64,000 nucleotides of DNA from NCBI GenBank assembly GCA_016206175.1, contig JACQSB010000028.1, positions 2,313 to 66,312 on the forward strand, in the 5' to 3' direction. Shown here one piece after another: positions 1 through 64,000 of this stretch (position 1 is the first letter of the stretch; the number at the start of each line of letters is the position of its first letter). The position numbers were made by a program, and so were the translations under genes. Source of the stretch: Candidatus Uhrbacteria bacterium. Its GTDB lineage: Bacteria; Patescibacteriota; Patescibacteriia; JACQRZ01. The notes under the pieces are model-generated. The model was not told where the DNA came from and did no database searches. It saw only the letters and a list, made by a program, of their open reading frames with translations.

Positions 1-2
1 GC

Positions 3-1559
3 ATGACGCAGCCGCTTGTTATCACACTTCTCTCGCTTGTTGCGTTTGCCACACTTTTCTTTTCGTTGAAGGATGACTCGCAAGTAATCGCCGGAGAGGC
101 GTTTTTTCTTGGATTCGTCACGGCAGTTGTGATCGGTGACATACAGGTACTGACCCTTGTTTACAGTCTGTTGCTGGCCTTTGCGTTGATCGTGGTGGTC
201 GCATACAAACGGTGGCCGGTGATCGGGATCGGAGGAATGGCGGGGAGTTACAGCTTGTATTTGGTATGGAGTGCCAATACTACGCAATCTTTTGGAGTTG
301 CATTTACGTTTCTTGTCATCTACTTTCTTGCGTACACTATTCAGACATTTCTTCTGGCGCGCAATAACCCCTCTCAAATACAACAGATCAGCAACGTCAT
401 CTTGATGGTGATTAATGCCGAATTTTTTGCTGTGTTGAGTTTTGAGCTAATCCGCAGATTACAACCTGAATACGATGCGCTTTTATTCGCCGGACTGTCG
501 CTATTTTATTTCGCCTTCTCTTTTATTGCTCGTTCCCTTCGCGATTCAAAACTTTCGATAGCCAGTTTTGCGCTCGCGGTTTCCTTTTTGGCATTTGCCA
601 TCCTTTTCCACTTTGAAGGCGCGTGGATTACCGTTCTGTGGTCAGCGCTTGCAGCGGTTCTGATGCTTCTGTGGAGCCGCTATCGTTATCGGACGTTATT
701 TTACACTGCAAGCGGGGTTGCAGTTGCCACAGTGATAAAAGTTATCTTTTATGACAGCTGGATGCTACATTCTTTTGATTGGGCGTCATCACTGCAGGAT
801 TCCCGTGGGCTTGCTTTCTTGTCGCTCGCGTTTGGTTCTGTGTTGATTTTATACCTCTTGCACACCAAGAGCACGCGTTCACAAGAAGAGACGATCGCTC
901 TGCATTCCTCTGCATGGATAGGGGTTGCAAGTATGGTTTTAATCGCGCAACTCGAGTTTGCCTATTATCCGCACCTAACTAGTCTCGTCTGGGCAGCCGT
1001 TGCGCTTCTCCTACTCCATCTGTACTTCAACAAAGGATATGCCGAGCTCCAGTATCAAGGGATAGCGTTATCTAGTATTCTTGCGCTTAAGATACTACTT
1101 ACGGATTCTTTTCTGGTAAAAATGAGTCTCGGGGTTAATTGGCGAGTCTTTGCGTATCTCGCGGGTATTCTCCTGTTTTACGGGATGTCGTTTTACCTCA
1201 ACTCCTTGCGGCAACGACTTCAGAAGATAGATGCATACCTCATCGAAGCGTTCAGTGTGGCCGGTACGCTCCTGCTCTCCTTTTTGACACTTCTCGAATT
1301 AAAAGAATACTGGATATCGATTGCGTGGGGGGCGGTGGGGCTCATCCTCTTGCTGATGGGATTTGCACAGAGGAGACGATATCTCCGTTATCAGGGATTG
1401 ATCTTATTTGGTTTTACTGTGGTAAAGGCTTTTTTGTACGATACGCGAGAGCTGCCTGTCATCTACCGAACGATATCATTTATCGCATTAGGAGGTGTAT
1501 TTATTGCAACGTCTTTCATTTACTCGAAGTTCAAGGATAAGATCAAAGAGATTTTGTAG
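3..1559 (+). CDS. Polytopic integral membrane protein (DUF2339-like), possibly 5'-truncated by the window edge
   Basis: The 518-aa ORF starts at nt 3 and is almost entirely hydrophobic helices. The family assignment is from recall only. Confidence 0.5.
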   Translation: MTQPLVITLLSLVAFATLFFSLKDDSQVIAGEAFFLGFVTAVVIGDIQVLTLVYSLLLAFALIVVVAYKRWPVIGIGGMAGSYSLYLVWSANTTQSFGVAFTFLVIYFLAYTIQTFLLARNNPSQIQQISNVILMVINAEFFAVLSFELIRRLQPEYDALLFAGLSLFYFAFSFIARSLRDSKLSIASFALAVSFLAFAILFHFEGAWITVLWSALAAVLMLLWSRYRYRTLFYTASGVAVATVIKVIFYDSWMLHSFDWASSLQDSRGLAFLSLAFGSVLILYLLHTKSTRSQEETIALHSSAWIGVASMVLIAQLEFAYYPHLTSLVWAAVALLLLHLYFNKGYAELQYQGIALSSILALKILLTDSFLVKMSLGVNWRVFAYLAGILLFYGMSFYLNSLRQRLQKIDAYLIEAFSVAGTLLLSFLTLLELKEYWISIAWGAVGLILLLMGFAQRRRYLRYQGLILFGFTVVKAFLYDTRELPVIYRTISFIALGGVFIATSFIYSKFKDKIKEIL

Positions 1560-1577
1560 CAGCCATTCAGCAGTCGT

Positions 1578-1796
1578 ATGCGCATTATGGTGCTCTCAAA
1601 ACCGCGAGCAACAAAGCAATCTCTCCGAAAGAATGACGATGGCACGTTTACCATTGCGGTCCGCGAGCCGGCAGTGGACGATCGGGCGAATACGGCGATC
1701 CGAAAAGTGCTTGCCGAGTATCTTGGTATAGCACCATCCACGCTGCGGCTTGTCCGGGGCCAGAAGTCGCGTGAGAAAGTGTTTGAAATTTCGTAG
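1578..1796 (+). CDS. DUF167/YggU-family small protein
   Basis: 72 aa with an ATG start. The sequence pattern (AVREPAVDDRANTAIRKVLAEYLGI...V.L.RG..SR.K) is typical of UPF0235/YggU. Confidence 0.7.
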   Translation: MRIMVLSKPRATKQSLRKNDDGTFTIAVREPAVDDRANTAIRKVLAEYLGIAPSTLRLVRGQKSREKVFEIS

Positions 1797-1816
1797 GGAA
1801 AGGGTATAATGGGTTG

Positions 1817-2224
1817 ATGCAAAAGAAATCTCCACGCAAAATCGAAAGAAGCACGCGCGTGCGACGCTCTCTTCTCGCGTTATTTGAGCGCACGCCACAT
1901 CCCGTATCGGCCCCCGAGATCATCGAGCAGCTAGTGCAAGAGGGGATTGCAGCCAACAAGACAACGATCTACCGCCAGCTCGAGTCGCTGCAGACGAAAG
2001 GAGTAGTGCAGGAAATCCCGATAGCCGGTCATGCGCTGCACTATGAGCTTGCCAAACAAAAAAGCCACCACCATCATCTTATCTGTATCAGATGCCATCG
2101 CAAGCAGGACATTCACATTAACGAAGATTTCAAACGCCACGAGCGTTCCATAAAAAAGAATCGGCAGTTTGTCGTAACGCACCACTCGTTGGAGTTCTAC
2201 GGCTACTGTAAAAAATGCCAGTAG
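1817..2224 (+). CDS. Fur-family metal-responsive transcriptional regulator
   Basis: Winged-helix N-terminus (TIYRQLESLQTKGVV), an HHHH..CIRC motif and a C-terminal CKKC. The first ATG is at 1817; the track start at 1814 is TTG. TATAAT at 1804-1809 lies 7 nt upstream. Confidence 0.8.
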   Translation: MQKKSPRKIERSTRVRRSLLALFERTPHPVSAPEIIEQLVQEGIAANKTTIYRQLESLQTKGVVQEIPIAGHALHYELAKQKSHHHHLICIRCHRKQDIHINEDFKRHERSIKKNRQFVVTHHSLEFYGYCKKCQ

Positions 2225-2236
2225 CAGAGACCTCGT

Positions 2237-3367
2237 ATGCGTTTCACCTTTTTGAAATTGCTTTTTGTTATCGGTATTGCCGTAAGCATTACGCTGCCGC
2301 AATACGCCACTGCACAAGAGTCAGGGCAGGAAGATATTTATTCGCGCGCGCGTGTTTTGCGGCTCTTGCAAAAAGGAGAGCCTGACGCTCTTGCGTACAG
2401 CGCCATCGTACAGCAAGTGAGGGTCCGCATGATTTCCGGCCTCGAAAAAGGAAAAGAAGTGACAGCGCAAAATACCATCGTATCGCGGCAGGATGCGACC
2501 GCATCGCTCGTAGCAGGCGACGAGGTGATCGTGCTAGCTTCACGTGCCGGCGGCGGTGACGTGGACTATTACGTCGTGGACTACAATCGTACCATGCCGC
2601 TTACGCTTATCTTTCTCCTTTTTATTGGCCTTGGCATTATCTTTGGGCGCCGGCATGGGTTGAGCGCGCTTTTCGGCCTTGGTATCAGTCTCGCCATACT
2701 TGCTTACTTTATTGTTCCGCAGATCATTCACGGGCGGGACCCGCTCCTTGTGAGTCTTGTCGGTTCCTTTTCTATCGCGTTTCTTTCCATTGTTGTCGCG
2801 CACGGCATTAAAAAACGTACGATAGTCGCTCTGATAAGCACCTTCATCACGCTCGGCAGCGCCGCCGGCTTTGCCATATTGTTTGTGCGCACTGCTCGTC
2901 TTTTTGGCACCGGCACAGAGGAAGCGGTGCTGCTTCAGCTGGGGCCTCTGGAAAATATCAATATTCAAGGATTGTTACTCGGCGGTATCTTGATCGGAAC
3001 GCTCGGCGTACTTGACGATATCACCACGGCGCAAGCGGCGGCAATCGATGAATTGAAAAAAGCAAATCCATCACTTGATTTTCGCGCTCTGTACCGCCAT
3101 GGCATTGATATCGGCCGCGAGCATATTGCAGCTCTGATTAACACCCTCGTGCTTGCTTATGCTGCCGTATCGCTGCCCATGTTTCTCCTTTTCTCGCTGT
3201 ATCGCACGCAGCCCATCTGGGTGGTGTTGAGCAGCGATCGCGTCGCGGAAGAAATCATTCGTACGCTTGTCGGCAGTAGCGCTCTCATCTTGGCTGTGCC
3301 TATCACGACGGTATTAGCCGCATGGTTATTTTCACGGAAACGCGCTATTCTTCCTGCAAAGGAATAA
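2237..3367 (+). CDS. YibE/F-family membrane protein
   Basis: Signal-like N-terminus, a soluble roughly 110-aa domain and then a multi-TM body. The layout and sequence resemble the YibE/F family. Confidence 0.65.
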   Translation: MRFTFLKLLFVIGIAVSITLPQYATAQESGQEDIYSRARVLRLLQKGEPDALAYSAIVQQVRVRMISGLEKGKEVTAQNTIVSRQDATASLVAGDEVIVLASRAGGGDVDYYVVDYNRTMPLTLIFLLFIGLGIIFGRRHGLSALFGLGISLAILAYFIVPQIIHGRDPLLVSLVGSFSIAFLSIVVAHGIKKRTIVALISTFITLGSAAGFAILFVRTARLFGTGTEEAVLLQLGPLENINIQGLLLGGILIGTLGVLDDITTAQAAAIDELKKANPSLDFRALYRHGIDIGREHIAALINTLVLAYAAVSLPMFLLFSLYRTQPIWVVLSSDRVAEEIIRTLVGSSALILAVPITTVLAAWLFSRKRAILPAKE

Positions 3368-3376
3368 TACATCTCC

Positions 3377-3733
3377 ATGGCACAGTACGAACATCTTGTT
3401 TCCTTTTTTCTGCGCAGCGGCCTTGCTGTTGGTTTTTTGTATGCCGCGCTTTCATCGTTTCTCGACCCGAATGCCTGGGTCGGGTTTTTGCCGATCGAAG
3501 TTCGGGCAGTAATATCGGGACAAGCCTTACTTGCCCTTTTTTCCTTGTATGAAATCGCGTTGTCGCTCTGGCTTTTGTCTGGCCGAGCAGTGCGCAATGC
3601 GGCGCGGGCATCGATTGCAACCATGACCTTGATCATTATATTTAATCTACCCTCGCTTGATATCGTATTTCGCGATTTAGTCATCCTGGCAGCCGCCGCC
3701 GCGCTCCTGGCGCATAGCTCAAAACGTGCATGA
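3377..3733 (+). CDS. Small 4-TM membrane protein (DoxX-like, tentative)
   Basis: 118 aa, hydrophobic, and overlaps the next gene by ATGA. The family call is weak. Confidence 0.4.
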   Translation: MAQYEHLVSFFLRSGLAVGFLYAALSSFLDPNAWVGFLPIEVRAVISGQALLALFSLYEIALSLWLLSGRAVRNAARASIATMTLIIIFNLPSLDIVFRDLVILAAAAALLAHSSKRA

Positions 3734-4146
3734 TTTTTTTTACCACTTTTTTAGGGCTGGGAATCCTTGGGTTGATCGATGCGGGCTATCTCGTGTTTCG
3801 TCGCACGCAAAAAAAGCCATTGGTTTGTCCCCTTGACCACGATTGTAGCAAGGTGACGGAGAGCCGGTGGTCACGCGTGCTCGGCGTACGCAATGAATAC
3901 TTGGGCGTCCTTTTTTATGCCGGCATGGTTGCTGCCATCCTCGGTGCATTGCTTTTGCCCGTGTGGCGGCCAGCATTTGTGCTACTCGTCTTTATCGGGA
4001 CGAGCATCGGCGTATTGTATTCTGCATTCCTTGTTGCGGTGCAGTTTCTTTTGATTAAAGATTACTGCTTCTACTGCCTCGTTTCAGCAGGCATCACCTT
4101 TTTGCTGTTTGTAAACAGCATTACTTTGTTGAGTAGTGTACACTAA
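3730..4146 (+). CDS. Vitamin K epoxide reductase (VKOR) family thiol oxidoreductase
   Basis: Four TM segments, loop cysteines (CPLDHDC) and a CFYC redox motif in the last TM region. Confidence 0.75.
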   Translation: MIFFTTFLGLGILGLIDAGYLVFRRTQKKPLVCPLDHDCSKVTESRWSRVLGVRNEYLGVLFYAGMVAAILGALLLPVWRPAFVLLVFIGTSIGVLYSAFLVAVQFLLIKDYCFYCLVSAGITFLLFVNSITLLSSVH

Positions 4147-4149
4147 CAG

Positions 4150-5154
4150 CTACGATACGCGGAGGTATACCGTTTTGACACGCGCTTTTTGTAAAGCAGT
4201 TTTTAATGCGAGATTGATGTCTTGCTGTACGTCCATGAAGCGCGTGTAATTCGGACTTTTCAGATAATAGACCACTTCAAAATTCAGGGAAGAATCTCCG
4301 AAAGAAAGAAAATGCGCGCGGCTAAATCGTACATCTTCAAACACGCCGAGAGTTTCTTTTACGATTGCCGGCACGCCTTTGACAGTCTTGGTCGGCGTAT
4401 CGAATGCGATGCCCAAGGTGAAGAGCACGCGGCGTTCCCGCATTTTTTTGAAGTTGCGAATTTGCGCTTTGAGCAGGTCTTGATTGGCAATCACGATTTC
4501 TTCCCCTTGGACACCTCGAATGCGCGTGGTTTTTAAGCCGATGCGTTCAACCGTACCCATCTTGTCGCCGGCGACAATAAAGTCGCCGACAGTAAAAGGT
4601 TTGTCAAAATAGATCGCAAAAGAGCTGAACAGGTCGCCAAGGATGTTTTGGATAGCCAGCGCAACCGCGATACCGCTGATCCCGAGACCTGCGACAAGCG
4701 ATGTGATATTGACGCCGAGGTTGGAGAGCACCATAAGTGCGCCGATCACCCAGATGGCAACCTGGATCGCTTTGCCGGCGATGTCAAGGAACGCCCGTGT
4801 TTCGCCTGGCTCTTTCTTTGCGCGCAATTCAACAAAAGCTCGGATGATGACATTTGATGATATCACTGCCTGGATCGTCACTGTGCTGACAAGGATCGAG
4901 TAGGCAATCGTACGGGTGATGCCTTCCGGACCATAGAGATACGCAACTACGCTTGCCGCCGCAATAATGACAACTGATTCCTTGATCGATTGGAGAGCTT
5001 CTATGATCAGGTCATCGAGCTGCGTTATTGTCTTTGGTGCAGTATGTTTGATTGTTCGCAGCGCAACTGCTTTGAGAAAAAAGTATACGGCAACAATTGC
5101 GAGAAATACTCCCGCAGCTTGCATATAATCCGTTATCGGTATCCCGAATACCAT
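4150..5154 (-). CDS. mscS: Small-conductance mechanosensitive channel (MscS family)
   Basis: N-terminal TM helices followed by the MscS beta-domain signature (FDKPFTVGDFIVAGDKMGTVERIGLKTTRIR). Confidence 0.8.
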   Translation of the reverse strand: MVFGIPITDYMQAAGVFLAIVAVYFFLKAVALRTIKHTAPKTITQLDDLIIEALQSIKESVVIIAAASVVAYLYGPEGITRTIAYSILVSTVTIQAVISSNVIIRAFVELRAKKEPGETRAFLDIAGKAIQVAIWVIGALMVLSNLGVNITSLVAGLGISGIAVALAIQNILGDLFSSFAIYFDKPFTVGDFIVAGDKMGTVERIGLKTTRIRGVQGEEIVIANQDLLKAQIRNFKKMRERRVLFTLGIAFDTPTKTVKGVPAIVKETLGVFEDVRFSRAHFLSFGDSSLNFEVVYYLKSPNYTRFMDVQQDINLALKTALQKARVKTVYLRVS

Positions 5155-5343
5155 CGTTATAAAAATAATTTACAGACTTTGAAATCAATCATACCATAAT
5201 ACATGCTATGCGCAAAGTAACTATCGATTACCTCGACAGCAAAGAGATACGCATTCTCTTACGCACCTATTTTCCGCCGCCGTTAGCATTTTTTTGGCAC
5301 TATCTCTATGGCCGCAGGGCCAGTGACAAAACGCATACGTGTC

Positions 5344-6642
5344 TCAAACACCGGCAGCGGTTGTGGAGTGTAACATTGGTTCAAATTGAATCGGAAGGAG
5401 ACTCTTGCAGCGTTGGAATTTTTCCAAGAGTTCTTTCTGCGACTGTGCACCGATGTTGATGAGCCCGTAGCGGTAGCTCATGCCGTCTTGTATTTCTTCT
5501 GAAAGCGTATGATCGATAGAGCCAAATAGCTCAATACGCGCATCAGGCTCAGCTGCAAAGAGATGCTCTTTGTCGGTTTGCGTCGGCAAAGCGCGTACGA
5601 TGGAATCTTCAAATGTTCGGAGCACGCAGCTTGCAGCGATCGCGTAGTGGCCTTGATACGGCTCCCATTGCGGCCGTATGCCGCAGCACAGATCGAGAAG
5701 AATGGCATATGTGTTGACGCCATGCACTTTCTCGAACAGGTCAGCAAATTGCGACGAGAGCCGCGTGTTTACCTCAATGATCTTGATATCATCAGATGCG
5801 GGGTTGTACATCATCTCGATGTTCACCATGGCATTGTGATAACCGATCGCGCGCAGAAATGTCTGCGCGATATCTGTCATGCGCGAGCAAACTTTTTCGG
5901 AAAGAGCAGACGGAAACTCAAACCGTTGAAACGAATGTGTGTCGGGAAACATGATGGAATCCACTACGCCGATTAAAGTAAATGTCCCCTCGAACATATA
6001 CCCTTCCACTGTCACTTGGTGTCCTTCGAGAATTTCTTCTCCGATCAAGTAGTTCGCAGAAAGAGGATGGTCGGAATATCTCGCAAGGAGCTCATTGAAT
6101 GGCTGGAGTTTTGTACGGAAGTGTTGGTGTGATTGTTGAATGACAGCATTGAGCTGCCGGTCAGACGATACTTTTCTACTCAAAATGGAAAAGAACGATT
6201 TTACCGGCTTCACGAAAAAAGGATAGGGGAGTGGTGAGGTGTCGGGCGGCTGTGCCGATCCGACACCTCGCGTGGAGGACGGATCGATGAGGAAATACCG
6301 CGGTGCGGCGTGTGGAACCGTGCGTGTTTGCAATTCCCGCGATCGGTATTTGTGTTGGCATCCAAGGATGACAACAGGATCGGTATGAGGCAGGCAGCAT
6401 GCGCGGGCGGCGATATGCGAGATGATAGAACCCGGATAATCGTCACTGGAAATGATACCGTCTGGACGGTGCACTTGGCACCAACGGATCGTGCTTGCAA
6501 TGAGCGCATTCACATCAAGCGTATCAAGATATTCACTTGTGTCATCTCCGAGAAAGGATATGCCTACGCCATGCGCATCAGCGATACGGCCGAGCTCCCG
6601 CCTATCCCGCTCTGTTGGGCTTACGACAGCAATGTGTTTCAT
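5344..6642 (-). CDS. ATP-grasp domain ligase, substrate unknown
   Basis: 432 aa with a pre-ATP-grasp Rossmann-like N-terminus and an ATP-grasp core (FFVKP...EGY..G......IEVNTR). Confidence 0.6.
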   Translation of the reverse strand: MKHIAVVSPTERDRRELGRIADAHGVGISFLGDDTSEYLDTLDVNALIASTIRWCQVHRPDGIISSDDYPGSIISHIAARACCLPHTDPVVILGCQHKYRSRELQTRTVPHAAPRYFLIDPSSTRGVGSAQPPDTSPLPYPFFVKPVKSFFSILSRKVSSDRQLNAVIQQSHQHFRTKLQPFNELLARYSDHPLSANYLIGEEILEGHQVTVEGYMFEGTFTLIGVVDSIMFPDTHSFQRFEFPSALSEKVCSRMTDIAQTFLRAIGYHNAMVNIEMMYNPASDDIKIIEVNTRLSSQFADLFEKVHGVNTYAILLDLCCGIRPQWEPYQGHYAIAASCVLRTFEDSIVRALPTQTDKEHLFAAEPDARIELFGSIDHTLSEEIQDGMSYRYGLINIGAQSQKELLEKFQRCKSLLPIQFEPMLHSTTAAGV

Positions 6643-6719
6643 AAGAGATCTGCAAGCTAGCTTATCATTCCCCTTTTACTGGGCAAGTGGTATACTTTGA
6701 ATTTGTTAAATAAATAGAT

Positions 6720-7493
6720 ATGGAACAGCTTGATCCCCTATTTGTAGTTTACGCTTTTGTGGCAGGGATACTGACCTTTTTTGCTCCATGCACCTTGCCG
6801 CTTGTGCCGGCATACCTGGGATTTATCAGCGGCGTATCACCCACTGACTTTGCAGATCCGGCAAAAGCGCGCATAGCAAGGAAGAGAGTATTTTTGCATT
6901 GTTTGTTGTTTGTAGTCGGATTCAGTGCGGTATTTATTTTTTTTGGGACACTCATCGGCCTTGGCGGCATTGCGCTTACAAAATACCGGCCCGTTCTCCA
7001 GCAGGCAGGCGGCGTGCTTGTGATTTTTTTCGCGCTCTATTTGCTTGGCGTGCTGCGGCTGCCATTTTTACGATTTTTGGACAGCGAAAAACATTTTCCA
7101 CTCACGCGCATATTGAAGCCCGGCAAGCCATGGAATTCTTTTCTTTTTGGTGCTGCATTTGCATCAGGATGGACGCCATGTATCGGTCCCATTCTTGGTA
7201 GTATTCTGACAGCTGCAGCGACATCGACGCAAGTATGGCAAGGAGCAGGACTGCTGACGATTTATTCTCTTGGGTTGGGCGTTCCATTTTTGCTTGTTGC
7301 AGTTGGGATCGGTTCGACAAATACGTATCTTGTAAAGACGCAGCGGTTTTTGCCATGGGTATCCGTAATCGGCGGGATTTTTTTGCTTGTGTTGGGAATC
7401 CTCATCGTTACGAACAATATGAACATTTGGACAGGATTTTTCTATCGGAATCTCAATATCTTGCATTACGAACGGTTGCTGGATTATCTCTAA
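6720..7493 (+). CDS. ccdA: Cytochrome c-type biogenesis/thiol-disulfide transporter CcdA (DsbD family)
   Basis: Six TM segments with the conserved FFAPCTLPLVPAYLGFISG and WTPCIGPILG motifs. Confidence 0.8.
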   Translation: MEQLDPLFVVYAFVAGILTFFAPCTLPLVPAYLGFISGVSPTDFADPAKARIARKRVFLHCLLFVVGFSAVFIFFGTLIGLGGIALTKYRPVLQQAGGVLVIFFALYLLGVLRLPFLRFLDSEKHFPLTRILKPGKPWNSFLFGAAFASGWTPCIGPILGSILTAAATSTQVWQGAGLLTIYSLGLGVPFLLVAVGIGSTNTYLVKTQRFLPWVSVIGGIFLLVLGILIVTNNMNIWTGFFYRNLNILHYERLLDYL

Positions 7494-7494
7494 A

Positions 7495-8772
7495 TTAGCG
7501 TTCGAGTAACGCGAGCGATTCGATGTGCGGCGTGCGGGGAAAGAAATTATAGCCTTCTACTGCGGTAAGCCGATAGGCATCTGCAAGAGTGGCAATGTCT
7601 CGCGCCTGTGTTAGCGGGTTGCAGGAGAGGTATATGATGCGCCTCGGTTTTTCTAAGAGCAGATTTTTTATTACATCTGGATGTAAGCCGCTTCGTGGCG
7701 GATCAAGGATGACAGTGCTCTCCGGCGTAAAGACGCCCGATACTTTTTCTGTCAGTGATTCAATAATACTAGCATCGCGTTTGCCGGAGAGCGTTGCATA
7801 CTGCTTGGCAAGTGCAACTGAAACAGGATTTGATTCAATGAGCACCACGCGGTTTATCGGCGAAGTCAATCCGATCACCCCAATGCCAGCATACGCGTCG
7901 ATGAGAGAAGGGGAGTCAGCGCACCATTCGTGGATGCGCGCAAGCGCGCGCTCGAAAAGAGGCAAGTTCCCTTGCAAAAATGAAAAAAGTGACCATAAAA
8001 ATGATTGTCCGTTGATTGAGTCTGACACCTGTTGCGTACCGAAGCGTGCAAGCAGCTCTGTCGGCACTGAAGCAGGGGAGTGTTTGTCAGAATAATAGAT
8101 TTCAAGCCCGGTAACGAATGTTTGGGAAAATATGCTTTCATAATCACGGCGTTCTCGGTCGGTGACGAATAATCCGGCAAGCGTATCGCCGCTTGAATTG
8201 CATCTGACTATCAGGCTCTTCAGGGAGGTTCGTGGAATCCCCGTCTTTTGGATACCTTGTAATAGATTGTGCGACACATCAATGATAGATTTGTTGGCAA
8301 GGATGCAGGATTGTATCGGGATCGGCGCACGGACGCCGCGTCGACGCAACGCGAGATGCATTTCATCGCCATCAGCATAGAAGCCGTATTCCATTTTGTT
8401 GCGATAGTGCAATATCGAATGATCTGTAATCAGCGGGATTTGATCGACCACTAAACCGTACTGTGCATACAACTCATAGAGTGATTGTTTTTTCCATTGT
8501 ATCTCTGTTTCTGCGCTTACGATCTGCCAGGGTGAGCAGCTCATGAAGTGGTCTTCTTGCGGTGCAACTCGCAATGGAGATGGTTGGATGATTTCTTCGG
8601 CAACGCCAAGTAATTCCGGCCGTTTTTTTATTACGCGTGCGCGTACAGTCTCTCCGGGGATCGCTCCCCATACGCACATCGGCTGTCCGGTATCCGTACT
8701 GCCTGTCCCATATCCCTGCGGAGCAATATGAGTAATGTGCGCTTGCCGATATGGTACTTTTTTCGTTATCAT
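7495..8772 (-). CDS. TrmA/RumA-type SAM-dependent RNA (uracil-5)-methyltransferase
   Basis: DAYAGIGVIGL (motif I), ILDPPRSGL and the catalytic YLSCNP, with an N-terminal TRAM-like region. Confidence 0.8.
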   Translation of the reverse strand: MITKKVPYRQAHITHIAPQGYGTGSTDTGQPMCVWGAIPGETVRARVIKKRPELLGVAEEIIQPSPLRVAPQEDHFMSCSPWQIVSAETEIQWKKQSLYELYAQYGLVVDQIPLITDHSILHYRNKMEYGFYADGDEMHLALRRRGVRAPIPIQSCILANKSIIDVSHNLLQGIQKTGIPRTSLKSLIVRCNSSGDTLAGLFVTDRERRDYESIFSQTFVTGLEIYYSDKHSPASVPTELLARFGTQQVSDSINGQSFLWSLFSFLQGNLPLFERALARIHEWCADSPSLIDAYAGIGVIGLTSPINRVVLIESNPVSVALAKQYATLSGKRDASIIESLTEKVSGVFTPESTVILDPPRSGLHPDVIKNLLLEKPRRIIYLSCNPLTQARDIATLADAYRLTAVEGYNFFPRTPHIESLALLER

Positions 8773-8807
8773 ACAAGTATTCTATAATGTATCATTATCA
8801 TATTTTT

Positions 8808-9467
8808 ATGAAAAATAAAGGAGAGGTTCCGCCAATCGTATTGGCATCTGCCTCGCCGAAACGCAAAGAGCTTTTGGAGATGATCGGCCTTTCCATCATC
8901 GTCGATCCGAGCGATTGCGCTGAAACAAAAAAGAAAGGTGAATCTCCTCTCGCATTTGTACGGCGTGTGTCACTGGACAAGGCGCGGTGTGTTGCCGCGC
9001 GCCATCCCAACTCGCTGATCATTGCGGCAGACACTATTGGTGCTATTGGCAGGCAGATTTTTGGGAAAGCTGGTAATGTGATAGAGGCGCGCGCGACAAT
9101 TCAAAAATTGAGTGGCCGCACACATCTTGCAATCACTGGCACAACCATTATTGATACTACGAAATGCAAAGAACAGACATTTACTACACAGACGCGCGTG
9201 ACATTTCGCAGAATACTGCCTGACGAGCTAGAGTGGTTTCTTGATTCTGGAGAATGGCGCGGTAAAGCAGCTTGCTATACGCTTGTTGGCAAGGCAGCTA
9301 CGTTTATTCAAAAAATAGATGGCGATATCGGTACCGTGCTTGGCCTGTCGTTAAGTCAGCTTACACGACAACTTCGAAAGATGGGATACAGCATGCAGGG
9401 TTTAGCCTCCCCGGAATATGTCATCTCGAACGTTAACTCGCCAAACGTTAACTCTCCATTAGAATAG
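8808..9467 (+). CDS. maf: Maf-like nucleoside triphosphate pyrophosphatase
   Basis: The LASASPKRKELL N-terminal signature fixes the start at the internal ATG 8808. The track ORF from 8751 would overlap the divergent methyltransferase gene. Confidence 0.8.
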   Translation: MKNKGEVPPIVLASASPKRKELLEMIGLSIIVDPSDCAETKKKGESPLAFVRRVSLDKARCVAARHPNSLIIAADTIGAIGRQIFGKAGNVIEARATIQKLSGRTHLAITGTTIIDTTKCKEQTFTTQTRVTFRRILPDELEWFLDSGEWRGKAACYTLVGKAATFIQKIDGDIGTVLGLSLSQLTRQLRKMGYSMQGLASPEYVISNVNSPNVNSPLE

Positions 9468-9473
9468 CTTTGT

Positions 9474-10019
9474 ATGTTGCCACCGGGCCATATCGCAGGC
9501 GGGTACCTTGCGGCACGAGCATTTCTGACTGTAGTGAGGCCGGATTTATCTGATCAGCAAATCTCCACTCTGATATGGATTGGCGTATTTTTTGCTTTCG
9601 CGCCTGATCTTGATATGTTCGTTTCATTTTTTCGCCAAGGCGCAGTGCGCTTAGGCGAACAAGAAAAGAACCATCGGTACCTTGTCACCCATACGCCGAT
9701 CTTTTGGCTTGCGGCGAGTTTTTGTGCTGCATTGGTGCTGCCAAAACCATACGGATGGTATGCCGGCATGATGGTTTTTTTGGGGGCAGGAAGCCATCTT
9801 TTGTTTGATTCTATTCAGTTTGGCATCCGGTGGCTCTACCCATTTACGAAACGCGTGTTTGCTTTACGCGATCGCGAAGTGGAATTTCATCTCCCGCCGA
9901 AAAGATTTTTCCCTCATTGGGCAGATATGGTGACTATGTATATGCGGCGGTTTACGCTTACGTTTGTCTGTGAGCTCTGCGTGATTGCTCTAGCTGTTTA
10001 TGTTTTTATTTTTATATGA
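9474..10019 (+). CDS. Membrane-bound metal-dependent hydrolase-like protein (DUF457/YdjM-like)
   Basis: 181 aa, several TM segments and conserved His/Asp positions. The family call is from recall. Confidence 0.45.
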   Translation: MLPPGHIAGGYLAARAFLTVVRPDLSDQQISTLIWIGVFFAFAPDLDMFVSFFRQGAVRLGEQEKNHRYLVTHTPIFWLAASFCAALVLPKPYGWYAGMMVFLGAGSHLLFDSIQFGIRWLYPFTKRVFALRDREVEFHLPPKRFFPHWADMVTMYMRRFTLTFVCELCVIALAVYVFIFI

Positions 10020-10789
10020 CAAAGATTATTGTTCTTGGCTCATCAGCTGCGTTTCCTTTGCCGCGTACGGTGACAAACCGATTTGACGATTATTCTTTCA
10101 TCACGACGTATCAAAAAAAATTTGCACTCCATGATGATGCGGTGTGTCATGCTGCAAAACACGGCGGTAAGAATCACCGTACGCGGTCATGCATCGCGTT
10201 GCTTCATGGCCGTACGACGATTCTCTTTGATGCGGGACCTGATATTGTATATCAGCTGAAGCGACAGAATATCCGCCGTCCCCGCGCCGTCTTTATCACG
10301 CACGATCATCTCGACGCATGCGCGGGACTTGATCAGGTACCTTCCTCCATAGCGGTATACAGCGAAAAAAGAAAAACATTCACGCCCGGCACGGTATCTC
10401 TCATCCGGGATATAGAAATCCTGCCATTTCGAGTCGTGCATTCCAAGACAGCGCCGGCTGTTGGATTTTGTGTCAGCGTGCCGAGGAAAGGCAAACGTCC
10501 TTTTCGGTTTGTCTATGCCACTGATATGGCGTCTTTGAAAGGCGCGAAACAGTATTTTCAGAAAGCCGACATTGTCTTTGCTGACGGCTCAATCCTGCGT
10601 CGTAATCTGCCGGGGCATGCATCCATCACGCGTCAGCTTCGATGGTACAAGCAATGGCGTCTCAAAAAAGTCATCTTTACCCATATCGGCCATCGTACAT
10701 TGCCGCATGAGGAGTTGCGACGATATCTACAGCGCGCGTATCCTTGCACCGATGTCGCTTACGACGGCATGAAGATAGCGATACGATAA
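10016..10789 (+). CDS. MBL-fold metallo-hydrolase
   Basis: HxHxDH motif (ITHDHLDA) plus downstream His/Asp ligands. ATGA overlap with the previous gene. Confidence 0.7.
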   Translation: MTKIIVLGSSAAFPLPRTVTNRFDDYSFITTYQKKFALHDDAVCHAAKHGGKNHRTRSCIALLHGRTTILFDAGPDIVYQLKRQNIRRPRAVFITHDHLDACAGLDQVPSSIAVYSEKRKTFTPGTVSLIRDIEILPFRVVHSKTAPAVGFCVSVPRKGKRPFRFVYATDMASLKGAKQYFQKADIVFADGSILRRNLPGHASITRQLRWYKQWRLKKVIFTHIGHRTLPHEELRRYLQRAYPCTDVAYDGMKIAIR

Positions 10790-10817
10790 AAGGCTCCGTT
10801 GGTGCGGAGCCTTTTTG
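10788..10817 (+). terminator. Rho-independent terminator
   Basis: GGCTCCG (10792-10798) and CGGAGCC (10805-10811) form a hairpin followed by TTTTT, between convergent genes. Confidence 0.6.
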
Positions 10818-10886
10818 GATCTCTCGTGATCGCTACTCTTCTTTCACCGAAAGTTTTTTCGGCTGCGATTTTGCCACTTTTCCGCA

Positions 10887-11834
10887 TCAGACAGGATTCA
10901 GCAATTTCGCAAAAACGCCCTTTGCAGTGATTAACCTATTTTTTGCTTGCCGATATACGAGCGAACAGCTGGAATCAATGATTTCATCCGTCACTTCCAC
11001 GCCGCGATGCGCGGGAAGACAATGCATGAAGTATGATTTTTTTTCAGTCGCTGCCATCAGATTTTTATTGACCTGATATCCTTCAAACGACGCGATCTTC
11101 TTGTCATAGGAATCTTCTTCGCCCATTGAGACGAACGTATCCGTATATATCACGTCCGCGCCGCGCACAGCGGCAAGCGGATCGTGCGTGATCATGATTG
11201 CCCCGGCGTGCCTTGATGCGAGGCGTTGGAAATGTGTTTGCTGTTCCGGAGAAAACGAATACGCGGCAGGAGAGGCAAATCGCATGTCGTATCCAAACAG
11301 AAGCAGCACCTCGATAAGCGAAAACGCTACATTATTGGCATCGCCGACAAATGCAACCGCACACGGAGACGATCCGAATGTCTCGCGAATCGTAAGCAGG
11401 TCGGCGAGCGCTTGCAAAGGATGATGGCGGTCGCTCAACGCGTTGATTACGGGAATGTCGGATTGAGAAGCTATCTCGAGTAATGTTTCATGGGAATACA
11501 CTCGCGCGAAAATCGCATCGCACCATTGCGAAACATTTTTGACGGTGTCTTTCAGAGCTTCTCGTCCCTCCAGCTTTGAATCGCCCGCTGAAGAAAAAAG
11601 AATTTTCCCACCGAAAAAATTTTCCGGCCTGACATGGATGATATCCCCGCCGAGATGATGAATGGCCACTTGAGCGGTGACAACCGTACGCAACGACGGT
11701 TTTTCAAAGGAACACAGGACCGACTTTCCCGTAAGTAATCGCACAGGAGAACGATGCAGAGAAACACCGAGAGCCAGTATATCCTCAATTTGTTTCTTTG
11801 TCAGATCGCTGATCGCAAGAAGATTGTCTTTCAT
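10887..11834 (-). CDS. argF: Ornithine carbamoyltransferase
   Basis: SLRT (an STRTR variant), HPLQALAD, DTFVSMGEE and HCLPAHRG motifs. The start is placed at the internal ATG 11834 (MKDNLLAISDL). Confidence 0.8.
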   Translation of the reverse strand: MKDNLLAISDLTKKQIEDILALGVSLHRSPVRLLTGKSVLCSFEKPSLRTVVTAQVAIHHLGGDIIHVRPENFFGGKILFSSAGDSKLEGREALKDTVKNVSQWCDAIFARVYSHETLLEIASQSDIPVINALSDRHHPLQALADLLTIRETFGSSPCAVAFVGDANNVAFSLIEVLLLFGYDMRFASPAAYSFSPEQQTHFQRLASRHAGAIMITHDPLAAVRGADVIYTDTFVSMGEEDSYDKKIASFEGYQVNKNLMAATEKKSYFMHCLPAHRGVEVTDEIIDSSCSLVYRQAKNRLITAKGVFAKLLNPV

Positions 11835-11844
11835 ACAGGTATAT

Positions 11845-12180
11845 TCACGAATTAAAAAACTCTCGTTCCAACCCATCAGCAATACCAATGCTGATGAAGG
11901 AGCGAGAGTTTTCGCGGTACCATCCTTCTTTTCTCATGTCCTTGCGGACAAGAGCTCTGTCAGTGCGTCCCCAGAACGGAGCTACACCGCTCGCGCATGA
12001 TAACGGACGCGTGCCGGCGACGCCTACTTGTCTTGCGATATTATTCGCGAGACTTTCTTCGGCTGCTACCTTTTTAGGAGGCGCGTTCAGAATACTTTGT
12101 GTCATCGGGCTTGCACCATCCCCGATTCGCTTGCCTCGTTTCGCCCCCCCCAGATGCGGGACGAGCATGGCTTTGATCAC
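11845..12180 (-). CDS. Possible small ORF (111 aa, GTG start) or non-coding structured region upstream of argF
   Basis: The ORF ends 10 nt before the argF ATG, but it has no recognisable family, a low-complexity feel and several internal hairpins. Status is unresolved. Confidence 0.25.
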   Translation of the reverse strand: MIKAMLVPHLGGAKRGKRIGDGASPMTQSILNAPPKKVAAEESLANNIARQVGVAGTRPLSCASGVAPFWGRTDRALVRKDMRKEGWYRENSRSFISIGIADGLEREFFNS

Positions 12181-12306
12181 TACGGCATTCCTACTATTCC
12201 TCTTGGTATTTCATTTTGTGGTACATGTACAACGAACGGTATCATACCAAAAAGAATATAGGCGTCAATAGCAGAAGACGTATTCATAAAAAAGTGAGGC
12301 CGGTCG

Positions 12307-12543
12307 CTAGACGCGCCGGCCGATAGGGGAAATGGAGCCAAGGAAAGAACCGGTGATCGTTGGCCGAAACGGCCAGGATCTCGCGAGCGGCAGGCCGCTC
12401 TCCTTCGAGATAGCGATCATGCGGAACAAACCCTGGTCGTCTGGTACACTCTGAATTATGCAGTTCTCGATCGCGACACCGTGGTCGCGCACCTGACGGA
12501 CGACTTCTTGCAGAGCTTCACCTTGCGGATCGATGTTGGCCAT
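12307..12543 (-). CDS. Hypothetical 78-aa protein (GC-richer orphan)
   Basis: The internal ATG 12543 is preceded by AAAGGAGA. No family was recognised. Confidence 0.45.
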   Translation of the reverse strand: MANIDPQGEALQEVVRQVRDHGVAIENCIIQSVPDDQGLFRMIAISKESGLPLARSWPFRPTITGSFLGSISPIGRRV

Positions 12544-12664
12544 TTTGCCATCTCCTTTCTTATGTTGAGCGCCATTCCGAGCAGAGCGAGACATCCCATA
12601 TTTTGAGCGGGATCTCTCGATTTGCTCGGCATGACGCATTTCACTGAAATGACAATAAAAAAGA

Positions 12665-12698
12665 ACAAAACAACCCCCGTTGCGCGAGGGTTGTTTTA
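12665..12698 (-). terminator. Strong rho-independent terminator (minus strand)
   Basis: The minus strand reads AAACAACCCTC-GCGCAAC-GGGGGTTGTTT followed by a T-rich run (TGTTCTTTTTTT). Confidence 0.65.
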
Positions 12699-12720
12699 TG
12701 CTTTTGTATTTCTTGTTTAT

Positions 12721-12777
12721 CTACATAGCAAAAACCACTCCCCGCGTATCGGAGGTCATCATCATGCTCATCATCAT
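12721..12777 (-). promoter_or_regulatory. Met-codon-rich mini-ORF (MMMSMMMTSDTRGVVFAM*), candidate leader peptide
   Basis: The sequence ATGATGATGAGCATGATGATG... was read directly. The stop lies 25 nt before the terminator hairpin. No Shine-Dalgarno site is present. Confidence 0.3.
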
Positions 12778-12843
12778 TGTTGGGAAGTGAGATTGCATAC
12801 CTTTATATGTGATCAAAACTATACACCTTGTGAACACAATTTG

Positions 12844-15330
12844 TCAAGGCGATTTTCTTTCGTCAAGGTATTTGAGTCGGTGTTGTGCGGCTTGGAGCAC
12901 TCGATGATCAATCTTGTGTGGTCCTGCCGCAAGATGTCGCAAGATGTCTTTGTAAGGATCTAACAATCCATGATCGATTACATACACTCGTACATCAGAA
13001 CGCTCGCGGTCGATATCAATCGTCTCACCATCACGAACAACAGTCTTACGCGACTCTGAAAGCAGCTGTTGTACCGTTTTACGGTCAGTAGGCTTGAGTG
13101 AATTTCTCATCCATAATGCATACAACCGCGTTTCATAGCTAAATGAGTCATCGTTCATAATATGGCGGGCTACTCCTTGATTTGCTCGATCGAGGATCCT
13201 GCACGGTATCGATGAAAAAGGATCGACTGGCGGAGGAGTATCGCGCAACCGTTCGTCATCTGCATCTGCTGTCCACTGTTTCGCAAGCTGCAGGAGGTAT
13301 ATCTGGTCGGTCACATACGGCAGAAAACGCACGATTGCCGGATTCATATTATTTGTGTTTGCAAGAAGCGTGTCTATCGCTCTTTGCGCTTGTTCGTTGG
13401 TGATGATTGGCTCTTTTGATTTGCCGCTATGCCGTTCGACAAGGCGATCCAACACCGTTTCAATATCTGCAATGCCCCATTCGTATTCTTTTTGAATACG
13501 CTCTTTGAGATAGGGATCATATTCCATCACCGCGCCGGTCGAGTATCCTAACTTATCGCCGCCGCTTTCGATAATATCAAAAAGAGTCACGTATAAATAC
13601 TCATCATTCCTCGTTTGGCGCCAGAGCGACCGGCGGAGACCGATCCATTCTTCTTTTGATTGTGCAGCTGCTTGAAATATCTGTTGCAAATCATCATCAG
13701 TGAGTTTTCTGCTTTTGAGTACATCAATAAGCGTATCTGTCACTTCCGGGTCGATGTTTTGCCGCCATACTTCAATGTATACTCGAGCCAGCACAGCCGT
13801 TTCATAATTTTTAAAATATCTCACAAGATTATTACGGGAAGTATCCTTATAAACTTCCGCTATTTCCGGATCGTCGGAATAAATCTCCTGTTGTTGTTTC
13901 GCAGAATCGCGCATGATGTGGATCTGTTGAACTATCCTGCCAACAACCTCATCTCGCGCAATATTTTTCTGAACCCTTTTTTCCGCATCAGCTACAGCGA
14001 ATGCGATATCAGTCGGAGTCTGGTGGGCATCATAGTTATATATGGTAGCCCAAAGTTCTGAAACATCGGAACAAAATCTCTCGTATGCCTGTTTTGTGAC
14101 GCGGAACTCAAAGACATAAAAATGCGGGATTTTTGTCGGGTCAGAGCTTACTATTTCATGCGCGTACCGCTCAAAGCCAAGATAGCGTTCTGTCTCGCTT
14201 CGTGTCGGATCGATGTTGGTAATCTGAAACATGTCATCGCCGAATACCGCCTCGGCATAGATTTCATTCCCTTTTGGTTCAAGCATTTCAATACCGGTCC
14301 GATCGGGATAGAATGCACCATCAATGTATTTGCTGCTGCCGCGTTCCTGGTATTTGATTCCAATAAAATCTGACTTCATTGCTTGTAGTAAACTCTTAAA
14401 TCTTTCAAGCGATTTGGCGGCTACTTGTTCGCTTTCTGCTTTGAATTCCGCGAGACTTGCTTTGGATGCCGTTATAAGCTCTTTGAGGCGGCCTATCGGT
14501 ATCGACGGATACTGGAATTGTGCATGCTCTTCAGTGATCACTTCCCCATTGATGATTTTGGCATAGAGTGCCTGTCGCGCTTCCTGGATCAAGACTTCAT
14601 AGACAGATGTTGAATCCTCTTTTTTATCAGAAAAACTCTCAAGAGGATATGGCGATCCGATCTCGATACCGAATACGTTTTTCAGAAAAACAGCATCAAC
14701 CGGCGCTTTGTCGTATCTGCTAAGCCCGCTTTCATAGCGAATGTCCCCAACGACAAATGTACCGTCTCTCAATTCCGGTTGTATTTCTATCGCGGCATGA
14801 TAGATATTTGATAGTTTGTCGCCTTCTATTAAGAGCACCTTTCGTTGATACTCTGCGCCAACGAGTCCTCGGTATTCTGCATACAGGTTAAATATCAATT
14901 CCTTCAGGACGCCACGTATCACAGAAGAGTTCACTGTTTGGTTGATATCAAGCTGATATGTCCCCCATAGTTCTTCGAGTGACGCATCCTTTACATTCTC
15001 ATCTGATAAGAGTGTTGAAACATCTTTTAGAGTGCTTTCATACACTGTTTGCTTTCTGGTTGGGTCAGGAATTTCATCCATCGAATAGACATAGTCTCGA
15101 AGATATGATGCCGCATATCGAAGCACATACTCACGCGCCGCTTTCTTCAACCCTTCTGGACCTTCATATTCTTTTCTTCCTGCCGCGCCGCCGGAGTATT
15201 CCGTTGCTTCCGCCGCGGATTCCTTTCCCGAAATGCGGGAAATGACACGTCTTTTGAAAGAAGGTTCACGTCTCTGCGTTTCGCTTGATTCGTTCTTATC
15301 TTGAGGTTTGGATTGATATTCCCTTCGCAT
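12844..15330 (-). CDS. Large (828 aa) cytoplasmic hypothetical protein
   Basis: Long uninterrupted ORF with an ATG start, no signal peptide or TM segment, and mostly helical character. No known motif was recognised. Confidence 0.8.
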   Translation of the reverse strand: MRREYQSKPQDKNESSETQRREPSFKRRVISRISGKESAAEATEYSGGAAGRKEYEGPEGLKKAAREYVLRYAASYLRDYVYSMDEIPDPTRKQTVYESTLKDVSTLLSDENVKDASLEELWGTYQLDINQTVNSSVIRGVLKELIFNLYAEYRGLVGAEYQRKVLLIEGDKLSNIYHAAIEIQPELRDGTFVVGDIRYESGLSRYDKAPVDAVFLKNVFGIEIGSPYPLESFSDKKEDSTSVYEVLIQEARQALYAKIINGEVITEEHAQFQYPSIPIGRLKELITASKASLAEFKAESEQVAAKSLERFKSLLQAMKSDFIGIKYQERGSSKYIDGAFYPDRTGIEMLEPKGNEIYAEAVFGDDMFQITNIDPTRSETERYLGFERYAHEIVSSDPTKIPHFYVFEFRVTKQAYERFCSDVSELWATIYNYDAHQTPTDIAFAVADAEKRVQKNIARDEVVGRIVQQIHIMRDSAKQQQEIYSDDPEIAEVYKDTSRNNLVRYFKNYETAVLARVYIEVWRQNIDPEVTDTLIDVLKSRKLTDDDLQQIFQAAAQSKEEWIGLRRSLWRQTRNDEYLYVTLFDIIESGGDKLGYSTGAVMEYDPYLKERIQKEYEWGIADIETVLDRLVERHSGKSKEPIITNEQAQRAIDTLLANTNNMNPAIVRFLPYVTDQIYLLQLAKQWTADADDERLRDTPPPVDPFSSIPCRILDRANQGVARHIMNDDSFSYETRLYALWMRNSLKPTDRKTVQQLLSESRKTVVRDGETIDIDRERSDVRVYVIDHGLLDPYKDILRHLAAGPHKIDHRVLQAAQHRLKYLDERKSP

Positions 15331-15388
15331 ATGTTTTCATACGAAAATACTATACCTATTTCCTTTTTTGTGCTAGGTTGCAGATGCT

Positions 15389-16879
15389 ATGAATTACTCA
15401 TTCCTTGGAGACGCAAAAACAGTTGCCGTCGTGTGTAATCAATGGGGTGATACCGGTAAAGGTAAGATTATTGATTTTCTCACCCCATGGGCAGACATTG
15501 TCGCGCGGGGCACCGGCGGCGCAAACGCAGGACATACCGTATGTTACGGCGGAAAAGTATTTGTTTCTCACTTGCTTCCCTCCTCGATCTTTCATGATCG
15601 AGACGGTAAGATGAGTATCATCGGATCCGGTGTGGCATTTGATCCTCGGCAGTGCATTGACGAATTGCGTATAGTGCACTCAGGAGGCTGCACTTCAGAC
15701 CATTTGCGGATCTCGCGGCACTCAAAACTCGTGTTGCCGCAGCATATTCTCCTTGATCAGTTATCCGGCGTGCAGAGCGGTTCTGATGCGATCGGCACTA
15801 CCGGCCGTGGCATTGGTCCTGCGTATGCAGATTACTACAACCGTTGCAGCTTGTTTGTCGGCGATCTGTTTCATCGGGATACATTTGCAAAAAAGCTTCG
15901 CTTGAATCTTGAGGAAAAAATTGTTCGCCTCCGAACATACGACCGTTTACTTGTCAAACAGATTTGCAGCCAACCGCGTGTTGGAGGCGAAGCATATTTT
16001 CATCCGGAATCGATCCTCGACCAGGAAACGATCGTGGAGGAATATACCGGCTCGTTTGCTAACCAACTCCGTGATTACGTTACTGATACGCGAGAGATCA
16101 TGCATTCCGCGCTTGGCAAGAAGCGGATTTTACTCGAAGGCGCACAAGGGTATTTGTTAAGCATTGACTACGGCAGCTACCCTTACGTCACGTCGTCTGA
16201 TTGTTCCATCGAAGGGCTTGCAAAAGGCGTGGGGTTAAGCGCGAGAAATGTAGATCGTACTTTTGGCGTCGTCAAGGCATTTTATATGACTCGTGTCGGC
16301 AAAGGAGCGTTCCCAACAGAATTCGGCGGTTCTGCATCTGATGAACATTGCGCTCGTATGAATCGGGAAAAAGAAACAGAGCAGTATGGCGGTGTAACGG
16401 TCAATGACCCTGATCCTTTGCGGCAGGGCATAGCGATTCGGCTGCAGGGAGATGAATATGGCGCGACAACGGGGCGTCCTCGCCGCGTCGGATGGCTTGA
16501 CTTGCCGTTACTGCGGCAATCACTGCGGGTAAATGGCAACGATATCATCCTCACAAAACTGGATGTATTGGACGAATGTGACGAGATACAAATCTGCACC
16601 GCATATCGCTATGCCGGCGAGCAATTTTTCTTCGGGAGAGATACGATCAAGTCCGGCGAGATATTCCAAACAGTGTTTCCGGAAAACTCTTTCTTGAAAT
16701 CATGCGAACCAATCTATCAATCATTCCCGGGGTGGCTGTGCCCCACAAATAACGCGCAAACCTATGGCGATCTGCCGAGCAACATGCGCGCTATTATTGA
16801 ATTCATTGAACGTGAGACAGGGGCGGTTGTTCGAATGGTTTCGGTCGGTCCCGATCGAGAGCAGACAGTTATACGGTGA
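15389..16879 (+). CDS. purA: Adenylosuccinate synthase
   Basis: QWGDTGKGKI P-loop, GTTGRGIGPAY and the C-terminal GPDREQT region. At 496 aa it is longer than typical PurA. Confidence 0.9.
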   Translation: MNYSFLGDAKTVAVVCNQWGDTGKGKIIDFLTPWADIVARGTGGANAGHTVCYGGKVFVSHLLPSSIFHDRDGKMSIIGSGVAFDPRQCIDELRIVHSGGCTSDHLRISRHSKLVLPQHILLDQLSGVQSGSDAIGTTGRGIGPAYADYYNRCSLFVGDLFHRDTFAKKLRLNLEEKIVRLRTYDRLLVKQICSQPRVGGEAYFHPESILDQETIVEEYTGSFANQLRDYVTDTREIMHSALGKKRILLEGAQGYLLSIDYGSYPYVTSSDCSIEGLAKGVGLSARNVDRTFGVVKAFYMTRVGKGAFPTEFGGSASDEHCARMNREKETEQYGGVTVNDPDPLRQGIAIRLQGDEYGATTGRPRRVGWLDLPLLRQSLRVNGNDIILTKLDVLDECDEIQICTAYRYAGEQFFFGRDTIKSGEIFQTVFPENSFLKSCEPIYQSFPGWLCPTNNAQTYGDLPSNMRAIIEFIERETGAVVRMVSVGPDREQTVIR

Positions 16880-16919
16880 TCTTTACAGCAGTTCGTTACG
16901 CGCGTACACTTTAGCATAT

Positions 16920-17672
16920 ATGGTAAACCGAAAAAATGGCAGAAAAGCTAAAAATAATGCCCATCGCGTAGAGGAGGTCCTCGGCATAAAGCGTGGCGAA
17001 CCGGTATCACCATGGAGGATCTTTCGCATCATGGCAGAGTTCGTAAACGGCTTTGAATTTTTACAAAACTACAAAAAAGCTGTGACGATATTCGGGAGCG
17101 CGAGATTTCCAACGCAATCCCCGTACTATCATGAAGCAGAAGCCGTAGCTTACCGTCTTGCGCAAGACGGGTATGCCATCATAACCGGCGGCGGTCCAGG
17201 TATCATGGAAGCCGCGAATAAAGGCGCGGTTCGCGCCGGCGGCAAATCCGTCGGCATCAATATTCGACTTCCGTTTGAGCAGCGCATCAACAAATATGTG
17301 CAGGAATTTGAATCTTTCCGCTACTTCTTCACGCGCAAGGTAATGCTTGTCTCCGCGTCGAAACTCTATGTATTTTTTCCCGGTGGCTTTGGCACGATGG
17401 ACGAGCTGTTTGAACTTCTTACGCTTATCCAGACACGGAAGGTGACGCCGGTTCCGATCATCCTTGTCGGTAAAAAATATTGGACACCGCTCCTGCAGTG
17501 GATTGACGAAACATTCTATCGGGAGCTTCGTAGCATTGCAGAAGAAGACAGAGAGATTTACCGGCTTGTTGATACCGCTGATCAGGCGTATCGCCTTGCA
17601 AAGAAATTTCTCGGTCAAAAAAAATACGAGCCGCACAGCAATCATTGGAAAAAACGGGTATATCTCACCTGA
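16920..17672 (+). CDS. LOG-family (TIGR00730) nucleotide 5'-monophosphate nucleosidase-like protein
   Basis: GGGPGIMEAANKGA and PGGFGTMDELFE motifs. The start is placed at ATG 16920, after the purA stop. Confidence 0.85.
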   Translation: MVNRKNGRKAKNNAHRVEEVLGIKRGEPVSPWRIFRIMAEFVNGFEFLQNYKKAVTIFGSARFPTQSPYYHEAEAVAYRLAQDGYAIITGGGPGIMEAANKGAVRAGGKSVGINIRLPFEQRINKYVQEFESFRYFFTRKVMLVSASKLYVFFPGGFGTMDELFELLTLIQTRKVTPVPIILVGKKYWTPLLQWIDETFYRELRSIAEEDREIYRLVDTADQAYRLAKKFLGQKKYEPHSNHWKKRVYLT

Positions 17673-17676
17673 TCTC

Positions 17677-18540
17677 ATGGACAGCGCCTCCTCGATCACA
17701 ATCCGCGGCATTCGATACTCCTTTGTCCGCAAGCGAGAACAACAGGATATTCGGGTGTATCGGGCTCGAGGAGGATATCTTCGCATCGGCCCATCGACGT
17801 TAGTTGCAAAAGAACGTAAGCACAGTGAGGTATTGCACCGTATGCATTTTCCCGTGCCTGACATCATCTCACATGGCACGTATCGCGATCAGGGATATTT
17901 TGTTGAACGATCTATCGGGACGAGACAGTTTGGCAAGATATTTATCAGCGATTGCGAACAGAACGGCAAAATATCGGAGCAACACATGGCTTCTTTTTTG
18001 CGGATCATATCGCGGTATGCTGCCGTACAGCTTGCCGCGCAGCAGAAAAAAAAGGATTGGCGCGCTTTTGGGCAAAGTGTGCATCTGCCGATCTTGCAAA
18101 AAGAATTGCCGAATAAAAGTGCGCGCCTCCGTCGTGCCTATGCGCGTGCGGCAGAACGGTTGTCAATTTTCCCTTTTGTCGTTTCGCACGGCGATTTCAA
18201 CGCGCATAACATTTTTCCGCGAGGCGTTATCGACATGGAACATGTATGCGTTGCTCCCGCCGGATACGATTTGATAACAGTTATGACGCACATTGAGGCA
18301 TTTCCCGAAGTCCCTGGCTATGAATATCGCCGGCTCTATTCGTTCAGTCAGCACCAAAAGGATTCCTACCTCACATTCGTCGATCGCTTTTTTACCGGCG
18401 CAGGCCTTCCACCGCCCTCCGGTTACATCAAGGAATTTCGATTTTACAGGATGGTATGGTCTGCCGCGCGCATGCAGAGGCATCCGCGGTTGCAACAATG
18501 GCGCTACCGTCTCCTCGATACTGTTATGAAAGAGCTATGA
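17677..18540 (+). CDS. Aminoglycoside/choline-kinase-like phosphotransferase family protein
   Basis: HGDFNAHNIF catalytic loop followed by VIDMEHV. The start is placed at ATG 17677, just after the LOG stop. Confidence 0.6.
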   Translation: MDSASSITIRGIRYSFVRKREQQDIRVYRARGGYLRIGPSTLVAKERKHSEVLHRMHFPVPDIISHGTYRDQGYFVERSIGTRQFGKIFISDCEQNGKISEQHMASFLRIISRYAAVQLAAQQKKKDWRAFGQSVHLPILQKELPNKSARLRRAYARAAERLSIFPFVVSHGDFNAHNIFPRGVIDMEHVCVAPAGYDLITVMTHIEAFPEVPGYEYRRLYSFSQHQKDSYLTFVDRFFTGAGLPPPSGYIKEFRFYRMVWSAARMQRHPRLQQWRYRLLDTVMKEL

Positions 18541-19421
18541 CCAGTAAACTGCCTCTGGAAAAAGACGCGGAGTTTTTTGCCTACCATCAGTATCGCGACT
18601 ATGTGGTTTTCAGAGAACTTGCAAAACGAGAAACCGTACCGGCTTTCAAAGCTATTCTTGAACAGCTCATTGAAAGCGAATATCAGGATTATTCCTATTG
18701 GCTGCGCTATTGTGTCCCAAAAAAATTTTATGTCCCACAGAGGGATATTCTTTTTTTTGTTTTTTTGCGTCGTGTTTTTGGGCTTACCTTTACTGCGAAA
18801 TTTTTGGAACGCGATGAGAAAGAGATCATTGAAGCATATCAGCAATTTTTGCAGCACACAGAGGAACCGCTCCGTTCCGATGTCGCAAAAATCCTGGAGC
18901 ACGAGCGAGAACATGAGCGGATGTTAATCAGCCAAATTCGTGAGGGGAAAGTTGAATTTTTAGGAAGCATTATCTTGGGGTTGAATGACGGACTCATAGA
19001 ACTCAGTGGCGCGCTTATTGGATTTGCCTTTGCGTTGCAACAGAGCCGCCTCGTCGGCATCCTTGGTTTCATTACCGGCATATCCGCTGCGTTTTCTATG
19101 TCAGCGTCAGCTTATCTGCAAGCACGCTATGATCAGACTCGCAATCCGCGCATAGCTGCCGCATATACCGGCATTACATATCTTGTTGTGGTAGCTATCT
19201 TGGTAGCTCCTTTTTTATTCATTACTGAAATGGCATGGACACTCTTAAGCTTTTTTGCCGTCGTCGCAGTGCTTATCCTTGTAACTTCGTTTTATGCTTC
19301 CGTGGTGCAGGAACGTCGCTTCCGTACAGTTGCAGGTGAGATGGTGTTATTGAGTGTTGGTGTTACTTTTCTCACTTTTCTCCTTGCCAGCCTTTTTCGG
19401 GAGCTTTTTGGCATGGGATAA
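18537..19421 (+). CDS. VIT1/CCC1-family iron/manganese transporter with N-terminal ferritin-like domain
   Basis: EHEREHERML ferritin-like motif followed by LGLNDGLIELSGALIGFA and TM helices. ATGA overlap with the upstream gene. Confidence 0.75.
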   Translation: MTSKLPLEKDAEFFAYHQYRDYVVFRELAKRETVPAFKAILEQLIESEYQDYSYWLRYCVPKKFYVPQRDILFFVFLRRVFGLTFTAKFLERDEKEIIEAYQQFLQHTEEPLRSDVAKILEHEREHERMLISQIREGKVEFLGSIILGLNDGLIELSGALIGFAFALQQSRLVGILGFITGISAAFSMSASAYLQARYDQTRNPRIAAAYTGITYLVVVAILVAPFLFITEMAWTLLSFFAVVAVLILVTSFYASVVQERRFRTVAGEMVLLSVGVTFLTFLLASLFRELFGMG

Positions 19422-19477
19422 TCCATCCACACCCTTTTTTTATTATCCATGATATACTCTAATCATTAATAATTATG

Positions 19478-19510
19478 CGGCTCATGCCTCGCAGGGAGGG
19501 GCCGTTTTTC
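19478..19510 (+). terminator. Terminator-like hairpin
   Basis: CGGCTC...CCTC-GCAGG-GAGG...GGGCCG followed by TTTTT. Confidence 0.45.
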
Positions 19511-19518
19511 CTTACCGT

Positions 19519-20730
19519 ATGAAACATATCTATGGAAAAAGCGCAAAAGCGCTTTTCGGCGCGCTCGCGCTCTTGCTAGCGCTTGGTGCAGGTCCGGCAT
19601 TTGCCCAGCAGGCAGACAGCCCGGAAGGAAACTTTGATTTTAGCGAATTTCAAGGGGGAGGATCTGAATCAACCTCTGAAGAAAGCCTCGATCAGCTCGA
19701 TGGCGGCTCTGCGCTTGAGGGTCAATATGAGCTTACGCCTGAAGAGATCCAGCAGCTACAAGAGCTCTATGGCGCCCAAGGAGATGCGCAGGACTTCACT
19801 GCTGGCACTGGGTTTGATCAATACGGTACATCTCCCTATGAGAGCCCTTATGGTTCGGGCGGACTCGGCCCAAGTAGTTTATTTTTGCCATTACTATTAG
19901 GAGGCCTTGGCGGTGCCGATTCCGGTAATGCTTTTCTCGTATTTATTGGAATCTACCTAGTCCTCTTGCTGCTCATCGCCGCCCTATTTTTCATGGCAGC
20001 ATTTAAGAGATATAAGAAATTTTCCCGTGAACATGCTTTGGTGTTTGGTTGGAACATGATGAGCAAACATGTCTGGCTTTTTGTGCTGCTTACCATTGTG
20101 CAGATGCTTGTATGGGTTGCCTTCGGTTTTGTCGCATATTTTGCATTCAGATTTGGACCGGAAGCGCCTTCCATCGGATGGATAGTGAGTGCCGTAGTGG
20201 CATTTCTTGTTGCGGTCTTTTTCTTCTTGCTTTTCAGTGTCGGGTTGACCAGGGTTTCACTCAAAGCACATGATGGTAAGCCTTTCGGCGTAGGTGACCT
20301 CTTTAACGGGGTCGGTCTTGTGTTCAAATATTTTCTTACCAATGTCCTCAATTTTCTGATCGTCGTTGGTCCGTTTATTGTGTTGCAGATTGTCGTGGGT
20401 TTATTGAAAGATGTCTTTCCAGAAACGGTATTACTGATCGGCGGACTCGTTGCGGCACTCTTGCTTGCTATTCCGGTATCGATTCTATTGATGAAATTTT
20501 TCCTCTCAGGGATCGTCGTTGTGGATAAAGGAGTCTGGCCCATAACAGCTCTCAAGCTTAGCAGCCAATACACAGCCCGCGCGAAAACCGATGTTGCGTT
20601 GTTTAATATCTTGCTCCTTGGCATTAACTTGATCGGTTCCAATGTCCCGCTCATGCTCGGACTTTTTGTGTCACTGCCTGTCACGTATCTTGCCTACGCG
20701 CACATGTATCGTCAGCTGGAAAAGGGGTAA
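19519..20730 (+). CDS. Membrane protein with signal peptide, acidic low-complexity ectodomain and multi-TM C-terminal body
   Basis: Signal-like N-terminus (ALLLALGAGPAFA), a D/E/G/S-rich region and then about 6 TM helices. Confidence 0.6.
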   Translation: MKHIYGKSAKALFGALALLLALGAGPAFAQQADSPEGNFDFSEFQGGGSESTSEESLDQLDGGSALEGQYELTPEEIQQLQELYGAQGDAQDFTAGTGFDQYGTSPYESPYGSGGLGPSSLFLPLLLGGLGGADSGNAFLVFIGIYLVLLLLIAALFFMAAFKRYKKFSREHALVFGWNMMSKHVWLFVLLTIVQMLVWVAFGFVAYFAFRFGPEAPSIGWIVSAVVAFLVAVFFFLLFSVGLTRVSLKAHDGKPFGVGDLFNGVGLVFKYFLTNVLNFLIVVGPFIVLQIVVGLLKDVFPETVLLIGGLVAALLLAIPVSILLMKFFLSGIVVVDKGVWPITALKLSSQYTARAKTDVALFNILLLGINLIGSNVPLMLGLFVSLPVTYLAYAHMYRQLEKG

Positions 20731-20753
20731 AGCATCGCAGAAGGCGCTAAAAA

Positions 20754-20776
20754 AGAGCCCCGCTACGTGGGGCTCT
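20754..20776. terminator. Bidirectional terminator hairpin between convergent genes
   Basis: AGAGCCCC-GCTACGT-GGGGCTCT is flanked by an A-run and a T-run. The stop codon of the minus-strand gene lies in the loop. Confidence 0.65.
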
Positions 20777-23177
20777 TTTTATGTCTGCGGTATACTGTGG
20801 TTGTCGGTGAGAAAATGCTTGGTGGTAAAAATAATTCTGCAAGTGAACTACGGGATGCGACCTTACCCTTCTTGCTTGCAGAAAGTCCGAGCCGCTCCAG
20901 ATACCGTTCCACGTGGTAGCGCGCATCGTCTTGTTGCTTCTCTTCATGGTAGAAGAATCCTGATTTTCCGTAAGCAGGAATAAAGATCTGTATTTCTTCA
21001 TCATATACTTTACCACCCGGAGACGTGAGCCGGATAACGAACTTCGACATTCGCACTTTGCCGCCGCTTCCAGCCCGCTCGCCTTGAAAGCGGTAATCCG
21101 TGCTCTGAGGCGTTGGGCTAAAATCAACAATTTTCATGTCCCACCCTTCTTTGACCTGTGCCCGCATTGTGTCGATGAAATCAAACACAAGCGCATGGTC
21201 GTCAACCTCTTTTGTTGCTTCGGCAAGACTGCCAGGCTCTTTCCCCTTTTTATAAGAAACAAGTTTCTGTTTTTTTCGTTCTAGCAATGAAGGGTCGCTT
21301 GATTCAACGATGAGCGCATGGCCAAAAAGGTCAGTCGGCTCTGCCGTGCCAAGGAAAATTTTACGCATGTAATCCTCGAATGTTTTTTCCGGACGTTTTG
21401 ATATGCGCGCAAGCATCTTTCGTCCATCGTGCAGCGTGATTTCCCGGACGCGGTCGCTGCGTTCTGTCGAAAAATGATACTTGCCTGACGTATCTTTCAT
21501 ATAGGCATCTCTCTGTGCTTGAGGAGTATTGTTGGTAATGATATCAACCATTTCGCCGTTTTTATCATATACGGTGACGAGTTGCGCACTGAATCGCGGA
21601 CCAGTGTTAATCGTATTCCAGATTTGTTGAAATGGTGCATCGCCCTGCTTGGATTTTTTTTCAAAATAGGGGAGAGACTTTGCTTCAATCATCATCATCA
21701 GAAGCTTTCGTCGCGCTTCGAAGGTAAGGCGAGTCAGTAAATCATCCGCATCGCGGCCGTCTTGTTCTGCTTCGCGGCGATATTTCTCAACAAGATTGCC
21801 GATACCAAGCGCTGTTTCTATAAGGTCGAGCGCGTCGCAATTTTCTATTTCATTTAACGATTCAATAAATGAAAGGCTTACTTGGTCTCCGATGCGGTCG
21901 GCAAAAATACGTTTGGCAACTCTCGATATGATAGTGTCTGCATATCTGCTCAAATACCGATACGCTTCCTTTGGGATTCCAAGATGGTTTTCTAGAAGTT
22001 CACGCGCTTGGTCTTCTGCTGTAAGATCTTCTTCGCCTGTTTCTCGCTCTTGTAGTGCACGAAGTTCGCGCACCTGGGTCTTACCTGCTTCAATGCTTTG
22101 TTCGAGAGCCTCCACCATGCTTTCGCTCCCGCCGGCTCCCTGTTGTCGTACCCGTTCGAGAATTCTGCTAATGTGGGGTCCGAGGAGATCGGATCGTTCC
22201 AGTACGCGAAAGGCCCGCAGCGGGATCGTACGGAGTTTCGGAATCAATTCAAGGAAACGGAATGATGACTCAATGATGTTTCCGTAGGCATCCATCTGCC
22301 GCAACTCTTCTACTAAGTTGGCGAGGCGGAGTGCTTCTTCTGCCTGCTCCGGGGTGATCTGATGCGTTTTTATGAATTCACTGTAGCGGCGTTCTACGTG
22401 TTCGAGCTGGCGGTCTGCTTCTTTAGCACTTTTCGGAATCGCGATCGCGTTAAGAAATGCCGTTTGCTGCTCTTGGAGAGCTAAGCCAAGATCAGGACCA
22501 TAGAGAGTGACGAGGCTTTCAATGACGTCTAATTTTTTTCGCATCTCGAGTCGCTTCATGGCATCCATCAGCTTACGTTTGCTTGCATCTGGAATCTCAA
22601 TGGATTCGCGCGGTGTGTTTGGGTTAGAGATATGCAGGAGTCGGGGACCATAACCGATGAGCGGAAGAACTTGGTAATGTAGCAGATTTTGCATTCCCTC
22701 TATGGAAAGGGGGATATAGCTTCGGCGCTCTCTTTCTTGGAGATGTTCGAGTTCATCAAACGGTGAGGCATGGGCATACCAAAACGATTCGTTGCGTCCG
22801 ATTGCGTTGCGCGCTGATCCGATAAAATGGTATGTAGCGCCTCGCACATAGCCGGCGTCGAATAATGCTGACTCGATCGGCTCGATCAGCTCATTTTTTT
22901 TCATGCCAGGCTTTATCGCCGTCTCGATCGCAGCGACTGGTTCCAGCGCATCAGCGCCGTCAGCGTTTTTGCCGAGCGCCATATAGCTTTGGGTAAAGGA
23001 AAGATTCTCGAGCGAAATCCCCTCCCTTATTTGACTGGCTATTGCTTCCGGCGATGCTGATTTGAGCACGAATGAATGCGCAACAATGGTCGTAGCCTTG
23101 CGTTCTCGTTTTGTATCCGGAGGTTTTGTGGCATCTCCTCCTGGTTCCGCGCCGTGATATCGTGTGCGTTCTTCCAT
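20763..23177 (-). CDS. Large (about 804 aa) hypothetical protein with possible C-terminal RelA/SpoT-like nucleotidyltransferase fold
   Basis: The long ORF has candidate starts at ATG 23177 or 23201; the track start at 23366 would overlap the divergent gene. The C-terminal motif string is detailed in the findings. Confidence 0.75.
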   Translation of the reverse strand: MEERTRYHGAEPGGDATKPPDTKRERKATTIVAHSFVLKSASPEAIASQIREGISLENLSFTQSYMALGKNADGADALEPVAAIETAIKPGMKKNELIEPIESALFDAGYVRGATYHFIGSARNAIGRNESFWYAHASPFDELEHLQERERRSYIPLSIEGMQNLLHYQVLPLIGYGPRLLHISNPNTPRESIEIPDASKRKLMDAMKRLEMRKKLDVIESLVTLYGPDLGLALQEQQTAFLNAIAIPKSAKEADRQLEHVERRYSEFIKTHQITPEQAEEALRLANLVEELRQMDAYGNIIESSFRFLELIPKLRTIPLRAFRVLERSDLLGPHISRILERVRQQGAGGSESMVEALEQSIEAGKTQVRELRALQERETGEEDLTAEDQARELLENHLGIPKEAYRYLSRYADTIISRVAKRIFADRIGDQVSLSFIESLNEIENCDALDLIETALGIGNLVEKYRREAEQDGRDADDLLTRLTFEARRKLLMMMIEAKSLPYFEKKSKQGDAPFQQIWNTINTGPRFSAQLVTVYDKNGEMVDIITNNTPQAQRDAYMKDTSGKYHFSTERSDRVREITLHDGRKMLARISKRPEKTFEDYMRKIFLGTAEPTDLFGHALIVESSDPSLLERKKQKLVSYKKGKEPGSLAEATKEVDDHALVFDFIDTMRAQVKEGWDMKIVDFSPTPQSTDYRFQGERAGSGGKVRMSKFVIRLTSPGGKVYDEEIQIFIPAYGKSGFFYHEEKQQDDARYHVERYLERLGLSASKKGKVASRSSLAELFLPPSIFSPTTTVYRRHKKSPT

Positions 23178-23306
23178 AATAATATCAGTGAAGCAGAACA
23201 TATGGCGTTTGACAAGCTTTCTTCTTCTTGCCGAACACGATTTATTTTCGTACACTGCTTTAGCGCTTATGGCAGATATTTTTTTACCAATAATACGGCA
23301 ACACGA

Positions 23307-24008
23307 ATGCAAGCAGTGATTTTGGCAGCAGGAGAAGGGACGCGTTTGCGGCCCCTGACCGAACATCGCCCCAAACCAATGGTTCCTATTGCAGGGAAAC
23401 CGATATTGGAATACACTCTTGGCATTTTGCCAAAGGCCATTGACGAAATTATTATCGTCACTGGCTATAAAGGTGAAAAAATTCGGGAGTACTTCGGGAA
23501 TTCGTTTGGCGGAAAGCCGATCATCTATGTCGAGCAGCCGGATAGAAAAGGCACGGCGGATGCGATCGAAAAAGCATTACCGCATCTGAAAGGTGAGTAT
23601 TTTATGGTTGTTTCCGGCGATGATTTGTACCATCCCGATGACTTGGAGAAATGCGTGATTGGATCACAGCAGACGATTTTGGTAAAAGAAACCGACCAGC
23701 CCGAACGTTTTGGTATCTGTCTGGTCGGTAAAGATGACCTTTTGGAAGGATTGGTGGAAAAACCGAAAAACCCACCGTCAAACCTTGCGAATGTCGGCGT
23801 GTATGTATTACATCAAGATATTTTTAAAATTCCGAAAGTCATAGACGAAAAAGGGGAGCATGTACTTGCTCCAAAGATAGGTGAACTTGCAAAGATGCGT
23901 CCGACAAAAGTGATCCGCGCGCAATTTTGGCATCCGGTCGGATACCCGGAGGATATTGAGACAGGCACAAAGTATCTGCAAACAAGTAAAGAAGAGAGGA
24001 AGAATTAA
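23307..24008 (+). CDS. Sugar-phosphate nucleotidyltransferase (RmlA/GlmU N-terminal-type)
   Basis: MQAVILAAGEGTRLRPLT signature at the internal ATG 23307, plus VSGDDLY. Confidence 0.8.
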   Translation: MQAVILAAGEGTRLRPLTEHRPKPMVPIAGKPILEYTLGILPKAIDEIIIVTGYKGEKIREYFGNSFGGKPIIYVEQPDRKGTADAIEKALPHLKGEYFMVVSGDDLYHPDDLEKCVIGSQQTILVKETDQPERFGICLVGKDDLLEGLVEKPKNPPSNLANVGVYVLHQDIFKIPKVIDEKGEHVLAPKIGELAKMRPTKVIRAQFWHPVGYPEDIETGTKYLQTSKEERKN

Positions 24009-24037
24009 AAAAGACCCTGTGTTTATCCTCGCGGGTC
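24005..24037 (-). terminator. Weak terminator-like hairpin for the minus-strand micro-operon
   Basis: GACCC and GGGTC form a stem with a 15-nt loop, followed on the minus strand by TTTTTT. Confidence 0.35.
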
Positions 24038-24064
24038 ATTCGAGAAGAGATGCAGAGGCGCATG

Positions 24065-24409
24065 TCACCAGAGGCGCACTCGGTTGACGATGAGGCGATT
24101 CCCATTTGTCGCTTCCGCGACGTTCCAGAGTTGCAGCAAGCTGCCTGCTGCAATGACTTGCACCGTGAGGAACGGGTCGCGGAGGATCTTATTGAAATCC
24201 TCCGACGTCATCCCGTTGCGCACCCCGCCGCCGTTGATGGGAAAGATCAGATTCAGGAGTGCGACGAGCTCCAGCTTCTTCTCCTTCACGATGTGGGGAG
24301 CGAAGCAGATGATGACGGCTCCAAGCCGCACATTCGTGACTACCGACCCTGACGAAGCATTGGTCATCTCTTCAATGACCTCGCGGAGCCGTTGTAGATT
24401 ATCTACCAT
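24065..24409 (-). CDS. Hypothetical 114-aa protein (micro-operon gene 4)
   Basis: ATG 24409 overlaps the stop of the upstream gene (ATGGTAG). No family was recognised. Confidence 0.5.
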   Translation of the reverse strand: MVDNLQRLREVIEEMTNASSGSVVTNVRLGAVIICFAPHIVKEKKLELVALLNLIFPINGGGVRNGMTSEDFNKILRDPFLTVQVIAAGSLLQLWNVAEATNGNRLIVNRVRLW

Positions 24410-24549
24410 GGCCAGGATTCCCGAATTCCAAGCCGCTTCTTGATGTCCTCGACGTCGTGCACCGCCTTGAAGGCGATCCATGCGGCGATCGCAACACTTG
24501 CGACCGCGAGCGGGAAGACGAGCTTCCCGGCTATTTCAATGGCTTTCAT
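24403..24549 (-). CDS. Tiny single-TM protein, 48 aa (micro-operon gene 3)
   Basis: MKAIEIAGKLVFPLAVASVAIAAWIAF... with an ATGA overlap with gene 2. Confidence 0.5.
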   Translation of the reverse strand: MKAIEIAGKLVFPLAVASVAIAAWIAFKAVHDVEDIKKRLGIRESWPW

Positions 24550-24716
24550 CGCGTCTCTCCTTTTAGATGCGGATGCTTTTCTGTTTCCTCGGCAACTATG
24601 AGTCCGCCTATCATGCCGATGGCGATGGAAGAGATTAGAGTCCAGATTCCGAAGTAAGTTATCCCCCGGACTATTTTCTTCCTCGTTGGGGGACTTAGTT
24701 CGTCCAATAAATTCAT
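24546..24716 (-). CDS. Tiny single-TM protein, 56 aa (micro-operon gene 2)
   Basis: ...ITYFGIWTLISSIAIGMIGGLIV... with an ATGA overlap with gene 1. Confidence 0.5.
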   Translation of the reverse strand: MNLLDELSPPTRKKIVRGITYFGIWTLISSIAIGMIGGLIVAEETEKHPHLKGETR

Positions 24717-24880
24717 TGCGTTCCTCCCCATTGGAAGATGATCCACAAGACAAGGAAGAACGCGGCAACCTCTGTCGCGATATCTACCTCGTCAAAGCGG
24801 CGGCGGCAGGATTCAACCTGATTGCGAATTTCTTCACGCAGGGAGACAACATGCTCCCTAAGATAGCTGAATACTCCCAT
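24713..24880 (-). CDS. Tiny tail-anchored protein, 55 aa (micro-operon gene 1)
   Basis: ATG 24880 is preceded by AAGGGGT. The C-terminus contains a TM helix (VAAFFLVLWIIFQW). Confidence 0.5.
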   Translation of the reverse strand: MGVFSYLREHVVSLREEIRNQVESCRRRFDEVDIATEVAAFFLVLWIIFQWGGTQ

Positions 24881-24966
24881 CACGTACCCCTTATTTGAGA
24901 GTGAAAAGACCGTTCCTCCATGGTGGCAAGAGTATTCGCGCTGAATGCGAATGTCAATACCTCCGT

Positions 24967-26151
24967 CTATCCCGCCCAGTACCAATGCACGAATCGGATC
25001 CAAAGTTGTATCGTGAGCCAAAGAGATATCAAGGTAATTGCCGCATTCATCGCTTTCGAGCGCGTCCCGATTTGTCCTAACAACAGAAAGTGAGGAAATG
25101 ATAGAGCTACATACCGTATCATGGACATTGTTGATCCTGTCAGCAAAGGAAATACAACAAGCAGAATCGAATATACCGCATAGGAGAGGCGGAATCGTTG
25201 TACGATAACGATCGACATACCAAGAAATAAAATCATTGCTACCAGATCAAGCTGGGAGTACTGAAAACTGTGGAAGGGAATTTCAGCGAATCGCTGCAAT
25301 CTATCGCCAATAAGCATCGCGGCGTCAAAAAGCGAACCCAACTGGCGCCCCCAGCTTTGCGCATTGCTTTGAAAATACACAAAAGGATTTCCAGTGATGA
25401 AAACAAGGTACGCGTAATAGGTTGCAAATCCGAGTGGCGCAGCACTTGCTGATAGCAAGTTCTTCAATGCTGATCTGTTTAACGGCCGGCGGCCATGTTG
25501 TTGCCACCATTCGATTGCAAGCGGAAAAAATAACAGCACACCTTGCGGTCGCGCAAGGGCGGCGAGGTATGCCCATAGACCAGCGGTAGCGAATCTGCCG
25601 CGGCGCACACACAGAATGCTTGCAAGCGATAGCGCAAAAAAGAGAGCCTCCGTGTATGCAACGGAAAAAAATATGCTTGAAGGAAAAATGAGGAAATACC
25701 AGACACTCCTCTTGGCTGCGGCAGACGGCATTTCCATACTTGCGATAGCGTAGAGTAGGATCACACTGGCTAGCGCGCCGACAAAAGAGATCGTAAGCGC
25801 TGCGGCGAGCGGCGAGCCTCCGAAAAGCGGCATGAACATGGCGATCAGGAGTGGATACAGCGGAAAGAATGCGTAAGATTTTTTTTGTTCAAGTTCAGTT
25901 GAAAAATTACTATACCCGTTTTGCGCAATATGGAGATACCATTGGCCATCATATGCGGCAAGGCTTCGGGAAAGCGGATCGCCTGCTTTTTCGTAATGAT
26001 AGCCATTGATCGCGTAATCATATTCACTGAATGGAATGAGAGGATATGTCGCAAGAATGAGCGCGAAAAAAGCGATCTTTACCGCAAAAAAGAGGGCTAT
26101 GATTTTTTTGTATTTTTGCCAGAATGTTCGTATCATATAGGTGTATGCCAT
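24967..26151 (-). CDS. Polytopic glycosyltransferase-like membrane protein (PIG-V/mannosyltransferase-like)
   Basis: About 10 TM segments and an AYDGQWYLHIAQNGY loop motif reminiscent of PIG-V-type GT-C enzymes. ATG 26151 overlaps the archease start by 7 nt; the alternative start is ATG 26136. Confidence 0.6.
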   Translation of the reverse strand: MAYTYMIRTFWQKYKKIIALFFAVKIAFFALILATYPLIPFSEYDYAINGYHYEKAGDPLSRSLAAYDGQWYLHIAQNGYSNFSTELEQKKSYAFFPLYPLLIAMFMPLFGGSPLAAALTISFVGALASVILLYAIASMEMPSAAAKRSVWYFLIFPSSIFFSVAYTEALFFALSLASILCVRRGRFATAGLWAYLAALARPQGVLLFFPLAIEWWQQHGRRPLNRSALKNLLSASAAPLGFATYYAYLVFITGNPFVYFQSNAQSWGRQLGSLFDAAMLIGDRLQRFAEIPFHSFQYSQLDLVAMILFLGMSIVIVQRFRLSYAVYSILLVVFPLLTGSTMSMIRYVALSFPHFLLLGQIGTRSKAMNAAITLISLWLTIQLWIRFVHWYWAG

Positions 26152-26555
26152 TTTTTATTTTACCACACACAGCCGACGTTCGCCTGAAAGTGTGGGGAAA
26201 AGATTATGAAGAGGTATTTCGCGCAGCATTGCTTGGCATGTCGGCGATTCAGAAAAAAGCCATTCCGACAAAAGACGCAGATTTCATCGAACGTACCATA
26301 TCCGTCGAGGCTTCCGATGGTACCGCGCTTCTGGTTGATTTTCTTAACGAGGTGCTTTCGCTGTGTGCGATCAATAAAGAGTGGTACTTCGATGGGGTGT
26401 TTGAGCGTCTCACCGCAACAAGCCTTCACGTAACATTGCACGGCATTGCTATCTCGGATTTTGACGAGGATATTAAAGCAGTAACATACCATGAGGCAAA
26501 TCTGCAGAAAAATGAAAAAGGGGAATGGGAGACGATAATTGTTCTCGACATATAA
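26145..26555 (+). CDS. Archease (RtcB activator)
   Basis: N-terminal PHTADVRLKVWG and C-terminal IKAVTYHEANL motifs. Confidence 0.85.
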   Translation: MPFFILPHTADVRLKVWGKDYEEVFRAALLGMSAIQKKAIPTKDADFIERTISVEASDGTALLVDFLNEVLSLCAINKEWYFDGVFERLTATSLHVTLHGIAISDFDEDIKAVTYHEANLQKNEKGEWETIIVLDI

Positions 26556-26559
26556 CACT

Positions 26560-27090
26560 ATGACACGCCGTATATTTTTCGGTATTCCAATCGAGGAGAA
26601 TCTGCAAGAAAAGATCGCGGCGTGGCGCAAGAAATACGAACGCCTTGCGGTACGGTGGGTTAAGCCGAATAACCTCCATGTTACACTCATCCCGCCGTGG
26701 GACGAAGAGGATATCGACAGCGTGATTCGACTGCTTGAACATTCAACGGCTAAAGCGGTTGAGCCGTTGACATTGCAGTTTACGCGCGTTGCGTATGGAC
26801 CTTCTTTGAGAGAACCACGTCTGATATGGGCGGAAGGGGTAGCGCCACACGGTTTGTTAACATTAAAAAATTGGTGCGAGAGCGTCCTTGGTGTGTCTGC
26901 CGATACCCGTCCTTTCCTCCTTCATTTGACGCTTGCGCGGTTTCGGCCGGAAACGTTTTCTTCCTTTCCGGTGAAGAAACTTGACGAATCAGTATCCTGG
27001 AGTCAGACGTGCTCGTCTGTGGTTCTCTACGAATCAAATCTTCTGCCCGGCGGAGCAGAGTACACTGTCCTTTTTCGAAGGCAACTATGA
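26560..27090 (+). CDS. thpR: RNA 2',3'-cyclic phosphodiesterase (2H family, ThpR/LigT)
   Basis: Two HxTx motifs (HVTL and HLTL) at the expected spacing. Confidence 0.85.
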   Translation: MTRRIFFGIPIEENLQEKIAAWRKKYERLAVRWVKPNNLHVTLIPPWDEEDIDSVIRLLEHSTAKAVEPLTLQFTRVAYGPSLREPRLIWAEGVAPHGLLTLKNWCESVLGVSADTRPFLLHLTLARFRPETFSSFPVKKLDESVSWSQTCSSVVLYESNLLPGGAEYTVLFRRQL

Positions 27091-28493
27091 TCCCTCGACC
27101 AGTATTCAAAAAAATTCATGACTGGCTTTGGGAGATCCCAAAGAGTTTTCGTGCCGACATGCGCGTGCCAGCGTGCGTGTATGCAACCGAGCACATGCTT
27201 GATGACATCCGTCGCGACCGATCAATGGATCAGCTGATCAATGTCGCAACGCTCCCCGGCATCCAACAATATGCACTCGCTATGCCTGACGCTCACGAGG
27301 GGTACGGTTTTCCGATCGGCGGTGTCGCTGCTATGGATGCCAGCGAGGGCGTGATCTCTCCTGGCGGAATCGGGTATGATGTCAACTGCGGGGTGCGGTT
27401 GTTGCGGTCCACGAAAACAATTGACCAGGTTCGTGAAAAAACAGATGCTCTCGCGTCGGCACTCTATCGTGATGTGCCGTCAGGAGTGGGGAGGGGGGGG
27501 CGTTTGATCTTGCGCGGCAACGATCTTGATGCCGTATTGCAACACGGCGCACATCGCATGGTGGAGCTCGGGTATGGAGAAAAAGCGGATTTGGAACATC
27601 TTGAGTCTACCGGACGTCTTGAGGATGCAGATCCATCGCTCGTGTCAGATACAGCAAAGAAACGCGGTGCGGATCAGCTTGGTACGATGGGGGCAGGGAA
27701 TCATTTTGTAGAAGTGCAGTATGTCGAGACGGTGTTTGATACAGCAGCCGCTGCACAACTTGGCTTGTTCGCGCGGCAGGTCGTTGTCATGATTCATACC
27801 GGTTCACGCGGACTAGGGCATCAGATTGCGACAGATTATATCCGCCTTATGATGAAAGTGATGCCCAAGTACGGCATCACTCTGCCGGATCGTGAACTTG
27901 CTTGCGCGCCATTTTCGTCTCCAGAAGGCCAGCAGTATTTTCATGCCATGGCAGCAGGCGCAAATTTCGCCTGGGCAAATCGGCAACTCATCACATGGGA
28001 AGTGCGGAAAAGCTGGCAAGAAGTAATGGGTAATACAGGTGGAGGCCTATCTGTCATCTATGATGTTGCCCATAATTTGGGTAAACTGGAAGATCATATC
28101 ATTAGCGGTGAGAAAAGACGCATGATTGTGCATCGGAAAGGTGCAACACGGGCATTTCCGGATCAGCCGGTACTGATCCCGGGAAGTATGGGCACTGCAT
28201 CGTATGTGCTCCTTGGCCTTCCGCAAGCAATGGAGCAAACATTTGGTTCGTCATGCCATGGCGCGGGCCGTCGAATGTCGCGCAGCCAAGCAAAACGGGA
28301 AGTGCGCGGATCGGAGCTGAAGCAAGAGATGAAAGCGCAGGGTATTGCTGTAGCTTCTGGATCTCTTTCGGGTCTTGCCGAGGAAGCGCCGGTGGCGTAT
28401 AAAGATGTTGACGAAGTCGTCGACGTGGTGCATGCGGCAGGCATTGCCAAAAAAGTCGCGTGTATGCGCCCGATCGCAGTAATAAAGGGATAA
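27087..28493 (+). CDS. rtcB: RNA-splicing ligase RtcB
   Basis: GYDVNCGVRLL, GSRGLGHQ, HNLG and CHGAGR motifs. ATGA overlap with thpR. Confidence 0.95.
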   Translation: MIPRPVFKKIHDWLWEIPKSFRADMRVPACVYATEHMLDDIRRDRSMDQLINVATLPGIQQYALAMPDAHEGYGFPIGGVAAMDASEGVISPGGIGYDVNCGVRLLRSTKTIDQVREKTDALASALYRDVPSGVGRGGRLILRGNDLDAVLQHGAHRMVELGYGEKADLEHLESTGRLEDADPSLVSDTAKKRGADQLGTMGAGNHFVEVQYVETVFDTAAAAQLGLFARQVVVMIHTGSRGLGHQIATDYIRLMMKVMPKYGITLPDRELACAPFSSPEGQQYFHAMAAGANFAWANRQLITWEVRKSWQEVMGNTGGGLSVIYDVAHNLGKLEDHIISGEKRRMIVHRKGATRAFPDQPVLIPGSMGTASYVLLGLPQAMEQTFGSSCHGAGRRMSRSQAKREVRGSELKQEMKAQGIAVASGSLSGLAEEAPVAYKDVDEVVDVVHAAGIAKKVACMRPIAVIKG

Positions 28494-28508
28494 TATCCTA
28501 TATTCCCT

Positions 28509-29228
28509 ATGCCAGAACTCGGATATCCTCAAAATGATTTTATCAAAGCCGTGAAGCGGGAAGTGGGTAAGCTTCCAGCCGGGCACGAATGGCTGGCGAC
28601 AAGCGCATTGAGCGGCATATATGATCGGGATCTCAAGGGAATGCTTGGCTCCGGACAAGAATGCATTGTTGTACGTGATCCGTCTGGCAAGCGAGATACG
28701 ATCGCCGTTGCCTTTAATTATCGGGATAAAGAAATGACGCCGGAGAAGGCGAAGGGCATTTTTTATTTACAGCGTATTTTTTCAACATTATTTCCGCATA
28801 ATTTTCCGCATTTTTATTTTGCCGCAGGGAAGCCTGAAAAATCAAAACGAGAAAAAGATGCCATTGCCCCGACCGGCACGATCCGCCAACGAATCGCTAA
28901 ATTGAAACCCGGCGAGCATGGGTATAATGCAGATCCGATAATACGTTATCCCTTTGATAGAGTTGAGGAGATATGCAGACAACAATTTCATATCTACATA
29001 GATGCTGATGTTTATCTCGAAAATTTTATCATCGGTGCGGATGGGGGCGAATATTATGTTGATACTCTTTGGCCAGAAGAATACGAAGGCAAATTTACAT
29101 CAAATGTTACAGAGAGAATAATACATTACATGAAAACTGGCCACTATACGGAAAATGAAATTTCGGTTGTTAAAAAAAGCATCGCTCGATTTCGCGAATT
29201 GTGGGACAGCAGCAAAGAGGAGAGATAA
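28509..29228 (+). CDS. Hypothetical protein with protein-kinase-like motif spacing
   Basis: It has a G-loop-like GSGQECIVV and DVYLEN (D-x4-N), followed by VDT with the Asp 13 residues after the Asn. There is no clear VAIK lysine. Confidence 0.6.
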   Translation: MPELGYPQNDFIKAVKREVGKLPAGHEWLATSALSGIYDRDLKGMLGSGQECIVVRDPSGKRDTIAVAFNYRDKEMTPEKAKGIFYLQRIFSTLFPHNFPHFYFAAGKPEKSKREKDAIAPTGTIRQRIAKLKPGEHGYNADPIIRYPFDRVEEICRQQFHIYIDADVYLENFIIGADGGEYYVDTLWPEEYEGKFTSNVTERIIHYMKTGHYTENEISVVKKSIARFRELWDSSKEER

Positions 29229-29258
29229 AAAAAGCAACCCCGACAAAGCGCCGGGGCG
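29227..29258 (-). terminator. Weak terminator for the minus-strand orphan gene
   Basis: CCCCG and CGGGG form a stem (29238-29256) followed on the minus strand by TTGCTTTTTTT. Confidence 0.4.
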
Positions 29259-29314
29259 TAGTGAGCAGATGATTTGAAGTCCTTGCCGATTGTCTAGCGG
29301 ACGCGCGCGAGGGG

Positions 29315-30091
29315 TCAGTATGGCCCCCAGCCGGAGCGCATGATGCTCACCCCGCGTGGCGTGACCAGGATCGCGTCGCAGCCGTAAAACGGCTGGTTAA
29401 TGATGTCCTGCACGCCACCGAAGAAGTCGTCTTGCGTCCGACGGTACATCTCCGCGAATGCCCATGCGAAAAGCTGGGCGTACACCGGCGAAAGGATGAA
29501 CGTGAGCGGCTGCTCCGGTCCGAGACGATCGCAAGCTTCGAATTCAACGAGGTGCTTCAGGAGAGCAGTAATGACATCCTCCAGGTACCACTGGAACGTC
29601 GTCTTGCTATTGATCCTGCAGCCCCCATGGCTGCTATCGAGGTGCTCCGCGAGGATCGAGCGTCGCGTCTCGCCCCAGATCACTTGCTCGTGCCGGCCAC
29701 TCCAGCCACCATTGTGATTGAAGGCGCCGAGTTCGGGGAGCACGACATGCTTGATGATCCCTGAAAATTCCAGTTTTCCCATCGTCTGTACTGCATATTC
29801 CGTAAGTGGCACGACGATCACCCCTGGTCTGCGGAAGCTGCTACTCTCCATCCACCCCCAGTTCGCGTAGTCGATCTGCCGTTGGGCTTCGCCGCCGATG
29901 ACACGGCGGGTATCTAGCTCGCGTACTCGCATGTGTTCGTATTGCGGTTCTTCCTGCAGATCCCATGGCTCCATCGTTTCCGGAGCCACGATCACCAGTA
30001 TGCTCTTGCTCGGAATGAGCTGCGCGAGCCCCTCGAGTTTTCCCTTTGCCAAGGTGTCCTGAGTCAGGATCTTTCGAGCCTTGTGACTCAT
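29315..30091 (-). CDS. Hypothetical 258-aa protein (GC-richer orphan)
   Basis: The internal ATG 30091 is preceded by AAGGAAGG; the track start is 30139. No family was recognised. Confidence 0.6.
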   Translation of the reverse strand: MSHKARKILTQDTLAKGKLEGLAQLIPSKSILVIVAPETMEPWDLQEEPQYEHMRVRELDTRRVIGGEAQRQIDYANWGWMESSSFRRPGVIVVPLTEYAVQTMGKLEFSGIIKHVVLPELGAFNHNGGWSGRHEQVIWGETRRSILAEHLDSSHGGCRINSKTTFQWYLEDVITALLKHLVEFEACDRLGPEQPLTFILSPVYAQLFAWAFAEMYRRTQDDFFGGVQDIINQPFYGCDAILVTPRGVSIMRSGWGPY

Positions 30092-30239
30092 GGTGTCCTT
30101 CCTTTCTCTATATGTGTTTCCTATCTCTACCGAGTCCATGAGATATTTCCAATCCCATCAACTCGATAGAGATAACATTCAAATCATCTGTTTGTAAGGA
30201 ACAGTAATGTGCTACAGACGCTACGCTTAATTTCTATTG

Positions 30240-30261
30240 CTGTCAAAAAAAAATTTGACAG
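30240..30261. promoter_or_regulatory. Perfect palindrome CTGTCAAA-A6-TTTGACAG in a divergent promoter region
   Basis: Read directly. It lies 5 nt upstream of the -35 box of the 30319 gene. Confidence 0.4.
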
Positions 30262-30265
30262 TCGA

Positions 30266-30294
30266 TTGACATTATTCATGTGCCGAACCATAAT
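30266..30294 (+). promoter_or_regulatory. Sigma70-like promoter (TTGACA-17 nt-CATAAT)
   Basis: The hexamers and spacing were counted directly. The site is 25 nt upstream of ATG 30319. Confidence 0.5.
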
Positions 30295-30318
30295 TGTGAA
30301 GAATAATTACCTTTTGAT

Positions 30319-32613
30319 ATGATCCGTACGAGGAACCTCCTCTTTTTTTGCATGAGTATCGCAATACTTTTTGCCTACTCAACAGGCGGTGTTTTTGCAA
30401 GCGGGAAGCCGGGGTGGGGTTCATGGTCTACCGAAAAAGGGCCACATACGGTGCGATTCGACGGGTCTCTTTCTGATTCACTTTATGGCATCGTGAAGTA
30501 TGGAACAACCATTCAGATGGAGCGGGAAGCGAAGAGTAAGACGAAAAATAAGACTCAATCTGTTCTTCTCCAGAACCTACAGCCAAACACAGTATATTAT
30601 TACATTCTCGGCGTTGAAGATGATAATGGTGTGCGTACCATGGCAGAGACTGCCGATACCTTTACCACGACAGCCGAAGGCAAACCCGAAATCCCTGAAA
30701 AAGAAGTATATCCAGCTGGAACCATTCCTGTCGGCATTACCATAAAACTTCCGGGGCCATCGTATACGCCCATCAATGAGCTCGAATCAAGCACTCTCAA
30801 AATGCCGAACATCAATCGAGTCGACCTTACAGTGAACTCTGATTCTGCACGCGCAACGTGTTCGATTACCAGTGCTGCTTCAAAGGATGATTGGGTGGCA
30901 TCGCAAATAGAGTACGGACTTGCCGCAGATAAGCAGCCGTTCCAGGAGCAGTTTAATTGGGGCTTTAGAGAGTCATGGTGTAAACGGGAAGCTCTCCTGA
31001 AAGGGTTGCCAAGCAACTCTTCAATCTTTTTCCGGATTTTTGCCGCCTATCGAAAGTATGATGGTGTTGATATACAGGCGTATTCCCGGCCGGTATCTTT
31101 TCAGACGCCTGAAAAAGGAGGCGCTGCCGTCAGCCTGTCATTTACCGATATTGATGCTCCCCGCATTATCGATACGTTGTTGGTTCGAGAGGCGCGCTCC
31201 GCTGTGCTTTCGTTTAAGACAACACGGCCGGCATCAGTATGGGGATCGTATTCGAAACAACCGGCAATCAATGGAGAATATCAAGAAGTAGACGGTGTGA
31301 TCCCCCGCGGATCATTATCACTGACTCATCGTTTTGTGTTTGAAGATCTTAAAGAGGATTCTGTATACCCGCTTGAACTATGGGTAGAAGATGAAAAAGG
31401 CGCCGGCATTCGTCTTACGTTCAACATGCAGACCCGACCGCTTGATCCAACACTTGACACTCAAGACTCGAACAAATTCCAATTTGATTCCACACGGCAA
31501 AGCCTTCGTCCAGTTCCGGGAAAAACGCCACCCTACGAAGAGCGAACCATACCGAAAGGAAGCCCGGTCAAGTTAAGCTGGGAAAGTTCTGGCAGTGGGT
31601 GCGAAGCCCGCGGTGCATGGAGTGGAGCAAAACCTGCAAAAGGATCAGCAGTGATAACACCACAAGAAACGGGGACCTATGAGATGCGTTGTATCGTGAA
31701 TGGCATTGAACGAAGGAAATCAATCTCATTGACAGTAGTGGATCCTCCTGATTTTACGTTTACTGTTTCAAAAGGTGAACTTGCAGCTGATGGGAAATTG
31801 CCCATAGCCCTTGAGTGGGATGCGTCTTTTATGGAGACATGTTTTGCATCAAATAAGGGTGCCTATTTTGAACAACTGCCCAAGACATGGACGGCAACTC
31901 CACTCGCGCTGAAGGGGAGTGAGCGATTCTTTGCCGCAAATTATTCGATGGAATTTAGCCTCGAATGTACATGGCACAGTGCGCCGTACGCAAAGCGCGT
32001 GAGTATTCCTGCGACTTCGAAGCCTGGCAGCAGTGCATCGGCGCAGAGCACATCGACTCCCGCCAAAGAACCAAAAGTCACTGCATCTTCGACATCAACA
32101 CCACCTACTCAATTTCAGTCCTCCACACCCACGGAACTTCCTCCAGGGGCTTTTCCGCCGCCGCATTTTTACAACTTTTCTTTTCCACCCGGCACGTTCC
32201 CACCGTTGCCTGAAACAGCTCAACCACCTTTTTCGCGACCTGCATTTGGCAGTCTCGGTGGAAGTATACAGCAAGGTGACCAACCGAAAACTTTAAATCC
32301 AAAGAAGGTATCGACAACAAAGACCAAAAACGGCAGTAATGCACCAGCAACAAAAAAGAAACCAGTTCTTACATTTACTGCCACGAAGTATAAGGTAAAA
32401 CCAAAGGAGAAATTTACCTTGAGCTGGAATGCGCCGGGATATACATCGTGTTTATTGTTAAGCGGAGAAGGCGATATCATTTCTGACGCAATGAAACAAA
32501 AAGGTTCGTTGACGCTTACTCAAGCAGATACAACGGTGGACTACTTGTTGCAGTGTTTTAAGAAAAAGAAGTATGTTTCGAAAAAAATAACCATCACATT
32601 GTCGAAGCCTTGA
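30319..32613 (+). CDS. Secreted/surface repeat protein (764 aa) with beta-rich modules, a Pro-rich linker and three two-Cys modules
   Basis: Signal peptide (LFFCMSIAILFAYSTGGVFASG), a Pro/Ser/Thr-rich stretch and repeated SW..(x)C...C modules. Confidence 0.8.
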   Translation: MIRTRNLLFFCMSIAILFAYSTGGVFASGKPGWGSWSTEKGPHTVRFDGSLSDSLYGIVKYGTTIQMEREAKSKTKNKTQSVLLQNLQPNTVYYYILGVEDDNGVRTMAETADTFTTTAEGKPEIPEKEVYPAGTIPVGITIKLPGPSYTPINELESSTLKMPNINRVDLTVNSDSARATCSITSAASKDDWVASQIEYGLAADKQPFQEQFNWGFRESWCKREALLKGLPSNSSIFFRIFAAYRKYDGVDIQAYSRPVSFQTPEKGGAAVSLSFTDIDAPRIIDTLLVREARSAVLSFKTTRPASVWGSYSKQPAINGEYQEVDGVIPRGSLSLTHRFVFEDLKEDSVYPLELWVEDEKGAGIRLTFNMQTRPLDPTLDTQDSNKFQFDSTRQSLRPVPGKTPPYEERTIPKGSPVKLSWESSGSGCEARGAWSGAKPAKGSAVITPQETGTYEMRCIVNGIERRKSISLTVVDPPDFTFTVSKGELAADGKLPIALEWDASFMETCFASNKGAYFEQLPKTWTATPLALKGSERFFAANYSMEFSLECTWHSAPYAKRVSIPATSKPGSSASAQSTSTPAKEPKVTASSTSTPPTQFQSSTPTELPPGAFPPPHFYNFSFPPGTFPPLPETAQPPFSRPAFGSLGGSIQQGDQPKTLNPKKVSTTKTKNGSNAPATKKKPVLTFTATKYKVKPKEKFTLSWNAPGYTSCLLLSGEGDIISDAMKQKGSLTLTQADTTVDYLLQCFKKKKYVSKKITITLSKP

Positions 32614-32657
32614 CAGCGCATAGCGATTTGGTATCATATAATTATTGTACTTCACAA

Positions 32658-32778
32658 TCGATGCTATCAAGAGTCCGGCGAGGGAACTGGCCCTATGACC
32701 CGGCGACAACCCTACGTGTTTGCGCAAGCAGATAACAGAAGGTGTCAATTCCAGCCCGAAAGGGAAAGATACCATGGT
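32658..32778 (+). promoter_or_regulatory. SAM-I (S-box) riboswitch aptamer
   Basis: CTATCAAGAG-TCCGGC-GAGGGA-ACTGGCCC-TATGACCCGGCGACAACC...GGTGTCAATTCCAGC...GAAAGATACC matches the S-box consensus blocks. It lies upstream of metK. Confidence 0.9.
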
Positions 32779-32799
32779 GCCATTCTTATCGAATGAAAC

Positions 32800-32834
32800 A
32801 AAGGCCTTTCCTTGTTAGAGGAAAGGCCTTTTTG
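32800..32834 (+). terminator. Riboswitch expression-platform terminator
   Basis: A 12-bp stem (AAAGGCCTTTCC and GGAAAGGCCTTT) with an 8-nt loop and a T-run. Confidence 0.8.
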
Positions 32835-32887
32835 ATTTATTATTAAAAAAGCTAACAGTGAAAAACTGAAAGCTATAAATTATTGGT

Positions 32888-33982
32888 ATGATGTACAACG
32901 ACCGCAATTCGTACACAGTAGAGAGTGTGACCTCCGGTCATCCCGATAAAATTTGCGATCAGATCTCTGACGCAGTACTCGATGAGTGCTTGAAGCAGGA
33001 TCCTTATTCACGGGTCGCTGTTGAAACCTTTGGTTGCCATGGGCTGCTTGTCGTTGGAGGTGAGTTGACCAGTTCCGCGAAAGTTGACTTTGAAGCAGTC
33101 GCGCGAGGAGTATATCGCGATATCGGGCATGATGGTGATCTGGAGGTCAAAACGCGTGTGGTGCAACAGTCGCCGGATATCGCGCAAGGAGTGGATACCG
33201 GCGGTGCCGGAGATCAGGGCATCATGTACGGCTACGCAACAGATGAGACGCCGGAGTATTTGCCAAGCGCAGTGGTGAAAGTGCACGAGCTTGCCCGCGG
33301 CTTGGAACACTTGCGGCGTACCAACCCTCTTTTTTCTTGGGTAAAACCGGATGGTAAGACGCAGGTTACCATGCGTGATGGCCGGATTGCTACGGTATTG
33401 ATCAGCACCCAGCATGATGAGGCGATAGACCAAGCAGCGATCAAAGAGCTTTTGACAGAACATCTTATCAAACCAACAATCGGGGATCTTGGCGGTATCG
33501 AAATCCTGGTAAATCCGACCGGCAAATTTGTGCTCGGTGGATTTGACGCCGATGCGGGGCTTACGGGCCGTAAGCTCATGGTGGATACGTATGGAGGGTT
33601 GATCCCCCATGGCGGCGGTGCGTTCTCCGGGAAGGACGCGACAAAAGTGGATCGTTCTGCGGCATATATGGCGCGCTTTGCGGCGAAAAATGTAGTGGCA
33701 AATGGGTATGCAAAACGATGCCTGGTGTCAGTGGCATACGCGATTGGCCGTGTAGAGCCGTTGATGGTGGAAGCAGTAAATGAAAATGGCGAGAGCATTG
33801 CGGATGTGGTGCAAGAGAAATTTGATTTTCGCCCTCGCGCAATCATTGACCGGCTTGGATTGCGGCGGCCGGTGTATCGCTCCACCGCGGCATACGGACA
33901 TTTTACGGATGTACATGCGCCGTGGGAGCAGGTAACTGATTTATCTGCCGTGAGTGTAAATGAGAAAGTCGCGGTTTTATAA
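32888..33982 (+). CDS. metK: S-adenosylmethionine synthase
   Basis: GHPDKICDQISDAVLD, GAGDQGIMYGYA and GGGAFSGKD motifs. Confidence 0.95.
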   Translation: MMYNDRNSYTVESVTSGHPDKICDQISDAVLDECLKQDPYSRVAVETFGCHGLLVVGGELTSSAKVDFEAVARGVYRDIGHDGDLEVKTRVVQQSPDIAQGVDTGGAGDQGIMYGYATDETPEYLPSAVVKVHELARGLEHLRRTNPLFSWVKPDGKTQVTMRDGRIATVLISTQHDEAIDQAAIKELLTEHLIKPTIGDLGGIEILVNPTGKFVLGGFDADAGLTGRKLMVDTYGGLIPHGGGAFSGKDATKVDRSAAYMARFAAKNVVANGYAKRCLVSVAYAIGRVEPLMVEAVNENGESIADVVQEKFDFRPRAIIDRLGLRRPVYRSTAAYGHFTDVHAPWEQVTDLSAVSVNEKVAVL

Positions 33983-34243
33983 ATGATAACATTCCGGTCT
34001 CGCGTAGTACGGATCGTACGACGCATCCCTTCGGGATCGACTCTTACCTATGGTGAGGTCGCGCGTCGCGCAGGCAATCCTCACGCAGCCCGAGCCGTCG
34101 GCGCGATTTTACGTACCAATTATGACCCAGCGATTCCATGTCATCGGGTGATACGCGCAGATGGCGGTATCGGAGGATACAATCGTGGGATCAGAAAGAA
34201 AAAAGAGCTTTTGCGCTATGAGCGTGGCGGCAGTACTTCATAA
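33983..34243 (+). CDS. MGMT-family (methylated-DNA-protein-cysteine methyltransferase C-terminal domain) protein
   Basis: 86 aa with the IPCHRVI active-site motif and a helix-turn-helix (TYGEVARRAG). Confidence 0.8.
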   Translation: MITFRSRVVRIVRRIPSGSTLTYGEVARRAGNPHAARAVGAILRTNYDPAIPCHRVIRADGGIGGYNRGIRKKKELLRYERGGSTS

Positions 34244-34694
34244 TATCCGCAGCGCGTACAATGTCGGCTCGATATTTCGCACCGCGGACGGGGCGGGCAT
34301 TGAGCGTCTTTATTTGTGTGGTATTACACCCGATCCTGTTGATCGGTTTGGCAGAGCAGTATCAAAAATTTCTAAAGTTGCCTTGGGAGCTGAAAAAAAT
34401 GTGTCATGGAAGCATTATGAATCTACGGGACGCTGTATTGCATTTTTGAAAAAACAAGGGTACCGTGTGTTTGCGATCGAGAGGAATCGCAATTCAGTTC
34501 TTTACACATCTGTTACTATCAATAAAGGCGAGGATATCGCCTTGGTACTAGGCAATGAAGTCGAAGGGTTACCTGACACTATCTTGAAACTAGCAGACGC
34601 AATACTGGAAATTCCAATGCATGGCAGCAAAGAGTCGCTCAATGTTGCGGTTGCATTCGGGATTGCGGTATACAAATTGGTGGAGAGGGGATAA
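34218..34694 (+). CDS. SpoU/TrmH-family RNA 2'-O-methyltransferase
   Basis: NVGSIFRTADGAG, LVLGNEVEGL and IPMHGSKESLNVAVA motifs. The start is placed at the internal ATG 34218. Confidence 0.8.
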   Translation: MSVAAVLHNIRSAYNVGSIFRTADGAGIERLYLCGITPDPVDRFGRAVSKISKVALGAEKNVSWKHYESTGRCIAFLKKQGYRVFAIERNRNSVLYTSVTINKGEDIALVLGNEVEGLPDTILKLADAILEIPMHGSKESLNVAVAFGIAVYKLVERG

Positions 34695-34696
34695 GC

Positions 34697-34966
34697 ATGC
34701 GTTGGTTCGAAAACAGGATCGACATCACCGTGTCAATTGTGGTCGTTGCGATCACATGGTTCGCCGGCGCGAACATGGCAAGTCTTAAAGGCGAAAGAGA
34801 ACCTATCTGGAACGGCAAAGTCGTGCTCGAGCTTGAGCTGGATGCGGTGATAAAACCGGCAAAGCCGAAGGTAAGCCCTTCGCATCAGGTGCCGCAGCCG
34901 CCGCCTCTCAAGCAGCCCATCGACGAAGAGTTGGCGAAAAGAGTCGCAGCTCTTCAGACTAGGTGA
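34697..34966 (+). CDS. Hypothetical 89-aa N-terminally anchored protein with Pro-rich tail
   Basis: The ATG is 2 nt after the trmH stop. It has one TM helix (ITVSIVVVAITWFAGA). Confidence 0.5.
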   Translation: MRWFENRIDITVSIVVVAITWFAGANMASLKGEREPIWNGKVVLELELDAVIKPAKPKVSPSHQVPQPPPLKQPIDEELAKRVAALQTR

Positions 34967-34970
34967 CCCA

Positions 34971-35297
34971 GTGAGCGCAGCAGAGCACTGCCTCGGCAGG
35001 ATCATGCGGAAGGACGGCAAGGTTCACGGGATCTTCGTCATCGAACACAGCGGAAACTTTGTTTTCACCGCCGCATTTGTTGAGTTTTTCGACAGCGGCA
35101 GAGCGAAGATCAAGGTCAGGGATAGGCGAGTATTCCTCGAAATCCCGTTTCTCGGTAAGGCCGTTGAAATCTTCGGCTCTGCTGACGATCGGGAAGAGCT
35201 TGCGGCAATGCTCGCGGACACATCCATCACATGGTTTGCATTCGCCAAACCACTGAATCTGTTGGAAATACAGCTCATTGTTGGAAGAAAGGAATGA
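34971..35297 (+). CDS. Hypothetical protein (108 aa from GTG 34971, or 97 aa from ATG 35004)
   Basis: It is tightly packed between same-strand neighbours (4-nt gaps on both sides). A competing antisense ORF exists. Confidence 0.4.
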   Translation: MSAAEHCLGRIMRKDGKVHGIFVIEHSGNFVFTAAFVEFFDSGRAKIKVRDRRVFLEIPFLGKAVEIFGSADDREELAAMLADTSITWFAFAKPLNLLEIQLIVGRKE

Positions 35298-35301
35298 TAG
35301 G

Positions 35302-35517
35302 ATGGAAGTATTGGTCATTTTCGAGAAAGAGCAGTGGGATTCCGTCATGGCTTCGTTGGAAAGTATGGGCTTTCAACGTTTTGCCGGCTATCAAGGCGGC
35401 GTGGGGGACTCAACCCATATCCATGGCGTCATTCCCGACGAACGTTTCGACTCGATACGGAGTATCAAGGGGGTCGAAAATGTCGAAAACACGGACGATC
35501 TCGACTACTACGAGTAG
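35302..35517 (+). CDS. Hypothetical 71-aa acidic protein
   Basis: ATG 35302 is preceded by a purine-rich GGAAGAAAGGAATGATAGG. No family was recognised. Confidence 0.5.
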   Translation: MEVLVIFEKEQWDSVMASLESMGFQRFAGYQGGVGDSTHIHGVIPDERFDSIRSIKGVENVENTDDLDYYE

Positions 35518-35589
35518 GGAGCGACAGATGTATTGCAGACCGCCTGGCGGCCATTCCGCTGGGCTTTTTTAATTGTGGATAACTTTCAC

Positions 35590-35617
35590 TTGACTGATAT
35601 ACACAGGTATATATAAT
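35590..35617 (+). promoter_or_regulatory. Sigma70-like promoter (TTGACT-16 nt-TATAAT) inside a 520-bp non-coding gap
   Basis: The hexamers and spacing were counted directly. Confidence 0.4.
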
Positions 35618-35697
35618 AATGTTCAGATTAGAGGTGTAGGCGAAAAAATAACGTATGAAATACAGAACAACTCAACAGGTTATTGCAGTAACAAAAA

Positions 35698-35735
35698 AGG
35701 CAGGGGCTGTCCGTCGTATGGCCTGCCTTATTATT
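35698..35735 (+). terminator. Terminator-like hairpin
   Basis: AGGCAGG and CCTGCCT form a 7-bp stem with a 17-nt loop, followed by TATTATTT. Confidence 0.35.
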
Positions 35736-35763
35736 TCTGCAAAAACAAGTGCTGGGAGTGTTC

Positions 35764-35823
35764 ATGAAAAAGTTCAAATCAGATAAAACAGATTCCGAAG
35801 CGAAAAGGATACCAAACAAGTAA
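35764..35823 (+). CDS. Possible 19-aa peptide ORF (MKKFKSDKTDSEAKRIPNK)
   Basis: An ATG..TAA ORF followed immediately by a good terminator. There is no Shine-Dalgarno site, so this is speculative. Confidence 0.2.
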   Translation: MKKFKSDKTDSEAKRIPNK

Positions 35824-35830
35824 AAGGAGA

Positions 35831-35862
35831 ACCTCCCAGCCTAGAAAGCGGGAGGTTTTTTC
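35831..35862 (+). terminator. Rho-independent terminator
   Basis: ACCTCCC and GGGAGGT form a stem followed by TTTTTTCTT. Confidence 0.6.
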
Positions 35863-36040
35863 TTAGGAACGTTCTTTACAATTTCGATTCTTGTCACGCG
35901 TGAATAGCTGATCCTCATTGGCTATTCGTGTGTGGCAAGAGTCACTAATGGTTAATCTCATTATGCCTGTCCGGTAGGCAGGCAAAACTTGGTGGAGCTT
36001 CCTTCACGCACTACAACGTCTCATAGAGGAGGAACATGGG

Positions 36041-36499
36041 ATGGGGAAGAAAGCAAAAGTCAAGATGCGGCGACGCATCGTCATCAAGGGTACGGTAGAA
36101 GAATTTGCTTTGCTAGGAGATTTTTTGCGGTCGTTCGACAAATCCTTCGTGGAATTTTCTAGCGGGAATACCCAACAAGTACGCAGAGGGGATCTTGAAA
36201 TAGAGATCCTTCAAGCAGTCGACACCCGCAAGGAGCAGACGCTTCCTGGATGGTTCCAAATCGGATCTCGCCGAGCAGCTATGGTGCTTCAGGGCGCCAC
36301 GCAAGATCAACTCACGAGATTCGCGGAGGCACTTCGCAAGGAGTGGTTCCCGACAGAGGCGGAGAAAGCGCAAAAGGAGTCGGAGCGACGTCGGAATATA
36401 CTCGACAAGGTGCTATGGCATGTCGGAGTAGAAATTTTACGGGCTCGGATCTCAGCCAATCAACCCAACGTCGACGCCGCCCCTCTCAAGACAGATTAA
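36041..36499 (+). CDS. Hypothetical 152-aa basic/helical protein (GC-richer orphan)
   Basis: The ATG is preceded by GAGGAGG at an 8-nt spacing. No family was recognised. Confidence 0.6.
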   Translation: MGKKAKVKMRRRIVIKGTVEEFALLGDFLRSFDKSFVEFSSGNTQQVRRGDLEIEILQAVDTRKEQTLPGWFQIGSRRAAMVLQGATQDQLTRFAEALRKEWFPTEAEKAQKESERRRNILDKVLWHVGVEILRARISANQPNVDAAPLKTD

Positions 36500-36522
36500 C
36501 CGACCTAGTTCATTCCACGCGT

Positions 36523-36595
36523 GCTGGCAGTTCACAGGATGAACGACCTCCGGAGGAGGAGGGTAAAAGTGTGGGTTCAATCCCCGCCGCCAGCA
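36523..36595 (+). ncRNA. tRNA-like element or degenerate tRNA (non-canonical anticodon loop)
   Basis: It has a T-arm (GTGGG-TTCAATC-CCCGC), acceptor pairing (GCTGGC with GCCAGC) and a D-like hairpin (TTCA-CAGGA-TGAA). The central stem CCTCC/GGAGG closes only a 6-nt loop with no U33, and no CCA is encoded. Confidence 0.4.
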
Positions 36596-36686
36596 CATCA
36601 GAGTTCCAAAAGAACGGCATTTTTCTTCCGAAGCTTTCCAAAGTTTCGGGCACGAAAATCCGCACAGGAACTCCAGCCACATTCAC

Positions 36687-36721
36687 GAACCCTCGACCTT
36701 GCCGGGGGTTCTTCTTTTTTG
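36687..36721 (+). terminator. Rho-independent terminator
   Basis: GAACCC and GGGTTC form a stem followed by TTCTTTTTT. Confidence 0.6.
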
Positions 36722-36748
36722 TCTTTATAGAAGTGCTATAATCATCTG

Positions 36749-37345
36749 ATGAAATTGATCATTGCTACGCACAACCAGGACAAACTTGCAGAGGTAAGAA
36801 ATATCCTCGATGTCGGTGATGTGAAAATCATCAGCGCTGATGATGCGGGCATATTGGAAGATATCGAGGAGGACGGGGCGACGCTTGAAGAAAACGCGCT
36901 CAAAAAAGCGCGCTATGTATGGAATAAAACGCACGAATGGACGCTTGCTGACGATACGGGCGTATTTATTGACGCGCTTGGCGGCAGGCCAGGAATCTAT
37001 GCCGCGCGTTGGGCGGGAGAAAATGCAACGGGTGCTGACGTGCTTTCGCATACGCTCCACGAGCTTGACGGCATACCGCACGAAAGACGAACTGCAGAAT
37101 TCGTATCCGTTATCGCGCTTATATCACCCGAAGGACAGGAATTGATATTCTGCGGGACAGTGCGCGGCATCTTTCTTGTGGCTCCTCGCGGGGAGCATCC
37201 GGAGCAGTTGCCGTATGACTCGCTGTTTGTCCCGGACGGCGAGACGGAAACATTTGCCGAAATGCCGCGGGAAAAGAAAAATGCGATGTCGCACCGCGCG
37301 CGTGCGCTCGCGCAGGTAAAAGATTTTTTCTCCGCGTACTCATGA
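36749..37345 (+). CDS. rdgB: Non-canonical purine NTP pyrophosphatase (RdgB/HAM1)
   Basis: MKLIIATHNQDKLAEV, the ...DDTG... motif and a C-terminal SHRARAL. The extended -10 element TGCTATAAT ends 6 nt before the ATG. Confidence 0.9.
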   Translation: MKLIIATHNQDKLAEVRNILDVGDVKIISADDAGILEDIEEDGATLEENALKKARYVWNKTHEWTLADDTGVFIDALGGRPGIYAARWAGENATGADVLSHTLHELDGIPHERRTAEFVSVIALISPEGQELIFCGTVRGIFLVAPRGEHPEQLPYDSLFVPDGETETFAEMPREKKNAMSHRARALAQVKDFFSAYS

Positions 37346-37407
37346 GTATTGACTCCTTCCTGTACTCGCGATATCGTACAAGATGATAATTCCTAACATT
37401 TCATACC

Positions 37408-38136
37408 ATGTTTTATCGCATCGTACTTCCCTTAGTAATCTTACTTGCTGTTGGCGGTTGGTATTTTAGCCAGCAGTCGCAACAGACGAGCTCACCTACT
37501 AAAGAAACCCTTGAGGGCAACGCGGGTTTTGCCCAGAATCTTGATGTCAAATCAGCCGGCACTTCAACAGAAAGTATCCCCGTTGAAGTAGGCGGATCAA
37601 ATGACGCAAAAACGCCGGTAGCATTTCGTAATGCATTGCCGACTGATGCAGCATTAAAAGACCCCGCGACTGGGGTGGAAATAAAAGATTTCCCTCATTT
37701 CAAGCCGCAGTCGGGATTTCAGGTGCCGGACAATATGTTCCTCGAGCCGGAGAAGCCGACACCGCCGATATTTTTTGACCTGTCTGTAGGTAGCGCAAAA
37801 TTAAACGTGGAATATGCAAATAATCTCCGCAAACAGCTGCGTGGCTTATCGGGACGTGAGAGTCTCGGTGAGAACTCCGGTTTGTTTTATTCATTCCAGA
37901 CGCCTGATTTTTATACGTTTTGGATGCGCGATATGAAATTCCCTATTGATATCATCTGGATCGGAAGTGACAAGCGTGTCGTAGACGTTTCGAAAAACGT
38001 TTTACCGAATTCGTTTCCCAAAACGTTCACATCACAAGACAAGGCGCAATATGTCGTCGAGGTAAATGCGGGCTATGCTGATGCGCATGACATTACCGTA
38101 GGCGCAACGGTTGACCTGTCGACCCTGCCTCGATAA
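37408..38136 (+). CDS. DUF192-domain protein with N-terminal membrane anchor
   Basis: A TM anchor followed by the FWMRDMKFPIDIIWI... pattern typical of DUF192. Confidence 0.7.
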   Translation: MFYRIVLPLVILLAVGGWYFSQQSQQTSSPTKETLEGNAGFAQNLDVKSAGTSTESIPVEVGGSNDAKTPVAFRNALPTDAALKDPATGVEIKDFPHFKPQSGFQVPDNMFLEPEKPTPPIFFDLSVGSAKLNVEYANNLRKQLRGLSGRESLGENSGLFYSFQTPDFYTFWMRDMKFPIDIIWIGSDKRVVDVSKNVLPNSFPKTFTSQDKAQYVVEVNAGYADAHDITVGATVDLSTLPR

Positions 38137-38148
38137 GTAAAGTGCCTC

Positions 38149-39207
38149 ATGAACAAACATAGCAAGTTCATTATCCTCTTTTTCGGAGCTCTTCTTGTCG
38201 CTCTGGTTGGCGAAGGGATGTATTTGAGCATTACCACGCGGGCAGTGCCCCCAAACTCTCTCGCGCAGCAAGTGGAAGACTTAGAGATGCGGTTGACTGC
38301 AACAGAGAAAAAACTGCAAGAATTGCAAGCATCCCCATCACAGGCCACAACAAGTTCCATTGCTACGCAACTGCAAGATTTGCAAGAGCGTCTAGCGGCG
38401 CTTGCGCAAAACAATTCGTCATCTGAAATACGGGATTTGCAATCCCGTCTCAACGAAATCGCACAAAAACAAGAGAATCAACCGAAAGAGCCTTCACGGG
38501 ACGAGCTCATGACCGGTGCGGTCCAACGAGTCGCTCCTGCCGTTGTTTCACTAGTTATTACAAAAGATGTCCCGCAGCTCGAGGTGATATATGTAAATCC
38601 GTTTGGCGATGATCCGTTTTTCAAAGACGTGCAAGTGCGCATACCGCAATATCGTCAAAAGGGAGTGACACCGCAGAAAGTAGGTGCGGGCACCGGATTT
38701 CTCGTAACCGAAGATGGATACATTCTCACGAACCGCCATGTTGTCGGGGATGAGTCTGCCTCATATACCGTGCTGTTAAGCGATGGAACACAGAAAAAGG
38801 CAACGGTGCTCTACAAGGATACTGACTATGACCTCGCTGTTGTAAAGATAGATGGTAAGGGATACGCAAAAACAACACTGGGAGAATCGTCTTCTCTCAA
38901 ACTCGGTCAGACAGTAATAGCGATTGGCAATGCGCTTGGCGAATATAGCAATTCCGTTTCGACCGGCATCATTTCGGGCCTTAACCGTACGATTCAAGCA
39001 CAAACTGGAACTACGGTAGAAAAATTGACAGGGGTGATCCAAACAGATGCGGCGATCAATCCCGGCAATTCCGGCGGCCCTCTTCTTGACCTCAATGGAA
39101 ACGTCATTGGCATAAATGTAGCAACCGTATTAGGTTCAAGCAATATCAGTTTTGCCATTCCTGTCGATACCGTAAAGGTGCTGACGAAACGGTTTTTTGG
39201 GAATTGA
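38149..39207 (+). CDS. HtrA/DegP-like trypsin-fold serine protease without PDZ domain
   Basis: Membrane anchor, a coiled-coil spacer and the catalytic triad contexts TNRHVV, DLAVVKI and GNSGGPLLD. Confidence 0.8.
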   Translation: MNKHSKFIILFFGALLVALVGEGMYLSITTRAVPPNSLAQQVEDLEMRLTATEKKLQELQASPSQATTSSIATQLQDLQERLAALAQNNSSSEIRDLQSRLNEIAQKQENQPKEPSRDELMTGAVQRVAPAVVSLVITKDVPQLEVIYVNPFGDDPFFKDVQVRIPQYRQKGVTPQKVGAGTGFLVTEDGYILTNRHVVGDESASYTVLLSDGTQKKATVLYKDTDYDLAVVKIDGKGYAKTTLGESSSLKLGQTVIAIGNALGEYSNSVSTGIISGLNRTIQAQTGTTVEKLTGVIQTDAAINPGNSGGPLLDLNGNVIGINVATVLGSSNISFAIPVDTVKVLTKRFFGN

Positions 39208-39216
39208 CACATTAAA

Positions 39217-39930
39217 ATGAGAGTTGATCGTTTCCTCCGGGATTTTGACTTTTCACGTCCCGTGCTTGTATCACATGACAAGGATTTGATAGCGCAGATT
39301 CGCACTGTTTTGAAATTGCGCGTAGGCAGTCTCATATCGCTTACTGACGGCGAGGGGAAAGAAGGTGACGCTTTACTCAAGTCGATAAGCGCACGCGAAG
39401 CTGTATTTGAAATGGAAGGACCAGTACATACAGTCAGCCGACGAACTACTTGCAGGCTGTATTGCGCACTGATCAAGCATGATCGTTTCGAATATGTTGT
39501 ACAAAAGGCGACAGAGATCGGCATCAGTGAAATTGTGCCCGTTATCACGCAGCGCACGGTGAAGCGCCATGCGCGGACCGAGCGGCTCATAACGATAGCT
39601 CGCGAGGCAGTGGAGCAGTCAGGACAGGCATGGATGCCTCTTATGCGAGAGCCCATCATATTGCTATCTGCTCTGAAAGAGGTGGAGTCGCAAGGCGGTG
39701 CGGGAGTGTTTTGCGATGTTGGCGGTGAAAATATTTTTTCTGTCATGGATTCATTGAATGGACAAAACATTTCGTTATTCATTGGTCCGGAAGGAGGGTG
39801 GGATAATGAAGAGCGTAGTGCCGCACACGCTGCGAACTGTCGATTTGCGAGTTTGGGAGATACGGTCTTGCGCGCAGATACGGCAGCGGTTGCAGCTGCA
39901 TTTACTGCCTGCAATTATCATCGAAAATGA
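39217..39930 (+). CDS. rsmE: 16S rRNA (uracil1498-N3)-methyltransferase
   Basis: RsmE architecture with KHDRFEYVVQKATEIG and FIGPEGGW motifs. Confidence 0.85.
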   Translation: MRVDRFLRDFDFSRPVLVSHDKDLIAQIRTVLKLRVGSLISLTDGEGKEGDALLKSISAREAVFEMEGPVHTVSRRTTCRLYCALIKHDRFEYVVQKATEIGISEIVPVITQRTVKRHARTERLITIAREAVEQSGQAWMPLMREPIILLSALKEVESQGGAGVFCDVGGENIFSVMDSLNGQNISLFIGPEGGWDNEERSAAHAANCRFASLGDTVLRADTAAVAAAFTACNYHRK

Positions 39931-41456
39931 TTGACGCTATGCCTACCGTTTCATTTAAGGATGAGTCGCGCTATGATCTCATCGATGATTGTAATGAGTT
40001 TCGTTGGCTCATAGAATGCGCACAAAAAAGGATTCGACGATTCTTGAAACTTTCAAAAAACGAGAAAGCATCCATCCCTCCCTCTGCTATAGAGCAGACG
40101 CAAGAGATTGGCATTTGTCTTCTGAAAAATCTTGATCGGAGATCAAGCGATCTTGAAGCACTCCAAAAACGGTTGGCGAGAAAAACTGTGGCAGACTCAG
40201 AGTTGCGCAACGCATCAGCAACGCTCATTGATTGGCGCAGTTGGCTGCGGAGCATTTACGGCATAGCCGGCTCACTGTGCGTTTCTCTTGATTGGCAATC
40301 GCCATCATTCGATTTTTCTGTATGGAGTCAAGCAGGTTTGCAGCGAGGAAAGATCGAAGCTACGCTCAGCGACTACAAGCGCGACCACCATTTTGATGCG
40401 CAGGATTACGAAAAGAAATTTTTTCGTGAATATGTTGATGCGCCATTCAAGGTATTTGGATCGGCGTATGCGTGCGCGAGCGGCATGGCTGCCTTTACCA
40501 CTGCTGTCCAGTCGCTTGTCGGAGAAGGAAAGGTGACAGGGTCCGTTTTGGCGGGCGCATCTGTCTATTTTGAAAACAAAGAACTTCTTGCAAAATGGTT
40601 TGGCGACCGTCTGATTGAAACTGATGAATTTGATACAGAGGGAATACGCGCCATTTGTGAAAAGCAGCAACCCTCTTTAATTGTACTTGATACAATCGGC
40701 AATACCGCATCAGTCGCATCGTCTGATCTTGAGAAGTTGATTGCATCGATCGGTAGCGTGATTCGTAGCGAGACCTACCTCATTTTGGACAACACGAGCG
40801 CAAGCATTTGTTTCCAGCCGTTAGCGCGGATGCGAACCATGCCGCGAAAGGTTCATCTGATCGTGATCGAAAGCCTCAATAAGTTTCATCAATTTGGATT
40901 TGACCGTGCTACGGGAGGAATCGCATGGGGTGTCGGCGCTGGCATCAGCCGTTTTTTTTCCTATCGGATGCATCTTGGCACAAATATCCCTGATTTTTCC
41001 GTGCATTCGCTGCCATTGCCGAATCGCGCATTGCTCGAGAAACGGCTTTTACGCCACGGGAGAAACGCTTTTATCCTCGCTTCTCAACTTGAGGATCATG
41101 TTCGTTCCGGAGAATCACGCTTCGTAGAACAAATCGTCTATCCCGGACTTTCGACATACCCGGGCTACGCATGGATGCGGCGCAGAACGTTTCATGGCGC
41201 GTTTCTCGCTTTGCGATTCAAAGAGAAGTTTCGGACCGGCAAAATATATCGTGATTTTGTATCACGTGTTATACGGCGTGCGCGGCGTGAAAAAATACCG
41301 CTCATTGGCGGTACGAGCTTTGGGTTGTCCCCGACTCGCGTATATCTGACAGCGCTGCACGCGAGTGCCACTGAACCATTCGTGAGAATATCGGCTGGTA
41401 CGGAGACTCGTTCAGAAATCCAGTGTATCGCCGATTGTATCAAGAAAGAGTTATGA
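39927..41456 (+). CDS. Cys/Met-metabolism-type PLP-dependent enzyme with about 170-aa N-terminal extension
   Basis: ACASGMAAF, LILDNT and SLNKF (a putative PLP lysine) motifs. ATGA overlap with rsmE. Confidence 0.6.
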   Translation: MIDAMPTVSFKDESRYDLIDDCNEFRWLIECAQKRIRRFLKLSKNEKASIPPSAIEQTQEIGICLLKNLDRRSSDLEALQKRLARKTVADSELRNASATLIDWRSWLRSIYGIAGSLCVSLDWQSPSFDFSVWSQAGLQRGKIEATLSDYKRDHHFDAQDYEKKFFREYVDAPFKVFGSAYACASGMAAFTTAVQSLVGEGKVTGSVLAGASVYFENKELLAKWFGDRLIETDEFDTEGIRAICEKQQPSLIVLDTIGNTASVASSDLEKLIASIGSVIRSETYLILDNTSASICFQPLARMRTMPRKVHLIVIESLNKFHQFGFDRATGGIAWGVGAGISRFFSYRMHLGTNIPDFSVHSLPLPNRALLEKRLLRHGRNAFILASQLEDHVRSGESRFVEQIVYPGLSTYPGYAWMRRRTFHGAFLALRFKEKFRTGKIYRDFVSRVIRRARREKIPLIGGTSFGLSPTRVYLTALHASATEPFVRISAGTETRSEIQCIADCIKKEL

Positions 41457-42244
41457 ACGCAGATTACTACGATTATTGGCAGAGCAGTGTGTATGCGCGA
41501 TACATGGAGCGGATCGGATGGCGCGCTATCGGGCAAGCGCGTTCCTACGGATATGCATTCCGCATAGGTCCTGTTGCGATAGTAAAATACATCTTGACTG
41601 ATGCGGAACCGGATATTTCCTCGATCCGCGCGGCTGGTTTTCGACATGGTATGATCTATTGGGCTCCCTGGCAGCGTGCCGATATCTCCGCATCGTGGCA
41701 TACTCTGCCGCAATCTTGGTATGTGCATGACTGGCGGCAAGGAGTATCATTTGTGCGGACTGACTACCTTGACCATTGGAATGTCCGTGCGCGCCGGAAC
41801 TTACGCGCTTTTCGAGCGAGCGGAGCAGCGCTTCGAGAAGGGACTTGGCGGGAATATCAGGAGGGACTTTCTCGATCGCTTTTACCAAAAGATTTGCGAT
41901 GGCTTTTTTCTCGGAAAATTGATGCCATGCGAGGTGAAGACATGGCGTTTTTTCTTGTTGAGCTCAACGGACTCGTTGTTGGAGGACTGGCAACACTGGA
42001 GTACGACTCCATCAGCGCACATATCTCCGCGTTCCTAACAAAAGAGGGTAAACAGGTCAATGCCGGCACTGCTTGCATTGATGCATGGTATCAGTATGCT
42101 ATACGAAGCGGCATCCGTTATCTTCATTTCGGCGGCGTGTGGAACAAAACCGATCCCAAGGAGTGGCAGGGATTTTCAGAGTTCAAACGTAATTTTATTG
42201 ATAAAGAGTTGGAATTAGAGCACGCATGCTGGAGATTATTTTAA
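41453..42244 (+). CDS. FemAB-like (GNAT-fold) peptidyltransferase family protein, tentative
   Basis: The N-terminal WQSS.Y...ME..GW and C-terminal RYLHFGGV...G...FKRNF resemble the FemAB family. ATGA overlap with the upstream gene. Confidence 0.5.
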   Translation: MNADYYDYWQSSVYARYMERIGWRAIGQARSYGYAFRIGPVAIVKYILTDAEPDISSIRAAGFRHGMIYWAPWQRADISASWHTLPQSWYVHDWRQGVSFVRTDYLDHWNVRARRNLRAFRASGAALREGTWREYQEGLSRSLLPKDLRWLFSRKIDAMRGEDMAFFLVELNGLVVGGLATLEYDSISAHISAFLTKEGKQVNAGTACIDAWYQYAIRSGIRYLHFGGVWNKTDPKEWQGFSEFKRNFIDKELELEHACWRLF

Positions 42245-42290
42245 GTTTTTACCCCTGCGGTCGTCATGGGATGTATGATAGAAAATATCT

Positions 42291-42929
42291 ATGAACGATA
42301 CGAATAAGCCAGTACTATTTTTCGATTTTGACGGAGTGCTTGTAGACTCTTTTGATTTTGTCGTTGACATTGCAAAAGAGTTGAATTCGCATGTGGATGC
42401 ATCGCTCATACGTTGGGTAATGGAAGGCAATGTCATGGAGCAATTACAGGAATTAAAACGTCGGACAGGTTTTGTGGTGGATCATGATCATTTTGATCAG
42501 CGATACGGCGCGCATCTTGCTGGCCATCCGCTCATTGCTGGCATGAAGGAGGCAATAGAAGATGTTGCACGCGATCATTCGCTGGCAATCGTTTCTTCTT
42601 CGCACAGTGATCCGATCAAATCATTTCTTGACACACAGGGGATTTCGCAGCATTTCGGAGCAGTTCTTGGCAAAGATGTGCATCCGAAAAAAACGCACAA
42701 GATGCAAACGTACCTCGCTAAGTTCGGCGGTCAGAAGCAGCCAAAAAGCCTTTTGGTGACTGACTCGCTCGGAGATATAGAAGAAGCGCACAGTCTTGCG
42801 ATCCCGTCTCTAGCTGTCAGCTGGGGATATCATCCCGAGCAGACGCTCCGAAAAGGGAATCCTCATGCAATCGTACACAAACCGGAAGACTTACCCCAGA
42901 TGATTAGGGATTTGCTTTTCGGATCGTAA
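42291..42929 (+). CDS. HAD-superfamily phosphatase
   Basis: FDFDGVLVDS motif I, SSS motif II and a downstream K...D motif. Confidence 0.8.
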   Translation: MNDTNKPVLFFDFDGVLVDSFDFVVDIAKELNSHVDASLIRWVMEGNVMEQLQELKRRTGFVVDHDHFDQRYGAHLAGHPLIAGMKEAIEDVARDHSLAIVSSSHSDPIKSFLDTQGISQHFGAVLGKDVHPKKTHKMQTYLAKFGGQKQPKSLLVTDSLGDIEEAHSLAIPSLAVSWGYHPEQTLRKGNPHAIVHKPEDLPQMIRDLLFGS

Positions 42930-42933
42930 GGCT

Positions 42934-43464
42934 ATGGCGATTGTTCTGGAAATACTGATACCGCTCGCCGCGCTCGCTGTTTGTATTTTTTATTTCGTCG
43001 TATTCGTGTTTTTGCCCGGCCATTTGCCGTTTGTGCCGAGCAAGAGAAGATCGGTGGCTGCAATCATTGCCGCTGCCGGTGATATTACCGGTAAGCGAGT
43101 CCTTGATCTCGGCTCCGGCGACGGCAGGATCGTGATTGCATGCGCGCGTGCCGGCGCGTATGTGACAGGATATGAAATAAACCCTGTTCTTGTATGGTAT
43201 GCACATCGGCGCATCGCACGCGCTGGATTCAGCGATCGCGCTGTCATCAGGCGAGCTGATTTTTGGAAGCAAGATATGTCGGGCTTTGATATTATTATTT
43301 TTTATGGCGTGGTATACGCCATGCCGCGACTGGAAAAAAAGTTGCGTTTCGAGTTGCACCCTGGAGCGCGTGTCATTGCCAGCCACTGTGCGTTTCCTAC
43401 GTGGAAGCCGGTCGCGCAAAACGGCATGATATCAGTGTATGAGCAGGATCACCCCTATGGCTAG
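42934..43464 (+). CDS. Class I SAM-dependent methyltransferase with N-terminal TM helix
   Basis: VLDLGSGDGRIVIACARAG motif I. Confidence 0.75.
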   Translation: MAIVLEILIPLAALAVCIFYFVVFVFLPGHLPFVPSKRRSVAAIIAAAGDITGKRVLDLGSGDGRIVIACARAGAYVTGYEINPVLVWYAHRRIARAGFSDRAVIRRADFWKQDMSGFDIIIFYGVVYAMPRLEKKLRFELHPGARVIASHCAFPTWKPVAQNGMISVYEQDHPYG

Positions 43465-44308
43465 CAGTATACCTCCATCATATTCTTTTTTTCGACGTAC
43501 AATTCTGACTTGGTACCGCAAACACGGCCGTCACGATCTGCCGTGGCGCACAACGCGCGATCCCTATAACATTCTCGTGTCCGAAGTGATGCTACAACAA
43601 ACGCAGATACCACGTGTTATTCAAAAATATCGTGAGTTTCTTCGCGCGTTTCCTACATTGCGCGCGCTTGCCGCTGCACGTGCTCGCGATGTCCTCTCCT
43701 GTTGGCAAGGTCTGGGCTATAACCGTCGAGGGCTCTATTTGCAACGAGCAACACAGCAGATCATGGATCGCTTTCACGGAACGTTTCCAAAGAATGTTGC
43801 GCAACTTGAGTCATTGCCTGGGATCGGACCATACACTGCGCGTGCGGTAGCTGTGTTTTCTTGGAATAGCCCCGAGCTTCTTCTCGAGACCAACATCCGT
43901 CGTGTTATGTTGCATTTTTTCTTTCCCGATCAAGACCGAGTACCAGACTCGCTTATTGAGCCGTTGCTGCAAAAGGTCTTGTATAAAAAAGACCCGCGTA
44001 CGTGGTATTGGGCATTGATGGATTACGGAGCAGGGCCGCTCAGAAAAATCATGAATCCGAATCGGCGCAGTAAACATTACTCAAGGCAATCGAAGTTTGA
44101 AGGTTCGCGCCGGTATGTCCGCGCGAAAGTCGTATCGTTATTGCTTTCTCGTAAACGGGCAATGGCATCAGATGCTATCGTTCGTGTTCTTACAAACGAC
44201 ACACACTGCAAAGAGTATGTCATGCGCCACGGCATTAGCGAAGTCCTTGATGCGCTTGTGCGTGAGGGCATGATACAACTCAACGGACGCTCTTATGCTG
44301 CTGCCTAG
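43457..44308 (+). CDS. mutY: HhH-GPD adenine glycosylase (MutY-like)
   Basis: LPWR..RDPY.ILVSEVMLQQTQ and the HhH motif LPGIGPYTARAV. No 4-Cys cluster loop was seen. The alternative start is ATG 43439. Confidence 0.75.
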   Translation: MASSIPPSYSFFRRTILTWYRKHGRHDLPWRTTRDPYNILVSEVMLQQTQIPRVIQKYREFLRAFPTLRALAAARARDVLSCWQGLGYNRRGLYLQRATQQIMDRFHGTFPKNVAQLESLPGIGPYTARAVAVFSWNSPELLLETNIRRVMLHFFFPDQDRVPDSLIEPLLQKVLYKKDPRTWYWALMDYGAGPLRKIMNPNRRSKHYSRQSKFEGSRRYVRAKVVSLLLSRKRAMASDAIVRVLTNDTHCKEYVMRHGISEVLDALVREGMIQLNGRSYAAA

Positions 44309-45360
44309 TAGAACGAATAGCCGGTCAGGGCTTGCTCTTTGCGTTTTTCAAACGTTTCTTTTGAAATCTTTTTTGCCTTGTACAATCTTTCCAATGCCTT
44401 GGTCATTGTCACCATGCCTTCTTCTCCGCCGGTCTGCATGACGGAGTTGATCTGCTCAAAGTTGCCGGATCGGATGATATTTGCCACCGCTTTCGTATTG
44501 ATGAGGATTTCTCGCGCCGCGACCAGTGCGCCGGCATCCGAAGGGACGAGCTGTTGAAAGATTACTGCCCGGAGGTTTTCGGCAAGCTGCGTTTTGATTT
44601 GGCGCTGTTCGTGTGGTTCGAAGATATCAATAACGCGCAGTATCGTGGATGCCGCGCTTGACGTATGCAGCGTTGAAAATACCAAATGCCCCGTTTCCGC
44701 GATCCGCAGCGTTTGCTCTACTGTATCTTTATCCCGCATTTCACCCACCATGATAACATTTGGGTCTTGGCGAAATACCGTGCGGAGAGCGGAATCAAAT
44801 GTCGGCGAGTCGATGCCGATCTCCCGCTGTTCCACGGCGCTTTGCTTATGCTCAAAGACATATTCGATCGGATCTTCTACAGTGATGATTTTGCATGTTC
44901 GTTCAGCATTGATTGCGTTTAACATCGCCGCAAGCGTTGTGGATTTCCCGCTTCCCGTAGGGCCGCAGACCAGAATCAGGCCGTGTCGCAGCTTGGTGAG
45001 CGTGCGCTCTGTTTCGCCTAGGTTGATATCATCAAATGTCGGAATGTCTGCTTTGATAATGCGCGCGCAGAGCGCCGCATGCCCCCGTTCGTAGTGTACA
45101 TTGATACGCAGGCGTTCGTTGCGTGAAAACGCGTAAGCAAAGTCCGTATCACAGCGCTGCGCGAGTTCATCTTTCGCCTTTGGCGTAAGCACTTGCGCGA
45201 TAAGTGCGTCGAGAGCCGCATCATCGAGAATATCACCGTTATAGTCGGCAAGCTCTCCATTGATGCGCAGCTGCGCACTCTTGCCAAACATCAGATGGAT
45301 ATCTGACGCATTCTTTGCGTACGCCTCTTTGTACATGTCGTAAAAGGAGAGTTTTGCCAT
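44305..45360 (-). CDS. pilT: Type IV pilus retraction ATPase PilT
   Basis: Walker A (VCGPTGSGKSTT), the Asp box, Walker B (VGEMRD) and the His box (FSTLHT). Confidence 0.9.
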   Translation of the reverse strand: MAKLSFYDMYKEAYAKNASDIHLMFGKSAQLRINGELADYNGDILDDAALDALIAQVLTPKAKDELAQRCDTDFAYAFSRNERLRINVHYERGHAALCARIIKADIPTFDDINLGETERTLTKLRHGLILVCGPTGSGKSTTLAAMLNAINAERTCKIITVEDPIEYVFEHKQSAVEQREIGIDSPTFDSALRTVFRQDPNVIMVGEMRDKDTVEQTLRIAETGHLVFSTLHTSSAASTILRVIDIFEPHEQRQIKTQLAENLRAVIFQQLVPSDAGALVAAREILINTKAVANIIRSGNFEQINSVMQTGGEEGMVTMTKALERLYKAKKISKETFEKRKEQALTGYSFY

Positions 45361-45378
45361 GGCTGTGAATTTATCTTA

Positions 45379-45416
45379 TTGATATAATGCTATCATTTTG
45401 ATATAATGCTATCATT
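45379..45416. repeat. Perfect tandem duplication, 2 x 19 bp (TTGATATAATGCTATCATT)
   Basis: Read directly in the pilT-proximal intergenic region. Each copy contains a TATAAT-like hexamer. Confidence 0.9.
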
Positions 45417-45541
45417 ATAGCCATTACCAGATTTTGAGCAAGGAAGAAAAGGCGGAATTGTAGAAATATAACGTGGGGACTTCGAGGGATTTAAGGATAG
45501 GACGGGAGAATTGAAAAAACAGTGAGATTAATCTATAATTA

Positions 45542-45564
45542 TTGATATATCCGAGATATATCAA
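45542..45564. promoter_or_regulatory. Perfect inverted repeat TTGATATATC-CGA-GATATATCAA (operator-like)
   Basis: Read directly, 33 nt upstream of ATG 45597. It shares the TTGATATA core with the 19-bp repeats. Confidence 0.6.
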
Positions 45565-45596
45565 TCGGTAGTTTTAGATATCTCCATTTTATTACT

Positions 45597-46820
45597 ATGG
45601 CAATAGAAAGTAGGATTTCTGAAAGAGTAGCAGCTCAGGAGCAGAAAGACGTTCTACAAAAGCCGGAGAGTCCCAAACAGCAGCTTGAGAAACTTACTGC
45701 TGAACTTACGGCACTTACCGCAAGAATCAAAGAGCGTGCCGAGCCCGTTCATACAGCAGCCGTCATTCAAGAACACGATGCTTCTCTGCAAAAGTTCGCA
45801 GCGGAGTCTAACGTTTCTACCCAAGAAGCTGCGTCGACACCTGAAGAAACTGCTCAAGTTGCGACAGAGGTAGATGAACGCAACACAAGGATGAGCGAAT
45901 TGCTTCAAGACGTTTCCGACATAGAAGTTCTCCTGGCTACCTACGGCGAAACAACTCCGACACGGGAGGCGCAAGAACAAACCGCAGAGGACAGGCCTGA
46001 AGAGCAGTTCACACAGTCGAGTCAACCACACGGTTCTGACGCAGCGACCGAAGATTTTTTGCGTTCTTGGCGAGAAACAAGGACCCAACGAAAGCTTCAG
46101 AAACGCGAAAAAGAGGAATCTGATACAAAGTCATCACAGAGTGAAAGGAGAGAGGTGCGCACTGATGAGTTGGAACAAGAGCTGCTTATGCAACGAGGAT
46201 ACCTTAATGAAAGTCAAGAACAGGTACATAATTACCAAAAAAAATTAGATGCTAATAATAAAACAAGAGAAGAATTAAATGAAGCGAAAGAAAAAATAAA
46301 TCAAGACATCGAAGGAACAGAGAATCGTATTACAAACGGCGAGCAGGCTGCCAGGCAACAAGAAGAGCTTATTCAAACCACGTCAACTGATATTGAAACA
46401 TTATCACAACAACTCCGAGAGCTCCAAGGTAGATCCTCGGCAGAGAAAGATAAGGACGCAAGAGCAGCCCTTGAAAATGAGATTCAACGCGTACAAGAAA
46501 CCATCGTAGAGAAGAAAAACGCGCTTTCTACTTACCAAGAGCAACTGCGAGCAATCAAAGAAAATCTTGAAAAGGACAAAGAGCATCTTTCTCATGTAGA
46601 ACAACAGAAGAAGGAGCTCCTCTCTAGAGAAGTAGAGCTTATGAAAGAACAACAAGAACTGCAAAGTGATATCGAACAAGCACAACGCGACGTCATCGGA
46701 CACCAACAGAACATAGAAAAAATAAAAGATATTATCGAACAGTTGGAGAAAAATCCGGATCTAGACATGACATATATACTGCCCAATCGAGGAGGAAGTA
46801 TTATAATTAAAACGAAGTAA
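45597..46820 (+). CDS. Acidic coiled-coil protein (407 aa)
   Basis: E/Q/K-rich heptad-like sequence over most of its length, in an AT-rich coding region. Confidence 0.7.
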   Translation: MAIESRISERVAAQEQKDVLQKPESPKQQLEKLTAELTALTARIKERAEPVHTAAVIQEHDASLQKFAAESNVSTQEAASTPEETAQVATEVDERNTRMSELLQDVSDIEVLLATYGETTPTREAQEQTAEDRPEEQFTQSSQPHGSDAATEDFLRSWRETRTQRKLQKREKEESDTKSSQSERREVRTDELEQELLMQRGYLNESQEQVHNYQKKLDANNKTREELNEAKEKINQDIEGTENRITNGEQAARQQEELIQTTSTDIETLSQQLRELQGRSSAEKDKDARAALENEIQRVQETIVEKKNALSTYQEQLRAIKENLEKDKEHLSHVEQQKKELLSREVELMKEQQELQSDIEQAQRDVIGHQQNIEKIKDIIEQLEKNPDLDMTYILPNRGGSIIIKTK

Positions 46821-46833
46821 GACGTAACGTATT

Positions 46834-47094
46834 ATGCTTGATCCTGCTATCAAACGAATAATTGATGAGAAAATTCTTGATTTGAAAAAGCAAAAACTTT
46901 CTCCTGTTGTATTTCAAGCGAGAGCCCGACTTGCTGTGTATGAAGTAGCGCAAAAAGCGCTTTCCGCCATATTCTTAAAAATTTCACGAGCAGATCAGAA
47001 TATGAAGCAGTCATTACTGGCGATACGGAATAAGCGTCTCGCTCGGATCGAACAACGCGCGATAAGTCTCATACGAGATAAACTAAAAGCGTAG
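46834..47094 (+). CDS. Hypothetical 86-aa helical protein
   Basis: ATG start 13 nt after the upstream stop. No family was recognised. Confidence 0.5.
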   Translation: MLDPAIKRIIDEKILDLKKQKLSPVVFQARARLAVYEVAQKALSAIFLKISRADQNMKQSLLAIRNKRLARIEQRAISLIRDKLKA

Positions 47095-47172
47095 TATTTT
47101 TGTCACTTTTTGCAATTTTCTTTTTTATTGTATACTACCCTCATCCATTATCCATCACTTTTCTGTAAATCT

Positions 47173-50100
47173 ATGAAAAGACTTGCGTTTTTCGTTTTGA
47201 TCGGCGCGCTTCTTATGCCTGCCGGAAATCTTCAGGCTCAATTAGCGAAGCCGACGATCACCTCTTTTGAGGTTACGGGAGGCTATTTTCTGATTGAAGG
47301 TGAAAATGCGACATTTTCCTGGAAATCGGAGAATGCGTCTTACTGTATGGCCGACGGAGACTGGTCCGGCACGCGAGATGCGTCAGGGTCTTTTGATCTC
47401 TACATCACCAGCACGGTTGGATACGCGCGGTATCAGTTAGTTTGCTATGATTCCCTCGGCAATCGCAGTTCATCTGCTGTCTTGACTCCGTTTGTAGGGT
47501 CATCCGGTTTCAAAAAACAACAGGGCAGCTTGGCGGTTGTTTCTGCAAAAGTGACATCTACTGATCCGAATAACGCCACCATTGTTGCGGAAATGACGCA
47601 AACACCCGCGGCCGCTTCGATCGTATTGCACGAGATGACAACCGGACCTGCTGATCCGGCTGATAAATTGAGTATGTTTTTGCCCTCAACAGCGCTGACG
47701 AGCGGAACCGTAACTTTCCGTTTTGACGGTCCCGCACGGCCAACTGCAGGTAAATCATACGCGTACACAATCACGGCTCAAGGCGTGAACGCGACCGACA
47801 TTACGACATATTCAGGCACTATCACGATTGACGTTGATTTTAAGGTGGAGTCGACGCGTACTGACGCTTCTACGCAATCAACTGGGGACGGCGTCGAACG
47901 CATCGAATCAGAGAAAAATGTGTATGTGGCATTTTCACACCCTGCAAAAAACGTAACAACAACTGTTACTTCCTTTGATCAGGCAGGCACGCAGCTTACC
48001 AGTGAATACGTGAAGACATACGAGTACCCTTCCTACCTTTATCAGAATGATCAGAAAGGCTTTGCGGCAGGAACATTTTCTAACCTTCCGCGTGGGAGAA
48101 AGTTTCAATATGTTGTTAAAGGGCAGGAGCGGGGAAGCGGCAAGCCGGCCAGTTATACCGGCACGTTTACGACAGCGCCCGAGATTTTGGTTTCAGAGGG
48201 AGATATTATGCCATCTTATACGGAAGCCTATATTACTTGGAAGACAAACGTGCCAACCGGTAGCGCGATCGAATATTATACAACTGACCCCAAGAACACC
48301 CAGTTTGCCTTTAGCGAGCAGGAGTATCCGCAAACATTCCATAAAGTGACTGTAAAAGACCTCAAGCCGGATACCGAGTATAAAGCAATCATCCACGCGT
48401 ATATCCACAATGAAGGCGGCGAAACGGATACCACGAAGAAAATGACGCCCCTTACGTTCCGCACAAAAGTGGCGACGCAGGATATGATCGTCTGCCCCGA
48501 AGTATATGCGCCGGTCTGCGGAAAAGACAACAAGACATATTCAAACAGCTGCAAGGCCAAAGCCGCTAACGCTTCAGTCGCGTATGAGGGTTCGTGCAAG
48601 CCATTTAAGATCAGCTCTCTTCGTGTAGATAAACTTGACGCGTTAGGAAAGTCAGCGGAGGACGAACGGTCGTTTGCGATCAGCACCAGTGATCCATTCA
48701 GCAAAATCGTCATTTCTCTTTGGGAAGCGCCGAATACATCAATAACGCAACCAACGTACACTACGGCGACGATCCAAGGGAATGGAACGCTTACGTCGAT
48801 ATATGTCAGTCCCGGTGTATTCGATAAGAAATTGCGGCCGAATAAAACGTACAAGTATCTCGTGACGGCATACAAATACGGCGCGACAGAGGACCTTAAT
48901 ACCAGCGTAGGGGATACGTTTACCACATCAGATTTCACTCCTTCAAAATGGCCCTCGAATCAATTCAACATTGAAAAAGTTGAAGTGTCATCCTTTGATA
49001 ATGCCGGCAATCCTGCACAAGATACGCGCACTTTTACGGTATGGATGAATGCTCCTTTTTCAAAGATTACAATCAACGTATGGAAGGTGCCATTCTCAGG
49101 CGAGATTAACTGGCCTACCGCTCTTTCCGGCGCTCCTTATACATCCGAAAGCACAAAAGGTGATGGGTCGACAAGCAAAGTAACACTTGCCCCGACGTTC
49201 GATAAAAAGTTTTTGCCCAACACGCGATATGCCTACACCGTTTTGGCAGATTTGTATAACTCATCACAGAGTACTCTCATCAACTCGAATACTTTTTCTC
49301 AAGGTACGTTCACCACATCAGACTTTACACCCTCGAAAGGTGTGCCGATCACGCTTGAAGGCAGAGTATATACCGCAGGCGATGAAAAAGAAGAGATGCT
49401 CTACCGCGACTTTGGTGTCACGTATAAGACAGATCTCTTTAAAGGCAAAAAGACCGAAACGCTTTCCGTCTATGAGCAAGCGACAAACAAACGCATTGCA
49501 TATAAAGATTTAAGTAATGAGCAGTCATTCGTTGACAACTTACATGCAAATACAACGTACCGGTATCTCTACGAGATCACTGACGAGTATGGCACATACG
49601 GGGCTGCACAGGGTTCGTTCACCACAGGAACACCGCCGGTCAAAAAACTCGAAGGCCGCGTGTATACCGCGGGCGAAGAGAAATACGAAGCGTTGTACCG
49701 TGATTTCGGTGTGTCGTACAAAGCCGCTGATTTTAAAGGAAAACTCACCCAAATACTGGAGGTATTTGAATTGCCAAGCAACACACGTATTGCGAAGAAA
49801 GATTTGGCGTATGAGCACTCGTTTGTCAGTGGTCTGAAGCCGAAGACGAAGTACCGGTATCTATACGAAATCATTGACGAGCGGGGCGTGACTGGCAGAG
49901 CAGAAGGGACATTTGAGACCAGTACACCTCCGAAACCAAAAGAAGAAAAACAGGAATTTGCTGTCCGCACTGTTCGTGTGGAAAAGCAGACACAAGTTAC
50001 CGCGGATGGCGGCATTGAGCCTATTGAGAGTGCGTACGACCTTTATCCAACATTCAGCCGTCCGGCAAAGGAAGTCAAACTTGACGTGTATCAGAAAAAG

Positions 50101-51279
50101 GATAACTCGCGCGTATCGAGCTATACGTATCCTGAACAATTCGTCACTGCAGATAAAACGAGCTTTGCTTTGAGCGTATTCGGCCTTGAATCAGCAACTG
50201 ACTATCGGTATATCATTACCGGCCGCGCGCAAGATACTGGCGAGCTCGCGCGATACGAAGGAGAGCTCAAGACGTCAGCATTCAAAAAGAGTGCGATTTC
50301 AGAAGTGCCTCCGACACCTAAAGTGACACCACCTCCGGATTCATCCGAGCACGGGCAAATTTGCGGCCAAGCGATCACGTATGGTCGCAATCCTGCAAAC
50401 GGACAAGTGAGACAGTTTCCTACGACGTGTTTGCCCGAAGGTTGGGAGCAGGTTCCGTATTCAGAGATCATCGGAGTGCCTGTTGAAAAGCCAACGCAGG
50501 GCGTTTCTGATGACAAGCGTGAAGAGCAAGCGCGCGCGATCGAAGAGAAAGCAAAACTTCTGACCGAACGCAAACTCGACGCGGTGCTTTCCGAGCTCCA
50601 GCAATTACGTGATAAGGTTAAAGAGCAGGAAACAGAGTTAAAATATCTCAAAAAGATTTCCACCGACGTCGGAAAGCTCGCCGAGGCCATGCAGGAAGCG
50701 CTTACCACCTTCGTTACCTACGGTGTGGACTCCAATACCAAATATCTCGGAGCAGGTGAACGCGCCGCTGTGGTGCGTTCCTATCAGACAGCATACGGCA
50801 AGCTGCCGGATAGCGATAAAGAGCTTGAAGATATGATCCGCATCGCAAACGGCAGATTTCCTTCGGAACGCAACGAGACAGCGGAAAAGCGGGCGAATTT
50901 GCAATTCAAGCGTATCTTCAAGCGCGTTGCAAATCTGCGCAATGACAATGATCGAGCGGCGATCATGGTGATGGCATACGGACTGCGGCAGGCTGCGGAA
51001 AATCGCAATATGCAGAGCGAGGCACGAGGCATTACAACGTTCAAAGCAATCTATGACCATACGCCGCAGAGCCCCGAAGAATGGAATATCATGCAATCAA
51101 TCACATACTCCGGCGCAAGCCGCAAGAAAGACAGCGATAAAGATCTGCTCGCCGATGAAGATGAAAAAGATTACGGTACTGACCCGAATAATCCTGACTC
51201 GGACGGCGATGGATTTGCCGATGGTTTGGAAGTAGAAAACGGATTTAATCCGGCAGGGGAGGGGAAATTTGAGGCATAG
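47173..51279 (+). CDS. Giant secreted repeat protein (1368 aa): beta-modules, Kazal-like domain, coiled coil, C-terminal TSP3-like calcium-binding repeat
   Basis: Signal peptide at ATG 47173 (MKRLAFFVLIGALLMPAGNLQA). A Kazal-like segment (CPEVYAPVCGKDNKTYSNSC...C) is encoded at 48492-48597, and the C-terminus reads DPNNPDSDGDGFADGLEVENGFNP. Confidence 0.85.
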   Translation: MKRLAFFVLIGALLMPAGNLQAQLAKPTITSFEVTGGYFLIEGENATFSWKSENASYCMADGDWSGTRDASGSFDLYITSTVGYARYQLVCYDSLGNRSSSAVLTPFVGSSGFKKQQGSLAVVSAKVTSTDPNNATIVAEMTQTPAAASIVLHEMTTGPADPADKLSMFLPSTALTSGTVTFRFDGPARPTAGKSYAYTITAQGVNATDITTYSGTITIDVDFKVESTRTDASTQSTGDGVERIESEKNVYVAFSHPAKNVTTTVTSFDQAGTQLTSEYVKTYEYPSYLYQNDQKGFAAGTFSNLPRGRKFQYVVKGQERGSGKPASYTGTFTTAPEILVSEGDIMPSYTEAYITWKTNVPTGSAIEYYTTDPKNTQFAFSEQEYPQTFHKVTVKDLKPDTEYKAIIHAYIHNEGGETDTTKKMTPLTFRTKVATQDMIVCPEVYAPVCGKDNKTYSNSCKAKAANASVAYEGSCKPFKISSLRVDKLDALGKSAEDERSFAISTSDPFSKIVISLWEAPNTSITQPTYTTATIQGNGTLTSIYVSPGVFDKKLRPNKTYKYLVTAYKYGATEDLNTSVGDTFTTSDFTPSKWPSNQFNIEKVEVSSFDNAGNPAQDTRTFTVWMNAPFSKITINVWKVPFSGEINWPTALSGAPYTSESTKGDGSTSKVTLAPTFDKKFLPNTRYAYTVLADLYNSSQSTLINSNTFSQGTFTTSDFTPSKGVPITLEGRVYTAGDEKEEMLYRDFGVTYKTDLFKGKKTETLSVYEQATNKRIAYKDLSNEQSFVDNLHANTTYRYLYEITDEYGTYGAAQGSFTTGTPPVKKLEGRVYTAGEEKYEALYRDFGVSYKAADFKGKLTQILEVFELPSNTRIAKKDLAYEHSFVSGLKPKTKYRYLYEIIDERGVTGRAEGTFETSTPPKPKEEKQEFAVRTVRVEKQTQVTADGGIEPIESAYDLYPTFSRPAKEVKLDVYQKKDNSRVSSYTYPEQFVTADKTSFALSVFGLESATDYRYIITGRAQDTGELARYEGELKTSAFKKSAISEVPPTPKVTPPPDSSEHGQICGQAITYGRNPANGQVRQFPTTCLPEGWEQVPYSEIIGVPVEKPTQGVSDDKREEQARAIEEKAKLLTERKLDAVLSELQQLRDKVKEQETELKYLKKISTDVGKLAEAMQEALTTFVTYGVDSNTKYLGAGERAAVVRSYQTAYGKLPDSDKELEDMIRIANGRFPSERNETAEKRANLQFKRIFKRVANLRNDNDRAAIMVMAYGLRQAAENRNMQSEARGITTFKAIYDHTPQSPEEWNIMQSITYSGASRKKDSDKDLLADEDEKDYGTDPNNPDSDGDGFADGLEVENGFNPAGEGKFEA
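49354..49941 (+). repeat. Two tandem 294-nt (98-aa) coding repeats inside the giant protein gene
   Basis: Each unit starts with LEGRVYTAG(D/E)EK.E.LYRDFGV.YK and ends with TYRYLYEI.DE.G, at 49354-49647 and 49648-49941. Confidence 0.8.
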
Positions 51280-51284
51280 CAGCT

Positions 51285-52055
51285 ATGCCTCAACATACAT
51301 TCTACGGACGCAAGCGCAATCTTTTTGACCCACATTCAACAGCGCCGTTTAAGCTCTCACGATCCAAAATCGAGCTCTTCACCAAGTGCGCGCGTTGTTT
51401 TTATCTTGATCGCCGTTTAGGCATCGCGCAGCCGCCGGGATTTCCCTTTAATCTCAACTCCGCCGTTGACCACCTACTGAAAAAAGAATTCGATATCCAT
51501 CGCGCAAAAAGCAAGGCGCATCCGCTTATGGCAAGTTATGGTCTTGACGCTGTGCCGTACGCGCATGAGCAGCTCGACGAATGGCGTGATCCGTTTCGGG
51601 GTATTACATATCATCATAAACCCTCCAATCTGCTCGTCACCGGCGGAGTTGATGATGTCTGGATCAATCCTTCCACCAAAGAACTCATCGTCGTTGATTA
51701 CAAAGCCACCAGCAAAGATACCGAGGTCACAATAGATGCTCCATGGCAAGATTCATATAAACGGCAGATGGAAGTGTATCAGTGGCTGTTCCGCCAAAAT
51801 GGGCACTCTGTATCAAATACGGGATATTTTGTATACTGTAATGGGAAGCGGGACGCCGAAGCGTTTGACGGCCGGCTTGAGTTTGATATCAAGCTGATAC
51901 CCTATGAGGGATCTGATGAATGGCTTGACCATACGCTTCTTAGCATACGATCGTGCTTGAACTCTGCTTCTATCCCCATCGCTTCGCGTATGTGCGATTA
52001 TTGCCAATATGCGACAGCAGTAGGGGATGCCCTCCGTGATCCGCTCTTCACTTAA
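51285..52055 (+). CDS. PD-(D/E)XK nuclease with four Cys (Cas4/AddB-nuclease-like)
   Basis: GGVDDV...VVDYKAT (D...DxK), QMEVYQWL (QxxxY), an N-terminal CARC and a C-terminal CDYC. Confidence 0.7.
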   Translation: MPQHTFYGRKRNLFDPHSTAPFKLSRSKIELFTKCARCFYLDRRLGIAQPPGFPFNLNSAVDHLLKKEFDIHRAKSKAHPLMASYGLDAVPYAHEQLDEWRDPFRGITYHHKPSNLLVTGGVDDVWINPSTKELIVVDYKATSKDTEVTIDAPWQDSYKRQMEVYQWLFRQNGHSVSNTGYFVYCNGKRDAEAFDGRLEFDIKLIPYEGSDEWLDHTLLSIRSCLNSASIPIASRMCDYCQYATAVGDALRDPLFT

Positions 52056-52072
52056 TCTCTAAAAAAGTGCGT

Positions 52073-53062
52073 ATGATCTTATTTCTTAAAATCATCCTTC
52101 TTTTCAGCGCTGTTACCGGTTTTCTGATCAGTTTCTATCTTTTCCATAAAAAACGGTCCCGCGAAACACTCATATGCCCGGTGGGATTCAAATGCAATGA
52201 AGTATTGCACAGCAAATACTCGCGTTTTTTCGGCATACCGGTTGAGCTTCTCGGTATCCTTTATTATGGATTCGTGATTGTCGTATATACGATCATATTT
52301 CAAGTAGGCGATGTGGTATCACAGCCCATCCTCTTTTTTGTGACGAGCATTTCTGTCGCGGCATTTCTTTTCTCGCTGTACCTCACATTCATCCAGGCAT
52401 TTCAAATCAAACAATGGTGCTCGTGGTGCCTCACTTCAGCCGGCTTATCCACCTTTATTCTTTTTGCATCACTTTCTACGACGCAAGTCGATGCCATGGG
52501 GGTTCTCATAGAGTACTACGATACGTTCTTTATGGCGCATGTGGTTTCCTATGCCGTCGCGCTTGGCGTTGCCACGATTTTGGATGTATTTTTTTTCAAG
52601 TTCCTCAAAGATTTTCGCATTTCAGAGTGGGAAGCTGATGTGCTGCACACCATATCCGAGGTGCTTTGGTTCGCGTTTGGATTTGTGGTATTAACCGGAG
52701 CCGCCCTTTACTTTCCGGAAAGCGAATTTCAGAGCCAGTCGCCGACATTTCTTGCGCACCTTGCCATCATTATCGTGCAGCTCATACTACTTAGCAGCTT
52801 GAGTCTTCTGATCACACCTCGACTGCATCATATCTCTCTGAAAGAAGAACATCGCCACCAAAGCGGAGAACTGCAGCGTACCCGCCGCTGGGGATATACA
52901 TTGGCTTCGCTGTCGTTTGTCACGTGGTATTACTCTTTCTTTCTGGCGTTCGTACAATTATCAGGCGTGAGTCTTTCGTCGATTCTCTGGCTCTACGCCG
53001 GTCTTGGTTTTGTCGCTGTCGTTGCCAGTCAGGTCATTCATCGTTCGTTTGGCCACGTCTAG
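52073..53062 (+). CDS. VKOR-domain fusion membrane protein
   Basis: The N-terminal VKOR module carries CPVGFKC and a WCSWC redox motif, followed by about 5 extra TM helices. ATG 52073 is preferred over GTG 52067. Confidence 0.7.
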   Translation: MILFLKIILLFSAVTGFLISFYLFHKKRSRETLICPVGFKCNEVLHSKYSRFFGIPVELLGILYYGFVIVVYTIIFQVGDVVSQPILFFVTSISVAAFLFSLYLTFIQAFQIKQWCSWCLTSAGLSTFILFASLSTTQVDAMGVLIEYYDTFFMAHVVSYAVALGVATILDVFFFKFLKDFRISEWEADVLHTISEVLWFAFGFVVLTGAALYFPESEFQSQSPTFLAHLAIIIVQLILLSSLSLLITPRLHHISLKEEHRHQSGELQRTRRWGYTLASLSFVTWYYSFFLAFVQLSGVSLSSILWLYAGLGFVAVVASQVIHRSFGHV

Positions 53063-53513
53063 CATTTGTTTGTATTGCCTGCCATGTTGAACCATCACGA
53101 ATGATGATCCAGTCAACGGGTTCATCCCATGGTTTTCGTGTGAAGTTTTGTCTCGAAAAGCGGCTGATGTCCGTTACGCCGATACGGATCCATTCCAATG
53201 GAATCGCCGAGAGGAAGCGGTCAAACCATCCGCGTCCGCGCCCATGCCGTGTACCTGACGCATCAAAGCGGATCCCGGGCGCAAGGATGCCGCACGCCAG
53301 CGATCCTACTGCACGAGCCACATGGTCTGCATACGCGAATGGATCTGCCTGTTTGCTTTTTGGCACCGTATGGATAGGTCGTTTTTCGTCAAAGATAGGC
53401 TTAAGAAATGGAATCGCACGAGGGTCAATTTCGTCTTGCAGAGGTTCATACGTCACCCATGCGGGAAGAGTGCCAATGATTTTTTCAAAAGAATTGTCTT
53501 GATGAGTGTTCAT
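53034..53513 (-). CDS. 5-formyltetrahydrofolate cyclo-ligase family protein
   Basis: PGIRFDASGTRHGRGRGWFDRFL matches the family's PG.AFD..G.R.G.G.GYYDR pattern. Confidence 0.7.
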   Translation of the reverse strand: MNTHQDNSFEKIIGTLPAWVTYEPLQDEIDPRAIPFLKPIFDEKRPIHTVPKSKQADPFAYADHVARAVGSLACGILAPGIRFDASGTRHGRGRGWFDRFLSAIPLEWIRIGVTDISRFSRQNFTRKPWDEPVDWIIIRDGSTWQAIQTNARRGQTNDE

Positions 53514-53570
53514 TGCTTACTTGCATGAATCTGCTATACTAATCCCTATACATTAACACAGAGTAATCGT

Positions 53571-53951
53571 ATGGCAACAAAAAAAGTCGTGCTCGTAGAA
53601 GATGATTCCATGCTTCTGAAATATCTCTCTGCCGCGCTGTCGGCTGAAAAAGATATTCAGGTACTTACGGCAAGCGACGGAGAAGCAGGTGAAAAGTTGA
53701 TCTTGCAAGAGGTTCCCGATCTGGTCCTGCTTGATATTATCATGCCAAAGAAGAACGGCTTTGAAGTGTTAGAGGCGGTGAAAAAGAACTCTCCGACAAA
53801 AGATGTTCCCGTCATCATGCTTTCCAATCTCGGCCAGCAAGGGGATATCGACCAGGCAAAAAAACTTGGCGCCGAAAATTATTATGTGAAGGTTGATATG
53901 GAAGTTAGCGATATCGTTGAAAAGGTAAAAAAGTTTCTCGGCATCTCATAA
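53571..53951 (+). CDS. Stand-alone CheY-like response regulator receiver
   Basis: DD pair (VEDDS), phospho-acceptor context DLVLLDIIMP, a T/S at MLSN and the conserved K (YYVK). Confidence 0.9.
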   Translation: MATKKVVLVEDDSMLLKYLSAALSAEKDIQVLTASDGEAGEKLILQEVPDLVLLDIIMPKKNGFEVLEAVKKNSPTKDVPVIMLSNLGQQGDIDQAKKLGAENYYVKVDMEVSDIVEKVKKFLGIS

Positions 53952-53965
53952 CGGAGATTGTTGCT

Positions 53966-55675
53966 ATGTTTATATCAAATGAACGGCTAAAAAAGATTCT
54001 CATCGATGCAAAAATGATCGATGAAGCCACGTGGAAAAACGTGGTGGAAAATGCCAGCCGTTTGAGCTGTCCGGTCGAAGATATTTTGAAAGAGCGTGAT
54101 ATCATCGGCGGACATTTATTTTATGAACTGGTGGAAAAAGGGATCGGCATTCCGTATGTGAATCTCAAAAAGATCGACATAGCAAAAGAGGTGCTCGACC
54201 GTTTTAGTCCGGAGCTGGTGAGTGCCTACAAGGCTATACCGTTTGAATATGACGCACGCAAAAAAAAGTTGAAAGTCGCGTTTCAAGACCCTGCCGATAC
54301 CAGGGCGATCGGCGCACTTGAGAAAAAATGCGGCTGCAAGATCGACGCGCATTTCACCGGCAAAGAAAGCTACCGTTTTGCTTCACGGCACTACCATAAG
54401 AGCATTTCAGAAAGGATTAGAAAGATTATCCAAACTGCCGCAAAACGCGCTCCAAAAAAAACATCGGATACTCTTGGCTGTAAGATTTTTGGGCATATCA
54501 TTGAATATATCTACTACTCACAGCCATCAGATGTGCACATCGAACATCTGCGCGACAGCGGCATCATCAAATTGCGCATCGACGGCTATCTGCGCGACGA
54601 GATAGCGGTACCGTCTGAAATAGCGACCTCGATAGTGGATCTCATCAAAAAAGAATCCTCGCTTACTACCGATGCCCGCCATCAGACGGCGGATGGGCGT
54701 TTCGCATGGAATGTGCTTGGCGAGCTCCTTGCATTCCGTGTTTCCATTCTTCCGACTTATTACGGCGAGAAAGCATGTCTGCGCGTATTGGATGAATCGC
54801 GCCAAAAAGCCAGTTTGCGCGAACTCGGATTTCGCGATACCGATATCAGTTTGATTCAAAAAGAGATAAAAAAACCTTACGGTCTTGTGCTGGTTGCCGG
54901 TCCGACCGGATCCGGCAAAACTTCTACGCTGTATGCGCTGCTCAAGCTGCTCAATGTCGAAGGCGTGAGCATCGCAACGATCGAAGATCCGGTGGAATAC
55001 AGTATTCGCCACATCAATCAGACGCAAGTGGATGCGGAAAACGGTTTTACGTTTGCGCGGGGATTGCGTGAGATCTTGCGCCAAGACCCGAATGTTATCA
55101 TGGTAGGGGAGATCCGCGATAACGAGACGGCGGGGATCGTGATCCAGTCCGCATTGACCGGTCACATCGTGATCTCAACATTGCATTCCAATACAGCCGT
55201 AGAGAGCATCACGCGTCTGCGCAATATGGATATCCGACCGTATTTATTGTCACCAACTGTGAACCTTGTTGTTTCTCAACGTCTCGTGAAGCGCATCTGT
55301 CCGTACTGCCGCGTAAGCTATGCTCTCGACAAAGCATTTTTGGACTCCATTGATAAGGATACCGGCATTCGTCGCTCGTTGGATAAATTAAAAAAGCTCG
55401 GTCTTTTGAGCTTTACCACCTACGATGAAGTGCGATTCTATCGCGGGCAAGGGTGCGGCAAATGCAATGGGACAGGTATGAGCGGCCGTATCGGGATATT
55501 TGAGATTTTTGTAGTTGATGAAGAAATCCGTAAAATGATATTGGAAGATGCTCCTGCGCTTGAGATCCAGAAACGCGGGGAAGAAAAAGGCCTCCTCACC
55601 TTATTCGAAGATGGTCTCACTAAGGTCATTGAAGGCGAAACATCAATCGGCGAAATCATGCGGACGCTGAGCTAG
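53966..55675 (+). CDS. pilB: Type II/IV secretion ATPase (PilB/GspE family)
   Basis: GSPII_E N-terminal domain, Walker A (GPTGSGKTST), VGEIRD, the His box and a tetracysteine motif (CPYC...CGKC). Confidence 0.9.
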   Translation: MFISNERLKKILIDAKMIDEATWKNVVENASRLSCPVEDILKERDIIGGHLFYELVEKGIGIPYVNLKKIDIAKEVLDRFSPELVSAYKAIPFEYDARKKKLKVAFQDPADTRAIGALEKKCGCKIDAHFTGKESYRFASRHYHKSISERIRKIIQTAAKRAPKKTSDTLGCKIFGHIIEYIYYSQPSDVHIEHLRDSGIIKLRIDGYLRDEIAVPSEIATSIVDLIKKESSLTTDARHQTADGRFAWNVLGELLAFRVSILPTYYGEKACLRVLDESRQKASLRELGFRDTDISLIQKEIKKPYGLVLVAGPTGSGKTSTLYALLKLLNVEGVSIATIEDPVEYSIRHINQTQVDAENGFTFARGLREILRQDPNVIMVGEIRDNETAGIVIQSALTGHIVISTLHSNTAVESITRLRNMDIRPYLLSPTVNLVVSQRLVKRICPYCRVSYALDKAFLDSIDKDTGIRRSLDKLKKLGLLSFTTYDEVRFYRGQGCGKCNGTGMSGRIGIFEIFVVDEEIRKMILEDAPALEIQKRGEEKGLLTLFEDGLTKVIEGETSIGEIMRTLS

Positions 55676-55739
55676 TGTAATTTCTTGACGCCAGTGAGGC
55701 AGAGTGCTACAAAGGAAGCATTATTCTTTGTTGGAATCT

Positions 55740-57047
55740 ATGCTTGATATTAAATTTATTCGAGAACAGAAAGAAGCCGTAGAACACGCGATTAAGGTGA
55801 AAGGTGTCAGACTTGACCTTTCGCATTTGCTCATACTTGCCGATCAACGGAGTGAATTGATGAGAAAGACAGAAAATCTGCGCGCGGAAAAGAATACAAA
55901 CAGCGAGGAGATCCAAAAGGCGACTTCTCCGGAGTCGCGTGCGCCAATCATCGAGCGCGGCAAACAGATCAAAGAAGAATTGCACGCTCTCGAACAGGAG
56001 CTTCGCACGGTCGAAAAAGAGTATGACGCACTTATGCTCCTTGTGCCCAATATCCCGTCTGCTGATACGCCAGTCGGGTCAGACGCGAGTGGCAATCAGG
56101 AAGTGGCACGATGGGGGAATCCGCCAACATTCTCTTTTTCTCCCAAAGATCATATCGATCTTGGGAAAGCACTCGACCTGATTGACTTGGAAGCAGGTGT
56201 GCAGACAGCCGGATTCCGAGGATATTATTTGAAGAATGAGGCAGCGCTATTGCATGTCGCGCTCCAATGGCATGCGCTGCATAAGTTGGTGGCAAAAGGA
56301 TTCACTCCCATGGTACCGCCGACATTGGTACGCGAATTTGCTCTCGTGGGGAGCGGACATTTTCCGGGGTTCAAGGAAGAGATTTATCAAATCGCAAATC
56401 CAGCCGACATACGAGAAGAGACAGATATGCCGGAGCCGCTCTATCTTGCCGGCACATCGGAGCCGTCTCTGCTTGCCTACCATGTCAGTCGGACATTTGA
56501 CGAGAAAGATCTCCCGATCCGAATGTGCGGCATCTCGCAGTGCTACCGTTCGGAAGTCGGAAGTTATGGCAAAGACACCAAAGGTTTATTTCGACTCCAT
56601 GAATTTGTAAAAGTGGAACAAGTCATTATTTGCAAAAACGACACGCAAGAATCAAACGCGTTTTTAGAAGAATTGCGCGGCGTTGCTGAAGAGCTCTTGC
56701 TAGATCTCAAGCTTGCCTATCGGGTAATACAGATCTGCACCGGCGATATGGGAGCAGGGAAGCACAAGATGTATGACATCGAGACATGGATGCCATCACG
56801 GAATGATTACTGCGAAACGCACTCTGACTCCAATCTCACGGATTGGCAGGCGCGGCGTCTCAACATGAAATACAAAACATCAGACGGCAGAAAAGAATAC
56901 GTCCATACGTTAAACAACACAGCGATTGCATCACCGCGTATTTTAATCGCCCTCTTGGAAACCTATCAGCAGGAAGACGGATCCATTGCAATTCCCGAAG
57001 TCCTTCGTCCCTACATGGGGTATAAGGAAGTGATCAGGAGAGCTTGA
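55740..57047 (+). CDS. serS: Seryl-tRNA synthetase
   Basis: N-terminal coiled-coil arm and class II motifs (YRSEVGS.GKDTKGLFRLHEF, NNTAIASPR). The start is placed at ATG 55740. Confidence 0.95.
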   Translation: MLDIKFIREQKEAVEHAIKVKGVRLDLSHLLILADQRSELMRKTENLRAEKNTNSEEIQKATSPESRAPIIERGKQIKEELHALEQELRTVEKEYDALMLLVPNIPSADTPVGSDASGNQEVARWGNPPTFSFSPKDHIDLGKALDLIDLEAGVQTAGFRGYYLKNEAALLHVALQWHALHKLVAKGFTPMVPPTLVREFALVGSGHFPGFKEEIYQIANPADIREETDMPEPLYLAGTSEPSLLAYHVSRTFDEKDLPIRMCGISQCYRSEVGSYGKDTKGLFRLHEFVKVEQVIICKNDTQESNAFLEELRGVAEELLLDLKLAYRVIQICTGDMGAGKHKMYDIETWMPSRNDYCETHSDSNLTDWQARRLNMKYKTSDGRKEYVHTLNNTAIASPRILIALLETYQQEDGSIAIPEVLRPYMGYKEVIRRA

Positions 57048-57093
57048 CTCCTCCCATCGGCGTAAGTAGACTAGCGCACAGGAGGAAGGCGAG

Positions 57094-57729
57094 ATGACAC
57101 TGAAAAACGAGCATGCCCGCATGGCATGCGAAGCGCTTGACCGTGCTTGTCATCAGTTGGGAATAGCTCGAGAGATCAGCCCATCGAGAACCGTAGCGCG
57201 GGCGATAGAATTTGCTCGCATGGATATCGTGCTGACGCAACTCTATCTTGAGGAGATCTTTGGATTCATTGCGGCGTTGGATCCGGAAGCGTTTCACAAA
57301 CTCGTTACGTCGGTGAATGAAATCACTTCGTGCGCGACAGATGGCCGCCAGTACCTGCAAGCTTTGGCGAAACGGGCGAGCCTGGACTCTCTCAGTGATC
57401 TCGCCAAGGAGTACACGAGCAAATTCGAAGAGTTCGAGGCCGCCCTTGCGCTCCTCGAGGCGTCAATGGTAAATCCCTCTGGCGTCGTTCAAGCGGAAGA
57501 GACTTTCGTTTATACGGATGAGGGAGAGGAAGAGTCGGAGGAGGTTCCTTCAGCGACAATCATCATGTCAGAGAAGACCTATACTCCTCTCGAAGAGCTC
57601 GTGCGGATAGCTCAAAGCAAAGGCGACGCTGATTCGCTCACCCGTTGCGTAACGTTTTTGCATAACGCACTGACAGATTTTGCGCGAGAAGTAAAATTCG
57701 CGTGCTATCTGTGGGAGGTGGCGCAATGA
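57094..57729 (+). CDS. Hypothetical 211-aa acidic helical protein (GC-richer orphan)
   Basis: The ATG is preceded by AGGAGGAAGG. No family was recognised. Confidence 0.6.
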   Translation: MTLKNEHARMACEALDRACHQLGIAREISPSRTVARAIEFARMDIVLTQLYLEEIFGFIAALDPEAFHKLVTSVNEITSCATDGRQYLQALAKRASLDSLSDLAKEYTSKFEEFEAALALLEASMVNPSGVVQAEETFVYTDEGEEESEEVPSATIIMSEKTYTPLEELVRIAQSKGDADSLTRCVTFLHNALTDFAREVKFACYLWEVAQ

Positions 57730-57746
57730 CGGCGCGAACCATTCTT

Positions 57747-58880
57747 CTATGGCGCTTCGGTCGATCGGGGCGTCTTTTTTCTTTGCAGCTCCCGCATCAT
57801 GGTTAGATAGAAAGCGAGGTTATGATCCGATGTAAGCCGTAGCCCAAGTACTTCTTGCACGGAAAACAAATGGCGAAGATACGATTTTGAATAAGACTTG
57901 CAGGTAAAGCACGGACATTTCGCATCGAGAGGTTTTGTATCAAATTTGTATTTTTCATTTCTTACGTTCACGATTGAGTACCACGAGTTGCCAGAGGTGA
58001 TTTTTCGTTTTGTCCATACATACGTTCTGCCATGGCGGGCTTCGCGGGTGGGGATAACGCAATCAAACATATCTACCCCTCTTTGTACCGCGTCTACGAT
58101 GTCTTCCGGTTTGCCCACCCCCATGAGATAGCGCGGCTTGTCAGATGGCAGCAGTGCAGTGTTCCATGATACGACTTTGTTGCGAATACTGCGCGGCTCT
58201 CCCACGGCAAGTCCGCCGATCGCATAACCGTCAAAATCAAGTGCGGTCAGGGCGCGTACAGATTGATCCCGTAGTTTTTTATACACCCCGCCTTGCACGA
58301 TCCCAAAGAGCAGTGGCCGACGCGTAGGGGAGACGCGCTTTTGTTTCATGCGTTTTTCAAAATGTTTTTTACTCCGTTCCGCCCAGCGAAGCGTTGTTGC
58401 GAGTGATTGTTCGGCGTACTCGTACGAACACGGGTGCGGCGGACATTCATCCAGCACCATGATAATGTCAGACCCGATAGTAAGTTGCGCATCGATGACA
58501 CTTTCCGGGGTCAGTTTGATTGACGAGCCGTCAATCTCTGATTGAAATGTCACGCCGTCTGGTGTGATCTTCCGTCGTTTCGCAAGTGAAAATACTTGAT
58601 ATCCGCCACTGTCGGTTAAAAGAGGGCCGTCCCACCGCATGAAGCGATGAAGACCCCCGTGTTTTTCGAGCACCGCAAGGCCGGGGCGCTGGATAAGGTG
58701 GTAGGTATTCGATAGAATGATCTCTGCGCCGAGATTACGCAGCTCATCCGGTGAGATATTTCTTACCGCACCACGCGTTGCTATCGGCATGAAAAACGGC
58801 GTATGGATGTTTCCATGCGGGGTCTTGAGTATTCCTCGGCGAATGCCACCGTGCGGGGCATGAAGACGAAAGTATTGCAT
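57747..58880 (-). CDS. tgt: tRNA-guanine transglycosylase
   Basis: TPFFMPIATRGAV, LTDSGGYQVFSL and the zinc site CPCFTC...H. Confidence 0.95.
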   Translation of the reverse strand: MQYFRLHAPHGGIRRGILKTPHGNIHTPFFMPIATRGAVRNISPDELRNLGAEIILSNTYHLIQRPGLAVLEKHGGLHRFMRWDGPLLTDSGGYQVFSLAKRRKITPDGVTFQSEIDGSSIKLTPESVIDAQLTIGSDIIMVLDECPPHPCSYEYAEQSLATTLRWAERSKKHFEKRMKQKRVSPTRRPLLFGIVQGGVYKKLRDQSVRALTALDFDGYAIGGLAVGEPRSIRNKVVSWNTALLPSDKPRYLMGVGKPEDIVDAVQRGVDMFDCVIPTREARHGRTYVWTKRKITSGNSWYSIVNVRNEKYKFDTKPLDAKCPCFTCKSYSKSYLRHLFSVQEVLGLRLTSDHNLAFYLTMMRELQRKKTPRSTEAP

Positions 58881-58898
58881 AAGAATAAGGTTTCTATC

Positions 58899-59942
58899 TC
58901 ATTCGACAAACATCGCATCGCCGAAGCTATAAAAGCGGTAGCGTTTTTCCACTGCTATTTTATAGGCATTCAAGATGAACTGCATGCCTCCTTTGTGCTT
59001 CCATTCTGCAAACGCGCACACGAGAACAAGGAGGGTGGAATGGGGGAGATGGAAATTTGTGATCATTGCATCCGTAATACGAAAATCGTATCCGGGTGAT
59101 ATAAAAAGTTTGACATATTTTGCGCCAGACGCAAGGCTGCCGTCTTGGGCGCCAAATGCTTCCAGTGTGCGCACAGCTGTGGTGCCGAGTGCTATTATGC
59201 GACGCCCTTGTTTTTTTGCTTGCGTGATTGCTCGTGCGGTCGCCGGAGAGATCTCCGCGTATTCCGGATGCATGGTGTGATGTTCAATCTTGTCCGTTCT
59301 TATAGGAAGAAATGTGCCGATGCCGACATGGAGGGTGATGGAATGCATTTCTACGCCGATGGCCTGGAGTTTCTTGATCAGGCGTTTGGTAATATGCAGT
59401 CCTGCGGTGGGAGCGGCAACTGATCCCGGCTGCCGCGCGTATACAGTTTGGTAGTCGACGAGTCGCGCATGTTTTTTGATATATGGTGGAGTTGGCGTAT
59501 CGCCGTGCCGCCCGATATATGTGTCAAGCGCCGTGCCGCCTTTAGAAAATCGGATGACCCATGTGCCGTCAGTATTTTTGTGGATCGGGTGCGCGGTCAG
59601 TGTCGTGCTGCTTTGTAGCGCAAGCGTATGCCCTTCATTTTTTTCCGAGACATTTTTGAGTAGAGCTGCCCATCGCGCAGCCGACAACTTTTTTACCAAA
59701 AAAATCTCTACCTGTCCGCCCGTTTGTTTCTTTCCGTACAAGCGCGCAGGGATAACCTTGGAGTCGTTCCATACCAGCACATCTCCGGCGCGTAGCACGT
59801 TTGGCAAATCCGTAAATGTGAGATGGCGCATTTTTTCTTCCTGACAGTTTATTGCCAGGAGTTTGCATCCATCGCGCGGCTTTGCCGGTGTCTGCGCAAT
59901 GCTCGATTGAGGAAGGGTATAAGAAAAATTTGAAATGTTCAT
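58899..59942 (-). CDS. queA: S-adenosylmethionine:tRNA ribosyltransferase-isomerase
   Basis: N-terminal F.Y.LP...IAQ.P, PTAGLH and a C-terminal RFYSFGDAM. Confidence 0.95.
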   Translation of the reverse strand: MNISNFSYTLPQSSIAQTPAKPRDGCKLLAINCQEEKMRHLTFTDLPNVLRAGDVLVWNDSKVIPARLYGKKQTGGQVEIFLVKKLSAARWAALLKNVSEKNEGHTLALQSSTTLTAHPIHKNTDGTWVIRFSKGGTALDTYIGRHGDTPTPPYIKKHARLVDYQTVYARQPGSVAAPTAGLHITKRLIKKLQAIGVEMHSITLHVGIGTFLPIRTDKIEHHTMHPEYAEISPATARAITQAKKQGRRIIALGTTAVRTLEAFGAQDGSLASGAKYVKLFISPGYDFRITDAMITNFHLPHSTLLVLVCAFAEWKHKGGMQFILNAYKIAVEKRYRFYSFGDAMFVE

Positions 59943-60030
59943 AGTATTCGTTGGCGAGAGATGAATTGTTTAGAGCCGAATGCCATGATTGCCGCTGGAG
60001 TGGTAATGCGCAAGAGGTCTATAGTATATC

Positions 60031-60066
60031 ATAAAAAATGAGCGGGTCTCGAAAGGGGAGACCCGC
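60031..60066 (-). terminator. Rho-independent terminator (minus strand)
   Basis: The minus strand reads GCGGGTCTC-CCCTTTC-GAGACCCGC followed by TCATTTTTT. Confidence 0.75.
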
Positions 60067-60077
60067 AATGGAAATGA

Positions 60078-60214
60078 ATCGCTCCGACTGGAATCGAACC
60101 AGCGATTGAATTGCGCTACTGCGCTTTCGCCTCTTTTTCTAGATGTAGTGGATTTTGAGGCAGCGTGGGTACGCATACGATCGCGCTCATCCTGCATGAT
60201 TGAGCATCGGAGCG
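60078..60214 (-). ncRNA. Unclassified structured RNA candidate with tRNA-like T-arm and acceptor pairing
   Basis: The minus strand has GCTGG-TTCGATT-CCAGT followed by CGGAGCG, which pairs with CGCTCCG about 125 nt upstream. A D-like hairpin (GCTC...GAGC) follows the 5' strand. A terminator lies 11 nt downstream. Confidence 0.35.
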
Positions 60215-60342
60215 CGCCAAACGTATTGGACTATGTCAGGCCTATTGTCGGTCCCGCCCGGGGGAAACGGACTGGGGGACCGATTTTCGGTGGAGGTCTG
60301 TATAGCCAAGTTGCTTGGCATGATTTGGGACAGGCGTGGTGA

Positions 60343-60696
60343 TTAGTGTACGGGATCGAGAGACGGCCAAACCCGCCGGAACGGGTTTTTCGGGCCCACC
60401 TCGTAGAGGTGCAGCGTATCGCCCGGGAAGGCGACGTAGAACCGTCCGCTTGGTATCACGTTTACCTCGCTGCTGCCGAAGTATGTTTCGGCATCCACGA
60501 GGACGATCTCTCCTTTCTTGATCATTTCCTGGACCCGGCGCTGTCTTTCGAACGGCTCTTCGACTGTGTGTTGGAACATTCTCGGCTCCAACGAGGATGC
60601 GGGCAGCCCCTCCAGTTTTTCGATCGTCGCGATGACTAATTCAACACTGATATTGAGTTGCTTTTTCAAGATTAGATGCAATGTTTTTTGCGCCAT
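60343..60696 (-). CDS. Hypothetical 117-aa protein (GC-richer orphan)
   Basis: The internal ATG 60696 is preceded by AAGGAGGT at a 9-nt spacing. No family was recognised. Confidence 0.6.
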   Translation of the reverse strand: MAQKTLHLILKKQLNISVELVIATIEKLEGLPASSLEPRMFQHTVEEPFERQRRVQEMIKKGEIVLVDAETYFGSSEVNVIPSGRFYVAFPGDTLHLYEVGPKNPFRRVWPSLDPVH

Positions 60697-60994
60697 CCGG
60701 GGGAACCTCCTTATATGTGATGGCTTGCGGCAACTACTACAAATGCTCACCACGCACTGCAGCGCATTGGAAATCAGGTATGTCTTTCGTCTTATATTCG
60801 TTCGCTCGGGGTTCGGTCGAAATGACATAATGATTTGCATTGCACTGAAGGCGTGGCATTATCAACCACGCATATCCGAAATATAAAAGAACGATAGGAC
60901 AAACGCGAAGAATACCATCATTTTAGTTTTAACGCAATGATTCATGTGCATAACGCTTTTGACATCTCCTTTAGCCGCGTGATAAAGTTTAATT

Positions 60995-62722
60995 ATGCCT
61001 TCCAATCACTCCCTTGAGGCGTTTGCGCCTCTGTTTCAAAAAAATGATTATACGGAAGAAGAAAAATGGTTCATCGAGCCCTTTTTTTCCAATCTTGACC
61101 GTTCTGTATACGCGCCGTACATCGTTTCGCCCGAGCTGATCGGCGCTCTGTGCTCCCGTACGAGCCGAGCGTTGCATGATTTGCGCTACCATTATCTGCG
61201 GGAGTTTGTAAAGCCGTTCGTTGATCCGGTACGCGAAGAAAAAGATACTGACGACGCGTGGAATGCAAAGGTAGCGCATGGCGGCACGTTACGCGAATTC
61301 ATTGGCTTTCTCCACCGACACTCTTTACAAGAATTATTTTCCAACCCGCGCGCGCGTTCGTTTTTCATCAAATGGCTTGCGCAATATGGCGATGATTCGA
61401 TCGCGCAAATGGCTGGCGCGCATTTGTGTTTTTCGGGTTTGTCGCAGGTGGCTATCAAGCATATTGAGGATCAACGCGTAGGCCTTGCCCCGATCGAAAA
61501 ATCCACGCGCTATGTCAATTACGGCGAGAAGGTGAATGGCCATTATTTGTACTATACGGACCCCACCTGGAAGGATCATGGTCTCAAGCAGGAATACGAG
61601 AAGGTGATGGACGGGCTGTTTGATGCGTACCGTTCGCTTCTGCCGCGTATGATCGAATATCTCCAAAAGAAATTTCCCGAAGAAAAAGCATCGGTAGTGG
61701 AAAAGAAGGCATTTGACACGCTGCGTGGCATGCTGCCGACTTCCACGCTTTCACAGGTGACATTTTTTGGCAACGGACAAGCGTTTGAATATATGATCAG
61801 CCGGTCAGCGCGACACCCGCTCGGCGAGATCCGTTGGGCGGCCGAGGCATCGTACGAAGAGCTCAAGACAATCACGCCTGCATTTTTACGCCGCCTCAAA
61901 GACGAAGAACGGAAGGAGAGCATCGAGGCATACCAAGATTACCTCACGCGCAAAGCAGATCGAGTCGCGCCGTTTGCCCGCGAAGCGGGATTGACGGTCG
62001 CCGCCGGCAATTCTGAAAGTTCTCCGTCCGTTCGGTTGGTGGAATACGATCCGGAAGGAGAGAACAAGATTATTACCGGAATGTTATACGCATCATCTCA
62101 GACGCATGCATCGTGGGAGGATACATATGGGGCAGTACAGAAAATGAGCGCTGCGAAGAAAAAAGATGTCATGGACGCATACCTTGAGGGACGGACACAA
62201 CGGTGGCAAAAAGTGGGACGAGCTTTTGAGAATGCATACTTACGCTTTGACATTATGATGAACATTGGTTCGTGGCGTGATATTCATCGGCATCGGATGC
62301 TCACGCAGCAGAAACAGCTCTTTACCTGCAGCCATGGATATGACACGCCGCAGGACGTGGTAGATGGCGGCTTTGAAAAAGAGTACCGTTCGGCTATTGA
62401 TGCCGTCGCTGCTTTGCATTCTCGCATTGTCGATCGCGACCCCTACCTTGCGCAATACTGCGTGACGCTTGCACATCGCGTACGTTTCATGCAATGGACC
62501 AATGTTCGGCAGTGTTTTTGGGAGATCGAATTGCGTACCATACCGGAAGGGCATCCGGATTACCGACACATTGAACAGGAAAAGTTTCGGTTGCTCGAAA
62601 AAGCATATCCTCTGATCACAAGCTACATGCGCGTCAATATCGGGGAGTATGAATTTGCTCGCCGAGGACAGGAAGAACGTATCCAGAAAAAGTTGCATGA
62701 CCTCTCGGCGACTTTGACATGA
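60995..62722 (+). CDS. Long (575 aa) flavin-dependent thymidylate synthase (ThyX)-like protein
   Basis: HRHRMLTQQ resembles the ThyX RHR signature and a downstream ELRT...... segment resembles the ThyX C-terminal helix. The length suggests a duplicated or extended Thy1 fold. Confidence 0.6.
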   Translation: MPSNHSLEAFAPLFQKNDYTEEEKWFIEPFFSNLDRSVYAPYIVSPELIGALCSRTSRALHDLRYHYLREFVKPFVDPVREEKDTDDAWNAKVAHGGTLREFIGFLHRHSLQELFSNPRARSFFIKWLAQYGDDSIAQMAGAHLCFSGLSQVAIKHIEDQRVGLAPIEKSTRYVNYGEKVNGHYLYYTDPTWKDHGLKQEYEKVMDGLFDAYRSLLPRMIEYLQKKFPEEKASVVEKKAFDTLRGMLPTSTLSQVTFFGNGQAFEYMISRSARHPLGEIRWAAEASYEELKTITPAFLRRLKDEERKESIEAYQDYLTRKADRVAPFAREAGLTVAAGNSESSPSVRLVEYDPEGENKIITGMLYASSQTHASWEDTYGAVQKMSAAKKKDVMDAYLEGRTQRWQKVGRAFENAYLRFDIMMNIGSWRDIHRHRMLTQQKQLFTCSHGYDTPQDVVDGGFEKEYRSAIDAVAALHSRIVDRDPYLAQYCVTLAHRVRFMQWTNVRQCFWEIELRTIPEGHPDYRHIEQEKFRLLEKAYPLITSYMRVNIGEYEFARRGQEERIQKKLHDLSATLT

Positions 62723-62770
62723 TCTTCAAAACGTGCTATAATAATAGGTAATATTCTAACATTTGCCGCT

Positions 62771-62857
62771 ATGAAAAAACGCATGAAAAAGAAGTTGAGC
62801 ACAGGTGTAAAGCTCCCTAAATTAAAGAAAAACGAGCGCAAAAAGGGGAGACTATAA
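62771..62857 (+). CDS. Possible 28-aa highly basic peptide (MKKRMKKKLSTGVKLPKLKKNERKKGRL)
   Basis: ATG..TAA ORF with an upstream TGCTATAAT (62735-62743) and a strong terminator 20 nt downstream. There is no Shine-Dalgarno site. Confidence 0.3.
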   Translation: MKKRMKKKLSTGVKLPKLKKNERKKGRL

Positions 62858-62878
62858 TTTCTTTGAAGATAATAAAAC

Positions 62879-62904
62879 AAACCGCGGCAGGTTATCCGCG
62901 GTTT
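62879..62904. terminator. Bidirectional terminator between convergent genes
   Basis: AAACCGCGG-CAGGTTAT-CCGCGGTTT is flanked by A/T-rich runs on both sides. Confidence 0.65.
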
Positions 62905-62936
62905 ATTTTATTATACGAAGTTTGTTGCAATGGCTA

Positions 62937-64000
62937 TCAGAATTGAATGGCGCGTTCAAAAATTTCTCTTTTTTGACGTTTTTTTGATATTGTAATGGTT
63001 TCGATTTGCATCAATTGCTCTTTGCAAAATGCTGCAAAACGATCCTTTTCATCAGTGGTCGTTGTTGGTAGCGCAAACCATTCTTTGATGCGATTCTCAA
63101 AATATTTTTCCCCAACAGCTACATCGGCGCCAGGTATAGCAAATCGCTGCAGGATAGCGCCGCGAATGACACTGGGTTGCGCGGTAAGATCAAGTAGTTT
63201 TTGAGTCTGATCCGCTTCTGTTATTTCTTGTTCTCCATTTGTGTCCCGTTGCGTCAAATCTGTTTGATCCGAATGGCTTCTTGCCGGTGTTGCCGCGCGC
63301 GCGCGTCGTTCTGCGCGTACGTTTTTCAAATACGCGCTTACCTCCCGTAAGAACGGCAAGAATGCGGACTCTTTTTGTGTGTGGAGCTCATCCATTCCTT
63401 CTCTTGCAATCAATGCGTTTACGGCAGCAAACGTTGTGCGCAGCGCATCATCGCTCCACTCCGGAACGCCCGAAAGCCATTGGTTTACATGAAGCTGCGC
63501 CGCCTCCGGAGATGCCGGTGTTTCCGTGGCTTGAATGCCAAGGTCTTTAAGCAGTTTGCCAAATTCCGCATGGATTATTTTTTCATGCGTTCCGGTATCT
63601 TTCGGTTTCGTCAATGCATCAATGCGATCAGTAATACGTTGCGACACGTTTGTATAGAGCTCGGCAATATGCTGATTATCTGTTTTTCTCGCAGCGAGTT
63701 GATTGACAACCTCAAGCGCATGCTGAAATTCTGATACCGGACGATTTGGCTCCTTGAGCCACAATGTGATTGCTTCATCAAATTGCTCCTGTGGAATATG
63801 CTGAACTTCTTTGGCGCTAAATCCAAGGTGGAAGAGAAGTGCGCCACGAGCAACGGGCATTTCTTTCCTCCGAGCTAATTCTTGATTGATAATATCTTGT
63901 GCATCGCGCGCAATCGGAGCAAGACGATCTTTGATATCCCCAAAGGCATCTGATGCCCACAATACTTCTGTTGCTTTTAACTTTTTGAGAAGCGCGGCAA
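62937..64000 (-). CDS. Large hypothetical protein, 5'-truncated by the window edge
   Basis: The track start at 63962 is a TTG, and the frame stays open to nt 64000 (..AALLKKLKATEVLWASD..). The protein is helical and no family was recognised. Confidence 0.7.
   Translation of the reverse strand, partial: AALLKKLKATEVLWASDAFGDIKDRLAPIARDAQDIINQELARRKEMPVARGALLFHLGFSAKEVQHIPQEQFDEAITLWLKEPNRPVSEFQHALEVVNQLAARKTDNQHIAELYTNVSQRITDRIDALTKPKDTGTHEKIIHAEFGKLLKDLGIQATETPASPEAAQLHVNQWLSGVPEWSDDALRTTFAAVNALIAREGMDELHTQKESAFLPFLREVSAYLKNVRAERRARAATPARSHSDQTDLTQRDTNGEQEITEADQTQKLLDLTAQPSVIRGAILQRFAIPGADVAVGEKYFENRIKEWFALPTTTTDEKDRFAAFCKEQLMQIETITISKKRQKREIFERAIQF

What the first reader, a model, noticed from the sequence alone, without database searches (positions are those of the whole stretch)
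26145..29228. Archease-ThpR-RtcB RNA-repair operon followed by a kinase-like orphan
Archease, a 2H cyclic phosphodiesterase and RtcB are packed tightly, with a 4-nt gap and then an ATGA overlap. After a further 15 nt comes a 239-aa protein of unknown family. Its motif spacing mimics a protein-kinase-like fold: GSGQECIVV (G-loop-like), DVYLEN (Asp-x4-Asn as in the catalytic loop) and VDT with the Asp 13 residues after the Asn (DFG-like position). A kinase-fold enzyme attached to an RtcB cassette could act on RNA or nucleotide 5'-OH ends, or could regulate the ligase. Combining ThpR (which opens 2',3'-cyclic phosphate) with RtcB (which uses it) in one operon is itself functionally intriguing.
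Basis: partly seen in the sequence, partly recalled or inferred. Interest (0 to 1): 0.55.

Follow-up and report, generated by a model that had tools for sequence, protein, structure and literature searches.

The report
RtcB RNA-ligase cassette beside unrelated kinase-fold gene
A standard RNA-ligation gene set (archease, a cyclic phosphodiesterase, RtcB) in a Candidatus Uhrbacteria genome lies next to a small uncharacterised protein that does have a protein-kinase-like fold, but related genomes show the two are neighbours by local rearrangement, not as a conserved unit.

Summary
Archease (26145-26555), ThpR/LigT (26560-27090), RtcB (27087-28493) and a 239-aa orphan (28509-29228) lie on the + strand, separated by a 4-nt gap, an ATGA overlap and a 15-nt gap.

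The kinase-fold guess is also supported. Two AlphaFold models (pLDDT 88.7 and 91.5) hit only protein-kinase-like structures: Rio2, PRPK, APH, NleH1 and T7 gp0.7-like kinases. A profile-profile alignment to T7 gp0.7 (P = 1.8e-4; controls 0.17-0.37) places D167, N172 and D185 on the kinase catalytic Asp, Asn and metal-binding Asp. These residues are 95-99% conserved in 166 homologues. The beta3-Lys/alphaC-Glu pair is absent throughout the family.

The functional link to RtcB is not supported. Of about 60 non-redundant loci that carry a homologue, only one has rtcB nearby, and there an opposite-strand gene and a toxin-antitoxin pair lie between them. The closest relative has deleted the cassette, leaving an archease stub, but kept the orphan.

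The orphan therefore belongs to an unannotated family of atypical minimal kinase-fold proteins, seen so far almost only in CPR genomes, with unknown substrate. The archease-RtcB pairing is already known. ThpR between them recurs only sporadically in CPR. Overall interest is moderate to low.

The parts
26145..26555 (+). Archease (136 aa), the RtcB activation cofactor. The N-terminus MPFFILPHTAD carries the conserved HTAD motif.
   Evidence: PF01951 E=1.3e-25 over residues 5-136. 60% identical to the archease of the syntenic locus L066.
26560..27090 (+). ThpR/LigT-type 2H RNA 2',3'-cyclic phosphodiesterase (176 aa). Both HxT motifs are present (H40-V-T42, H122-L-T124).
   Evidence: TIGR02258 E=1e-22 (80.9 bits, cut-off 65.7) and PF02834/PF13563. 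PDB sequence hits to ThpR structures 5ldi and 4qak. Motifs read directly from the translation.
27087..28493 (+). RtcB 3'-phosphate/5'-OH RNA ligase (468 aa) of the archaeal/eukaryal type, which depends on archease.
   Evidence: PF01139 E=2.8e-163. 562 bits to Pyrococcus horikoshii RtcB PH1602. The stretches around that enzyme's metal-binding and GMP-accepting residues (named from my own knowledge as D95, C98, H203, H234, H329, H404) are conserved in the printed alignment.
28509..29228 (+). 239-aa orphan, a member of an unannotated family of minimal protein-kinase-like-fold proteins found almost only in CPR.
   Evidence: 54 homologues and 595 clusters at 50% identity. AF2 pLDDT 88.7, pTM 0.87. 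Foldseek top hits are all kinases. hhalign against T7 gp0.7 gives P=1.8e-4.
28647..28670 (+). Codons for G47-V54, the glycine-rich-loop equivalent (GSGQECIV). G49 is 99% conserved, E51 87% and V54 91%.
   Evidence: Aligned to LGNGHFS of gp0.7 and IGEGTYGV of CDK2.
28791..28808 (+). Codons for F95-P-H-N-F-P100, the most conserved motif of the family (P96 and P100 100%, N98 and F99 99%). By position it matches the 'HPN' alphaC-beta4 loop motif of eukaryote-type kinases.
   Evidence: Aligned to LNHPNIV of CDK2. That alignment is colinear but not significant on its own.
28884..28886 (+). Codon for R126 on strand beta5, 99% conserved. It is a candidate replacement for the missing beta3 lysine (inferred).
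   Evidence: Positions 68-71, where the beta3 Lys would sit, hold A, F/I/Y, N/S/D and Y, never a conserved Lys.
29007..29024 (+). Codons for D167-VYLE-N172, the catalytic-loop D-x4-N equivalent.
   Evidence: D167 95% and N172 99% conserved. Aligned to DMHSGN of gp0.7 and to D127...N132 of CDK2.
29061..29063 (+). Codon for D185, the equivalent of the DFG metal-binding Asp, 13 residues after N172. PKA has the same spacing (N171 to D184).
   Evidence: 99% conserved. Aligned to the TDP Asp of gp0.7 and to D145 of CDK2.
29237..29257 (.). GC-rich hairpin between the convergent orphan and 274-aa genes. A T-run follows it on the - strand and an A-run precedes it on the + strand. It probably marks the end of both transcription units.
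   Evidence: Terminator-like site; sequence.

Best explanation
Two separate things lie next to each other. (1) Archease-ThpR-RtcB is an RNA-end ligation cassette. [quoted passage not shown] Archease speeds up its guanylylation so that it can turn over repeatedly. The 2H enzyme ThpR hydrolyses 2',3'-cyclic phosphates. The E. coli enzyme makes 2'-phosphate ends that RtcB cannot seal, so ThpR here is more likely a competing or gating activity, or a cyclic-nucleotide scavenger, than a feeder for RtcB (inferred). (2) The 239-aa gene is an independently inherited, fast-evolving member of a family found almost only in CPR. It has a minimal protein-kinase-like fold: a G-rich loop, an HPN-like alphaC-beta4 motif, a catalytic-loop Asp-x4-Asn and a DFG-type Asp. 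The beta3-Lys/alphaC-Glu pair is missing. The invariant R126 on beta5, and K82/R89 on one face of alphaC, are the likely phosphate-binding substitutes (inferred). The most likely function is an atypical Mg-ATP-dependent phosphotransferase or ATPase of the Rio/Bud32/gp0.7 minimal class, acting on an unknown protein or small-molecule substrate. In this genome it is probably co-transcribed with rtcB, given the 15-nt gap and no detectable promoter. That adjacency comes from a lineage-specific rearrangement, not from a conserved functional module.
For: Cassette: family hits; conserved catalytic stretches of RtcB and 562 bits to P. horikoshii RtcB; the archease-RtcB operon is documented in PMC3973293 and PMC4604427. 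Fold: AF2 pLDDT 88.7 and 91.5 for two members. The top 50 Foldseek PDB hits for both models are all kinase-like (Rio2 E=1.1e-4 prob 1.0, PRPK, PknB, OspG, HopBF1, APH(2''), Mph, NleH1 with TMt 0.55). The viral library hits T7-like protein kinases. hhalign of the family against 77 gp0.7 homologues gives P=1.8e-4 over 205 columns with D167/N172/D185 on DMHSGN...TDP; four controls give P=0.17-0.37. Conservation. No linkage: none of 20 genome loci has rtcB, archease or thpR within 6 kb. Of 67 loci (60 non-redundant) only L066 does. In L066 the order is RtcB | 268-aa gene (-) | MazE-PIN | orphan. L001 keeps the orphan next to the glycosyltransferase with only a decayed archease 5' stub: MPFTILSHTSD, DNA local score 31 against shuffles 17.2 +/- 2.2, 0 of 500 reaching it. 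There is no family-wide conserved neighbour. Rate, window against L066: orphan 52% identical, RtcB 82%, the 764-aa neighbour 72%, ThpR 64%.
Confidence: 0.68

Rival explanations
1. The orphan is a working part of the RNA-repair module, either a kinase-fold enzyme acting on RNA or nucleotide 5'-OH ends or a regulator of RtcB/archease.
For: A 15-nt gap after rtcB, the same strand, and no promoter-like site between the genes. In L066 the orphan lies 1.7 kb downstream of rtcB. In L001 the deletion leaves the orphan behind the archease promoter region and stub. In other clades the neighbours are often nucleic-acid enzymes: RecJ directly upstream in 6-7 loci and RNase HI directly downstream in 3-5.
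Against: About 58 of 60 non-redundant loci have no rtcB, archease or thpR in up to 6 kb of flank. The orphan is retained after cassette loss (L001). In L066 an opposite-strand gene and a toxin-antitoxin pair separate it from rtcB. The other archease-ThpR-RtcB cassette found (L152) is followed by RsmE and QueA, not by this family. RtcB needs a 5'-OH end, so 5' phosphorylation would block ligation (PMC4201822). All known polynucleotide kinases are P-loop enzymes (own knowledge), and no Walker A motif is visible in the sequence.
Confidence: 0.07
2. The orphan is a non-catalytic pseudokinase: a nucleotide-binding switch or scaffold that keeps the fold but does not transfer phosphate.
For: No conserved Lys at the beta3 position (68-71 are A, F/I/Y, N/S/D, Y), and a hydrophobic residue or Tyr where the alphaC Glu would be. 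The strongest conservation is in a structural motif, FPHNFP.
Against: D167, N172 and D185, the residues that do the chemistry and bind Mg in kinases, are 95-99% conserved across very divergent members that are otherwise 27-50% identical. Pseudokinases typically lose them (own knowledge). An invariant Arg (R126) and conserved K82/R89 are available to bind phosphate.
Confidence: 0.2
3. The kinase-like assignment is an artefact: an over-confident AF2 model combined with weak Foldseek similarity.
For: TM-scores of 0.3-0.45 with rmsd of 8-15 A. No HMMER-level hit to any kinase in Pfam or PDB. The hhalign probability is only 48%.
Against: Two independent models with pTM 0.87 and 0.89 give only kinase-fold hits among the top 50 in two libraries. 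Sequence-only profile-profile evidence gives P=1.8e-4 against controls of 0.17 or higher. Five kinase motifs appear in colinear order with the exact PKA spacing D-x4-N-x12-D.
Confidence: 0.05

Closest known systems
Archease-RtcB 'tRNA splicing operon' (Desai et al. 2014, PMC3973293; PMC4604427)
   Same: Archease and an archaeal/eukaryal-type RtcB on one strand in a tight operon. The stretches around the RtcB catalytic residues are conserved.
   Different: A ThpR/LigT 2H phosphodiesterase sits between archease and RtcB. The host is a CPR bacterium, and the window has no tRNA genes, so no intron-bearing tRNA is seen here. The same three-gene order was found in only 2 further loci, L066 and L152.
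E. coli ThpR (RNA 2',3'-cyclic phosphodiesterase; PMC4201822)
   Same: The same 2H family (TIGR02258 above cut-off), two HxT motifs and a similar length.
   Different: Sequence similarity to the E. coli enzyme is weak (37 bits). It is embedded in an RtcB operon even though the E. coli enzyme's 2'-PO4 product is not an RtcB substrate. The regiochemistry of the CPR enzyme is untested.
Minimal or atypical protein-kinase-like enzymes: RIO kinases (Rio2), Bud32/PRPK, phage T7 gp0.7, and the effector kinases OspG, NleH and HopBF1
   Same: A small bilobal kinase fold of about 200-240 aa with no activation segment or substrate-binding subdomains, a G-rich loop, a catalytic D-x4-N and a metal-binding Asp. 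These are the best Foldseek hits and the only significant profile-profile match.
   Different: No HMMER-detectable sequence similarity. It lacks the beta3 Lys and alphaC Glu, which to my knowledge all of those enzymes keep. It has its own invariant features: FPHNFP, R126, the DGGEYY turn, and an N-terminal MPE. It is seen almost only in CPR and has no conserved partner gene.
Small-molecule kinases of the APH / macrolide phosphotransferase / UbiB-like (Rv3197) group
   Same: They also appear among the top Foldseek hits for the second model (E = 2e-4 to 1e-3), so a small-molecule substrate is as possible as a protein one.
   Different: Those enzymes have much larger helical C-lobes (about 300-400 aa in total) and, to my knowledge, keep the Lys-Glu pair. 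TM-scores on the target are 0.23-0.29.

Membership tests
Protein-kinase-like (PKL) fold superfamily | A bilobal fold: an N-lobe of five strands plus helix C, and a C-lobe with helix E, the catalytic loop and the beta7-beta8 hairpin. | tested here: met
   The AF2 secondary-structure order matches. All top-50 Foldseek hits in the PDB (two models) and in BFVD are kinases, with probabilities up to 1.00. Caveat: TM-scores are 0.3-0.55.
Protein-kinase-like (PKL) fold superfamily | A glycine-rich nucleotide-binding loop between beta1 and beta2. | tested here: met
   G47-x-G49-x-E-x-x-V54, with G49 99% and V54 91% conserved. It aligns to the G-loops of gp0.7 and CDK2.
Protein-kinase-like (PKL) fold superfamily | The beta3 Lys (VAIK) paired with the alphaC Glu. 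| tested here: not met
   A68 is conserved, but positions 69-71 are F/I/Y, N/S/D and Y. The alphaC position aligned to the Glu is I90 (or Y86 in another register). No family member shows a conserved Lys-Glu pair.
Protein-kinase-like (PKL) fold superfamily | A catalytic-loop Asp-x4-Asn and a downstream metal-binding Asp (DFG-type). | tested here: met
   D167 95%, N172 99% and D185 99% conserved. The spacing equals that of PKA D166/N171/D184. They align to DMHSGN...TDP of gp0.7.
Protein-kinase-like (PKL) fold superfamily | ATP binding and phosphotransfer activity. | not testable with these tools
   Needs biochemistry. No model coordinates or ligand docking were available.
RIO kinase family (PF01163) and other curated kinase families | A sequence match to the family HMM above the gathering threshold. 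| tested here: not met
   None of 54 members hits any kinase family in Pfam, even at E<=5. NCBIfam gives nothing. An hmmsearch of the family profile against PDB sequences finds no kinase.
Polynucleotide 5'-kinase (T4 Pnk / Clp1 / Trl1-KIN type) | A P-loop NTPase fold with a Walker A motif GxxxxGK[ST]. | tested here: not met
   No Walker A motif is seen in the 239-aa sequence (read directly). The fold hits are kinase-like, not P-loop.
RtcB RNA-repair or splicing module (as an accessory component) | Conserved genomic linkage of the orphan family with rtcB or archease across lineages. | tested here: not met
   1 of about 60 non-redundant loci has rtcB within the flanks, and it is not adjacent there. 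The orphan is retained after deletion of the cassette in L001.
Archease-RtcB operon | An archease (PF01951) and an RtcB (PF01139) gene, co-directional and closely spaced, with the stretches around the RtcB catalytic residues conserved. | tested here: met
ThpR/LigT 2H phosphoesterases | Two HxT/S motifs and a match to TIGR02258 above its cut-off. | tested here: met
   H40-V-T42 and H122-L-T124 (translation). TIGR02258 scores 80.9 bits against a cut-off of 65.7.

The most novel reading that the evidence does not exclude
The orphan family could be a catalytically active kinase lineage, almost confined to CPR, that has rebuilt the ATP-phosphate clamp. An invariant Arg on beta5 and basic residues on alphaC would replace the universal beta3-Lys/alphaC-Glu pair. 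Its substrates could lie in nucleic-acid end processing, either the nucleic-acid ends themselves or the enzymes that handle them. That would explain its repeated placement next to RecJ and RNase HI in one clade and next to RtcB in another.
Probability: 0.1. Interest if true: 0.65.

Novelty: new variant of a known kind. Interest (0 to 1): 0.3.

Why it matters
The archease-RtcB pair is textbook and adds little. Two points have some value. First, a family of about 600 sequence clusters, seen almost only in Candidate Phyla Radiation bacteria and absent from Pfam, NCBIfam and PHROGs, can now be placed in the protein-kinase-like superfamily. It has an unusual active site: the catalytic Asp/Asn/Asp are kept, the Lys-Glu pair is lost, and an invariant Arg is gained. 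That gives a concrete starting point for biochemistry on a piece of CPR 'dark matter', and one more test case for how kinases work without the VAIK lysine. Second, a 2H cyclic phosphodiesterase sits inside an RtcB operon although its E. coli homologue makes 2'-phosphate ends that RtcB cannot join. This raises a small, testable question about end-chemistry gating in RNA repair. Neither point answers a long-standing question.

Tried and rejected
- Sequence searches of the orphan against Pfam, NCBIfam, PHROGs, PADLOC and PDB sequences, both as a single sequence and as a family profile, found nothing meaningful. The nanobody and BUB1 hits are chance matches.
- Domain fusions: the longer family members (P0033 at 412 aa and others) have no recognisable extra domain.
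- Conserved neighbourhood: all-against-all clustering of neighbours in 67 loci, plus a Pfam census of 100 flanking genes, found only a clade-restricted RecJ / RNase HI association and otherwise scattered housekeeping genes. I considered a DNA/RNA-end function on that basis and kept it only as a low-probability reading. Those RecJ-linked loci form one clade (RecJ 65-71% identical), and CPR genomes are rich in information-processing genes anyway.
I used it only to show that the motifs are colinear.
- I considered whether the cassette was inserted in the window lineage rather than deleted in L001. I rejected this because L001 keeps a statistically supported archease 5' stub.
- Literature searches found no description of this family or of an archease-ThpR-RtcB trio. 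The Burroughs and Aravind survey of RNA-repair systems was not in the library, so prior mention there cannot be excluded.

Full report
**Source and observation**

The window is from a Candidatus Uhrbacteria (CPR/Patescibacteria) contig. The orphan protein is 100% identical to NCBI HY622_04115, annotated 'hypothetical protein'.

Four co-directional ORFs occupy 26145-29228:
- archease, 26145-26555
- ThpR/LigT, 26560-27090
- RtcB, 27087-28493
- a 239-aa ORF, 28509-29228

Family assignments for the first three genes are firm:
- Archease: PF01951, E=1.3e-25.
- ThpR: TIGR02258 at 80.9 bits, above its 65.7 cut-off, plus PF02834. Both HxT motifs are present (H40-V-T42, H122-L-T124).
- RtcB: PF01139, E=2.8e-163. 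It is the archaeal/eukaryal, archease-dependent type. It scores 562 bits against Pyrococcus horikoshii RtcB, and the stretches around that enzyme's catalytic residues are conserved.

**The orphan is a real, conserved protein family**

It has no hit in Pfam, NCBIfam, PHROGs, PADLOC or PDB sequences.

It has 54 homologues in the 90%-clustered database. A profile search finds 595 clusters at 50% identity, 231 of them with E<=1e-30. Nearly all are single-domain proteins of 200-260 aa.

Every informatively named source is a Patescibacteria lineage: Uhrbacteria, Paceibacterota, Levyibacteriota, Shapirobacteria or Saccharibacteria. A few automated bins are labelled Gammaproteobacteria or Pseudomonadales, and I did not verify those labels.

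| Residue(s) | Conservation |
|---|---|
| G49 | 99% |
| D167 | 95% |
| N172 | 99% |
| D185 | 99% |
| F95-P-H-N-F-P100 | 79-100% (H97 79%, the other five 98-100%) |
| R126 | 99% |
| Y86 | 92% |
| K82 | 84% (plus 8% Arg) |
| R89 | 81% (plus 10% Lys) |
| E51 | 87% |
| N-terminal Met-Pro-Glu | Pro 83%, Glu 72% |

**Fold**

AlphaFold2 on the family alignment gave a confident model (pLDDT 88.7, pTM 0.87). A second model, for a 42%-identical Paceibacterota member, was also confident (pLDDT 91.5, pTM 0.89).

Foldseek found only protein-kinase-like structures among the top 50 hits in three searches:
- First model against the PDB: Rio2 1zar (E=1.1e-4, prob 1.00), PknB, PRPK, OspG, HopBF1, p38 and RNase L.
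- Second model against the PDB: PRPK, Rv3197, APH(2''), macrolide phosphotransferases, Rio2, and NleH1 with a target TM of 0.55.
- First model against the viral library: T7-like gp0.7 kinases and other phage 'protein kinase' entries.

TM-scores are low (0.30-0.45 on the query), so I looked for sequence-level support. I built a profile from 77 T7 gp0.7 homologues taken from viral contigs.
- hhalign aligned it to the family over 205 columns with P=1.8e-4.
- That alignment puts the G-loop on LGNGHFS, D167...N172 on DMHSGN, and D185 on the TDP Asp.
- Four controls (reversed profiles and an unrelated family) gave P=0.17-0.37.

A comparison with CDK2/PKA was not significant but was colinear motif by motif:
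- A68 corresponds to the VAIK Ala.
- N98 and P100 correspond to the HPN loop.
- D167 corresponds to the HRD Asp.
- N172 corresponds to the catalytic-loop Asn.
- D185 corresponds to the DFG Asp.

The D-x4-N-x12-D spacing is the same as PKA D166/N171/D184. I conclude, with about 90% confidence, that the fold is kinase-like.

**What is atypical about the active site**

The beta3 lysine and the alphaC glutamate are absent from the whole family. Positions 69-71 are F/I/Y, N/S/D and Y. The alphaC position that aligns to the Glu is hydrophobic.

The conserved basic residues lie elsewhere:
- R126 is on beta5. T124 and R126 alternate with less-conserved residues, which suggests they face the same side, probably the inner one.
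- K82, Y86 and R89 fall at i, i+4 and i+7 on helix C, so they lie on one helical face.

I infer that these residues replace the Lys-Glu clamp, but I could not show it because no coordinates were available. Keeping the catalytic Asp, the Asn and the metal-binding Asp at 95-99% across members that are otherwise only 27-50% identical argues for catalysis rather than a dead pseudokinase. This step is an inference, and I put it at about 55-60%.

**Linkage to RNA repair**

- A GTDB-wide scan returned 20 loci with a homologue, and none has rtcB, archease or thpR within 6 kb.
- Adding 45 metagenome loci and two look-up loci gave 67 loci (60 non-redundant). Only L066 has rtcB nearby.

L066 is a close Uhrbacteria relative, with an orphan 52% identical to the window's. 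Its gene order is: glycosyltransferase (-) | archease-LigT-RtcB (+) | 268-aa gene (-) | MazE-PIN (+) | orphan (+) | 790-aa gene (+). The 268-aa gene is the homologue of the window's 274-aa gene, which in the window lies downstream of the orphan. The RtcB-orphan junction in the window is therefore a local rearrangement.

In the closest relative, L001 (orphan 60% identical), the cassette is gone. The 182 nt between the glycosyltransferase and the orphan keep a decayed archease 5' end. It reads MPFTILSHTSD, against MPFTILPHTAD in L066. The DNA local alignment score is 31, against 17.2 +/- 2.2 for shuffles, with 0 of 500 shuffles reaching it. The cassette was deleted and the orphan was kept.

Across the family, the only recurrent neighbours are RecJ directly upstream (6-7 loci) and RNase HI directly downstream (3-5 loci). 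All of these come from one Paceibacterota clade. The remaining neighbours are scattered housekeeping genes.

Mechanistically, RtcB needs a 5'-OH end (PMC4201822). A 5'-kinase would therefore block ligation rather than help it.

The orphan also evolves faster than its neighbours. Between the window and L066 it is 52% identical, against 82% for RtcB, 72% for the 764-aa protein and 64% for ThpR.

**The cassette itself**

Archease-RtcB operons are well documented (PMC3973293 and PMC4604427).

ThpR between the two genes is less usual. Of nine sampled CPR ThpR homologues, only one (L152, a Pacebacteria lineage, 46% identical) has the same archease-ThpR-RtcB order. The other eight stand alone, several of them among RNA-modification genes.

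E. coli ThpR converts RNA 2',3'-cyclic phosphate ends to 2'-PO4, and RtcB is inert on that product (PMC4201822). If the CPR enzyme behaves the same way, it competes with RtcB rather than feeding it. It could act as a gate, or as a scavenger of 2',3'-cyclic nucleotides. This is untested.

**Transcription**

No promoter-like site lies between rtcB and the orphan. A GC-rich hairpin at 29237-29257 sits between the orphan and the convergent 274-aa gene. Co-transcription with the cassette is therefore likely in this genome, but that is a property of this lineage only.

**Verdict**

- The kinase-fold prediction is supported.
- The functional attachment to RtcB is not supported.

The orphan is best described as a member of an unannotated family of atypical minimal kinase-fold proteins, seen almost only in CPR, with unknown substrate. 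It is a new variant within a very well-known superfamily, next to an already known RNA-ligation operon. Interest is moderate to low (0.3).

Noticed in passing
window 32661-32775 (+), upstream of 32888-33982: A SAM riboswitch (RF00162, 62.9 bits, E=3e-12) directly precedes a 364-aa S-adenosylmethionine synthetase gene. The homologous ORF in L066 carries the S-AdoMet_synt Pfam domains.
   Followed up: no
window 26136-26151 against 26145; L066 3869/3876: The divergent glycosyltransferase (PIG-V-like, PF04188) and archease start codons are only about 6-8 nt apart, or overlap if the longer glycosyltransferase start is used. The promoter of each must therefore lie inside the other gene's coding sequence. 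A TATCAT box at 26131-26136 would give a nearly leaderless archease mRNA (speculative).
   Followed up: partly
L001 5825-5960: A deletion scar. A 45-codon decayed ORF begins MPFTILSHTSD, the archease N-terminus. It sits where the archease-ThpR-RtcB cassette lies in the window and in L066.
   Followed up: yes
L066 7364-7988; L067 248-896: A MazE-type antitoxin plus PIN-domain toxin pair (VapBC-like) lies directly upstream of the orphan homologue in a close relative, between it and the RtcB cassette. The pair is absent from the window.
   Followed up: no
L003, L022, L023, L026, L029, L034 (orphan flanks): In one Paceibacterota clade the orphan homologue is tightly sandwiched between RecJ (2-28 nt upstream) and RNase HI (overlapping downstream), sometimes followed by ComEC. 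RecJ is 65-71% identical among these loci, while the orphan is only 35-51%.
   Followed up: partly
window 28509-28523; family alignments A1 and A4: The family's extreme N-terminus Met-Pro-Glu-(Leu/Ile)-Gly is strongly conserved (Pro2 83-90%, Glu3 72%). It resembles the MPELPEV catalytic N-terminus of Fpg/Nei glycosylases (own knowledge), although the fold is unrelated. No explanation was found.
   Followed up: no
window 20763-23366 (-), 29315-30139 (-), 30319-32613 (+): Three further proteins of 867, 274 and 764 aa have no significant family assignment. The 764-aa protein has only a sub-threshold Pur_ac_phosph_N/FN3-like N-terminal hit and a hydrophobic N-terminus. They are conserved at 56-86% identity in the Uhrbacteria relatives found here: the 867-aa protein in L001 and L066, the 274-aa protein in L066, and the 764-aa protein in L053, L066 and L067.
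   Followed up: no
L020 5767-6797: The orphan homologue is split into two overlapping ORFs (5767-6321 and 6300-6797). This suggests a frameshift, a pseudogene or an assembly error.
   Followed up: no
P0033 / L039 1358-2635: One family member carries a C-terminal extension of about 190 aa with no Pfam match.
   Followed up: partly

Follow-up and report, generated by a model that had tools for sequence, protein, structure and literature searches.

Cas4 is a 5′→3′ single-stranded DNA (ssDNA) exonuclease and endonuclease, and in the Cas4 proteins Pcal_0546 and SSO1391 a QhXXY motif is needed for activity (PMC4176176). The cysteines of the Cas4/AddB 'iron staple' are ordered C…CX2CX5C, one in the N-terminal and three in the C-terminal part of the chain (PMC4176176). 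Cas4-family genes also stand alone, outside CRISPR loci. CPR bacteria, with their small genomes, have more than their share of such solo-Cas4 genes, which are mostly vertically inherited (Hudaiberdiev et al. 2017, PMC5704561), and the M. mazei Solo-Cas4 gene is another stand-alone member of the family (PMC12501428).

The gene described here lies in a 64 kb window (the whole stretch of DNA that was analysed) from a member of the Uhrbacteria (Table 1). A sequence-only reading of the window had reported a nuclease open reading frame 5 nt downstream of a giant surface-protein gene and had quoted five motifs from it (CARC, GGVDDV, VVDYKAT, QMEVYQWL and CDYC). The frame is present, the 1389-aa upstream frame stops at position 51279, which makes the gap exactly 5 nt, and all five motifs occur in the translation. 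More than 8,000 homologues were found, labelled in some database entries as 'Cas4 (RecB family)'. Because these share the same N-terminus and the protein matches the PDDEXK_1 profile from end to end, the frame is on comparative grounds a real gene and not a chance ORF. We found no promoter-like or terminator-like sites on the + strand from the giant gene to the nuclease, so co-transcription of the two is plausible at this locus. The nuclease has no signal peptide and has a putative Cys4 metal site, and is therefore taken to be a cytoplasmic protein; a secreted nuclease acting at the pilus was rejected on the same two grounds.

Table 1. Features of the nuclease gene and its surroundings, in window coordinates
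Feature	Position	Strand	Residues	Remarks
pilT-type ATPase	44305..45360	-		T2SSE, E = 2.4e-47; divergent neighbour
Block of 407-aa coiled-coil protein, 86-aa ORF and 1389-aa Kazal/FN3/TSP3 surface protein	45597..51279	+		Separates pilT from the nuclease gene
GAGG, Shine-Dalgarno-like element	51271..51274	+		In the 3′-terminal part of the giant gene; 10 nt ahead of the nuclease ATG
Nuclease gene	51285..52055	+	256 aa	ATG start; ORF list and PDDEXK_1 match
N-terminal CX2C (CARC; C35, C38)	51387..51398	+	35-38	First half of the putative Cys staple
RecB motif II, GGVDDV	51642..51659	+	120-125	D124, predicted metal ligand
RecB motif III, VVDYKAT	51690..51710	+	136-142	(D/E)XK = D138-Y-K140
QhXXY motif, QMEVYQWL	51765..51788	+	161-168	Q161…Y165
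C-terminal CX2C (CDYC; C237, C240)	51993..52004	+	237-240	Second half of the putative Cys staple
VKOR domain protein	52067..53062	+		VKOR E = 6.3e-24; downstream of the nuclease gene

Pfam PDDEXK_1 (PF12705) aligns with residues 24-244 of the protein over profile positions 2-244 of 247, with a score of 45.5 bits (E = 1.2e-11; gathering cut-off 22 bits). The two curated Cas4 profiles fall below their cut-offs: PF01930 (DUF83) scores 17.1 bits against 22.7, and TIGR00372 (NCBIfam) 24.6 bits against 65. The PADLOC Cas4 models give weak matches of at most 27.3 bits. An AlphaFold2 model (pLDDT 89, pTM 0.86) confidently predicts a RecB/Cas4-like fold. When this model was compared with the PDB using Foldseek, the top match was the Cas4 structure 4r5q (E = 2.2e-4), and a DinG chain, RecE, lambda exonuclease, MGME1, the Cas4 structure 8d3l, EXO5 and AddB appeared at later ranks; matches in a viral structure library were Cas4-like proteins or PD-(D/E)XK exonucleases. 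The top matches in both collections had a probability of about 1.0, with the likeness to characterised nucleases limited to the core (TM 0.37-0.43, 10-18% identity). Searches of the PDB by sequence, with the single protein and with a 42-sequence profile, returned no meaningful chain match; GH48 cellulases that came up were rejected as a spurious 20-residue alignment. By its motifs and predicted fold, the protein is thus an intact, full-length PD-(D/E)XK nuclease of the RecB/Cas4 superfamily. Its earlier description as 'Cas4-like' has to be qualified, since both curated Cas4 cut-offs are missed and the cysteine arrangement differs.

We assessed residue conservation in a close set of 42 homologues and in a divergent set of 95 sequences (the query and 94 representatives of 50%-clusters). 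The close set shows no variation at D123, D124, D138, K140, Q161 or Y165. In the divergent set, position 124 is D in 92 sequences and E in three, D138 is kept in 91 of 95 (E in four), K140 in 94, Q161 in 89 and Y165 in 91. The cysteines behave similarly: all four are invariant in the close set, and in the divergent set C35 is kept in 91/95 and C38, C237 and C240 in 88/95 each. The sequence-only reading had staked its claim on conservation of the catalytic and cysteine residues, and each is indeed present in 42/42 close homologues and in 88-94 of the 95 divergent sequences. The family also has a strongly conserved N-terminal segment of its own (residues ~46-105; PPGFPFNLNSAVDxLLKKEFDxHR…HP…WR), placed between helix 2 and the core sheet.

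AddB, Cas4, Dna2 and EXO5, the 'iron-staple' nucleases, have four conserved cysteines that bridge N-terminal and C-terminal elements, and by their placement the four of this protein would do so as well. In the AlphaFold2 model, C35 and C38 mark the point where helix 26-34 meets helix 36-45, and C237 and C240 open the last, C-terminal helix, from where the four conserved cysteines could link the N-terminal helices to the C-terminal one. The Cas4/AddB staple architecture claimed for the protein is therefore borne out in the presence and terminal placement of four conserved cysteines, but not in their order, which is CX2C…CX2C (2+2) instead of 1+3. No cysteine is found at +5 past C240, the position of the fourth ligand in Cas4, and C224 was rejected as a candidate ligand because it is kept in only 54/95 sequences. 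Zn(Cys)4 sites and rubredoxin-type Fe(Cys)4 sites have CX2C…CX2C as a no less typical, indeed classic, pattern. With 2+2 in place of 1+3, the bound metal may be zinc, one iron atom or an Fe-S cluster, and the last of these cannot be taken for granted. No relevant paper turned up when the literature was searched for iron staples of the CX2C…CX2C type. The exchange of the canonical 1+3 staple for a 2+2 site would offer a natural experiment in the rebuilding of a structural metal site.

Taken together, we consider that the gene probably encodes a stand-alone, cytoplasmic, metal-dependent nuclease of the RecB/Cas4 branch that has a housekeeping role and came to lie next to the adhesin gene by insertion. 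The predicted RecB-like fold carries a complete catalytic set, D124, D138-x-K140 and Q161-x3-Y165. By analogy with SSO0001, Pcal_0546, AddB, EXO5, lambda exonuclease and RecE, from which the chemistry is inferred, D124 and D138 would coordinate one or two Mg2+ or Mn2+ ions together with a backbone carbonyl, and K140 would activate a water molecule for phosphodiester hydrolysis. The Cys4 site would hold a structural metal that staples both ends of the chain together and takes no part in catalysis. DNA ends are the most likely target, which the enzyme might attack as, for instance, a 5′→3′ exonuclease or an ssDNA endonuclease; because the structural likeness to characterised nucleases is core-limited, the choice between DNA and RNA and between terminal and internal cleavage is extrapolated, as is the polarity. 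Its most likely job would be the processing of DNA ends in repair or recombination, or DNA turnover.

The comparative evidence on gene order bears on the place of the nuclease next to a giant surface protein and near pilus genes. Conservation of the adhesin-nuclease adjacency in relatives had been set beforehand as a test, and among 80 loci the adjacency is kept only in the 88%-identical sister. In that relative (L001, L089) the giant gene is the only part of the upstream block that is present. In two relatives that are both 70% identical (L090, L091) the block at 45597-51279 is missing and pilT(-) and the nuclease(+) are directly adjacent; the L090 order, pilT/nuclease/VKOR/…/MTHFS/RR/pilB/…/SerRS, is collinear with the window minus 45597-51279, and the L091 order is HhH-GPD/pilT/nuclease. 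Because pilT adjoins the nuclease without the giant gene in these relatives, the surface-protein block is, as judged from gene order, a recent lineage-specific insertion between pilT and the nuclease. By the same comparison, pilT is the ancestral divergent neighbour of the nuclease within this Uhrbacteria clade; the pilT(-)/nuclease(+) arrangement was not seen in other candidate phyla among the 80 loci. The intergenic sequences next to pilT in the window and in L001, L090 and L091 are too diverged for the insertion boundaries to be aligned; the window and L001 have in common a promoter-like pair, TGATATA(A/T)TGCT, in this region.

Downstream, the VKOR fusion noted by the sequence-only reading is present, with the VKOR domain at residues 10-135 followed by a membrane extension of ~195 aa that has no Pfam match. 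A VKOR gene follows the nuclease in L090 (68% identity) and in L089 (81% over 31 aa, at a contig end), and is absent from beside the nuclease in L091 and in all 80 loci. Since a recent insertion put the giant gene where it is, its adjacency is no evidence of a shared function: insertion between pilT and the nuclease in one lineage would have produced the 5-nt spacing, and any co-transcription of the two genes would be a by-product. A shared function with the adhesin-like protein or with the pili, as had been suggested, thus finds no backing, given that the adjacency is not conserved, that a pilus ATPase lies near the nuclease in 2/80 loci and that the protein is cytoplasmic. The fallback that had been offered alongside it, a stand-alone nuclease placed there by chance, matches the comparative data. 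The adjacency to the giant surface protein is, judged by gene order, a lineage-specific accident.

The sequence-only reading had speculated that the nuclease processes pilus-imported DNA, and a role of this sort need not involve the adhesin. The nuclease might trim or degrade ssDNA that enters the cytoplasm through the type IV pilus and ComEC, and so serve DNA uptake or nucleotide salvage, a route by which CPR bacteria may have to obtain their nucleotides. Consistent with such a role, the gene lies between pilT and pilB in the window and in L090 and next to pilT in L091 and L001, and CPR bacteria possess the family widely and in strongly conserved form. A few rare relatives carry a fused nucleotide-hydrolysing domain (NUDIX in P0126 and P0278, HD_4 in P0152), and in L085 the nuclease follows a CYTH triphosphatase gene at a distance of 2 nt and has an ITPase-type NTPase in its vicinity. 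However, a pilus ATPase occurs within 8 kb in only 2/80 loci, no pilus or competence family is among the recurrent neighbours, and synteny with pilus genes within the clade is no stronger than with SerRS, MTHFS or VKOR. Moreover, the NUDIX-fused form is found in a planctomycete-like context rather than in CPR, and the fusions would fit DNA repair (MutT-like) equally well. We therefore regard an uptake or salvage role as unlikely.

We also considered how fast the family changes. Our sample of 80 genomic loci spans ~20 candidate phyla with 56-94% identity (mean 65%), figures biased upward because only the 80 best of 586 or more matches were sampled. In pairs of the same genomes, TGT falls to 35-45% identity in 6/7 pairs and the response regulator to 36-40%. 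The nuclease family thus appears to change much less than the genes around it. Among the best 80 loci, nuclease identity between phyla is about the same as within a phylum, and so carries scant phylogenetic signal. From the breadth of the family and the lack of any mobile-element signal, the gene is probably a slowly evolving, vertically inherited housekeeping gene of Patescibacteria (CPR). A tblastn search of 50,697 phage records gave no match, and a scan of 2.9 million viral contigs gave 13 loci only, most of them 59-67% identical to the query, which we take for pieces of CPR genomes and not for phages. Given the lack of matches in the phage records and the mere 13 viral-contig loci, we rejected the possibility that this is a mobile-element or phage gene.

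The conservation extends over the whole length of the protein and exceeds what is usual for a generic repair nuclease, and might reflect an essential role of a more specific kind. Its unusual degree across candidate phyla, together with the lack of an operon partner, would make the nuclease a candidate for a core function of reduced-genome bacteria. A stronger version would see a near-universal, constrained core enzyme of Patescibacteria in which the Fe-S ligands of the Cas4 type have been rebuilt as a rubredoxin-like or zinc-like staple and which does a job essential to the CPR lifestyle. This we consider unlikely. If true, it would account for less change between candidate phyla than in tRNA-modification enzymes, and the job might be, for example, turning imported ssDNA into nucleotides or recombination substrates in cells without de novo synthesis.

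The case for a stand-alone housekeeping nuclease also draws on a search for partners. The sequence-only reading had seen no CRISPR array, cas gene, helicase or AddA/B partner in the 64 kb, and none emerged from a tandem-repeat scan, Rfam, a k-mer array scan and Pfam scans of 36 ORFs, which took in all ten of at least 425 aa; of two ORFs without a Pfam match (828 and 867 aa), neither is a helicase by that measure. The k-mer array scan also found no CRISPR-like arrays in 108 related loci (1.3 Mb). A Pfam census of the neighbours yielded 128 families at ±1 and 137 at ±2, with no family recurring in more than 3/74 loci at either distance and no cas family among the top 25 of each; PIF1 or AAA_19/AAA_30 neighbours occur in 2/74 loci only. 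When neighbours within ±5 were clustered by BLAST, the largest cluster comprised seven loci. The best neighbour signal is TGT, within 7 kb of the nuclease in 7/80 loci, which we treat as unexplained residual synteny and not as a functional link. Across the loci surveyed, the nuclease thus appears as a gene without a dedicated operon partner. An AddAB or RecBCD fragment was rejected, the protein being a single 256-aa domain with no helicase in the window.

The same census bears on whether the protein degrades invading phage or plasmid DNA in the manner of a solo-Cas4-type defence enzyme, alone or with variable neighbours. About 10% of its immediate neighbours belong to defence-type families (Mrr_cat in three loci, GmrSD_N in three, OLD-TOPRIM/AAA_15, RVT_1 and AbiEii-type AAA_21 in two each, and DNA methylases), a divergent relative (P0155) is fused to TIR and GYF domains, and the phage family phrog_31195, whose function is not known, matches at E = 2.3e-13. 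Roles in defence or repair have been suggested for solo-Cas4 (Hudaiberdiev et al. 2017, PMC5704561). However, defence genes are usually patchy, fast-evolving and mobile, whereas this family is broad and, among the best 80 loci, 56-94% identical. No defence partner occurs in more than 3/74 loci, the PADLOC matches are weak ones to Cas4 only, and the family is nearly missing from viral collections. A defence role is thus very unlikely.

Some neighbours and fusions would instead suit the processing or decay of RNA 5′ ends, with the nuclease acting in a DXO/Rai1-like manner after a NUDIX-type or CYTH-type enzyme has removed the 5′ triphosphate. The relatives fused to NUDIX and HD domains and the CYTH gene directly upstream in L085 could be read in this way, as could the RsmE rRNA methyltransferase gene that overlaps or abuts the nuclease in L081-L084, the RRM_1 protein encoded upstream in the same four loci, and the proximity of TGT. 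Against this, the structural neighbours of known substrate are all DNA nucleases, each RNA-related neighbour is limited to one or a few lineages, and DNA-repair neighbours (UDG, RmuC, ExoX, LexA, AP endonuclease and PIF1) are similarly scattered. We judge an RNA substrate of this kind highly improbable. The remaining proposal, a Cas4 for CRISPR adaptation that serves, in trans, a distant CRISPR-Cas locus of the same genome, would explain the weak similarity to Cas4 profiles and the Cas4 label on some homologues, but is effectively refuted by the two missed cut-offs, the different cysteine arrangement, the absence of arrays from the window and the 108 related loci and of cas families from the top-ranked neighbours, and, according to PMC6509639, the rarity of CRISPR-Cas in CPR genomes.

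The preferred reading, a stand-alone housekeeping nuclease, can be placed among the characterised enzymes. The PF12705 family of RecB/AddB type, which the protein matches over its full length, includes stand-alone 'Cas4-like' proteins. In contrast to AddB, RecB and the UvrD-fused clade, the nuclease has no fused or adjacent helicase, and it differs from its PF12705 relatives in the 2+2 cysteines and in the family-specific segment between helix 2 and the core sheet. The Cas4 proteins Pcal_0546 (4r5q) and SSO0001 are of similar size and have the same catalytic motifs and four cysteines that join N- and C-terminal elements; however, the TM score to 4r5q is only ~0.4 at 18% identity, and the nuclease lacks a cas1, cas2 or CRISPR context and scores below the curated cut-offs. 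The eukaryotic or organellar enzymes EXO5 (7lwa) and MGME1 (5zyt) and the phage enzymes RecE and lambda exonuclease are single-polypeptide, DNA-end-processing exonucleases of the same fold class, but with 9-15% identity, TM scores of at most 0.43 and different N-terminal elements; EXO5 has an Fe-S cluster, whereas lambda exonuclease and RecE have no cysteine cluster.

A further counterpart is the solo-Cas4 of CPR bacteria (PMC5704561), likewise a stand-alone Cas4-family gene outside CRISPR loci and without conserved context. The published set was drawn mainly from PF01930-type profiles, whereas the nuclease described here is best matched by PF12705, and selection on solo-Cas4 is near the genomic median (PMC5704561), but the family described here seems clearly better conserved than adjacent genes. 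The protein is thus probably a solo Cas4-like housekeeping nuclease of an ordinary kind, such as was described from CPR in 2017; its unusual features are its cysteine arrangement and its high conservation.

The nuclease gene begins at an ATG, and this start is supported by the N-terminal consensus MSxYYxxKRTRNLFDP, which is common to its homologues. Its translation contains all five motifs quoted in the sequence-only reading: CARC (residues 35-38), GGVDDV (120-125), VVDYKAT (136-142), QMEVYQWL (161-168) and CDYC (237-240). Also as claimed there, only 5 nt separate it from the stop codon of the upstream gene for a surface protein (the giant gene), which has Kazal, FN3 and TSP3 domains. Ten nucleotides ahead of the ATG is a GAGG element. 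The plus strand between the two genes shows neither a promoter-like nor a terminator-like site, and two strong sigma-70-like sites (11/12 matches) lie upstream of a 407-aa ORF at 45597, so read-through transcription into the nuclease gene is plausible. The nuclease has no signal peptide. The next gene downstream does encode a VKOR domain (residues 10-135, Pfam E = 6e-24), followed by a C-terminal membrane extension of ~195 aa without a Pfam match.

Coordinates of the nuclease gene and other features in the window and in related loci
Sequence	Feature	Coordinates	Strand	Details
Window	VKOR-like paralogue	3730..4146	+	138 aa; second in the window, short, stand-alone
Window	ORF	12844..15330	-	828 aa; no Pfam match at E <= 1e-4
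Window	ORF	20763..23366	-	867 aa; no Pfam match at E <= 1e-4
Window	SAM-I riboswitch	32661..32775	+	62.9 bits; directly upstream of the S-adenosylmethionine synthetase gene
Window	S-adenosylmethionine synthetase gene	32888..33982		
Window	Perfect 19-bp tandem duplication	45379..45416		Two copies of TTGATATAATGCTATCATT; pilT/407-aa-ORF intergenic region
Window	Putative inserted block	45597..51279		407-aa coiled-coil protein, 86-aa ORF, giant gene
Window	Giant gene	47110..51279	+	1389 aa; stop TAG at 51277-51279
Window	Nuclease gene	51285..52055	+	256 aa
Window	VKOR gene	52067..53062	+	
Window	TGT, next to QueA	57747..58880, 58899..59942	-	
Window	ThyX (Thy1 family) ORF	60995..62722	+	575 aa, unusually long, two Thy1-matched stretches; candidate internal duplication or fusion of a flavin-dependent thymidylate synthase
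L001	Giant-protein orthologue	4181..7978		Aligns as two overlapping segments
L090	pilT	107..1185		Aligns in two separated pieces; may be split or frameshifted
L090	MazE/PIN toxin-antitoxin pair	7752..8434		Between pilB and serS
L085	Locus with the CYTH triphosphatase gene	6459..7843		CYTH gene stops 2 nt ahead of the nuclease gene

The proposal of a Cas4-like PD-(D/E)XK nuclease stands as to the enzyme class. Residues 24-244 match positions 2-244 of the 247 in the Pfam PDDEXK_1 profile (PF12705; E = 1.2e-11, 45.5 bits against a cut-off of 22), and all testable features of that family are present, but the scores against the Cas4 models PF01930 (17.1 bits) and TIGR00372 (24.6 bits) fall under the curated cut-offs of 22.7 and 65 bits. 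The PADLOC Cas4 models give at most 27 bits. The protein is not Cas4 sensu stricto, three characteristics of which were looked for and none found, and an identity as an AddB/RecB-type helicase-nuclease was rejected. An AlphaFold2 model built from 42 homologues is confident (pLDDT 89, pTM 0.86). Its top Foldseek match in the PDB is the Cas4 protein Pcal_0546 (4r5q), followed by a DinG chain, RecE, lambda exonuclease, MGME1, a type I-C Cas4, EXO5 and AddB (TM ~0.3-0.43, identity 9-18%); in a viral structure library the model matches Cas4-like and PD-(D/E)XK exonucleases. No PDB chain is detectable by sequence, profile search included, and the family is thus without a solved or characterised member.

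We assessed the catalytic and cysteine residues at two depths. C35, C38, D123, D124, D138, Y139, K140, Q161, Y165, C237 and C240 are invariant in 42 close homologues. We also aligned the query to 94 full-length cluster representatives (clustered at 50% identity) taken from an exhaustive search; of these 95 sequences, K140 is kept in 94, D124 in 92 (E in 3), D138 in 91 (E in 4), Y165 and C35 in 91 each, Q161 in 89, and C38, C237 and C240 in 88 each; C224 is kept in 54. The loss of these residues that would have counted against the assignment is therefore not seen, and by its residues the enzyme is intact. The four-cysteine staple of Cas4 and AddB was correctly read as four conserved cysteines, but their arrangement differs, with one CX2C pair near each terminus (2+2) and no cysteine five residues past C240. 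C237 and C240 would be the counterparts of the first two C-terminal ligands of Cas4 and the fourth ligand would have shifted to C38, adjoining the canonical N-terminal cysteine; Cas4 profile alignments, which stop at residue 243, fit this equivalence. Zn(Cys)4 and rubredoxin sites classically have CX2C…CX2C too, and the metal may therefore be either an Fe-S cluster or a lone Fe or Zn.

The family is large and well conserved. A word-indexed search returned at least 8000 homologues, the best 120 of which are 62-88% identical with lengths near 250 aa; Uhrbacteria and Portnoybacteria are among the names they bear. A one-genome-per-species scan found at least 586 relatives, and the best 80 loci come from Uhr-, Berkel-, Nomura-, Levy-, Taylor-, Morani-, Falkow-, Yanofsky-, Andersen-, Kuenen-, Peri-, Brenner-, Jorgensen-, Yonath-, Kerfeld- and Woykebacteria, Paceibacterota and others. 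All-against-all identity among these 80 and the query averages 65% (minimum 56%), these being the best hits, with 38-55%-identical members beyond them and 310 clusters at E below 1e-30. Proteins from differently named phyla are on average 66% identical, about as similar as those within one phylum (63-72%, leaving out the 88% pair of the window and its sister L001). Other genes compared across pairs of these genomes are less alike than the nuclease: TGT has 35-45% identity in six of seven pairs (64% in the Uhrbacteria pair with L002), the response regulator 36-40%, PilB 33% and RtcB 58%. The nuclease appears to be under strong purifying selection. A relative fused to NUDIX, 53% identical to the query, has a planctomycete-like context (Ser/Thr kinase, ECF sigma factor and SBP_bac_10/N_methyl genes), so the family is not strictly confined to the CPR. 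It is essentially absent from phage collections: tblastn matched no phage genome, and a scan of 2.9 million viral contigs gave 13 loci.

No pointer to a CRISPR-Cas or helicase partner was found anywhere in the window, in agreement with the sequence-only reading. Tandem Repeats Finder returned two tiny duplications, Rfam matched only the SAM riboswitch, a k-mer scan gave no CRISPR-like array, and Pfam scans of 36 ORFs found neither a cas gene nor a helicase. For 74 loci outside the clade we predicted ORFs and grouped the genes within five positions of the nuclease; the largest cluster covers 7 loci. The 140 immediate neighbours matched 128 different Pfam families and the 128 at ±2 matched 137, no family occurring in more than three loci. 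At ±1 the count of three is reached by PCMT, Mrr, GmrSD, Fic and two generic methyltransferase domains, and at ±2 by domains of RmuC, class II aminoacyl-tRNA synthetase and ExoX-type exonuclease. The nuclease gene is without a conserved partner. As a separate observation, a canonical gene for queuine tRNA-ribosyltransferase (TGT) lies within ~7 kb of the nuclease in the window and in 7 of the 80 loci, which are CPR loci with nothing else in common (L002, L005, L017, L023, L054, L055 and L066), where chance would give about one in genomes of ~1 Mb. The nucleases of these seven are 60-70% identical to one another, as divergent as any others, and the proximity may be residual ancestral synteny.

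The suggested link to an adhesin and pili fails, because there is no conserved partner and the adjacency is restricted to the 88% relative. A tblastn search of the 80 loci with the window's neighbouring genes detected the giant protein, pilT and the HhH-GPD glycosylase solely in L001, the sister Uhrbacteria, and gave no VKOR match. Among annotated contigs of close relatives, L089/L001 (nuclease 88% identical) has the order pilT(-), giant gene, nuclease, VKOR. L090 (nuclease 70% identical) runs pilT(-), nuclease, VKOR (68%, a figure that also holds for its membrane extension), a single gene, MTHFS(-), response regulator, pilB (77%), MazE/PIN and SerRS (75%); compared with the window, the MazE/PIN toxin-antitoxin pair is an insertion that separates pilB from serS. 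L091 (70%) has HhH-GPD, pilT(-) and nuclease, then unrelated genes, and L002 (69%) has nuclease, MetRS, GIY-YIG, TGT and QueA. Because L090 is collinear with the window save for having no gene between pilT and nuclease, the ancestral order in the clade would be a divergent pilT/nuclease pair, into which a three-gene block appears to have been inserted in the window lineage; of its members L001 has the giant gene alone. This insertion explains the adjacency and bears out the other suggestion, that a stand-alone nuclease was placed there by chance.

The 19-bp duplication ahead of the block carries a sigma-70-like promoter (11/12; TTGATA, 17 nt, TATAAT, TG extension), and L001 has a similar TGATATA(A/T)TGCT motif pair at the equivalent position. 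The giant protein itself is secreted; it has a Kazal-type inhibitor domain, FN3/purple-acid-phosphatase-N-like domains and, at its C-terminal end, TSP3 repeats of the bacterial type. Its L001 orthologue aligns as if one ~310-aa internal repeat unit were absent, which suggests a surface protein of variable repeat number.

In summary, the protein combines a complete RecB-type active site and predicted fold with a conserved Cys4 site that would join the chain ends, and with solo status. If it works as Cas4, AddB, EXO5 and lambda exonuclease do, Mg2+/Mn2+ would be held by D124 and D138, and K140 would activate water. The QhXXY residues, which are essential in Pcal_0546 and SSO1391 (PMC4176176), would position the substrate. 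The Cys4-metal site is probably structural, since cysteine mutants of two Cas4 proteins drop the cluster and stay active (PMC4176176), as do those of M. mazei Solo-Cas4 (PMC12501428). The likeliest substrate would be DNA ends or single-stranded DNA, and the likeliest role either to process DNA ends during repair or recombination or to turn DNA over. We consider a solo DNA-end-processing nuclease with no adhesin link the probable explanation; most of that confidence attaches to the enzyme's identity and the missing link, and little to the specific cellular role.

Fused and adjacent domains hint that some lineages tie the nuclease to the chemistry of nucleotide phosphates or to defence. The NUDIX fusion (P0126/P0278) forms a 90%-identity cluster of 46 member sequences, rare fusions among P0152, P0155 and P0172 carry HD_4, GYF+TIR or DUF2779 domains, and a CYTH gene adjoins the nuclease in L085. 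A salvage role, in which imported DNA is degraded or trimmed to yield nucleotides, would suit CPR biology as well as the NUDIX and HD fusions and the adjacent CYTH gene, but gene context supports it in a single clade only, and it is unlikely. We likewise doubt a reading in which the protein recycles DNA as an essential enzyme specific to the CPR, its metal staple having been rebuilt. A defence nuclease is less likely still: ~10% of neighbours are defence-type and one relative bears the TIR fusion, but the conservation pattern is opposite to that of defence genes. An RNA 5'-end enzyme is very improbable, and a CRISPR Cas4 acting in trans nearly negligible.

The solo nuclease with its 2+2 cysteines departs from Cas4, which has a C-terminal ligand at +5. 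Open-access literature searches found no paper on a family-wide 2+2 pattern or on above-median conservation of such a family, and both go beyond that literature. Solo-cas4 genes are conserved at the "genomic median" (Hudaiberdiev et al. 2017, PMC5704561), whereas this family, in its best 80 loci, lies well above it. Solo Cas4-family genes, which are chiefly passed on vertically and whose function is unknown, are over-represented in CPR and DPANN genomes (Hudaiberdiev et al. 2017, PMC5704561); the nuclease fits this phenomenon, and is a candidate member of the clade those authors described.

What the first reader, a model, noticed from the sequence alone, without database searches (positions are those of the whole stretch)
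59943..60342. 400-bp non-coding gap downstream of a GC-rich orphan contains a T-arm/acceptor-bearing structured RNA of unknown class
On the minus strand a perfect T-arm (GCTGG-TTCGATT-CCAGT) is followed by CGGAGCG. That segment pairs with CGCTCCG about 125 nt upstream (60214-60208), which in turn is followed by AT + GCTC...GAGC, a D-arm-like hairpin. Between them lie about 60 extra nt that include GCGT-ACCC-ACGC and GCGC-AGTA-GCGC hairpins. A strong terminator (60066-60031) follows 11 nt after the acceptor 3' strand. Further upstream is a long GC hairpin (GGTCCC...GGGACC, about 60248-60283). The topology, with acceptor and T-arm enclosing an insert, recalls tmRNA or an intron-containing tRNA. 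However, the element is too short for tmRNA, the first acceptor pair would be C-G rather than G-C, and there is no G3-U70 pair and no ANDxxxLAA-type tag frame.
Basis: seen in the sequence. Interest (0 to 1): 0.55.

Follow-up and report, generated by a model that had tools for sequence, protein, structure and literature searches.

The report
Conserved tRNA-shaped RNA in Uhrbacteria
The gap holds a real, conserved, about 300-base structured RNA that includes a cloverleaf shaped like a tRNA but with a giant arm where the anticodon should be; it matches no known RNA family, occurs in only a handful of related groundwater bacteria, and its function is unknown.

Summary
On the minus strand, 60080-60214 folds into a four-way junction. 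It has a 7-bp acceptor stem, a 5-bp D-arm with GG in the loop, a T-arm with loop UUCGAUU, and an 81-nt arm in place of the anticodon arm. The RNA is larger than reported. An invariant 19-nt motif abuts the upstream stop codon (60327-60345). A 104-nt extended hairpin follows (60216-60319), then the cloverleaf, then an intrinsic terminator (60042-60066).

ARAGORN finds no tRNA, intron-tRNA or tmRNA at standard or moderately lowered thresholds; at a much lowered threshold it gives only mutually inconsistent pseudogene calls. Rfam gives nothing in this region, even at E<=10.

Four distinct homologues exist, all in Candidatus Uhrbacteria, and all directly downstream of one orphan 117-aa gene. On a hand-curated alignment, 95.8% of pair cells are canonical. 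Changes on both sides occur in 26 of 73 pairs; no shuffle out of 500 reached this.

A fifth relative keeps the gene, motif, terminator and queA but lacks the RNA. The RNA is therefore dispensable and is not an obligatory queA leader.

My best reading is a lineage-specific tRNA-mimic module in the 3' UTR of the orphan gene's transcript. Existence is well supported; the mechanism is inferred.

The parts
60327..60345 (-). Stop codon UAA plus the invariant C-rich motif UAAUCACCACGCCUGUCCC. It is predicted to be single-stranded. UCACCACGC is complementary over 9 bp to GCGUGGUGA in the 5' UTR of the same gene.
   Evidence: Identical in W, L006, L002 and L005. L026 keeps CCACCACGCCTGTCCC although it lacks the rest of the RNA. 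Unpaired in all four MFE folds. The complementary 5' UTR block is invariant in 5 loci.
60216..60319 (-). 5' domain: a 104-nt extended hairpin (P1-P5). Its apical sequence CAGUCCGUUUCCCCCGGG is conserved.
   Evidence: The same nested fold is predicted independently in all four homologues (83-90% of proposed pairs appear in each MFE). There are both-sided changes in P1, P2 and P4 (5 of 7 pairs in P4). L005 has an inserted U-A pair in P3.
60249..60282 (-). P4/P5 apical hairpin of the 5' domain.
60080..60214 (-). tRNA-like four-way junction (135 nt). It comprises acceptor, D-arm, long arm and T-arm.
   Evidence: MFE fold. CM R1 finds it in W, L006, L002 and L005 only.
60208..60214 (-). Acceptor stem 5' strand CGCUCCG. 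It pairs with 60080-60086 (CGGAGCG).
   Evidence: 7 of 7 pairs hold in all four homologues. Position 1 changes C-G to U-G in L005, and position 2 changes G-C to G-U in L002.
60185..60205 (-). D-arm: GCUCA, loop AUCAUGCAGGA, UGAGC.
   Evidence: 5-bp stem. The innermost pair changes A-U to C-G in L005. Loop length is 6-11 nt and GG is always present.
60104..60184 (-). Long arm (81 nt) at the position of the anticodon arm. It has a basal, a middle and an apical helix. The 23-nt apical loop (60134-60156) has the conserved sequence AAAAnnCACUnCA...GAAnAA.
   Evidence: All four homologues form a 74-81-nt irregular hairpin from different helix sequences. Apical helix: GCCUC/GAGGC, ACCU/AGGU, UGCUG/CAGCA. 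Base: GAU/AUC, AUUCG/CGAAU, GUCC/GGAC. Loop conservation is seen.
60087..60103 (-). T-arm: GCUGG, UUCGAUU, CCAGU.
   Evidence: Loop UUCGAUU is identical in W, L006 and L002. In L005 it is degenerate (ACGAU, or CACGAUG). Three of five stem pairs change on both sides.
60080..60086 (-). Acceptor stem 3' strand CGGAGCG. A73 follows at 60079 and then UUC. No CCA is encoded.
60032..60066 (-). Intrinsic terminator: a 9-bp GC-rich stem followed by a U-run.
   Evidence: It is conserved, with compensating stem changes, in L006, L002, L005 and L026.
60023..60031 (-). Extended -10 element TGATATACT. This is the probable promoter of queA (of tgt in L006) and starts at the end of the terminator U-run.
   Evidence: The same 9-mer sits at the same place in L006, L027 and L026.
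60343..60696 (-). Orphan protein gene (117 aa, P0122). The RNA forms the 3' UTR of its transcript.
   Evidence: Third-codon-position changes dominate: 20/12/52 for W versus L006. The family has only 5 lineages among 5.8 billion and 1.84 billion proteins searched. There is no Pfam, NCBIfam, PADLOC or PHROG match.
60697..60937 (-). Promoter (-35 TTGCGT at 60932-60937; extended -10 TGGTATTCT at 60909-60917) and a conserved, about 205-nt structured 5' UTR of the orphan gene. The 5' UTR includes the invariant block GCGCUGCAGUGCGUGGUGAGCA and a hairpin that encloses the SD and AUG.

Best explanation
This is a lineage-restricted, structured non-coding RNA. It forms the 3' untranslated part of the transcript of an orphan 117-aa gene in a small clade of Candidatus Uhrbacteria (CPR/Patescibacteria).

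Inferred transcription: it starts at the orphan gene's own promoter, about 880 nt upstream. It runs through a structured 5' UTR, the ORF and the roughly 300-nt RNA, and stops at the intrinsic terminator. queA-tgt then restart from their own extended -10 promoter.

The RNA has three parts:
1. An invariant single-stranded C-rich motif next to the stop codon.
2. A 104-nt extended hairpin with a conserved C-rich apex.
3. A 135-nt tRNA mimic. It has a 7-bp acceptor stem stacked on a T-arm, and a D-arm whose GG can dock on the UUCGAUU T-loop. An arm of about 80 nt stands where the anticodon arm would be and presents a conserved A-rich loop.

Most likely mechanism (inferred, not shown): the cloverleaf is a handle for the tRNA-maturation machinery. 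RNase P would cut 5' of C60214, followed by 3' trimming and possibly CCA addition. This would release or stabilise a tRNA-shaped RNA of about 135 nt, or define and protect the 3' end of the orphan mRNA. The long arm's conserved loop and the C-rich motifs would serve as contact sites for a partner.

It is not a tRNA, a tmRNA or a known riboswitch.

Confidence that a genuine selected RNA structure exists is about 0.9. Confidence that it is the orphan gene's 3' UTR is about 0.6. Confidence in the tRNA-enzyme handle mechanism is about 0.3.
For: **Structure**
- The MFE fold gives the cloverleaf.
- Independent single-sequence MFE folds of four homologues recover 62-92% of the proposed pairs in the tRNA-like domain and 83-90% in the 5' domain.
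- On the hand-curated alignment A8, 95.8% of 262 pair cells are canonical, against 33-39% when partners are slid. 26 of 73 pairs change on both sides. 0 of 500 shuffles reach any of the five measures.
- G-U and U-G pairs fix the strand as minus.

**Selection**
- RNA identity is 60-76%. Identity at four-fold degenerate sites of the flanking genes is 26-54%.

**tRNA-like features**
- 7-bp acceptor stem, canonical T-loop UUCGAUU in 3 of 4, GG in the D-loop in 4 of 4, and A73 in 3 of 4.
- With an artificial anticodon arm grafted in, ARAGORN accepts the W chimera as a tRNA.
[quoted passage not shown] The tRNA-like Y RNA of M. smegmatis is cut by RNase P and receives CCA (PMC4201824, read).

**Transcript architecture**
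- Extended -10 motifs (TGnTAnnnT) occur only twice per locus: upstream of the orphan 5' UTR and just after the terminator. None lies between the ORF and the RNA.
- The terminator is conserved.

**Linkage to the orphan gene**
- The RNA is found only downstream of this gene (4 of 4).
- It is absent from Uhrbacteria queA loci that lack the gene (L003, L004, L036-L040).
- In L006 queA is missing but the RNA remains behind the orphan gene.
Against: - No expression or end-mapping data exist. Co-transcription and processing are inferred from motifs only.
- Several canonical tRNA core features are missing. Position 8 is A rather than U. The variable region is 0-1 nt. L005 has a degenerate T-loop and a single linker nucleotide.
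- ARAGORN rejects the L006, L002 and L005 chimeras, so recognition by tRNA enzymes is not assured.
- The base at -1 is not conserved (G, G, U, C), and no CCA is encoded.
- L026 has lost both structured domains yet keeps the gene, the motif and the terminator. The RNA is therefore dispensable for the neighbouring genes.
- Only four related sequences exist, and the alignment was fitted by hand to the structure. This inflates the pair statistics, especially in the long arm, where column homology is arbitrary.
Confidence: 0.4

Rival explanations
1. tRNA-mimic leader that regulates queA-tgt. The cloverleaf would imitate the tRNA substrates of the two queuosine enzymes encoded just downstream. By binding Tgt or QueA, or another tRNA-sensing factor, it would control termination at the terminator or titrate the enzymes.
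For: The RNA sits immediately upstream of queA-tgt in W, L002 and L005, and immediately upstream of tgt in L006 where queA is lost. An intrinsic terminator lies between the RNA and these genes. The invariant motif contains CUGUCCC, which by my own comparison resembles the CUGUCAC anticodon loop of tRNA-Asp, a Tgt substrate. This was not tested.
Against: - L026 keeps the terminator, promoter and queA but lacks the RNA.
- An extended -10 promoter follows the terminator in four loci, so queA need not depend on read-through.
- I saw no sequence able to compete with the terminator stem (inspection). L005 has an extra hairpin of about 75 nt between the cloverleaf and the terminator.
- More distant Uhrbacteria queA loci have no such RNA.
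- Gene order is conserved in this clade anyway, so adjacency is not independent evidence.
- The long-arm loop has no conserved UGU.
Confidence: 0.15
2. Cis-acting or RNP element dedicated to the orphan gene. The 3' UTR would pair with the 5' UTR (UCACCACGC with GCGUGGUGA) to control translation or stability of the orphan mRNA. Alternatively, the structured domains would be the RNA partner of the orphan protein. This is compatible with the best explanation, not exclusive of it.
For: - There is strict co-occurrence with the orphan gene.
- The 9-nt complementarity lies between two blocks that are invariant in all five loci, even in L002 where the protein is only 33% identical.
- The 5' UTR block otherwise pairs with an internal CCACGC strand, and the SD and AUG are enclosed in a conserved hairpin. 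This is a layout suited to a switch.
Against: - Both blocks are invariant, so no covariation can test the 5'-3' pairing.
- L026 keeps the motif without the structured domains. The motif's role may therefore be separate from the cloverleaf.
- The protein model is only of medium confidence (pLDDT 70). It has no significant structural neighbour and no recognisable RNA-binding family.
Confidence: 0.2
3. Decaying or interrupted tRNA gene: either a pseudogene with an insertion or an intron-containing tRNA.
For: Acceptor, D-arm and T-arm are tRNA-like, and the W chimera with a grafted anticodon arm is called a tRNA. At a much lowered threshold ARAGORN emits intron-tRNA pseudo-calls.
Against: - The low-threshold calls disagree between homologues in anticodon, intron position and even strand. 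Default and intron modes find nothing.
- The Rfam tRNA model gives no hit at E<=10.
- The insert is the best-conserved part (apical loop), and its helices are kept through compensatory changes. This is the opposite of decay.
- No 5-bp anticodon stem with a 7-nt loop can be formed after any simple excision.
Confidence: 0.03
4. Miniature or unusual tmRNA.
For: The topology is an acceptor stem plus T-arm enclosing a long insert.
Against: - The 3-70 pair is C-G, not G-U, in all homologues.
- There is a true D-stem, which tmRNA lacks.
- No reading frame or stop codon is shared among the four inserts (inspection).
- ARAGORN tmRNA mode and the Rfam tmRNA models give no hit in the region.
- 135 nt is far below the size of tmRNA.
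Confidence: 0.01

Closest known systems
YrlA-type bacterial Y RNAs (tRNA-mimicking ncRNAs bound by Rsr/Ro60; PMC4201824)
   Same: Both are non-coding RNAs with a T-arm, a D-arm and an acceptor-like stem arranged as a cloverleaf. In both, the anticodon-arm position is taken by a long helix with another role. One member, from M. smegmatis, has a 7-bp acceptor stem and is cut by RNase P and CCA-tagged.
   Different: - In YrlA the RNA ends lie in the long Ro-binding stem and the acceptor stem is closed by a loop. Here the ends are at the acceptor stem and the long arm is closed.
- The Ro-binding motif GNCGAAN0-1G is not conserved here; it matches only in W.
- No rsr gene is among the ORFs from 55.7 to 64 kb.
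- There is no Rfam hit.
- This RNA carries an extra 5' hairpin domain and sits in an mRNA 3' UTR.
tRNA-like domain of tmRNA
   Same: In both, an acceptor stem and T-arm enclose a long insert that leaves from the anticodon-stem position.
   Different: This RNA has no G3-U70, no tag reading frame and no pseudoknots, and it has a genuine D-stem. It is about a third of tmRNA's size. ARAGORN and Rfam do not recognise it.
3'-terminal tRNA-like structures of long transcripts (MALAT1 mascRNA; plant-virus TLS). This comparison rests on my own knowledge.
   Same: Both are tRNA-shaped modules at the 3' end of a longer RNA. Such modules are read by tRNA enzymes (RNase P, RNase Z, CCA-adding enzyme) to define or protect the 3' end.
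   Different: Those examples are eukaryotic or viral and small (about 60-100 nt), with a short or absent anticodon-arm equivalent. Here the host is a CPR bacterium, the arm is about 80 nt, and an intrinsic terminator follows. Processing is untested.
Canonical and intron-containing tRNA
   Same: Shared features are a 7-bp acceptor stem, a T-loop UUCGAUU, a D-loop GG, a 2-nt linker at positions 8-9 and a purine discriminator.
   Different: Position 8 is A. The variable region is 0-1 nt. There is no anticodon stem-loop and no consistent intron model. No CCA is encoded. The T-loop is degenerate in one homologue.

Membership tests
tRNA (including intron-containing tRNA) | Recognised by tRNA gene finders or covariance models | tested here: not met
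   ARAGORN on the whole window finds 0 genes. On the four homologues, default, tmRNA, intron and -ps90 modes find 0. At -ps80 there are only mutually inconsistent pseudogene calls. The Rfam tRNA model gives no hit at E<=10 in 59850-60450.
tRNA (including intron-containing tRNA) | 7-bp acceptor stem, a T-stem of about 5 bp, and a 7-nt T-loop UUCRANY | tested here: met
   The acceptor stem is 7 of 7 paired in all four. The T-stem is 4-5 bp. The loop is UUCGAUU in W, L006 and L002. L005 deviates, with ACGAU or CACGAUG.
tRNA (including intron-containing tRNA) | 5-bp anticodon stem with a 7-nt loop, and a variable region of at least 4 nt | tested here: not met
   The arm is 74-81 nt with a 23-27-nt apical loop. 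Only 0-1 nt lies between the arm and the T-stem.
tRNA (including intron-containing tRNA) | Conserved core nucleotides U8, A14, G18 and G19 | tested here: inconclusive
   GG is present in all D-loops and A follows the D-stem. However, position 8 is A in three homologues, and L005 has only one linker nucleotide.
tRNA (including intron-containing tRNA) | 3' CCA end and aminoacylation | not testable with these tools
   The sequence after the acceptor stem is AUUCA. No CCA is encoded. Whether CCA is added afterwards is unknown.
tmRNA | G3-U70 alanine identity pair in the acceptor stem | tested here: not met
   The pair at columns 145/297 is C-G in 4 of 4.
tmRNA | Tag-peptide reading frame with a resume codon and a stop codon, conserved among relatives | tested here: not met
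   No frame or stop codon is shared by the four inserts (read directly).
tmRNA | Detected by the ARAGORN tmRNA mode or the Rfam tmRNA models | tested here: not met
   Searches give no hit in the element. A sub-threshold tmRNA_permuted match (11 bits against 47 needed) lies elsewhere, on the other strand.
YrlA / bacterial Y RNA | Ro60-binding stem formed by the RNA's 5' and 3' ends, carrying GNCGAAN0-1G | tested here: not met
   The ends are at the acceptor stem. The motif fits only W (GGCGAAAG) and none of L006, L002 or L005 (sequences; motif from PMC4201824).
YrlA / bacterial Y RNA | Encoded next to an rsr (Ro60) gene | tested here: not met
   The neighbours are serS, tgt, queA, the orphan gene, thyX and two proteins with no Pfam match. 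Only ORFs within 55.7-64 kb were examined.
Riboswitch or T-box-type transcription attenuator of the downstream gene | Mutually exclusive terminator and antiterminator pairing with the sensor domain | tested here: inconclusive
   I found no segment complementary to the terminator's 5' half by inspection. L005 has an inserted hairpin of about 75 nt between the cloverleaf and the terminator. No formal search was done.
Riboswitch or T-box-type transcription attenuator of the downstream gene | Element retained wherever the regulated gene is retained in the clade | tested here: not met
   L026 has queA, the terminator and the promoter but not the RNA. L003, L004 and L036-L040 have queA without it.
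Any Rfam 15 family | Score at or above the gathering threshold | tested here: not met
   The only gathering-score hit in the window is a SAM riboswitch at 32661-32775. At E<=10 the region gives only two spurious matches, SECIS_5 and rsmX.

The most novel reading that the evidence does not exclude
The cloverleaf is a working tRNA mimic belonging to a previously unknown two-component cassette: an orphan protein plus its own structured UTRs. After RNase P processing and CCA addition, the 135-nt RNA would engage tRNA-binding machinery. The candidates are the queuosine enzymes Tgt and QueA encoded next door, or the ribosome. It would act as a decoy, regulator or carrier, while the 5'/3' UTR pairing couples its release to translation of the orphan gene. 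This would be a new class of bacterial tRNA-mimic RNA with an 80-nt anticodon-arm substitute, specific to CPR bacteria.
Probability: 0.1. Interest if true: 0.8.

Novelty: new variant of a known kind. Interest (0 to 1): 0.5.

Why it matters
CPR/Patescibacteria are uncultivated, and almost nothing is known about their non-coding RNAs. This element is unannotated and well supported by comparative evidence. It mimics a tRNA in a new layout: RNA ends at the acceptor stem, a full D-arm, and a giant arm in place of the anticodon arm. It is embedded in an mRNA 3' UTR.

If tRNA enzymes process it, that would extend the tRNA-like 3'-end module seen in eukaryotic and viral RNAs to bacteria. If it interacts with Tgt or QueA, it would be the first tRNA-mimic regulator of queuosine modification.

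There is also a practical consequence. Gene callers read through this RNA and report QueA proteins with false N-terminal extensions: 375, 391 and 435 aa instead of about 347.

Its weight is limited by a very narrow distribution (four RNA-bearing lineages) and by its loss in one relative.

Tried and rejected
- **Known families.** ARAGORN in all modes and Rfam at gathering score and at E<=10 give no assignment.
- **QueA-based locus search in GTDB genomes.** Nothing confirmed.
- **Pattern scan of genome contigs with the invariant motif plus the hairpin-apex motif (CCCCCGG).** One new homologue, L006.
- **The same kind of scan of metagenome contigs.** 19 loci, of which only L008 and L024 are real, and both are identical to L005. 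The rest are chance matches in GC-rich DNA.
- **Cloverleaf pattern in viral contigs.** Six chance matches with no T-arm. blastn against phages found no match.
- **Covariance model R1 over 181 kb.** The search covered the window and 12 loci, including more distant Uhrbacteria queA loci. It found only the four known copies. A 12.5-bit hit in L036 lies inside an ExoVII gene.
- **Orphan protein.** No match in Pfam, NCBIfam, PADLOC or PHROGs. The AlphaFold model has pLDDT 70. Foldseek against the PDB gave no hit below E = 1e-3. An exhaustive profile search found only two 50%-identity clusters.
- **Targets in the window complementary to the C-rich motifs.** None above chance.
- **tmRNA tag frames and an intron-tRNA reading.**
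- **MAFFT alignments of the long arm.** These were structurally inconsistent. I replaced them with a hand alignment passed through MAFFT with N padding. The first attempt shifted one row. The second preserved the columns.
- **Literature searches for tRNA-like RNAs in CPR or Uhrbacteria.** Nothing relevant.
Full report
**Setting**

The window comes from a Candidatus Uhrbacteria genome (CPR/Patescibacteria). Its QueA is 100% identical to an NCBI Uhrbacteria protein.

Around the finding, these genes lie on the minus strand:
- tgt, 57747-58880
- queA, 58899-59942
- a hypothetical gene whose real product is 117 aa, 60343-60696 (P0122)

serS (55704-57047) and a long thyX (60995-62722) are on the plus strand. 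The finding is the 400-nt gap between the stop codon of the hypothetical gene and the start of queA. It therefore lies upstream of queA, not downstream.

**Checking the observation**

- CGCTCCG at 60214-60208
- D-arm GCTCA / 11-nt loop / TGAGC at 60205-60185
- T-arm GCTGG-TTCGATT-CCAGT at 60103-60087
- CGGAGCG at 60086-60080
- Terminator stem at 60066-60042 with a U-run
- GC hairpin at about 60249-60282

RNAfold on 60074-60218 returns a four-way junction without any constraint. The whole gap folds at z = -4.1, better than all 200 shuffles. The T-arm core GGTTCGANTCC occurs once in 64 kb, where 0.08 is expected. The spacer to the terminator is 13 nt, not 11.

**Known families excluded**

- ARAGORN finds no tRNA or tmRNA anywhere in the window.
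- ARAGORN finds none in the homologous loci under default, tmRNA, intron and moderately lowered-threshold settings.
- At -ps80 it emits pseudogene calls that disagree between homologues in anticodon, intron position and strand.
- Rfam 15 has one gathering-score hit in the window, a SAM riboswitch at 32661-32775.
- At E<=10 Rfam reports nothing meaningful in 59850-60450.

**Homologues**

QueA relatives led to L002 (68% QueA identity) and L005 (67%). Both have the same gene order and a conserved gap.

A pattern built from two invariant blocks found L006 in a GTDB Uhrbacteria MAG. In JGI metagenomes it found only copies of L005.

The hypothetical protein is an extreme orphan:
- Four 90% clusters in 5.8 billion proteins
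- Two 50% clusters in an exhaustive profile search of 1.84 billion representatives
- Nothing further from the divergent L002 copy
- No Pfam, NCBIfam, PADLOC or PHROG family
- A medium-confidence model without significant structural neighbours

It is nevertheless a real gene. Third-codon-position changes dominate, 20/12/52 for W versus L006.

A covariance model of the cloverleaf was searched over the window and 12 loci, 181 kb in all. These included more distant Uhrbacteria queA loci. It found only W, L006, L002 and L005. Viral contigs and phage records gave nothing.

**Anatomy**

Alignment of the four homologues shows that conservation begins exactly at the stop codon. Upstream of the stop codon the nucleotides vary at synonymous sites.

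From 5' to 3' the parts are:

1. **UAAUCACCACGCCUGUCCC** (60345-60327). It is invariant and unpaired in every fold.
2. **A nested hairpin of about 100 nt, P1-P5** (60319-60216). It is predicted independently in each homologue. Its apex CAGUCCGUUCCCCCGG is conserved.
3. **The cloverleaf** (60214-60080):
   - a 7-bp acceptor stem
   - a 2-nt linker
   - a 5-bp D-stem with GG in the loop
   - a 74-81-nt arm at the anticodon-arm position, whose 23-27-nt apical loop carries AAAAnnCACUnCA...GAAnAA
   - 0-1 nt before the T-stem
   - T-loop UUCGAUU
   - discriminator A
   - no encoded CCA
4. **A conserved terminator.**
5. **An extended -10 element, TGATATACT,** directly after the terminator.

L002 and L005 can form only the nested version. 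The GCGC/CGCG tracts of W and L006 are self-complementary, so both readings fit there.

**Evidence for selection on structure**

MAFFT could not align the long arm consistently. I built a hand alignment and passed it through MAFFT with N padding, which left the columns unchanged.

On this alignment:
- 95.8% of 262 pair cells are canonical, against 33-39% when the 3' partners are slid by 1-3 columns.
- 26 of 73 pairs change on both sides.
- None of 500 shuffles reaches the observed value of any of the five measures.

The most trustworthy helices are those whose columns are anchored by flanking invariant sequence:

| Helix | Pairs with both-sided change |
|---|---|
| P1 | 3 |
| P2 | 2 |
| P4 | 5 of 7 |
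| D-stem | 1 |
| T-stem | 3 of 5 |
| Apical helix of the long arm | 4 of 5 |

In addition, the acceptor stem shows C-G to U-G and G-C to G-U changes, and L005 has an inserted U-A pair in P3.

G-U pairs would be A-C mismatches on the other strand, which fixes the orientation. Single-sequence MFE folds recover 62-92% of the proposed pairs in the cloverleaf and 83-90% in the 5' domain in each homologue. RNA identity of 60-76% exceeds identity at four-fold degenerate sites of the flanking genes, 26-54%.

Caveats:
- Only four related sequences exist.
- The alignment was fitted to the structure.
- Column homology inside the long arm's basal and middle helices is arbitrary.

**How tRNA-like is it?**

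I replaced the long arm with a standard anticodon arm and variable loop. ARAGORN then calls the W chimera a tRNA but rejects those of L006, L002 and L005.

Several features depart from the canon. Position 8 is A, the variable region is nearly absent, and L005 has a degenerate T-loop. The element keeps the outline of a tRNA: acceptor/T-arm coaxial stack, D-arm and probable elbow. It does not keep the full canonical core.

**Context and what it is attached to**

The RNA always follows the orphan gene, in 4 of 4 cases. In L006 queA has been lost, yet the RNA still follows the orphan gene and now precedes tgt.

In L026 the orphan protein is 75% identical to that of L006. The invariant motif, a 3' hairpin, the terminator, the promoter and queA are all present. 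The 5' hairpin domain and the cloverleaf are missing. L026 nests inside the clade and the outlier L002 has the RNA, so this is most simply a deletion. The RNA is therefore dispensable and is not required for queA.

Extended -10 motifs occur only upstream of the orphan gene's 5' UTR (with -35 TTGCGT) and just after the terminator. I infer one transcript of about 880 nt: 5' UTR, ORF, then the structured 3' UTR. queA-tgt would be transcribed from their own promoter.

**The orphan gene's 5' UTR**

This region, about 60697-60902, is itself highly conserved:
- The block GCGCUGCAGUGCGUGGUGAGCA is invariant in all five loci, although the L002 protein is only 33% identical.
- A long-range helix, GCCACGCC.CAGCGC with GCGCUG.AGUGCGUGGU, encloses a variable insert.
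- GCCAUC/GAUGGC encloses the SD and AUG.

GCGUGGUGA in that block is exactly complementary to UCACCACGC of the post-stop motif. This suggests 5'-3' pairing, or competition with the internal partner. Invariance precludes a covariation test.

**Mechanism**

Three things are shown:
- a conserved, selected RNA structure with tRNA-like outline
- linkage to the orphan gene
- dispensability

Co-transcription as a 3' UTR is inferred.

My preferred mechanism has probability about 0.3. The cloverleaf would be a handle for tRNA-processing enzymes that releases or protects an RNA end. This rests on analogy. A 7-bp acceptor stem is a major determinant for RNase P, and the tRNA-like M. smegmatis YrlA is cleaved by RNase P and CCA-tagged (PMC4201824). 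The conserved long-arm loop and the C-rich motifs would be partner-binding sites.

The rivals are:
- A tRNA-mimic leader or decoy for the queuosine enzymes. This is attractive because of adjacency. It is weakened by L026, by the separate promoter and by the absence of an antiterminator.
- A cis or RNP element for the orphan gene, which is compatible with the preferred reading.
- A decaying or intron-bearing tRNA, or a tmRNA. Both are effectively excluded.

**Comparison and novelty**

The nearest known things are YrlA-type Y RNAs, the tmRNA tRNA-like domain and 3'-terminal tRNA-like modules such as mascRNA and viral TLS. The element fails the defining tests of each family; see the membership table.

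It is best described as a new architectural variant of the tRNA-mimic kind, restricted to a tiny Uhrbacteria clade. Literature searches found no description of such an RNA in CPR bacteria.

**Verdict**

This is a genuine, previously undescribed structured RNA. The function remains unproven, and the narrow distribution and loss in one relative temper its importance. Interest is 0.5.

Noticed in passing
window 60697-60937 (minus): The orphan gene has its own promoter (TTGCGT, 17 nt, TGGTATTCT) and a conserved structured 5' UTR of about 205 nt. The block GCGCUGCAGUGCGUGGUGAGCA is invariant in five loci. A long-range helix encloses a variable insert, and a GCCAUC/GAUGGC hairpin encloses the SD and AUG. 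It looks like a regulatory leader of unknown type. Rfam has no match.
   Followed up: partly
window 60333-60341 and 60741-60749 (approximate, minus): UCACCACGC, right after the stop codon, is perfectly complementary (9 bp) to GCGUGGUGA in the 5' UTR of the same gene. Both are invariant, so 5'-3' UTR pairing is possible but cannot be tested by covariation.
   Followed up: partly
L026 3358-3514: A close relative keeps the orphan gene, the post-stop motif, a 3' hairpin, the terminator, the TGATATACT promoter and queA. It lacks both the 5' hairpin domain and the cloverleaf. This is a natural deletion variant.
   Followed up: yes
L006 4018-4400: In this Uhrbacteria MAG queA is absent, and the RNA with its terminator directly precedes tgt.
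   Followed up: yes
L005 648-725; L002 2999-3025: An extra hairpin lies between the cloverleaf and the terminator. It is about 75 nt in L005 and about 25 nt in L002, and is absent in W and L006. L026 has a related hairpin. This is a variable module.
   Followed up: no
L002 3001-4128; L005 628-1803; L028 2625-3932; L029 496-1803: Public gene calls for QueA in these contigs are extended at the N-terminus to 375, 391 and 435 aa, against about 347. The caller read through the terminator and into the structured RNA. These extensions are probably annotation artefacts.
   Followed up: partly
window 32661-32775 (+): A SAM-I riboswitch (S box) scores 62.9 bits against a gathering score of 44.4. It is the only Rfam family reaching threshold in the window.
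   Followed up: no
window 1-64000: ARAGORN finds no tRNA gene at all in 64 kb.
   Followed up: no
window 60995-62722 (+): The ThyX homologue is unusually long at 575 aa. Two stretches match the 191-position Thy1 profile. It is conserved at 575-584 aa in the relatives.
   Followed up: no
window 60125-60132 (minus): GGCGAAAG in the long arm of W fits the Y-RNA Ro-binding motif GNCGAAN0-1G. The match is absent in L006, L002 and L005, so it is probably chance.
   Followed up: yes
window 60697-60710 (minus): The ribosome-binding region of the orphan gene in W reads GGAGGUUCCCCCGG-AUG. It repeats the UUCCCCCGG of the 5' domain apex. This is not conserved in the other loci, so it is probably coincidence.
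   Followed up: partly
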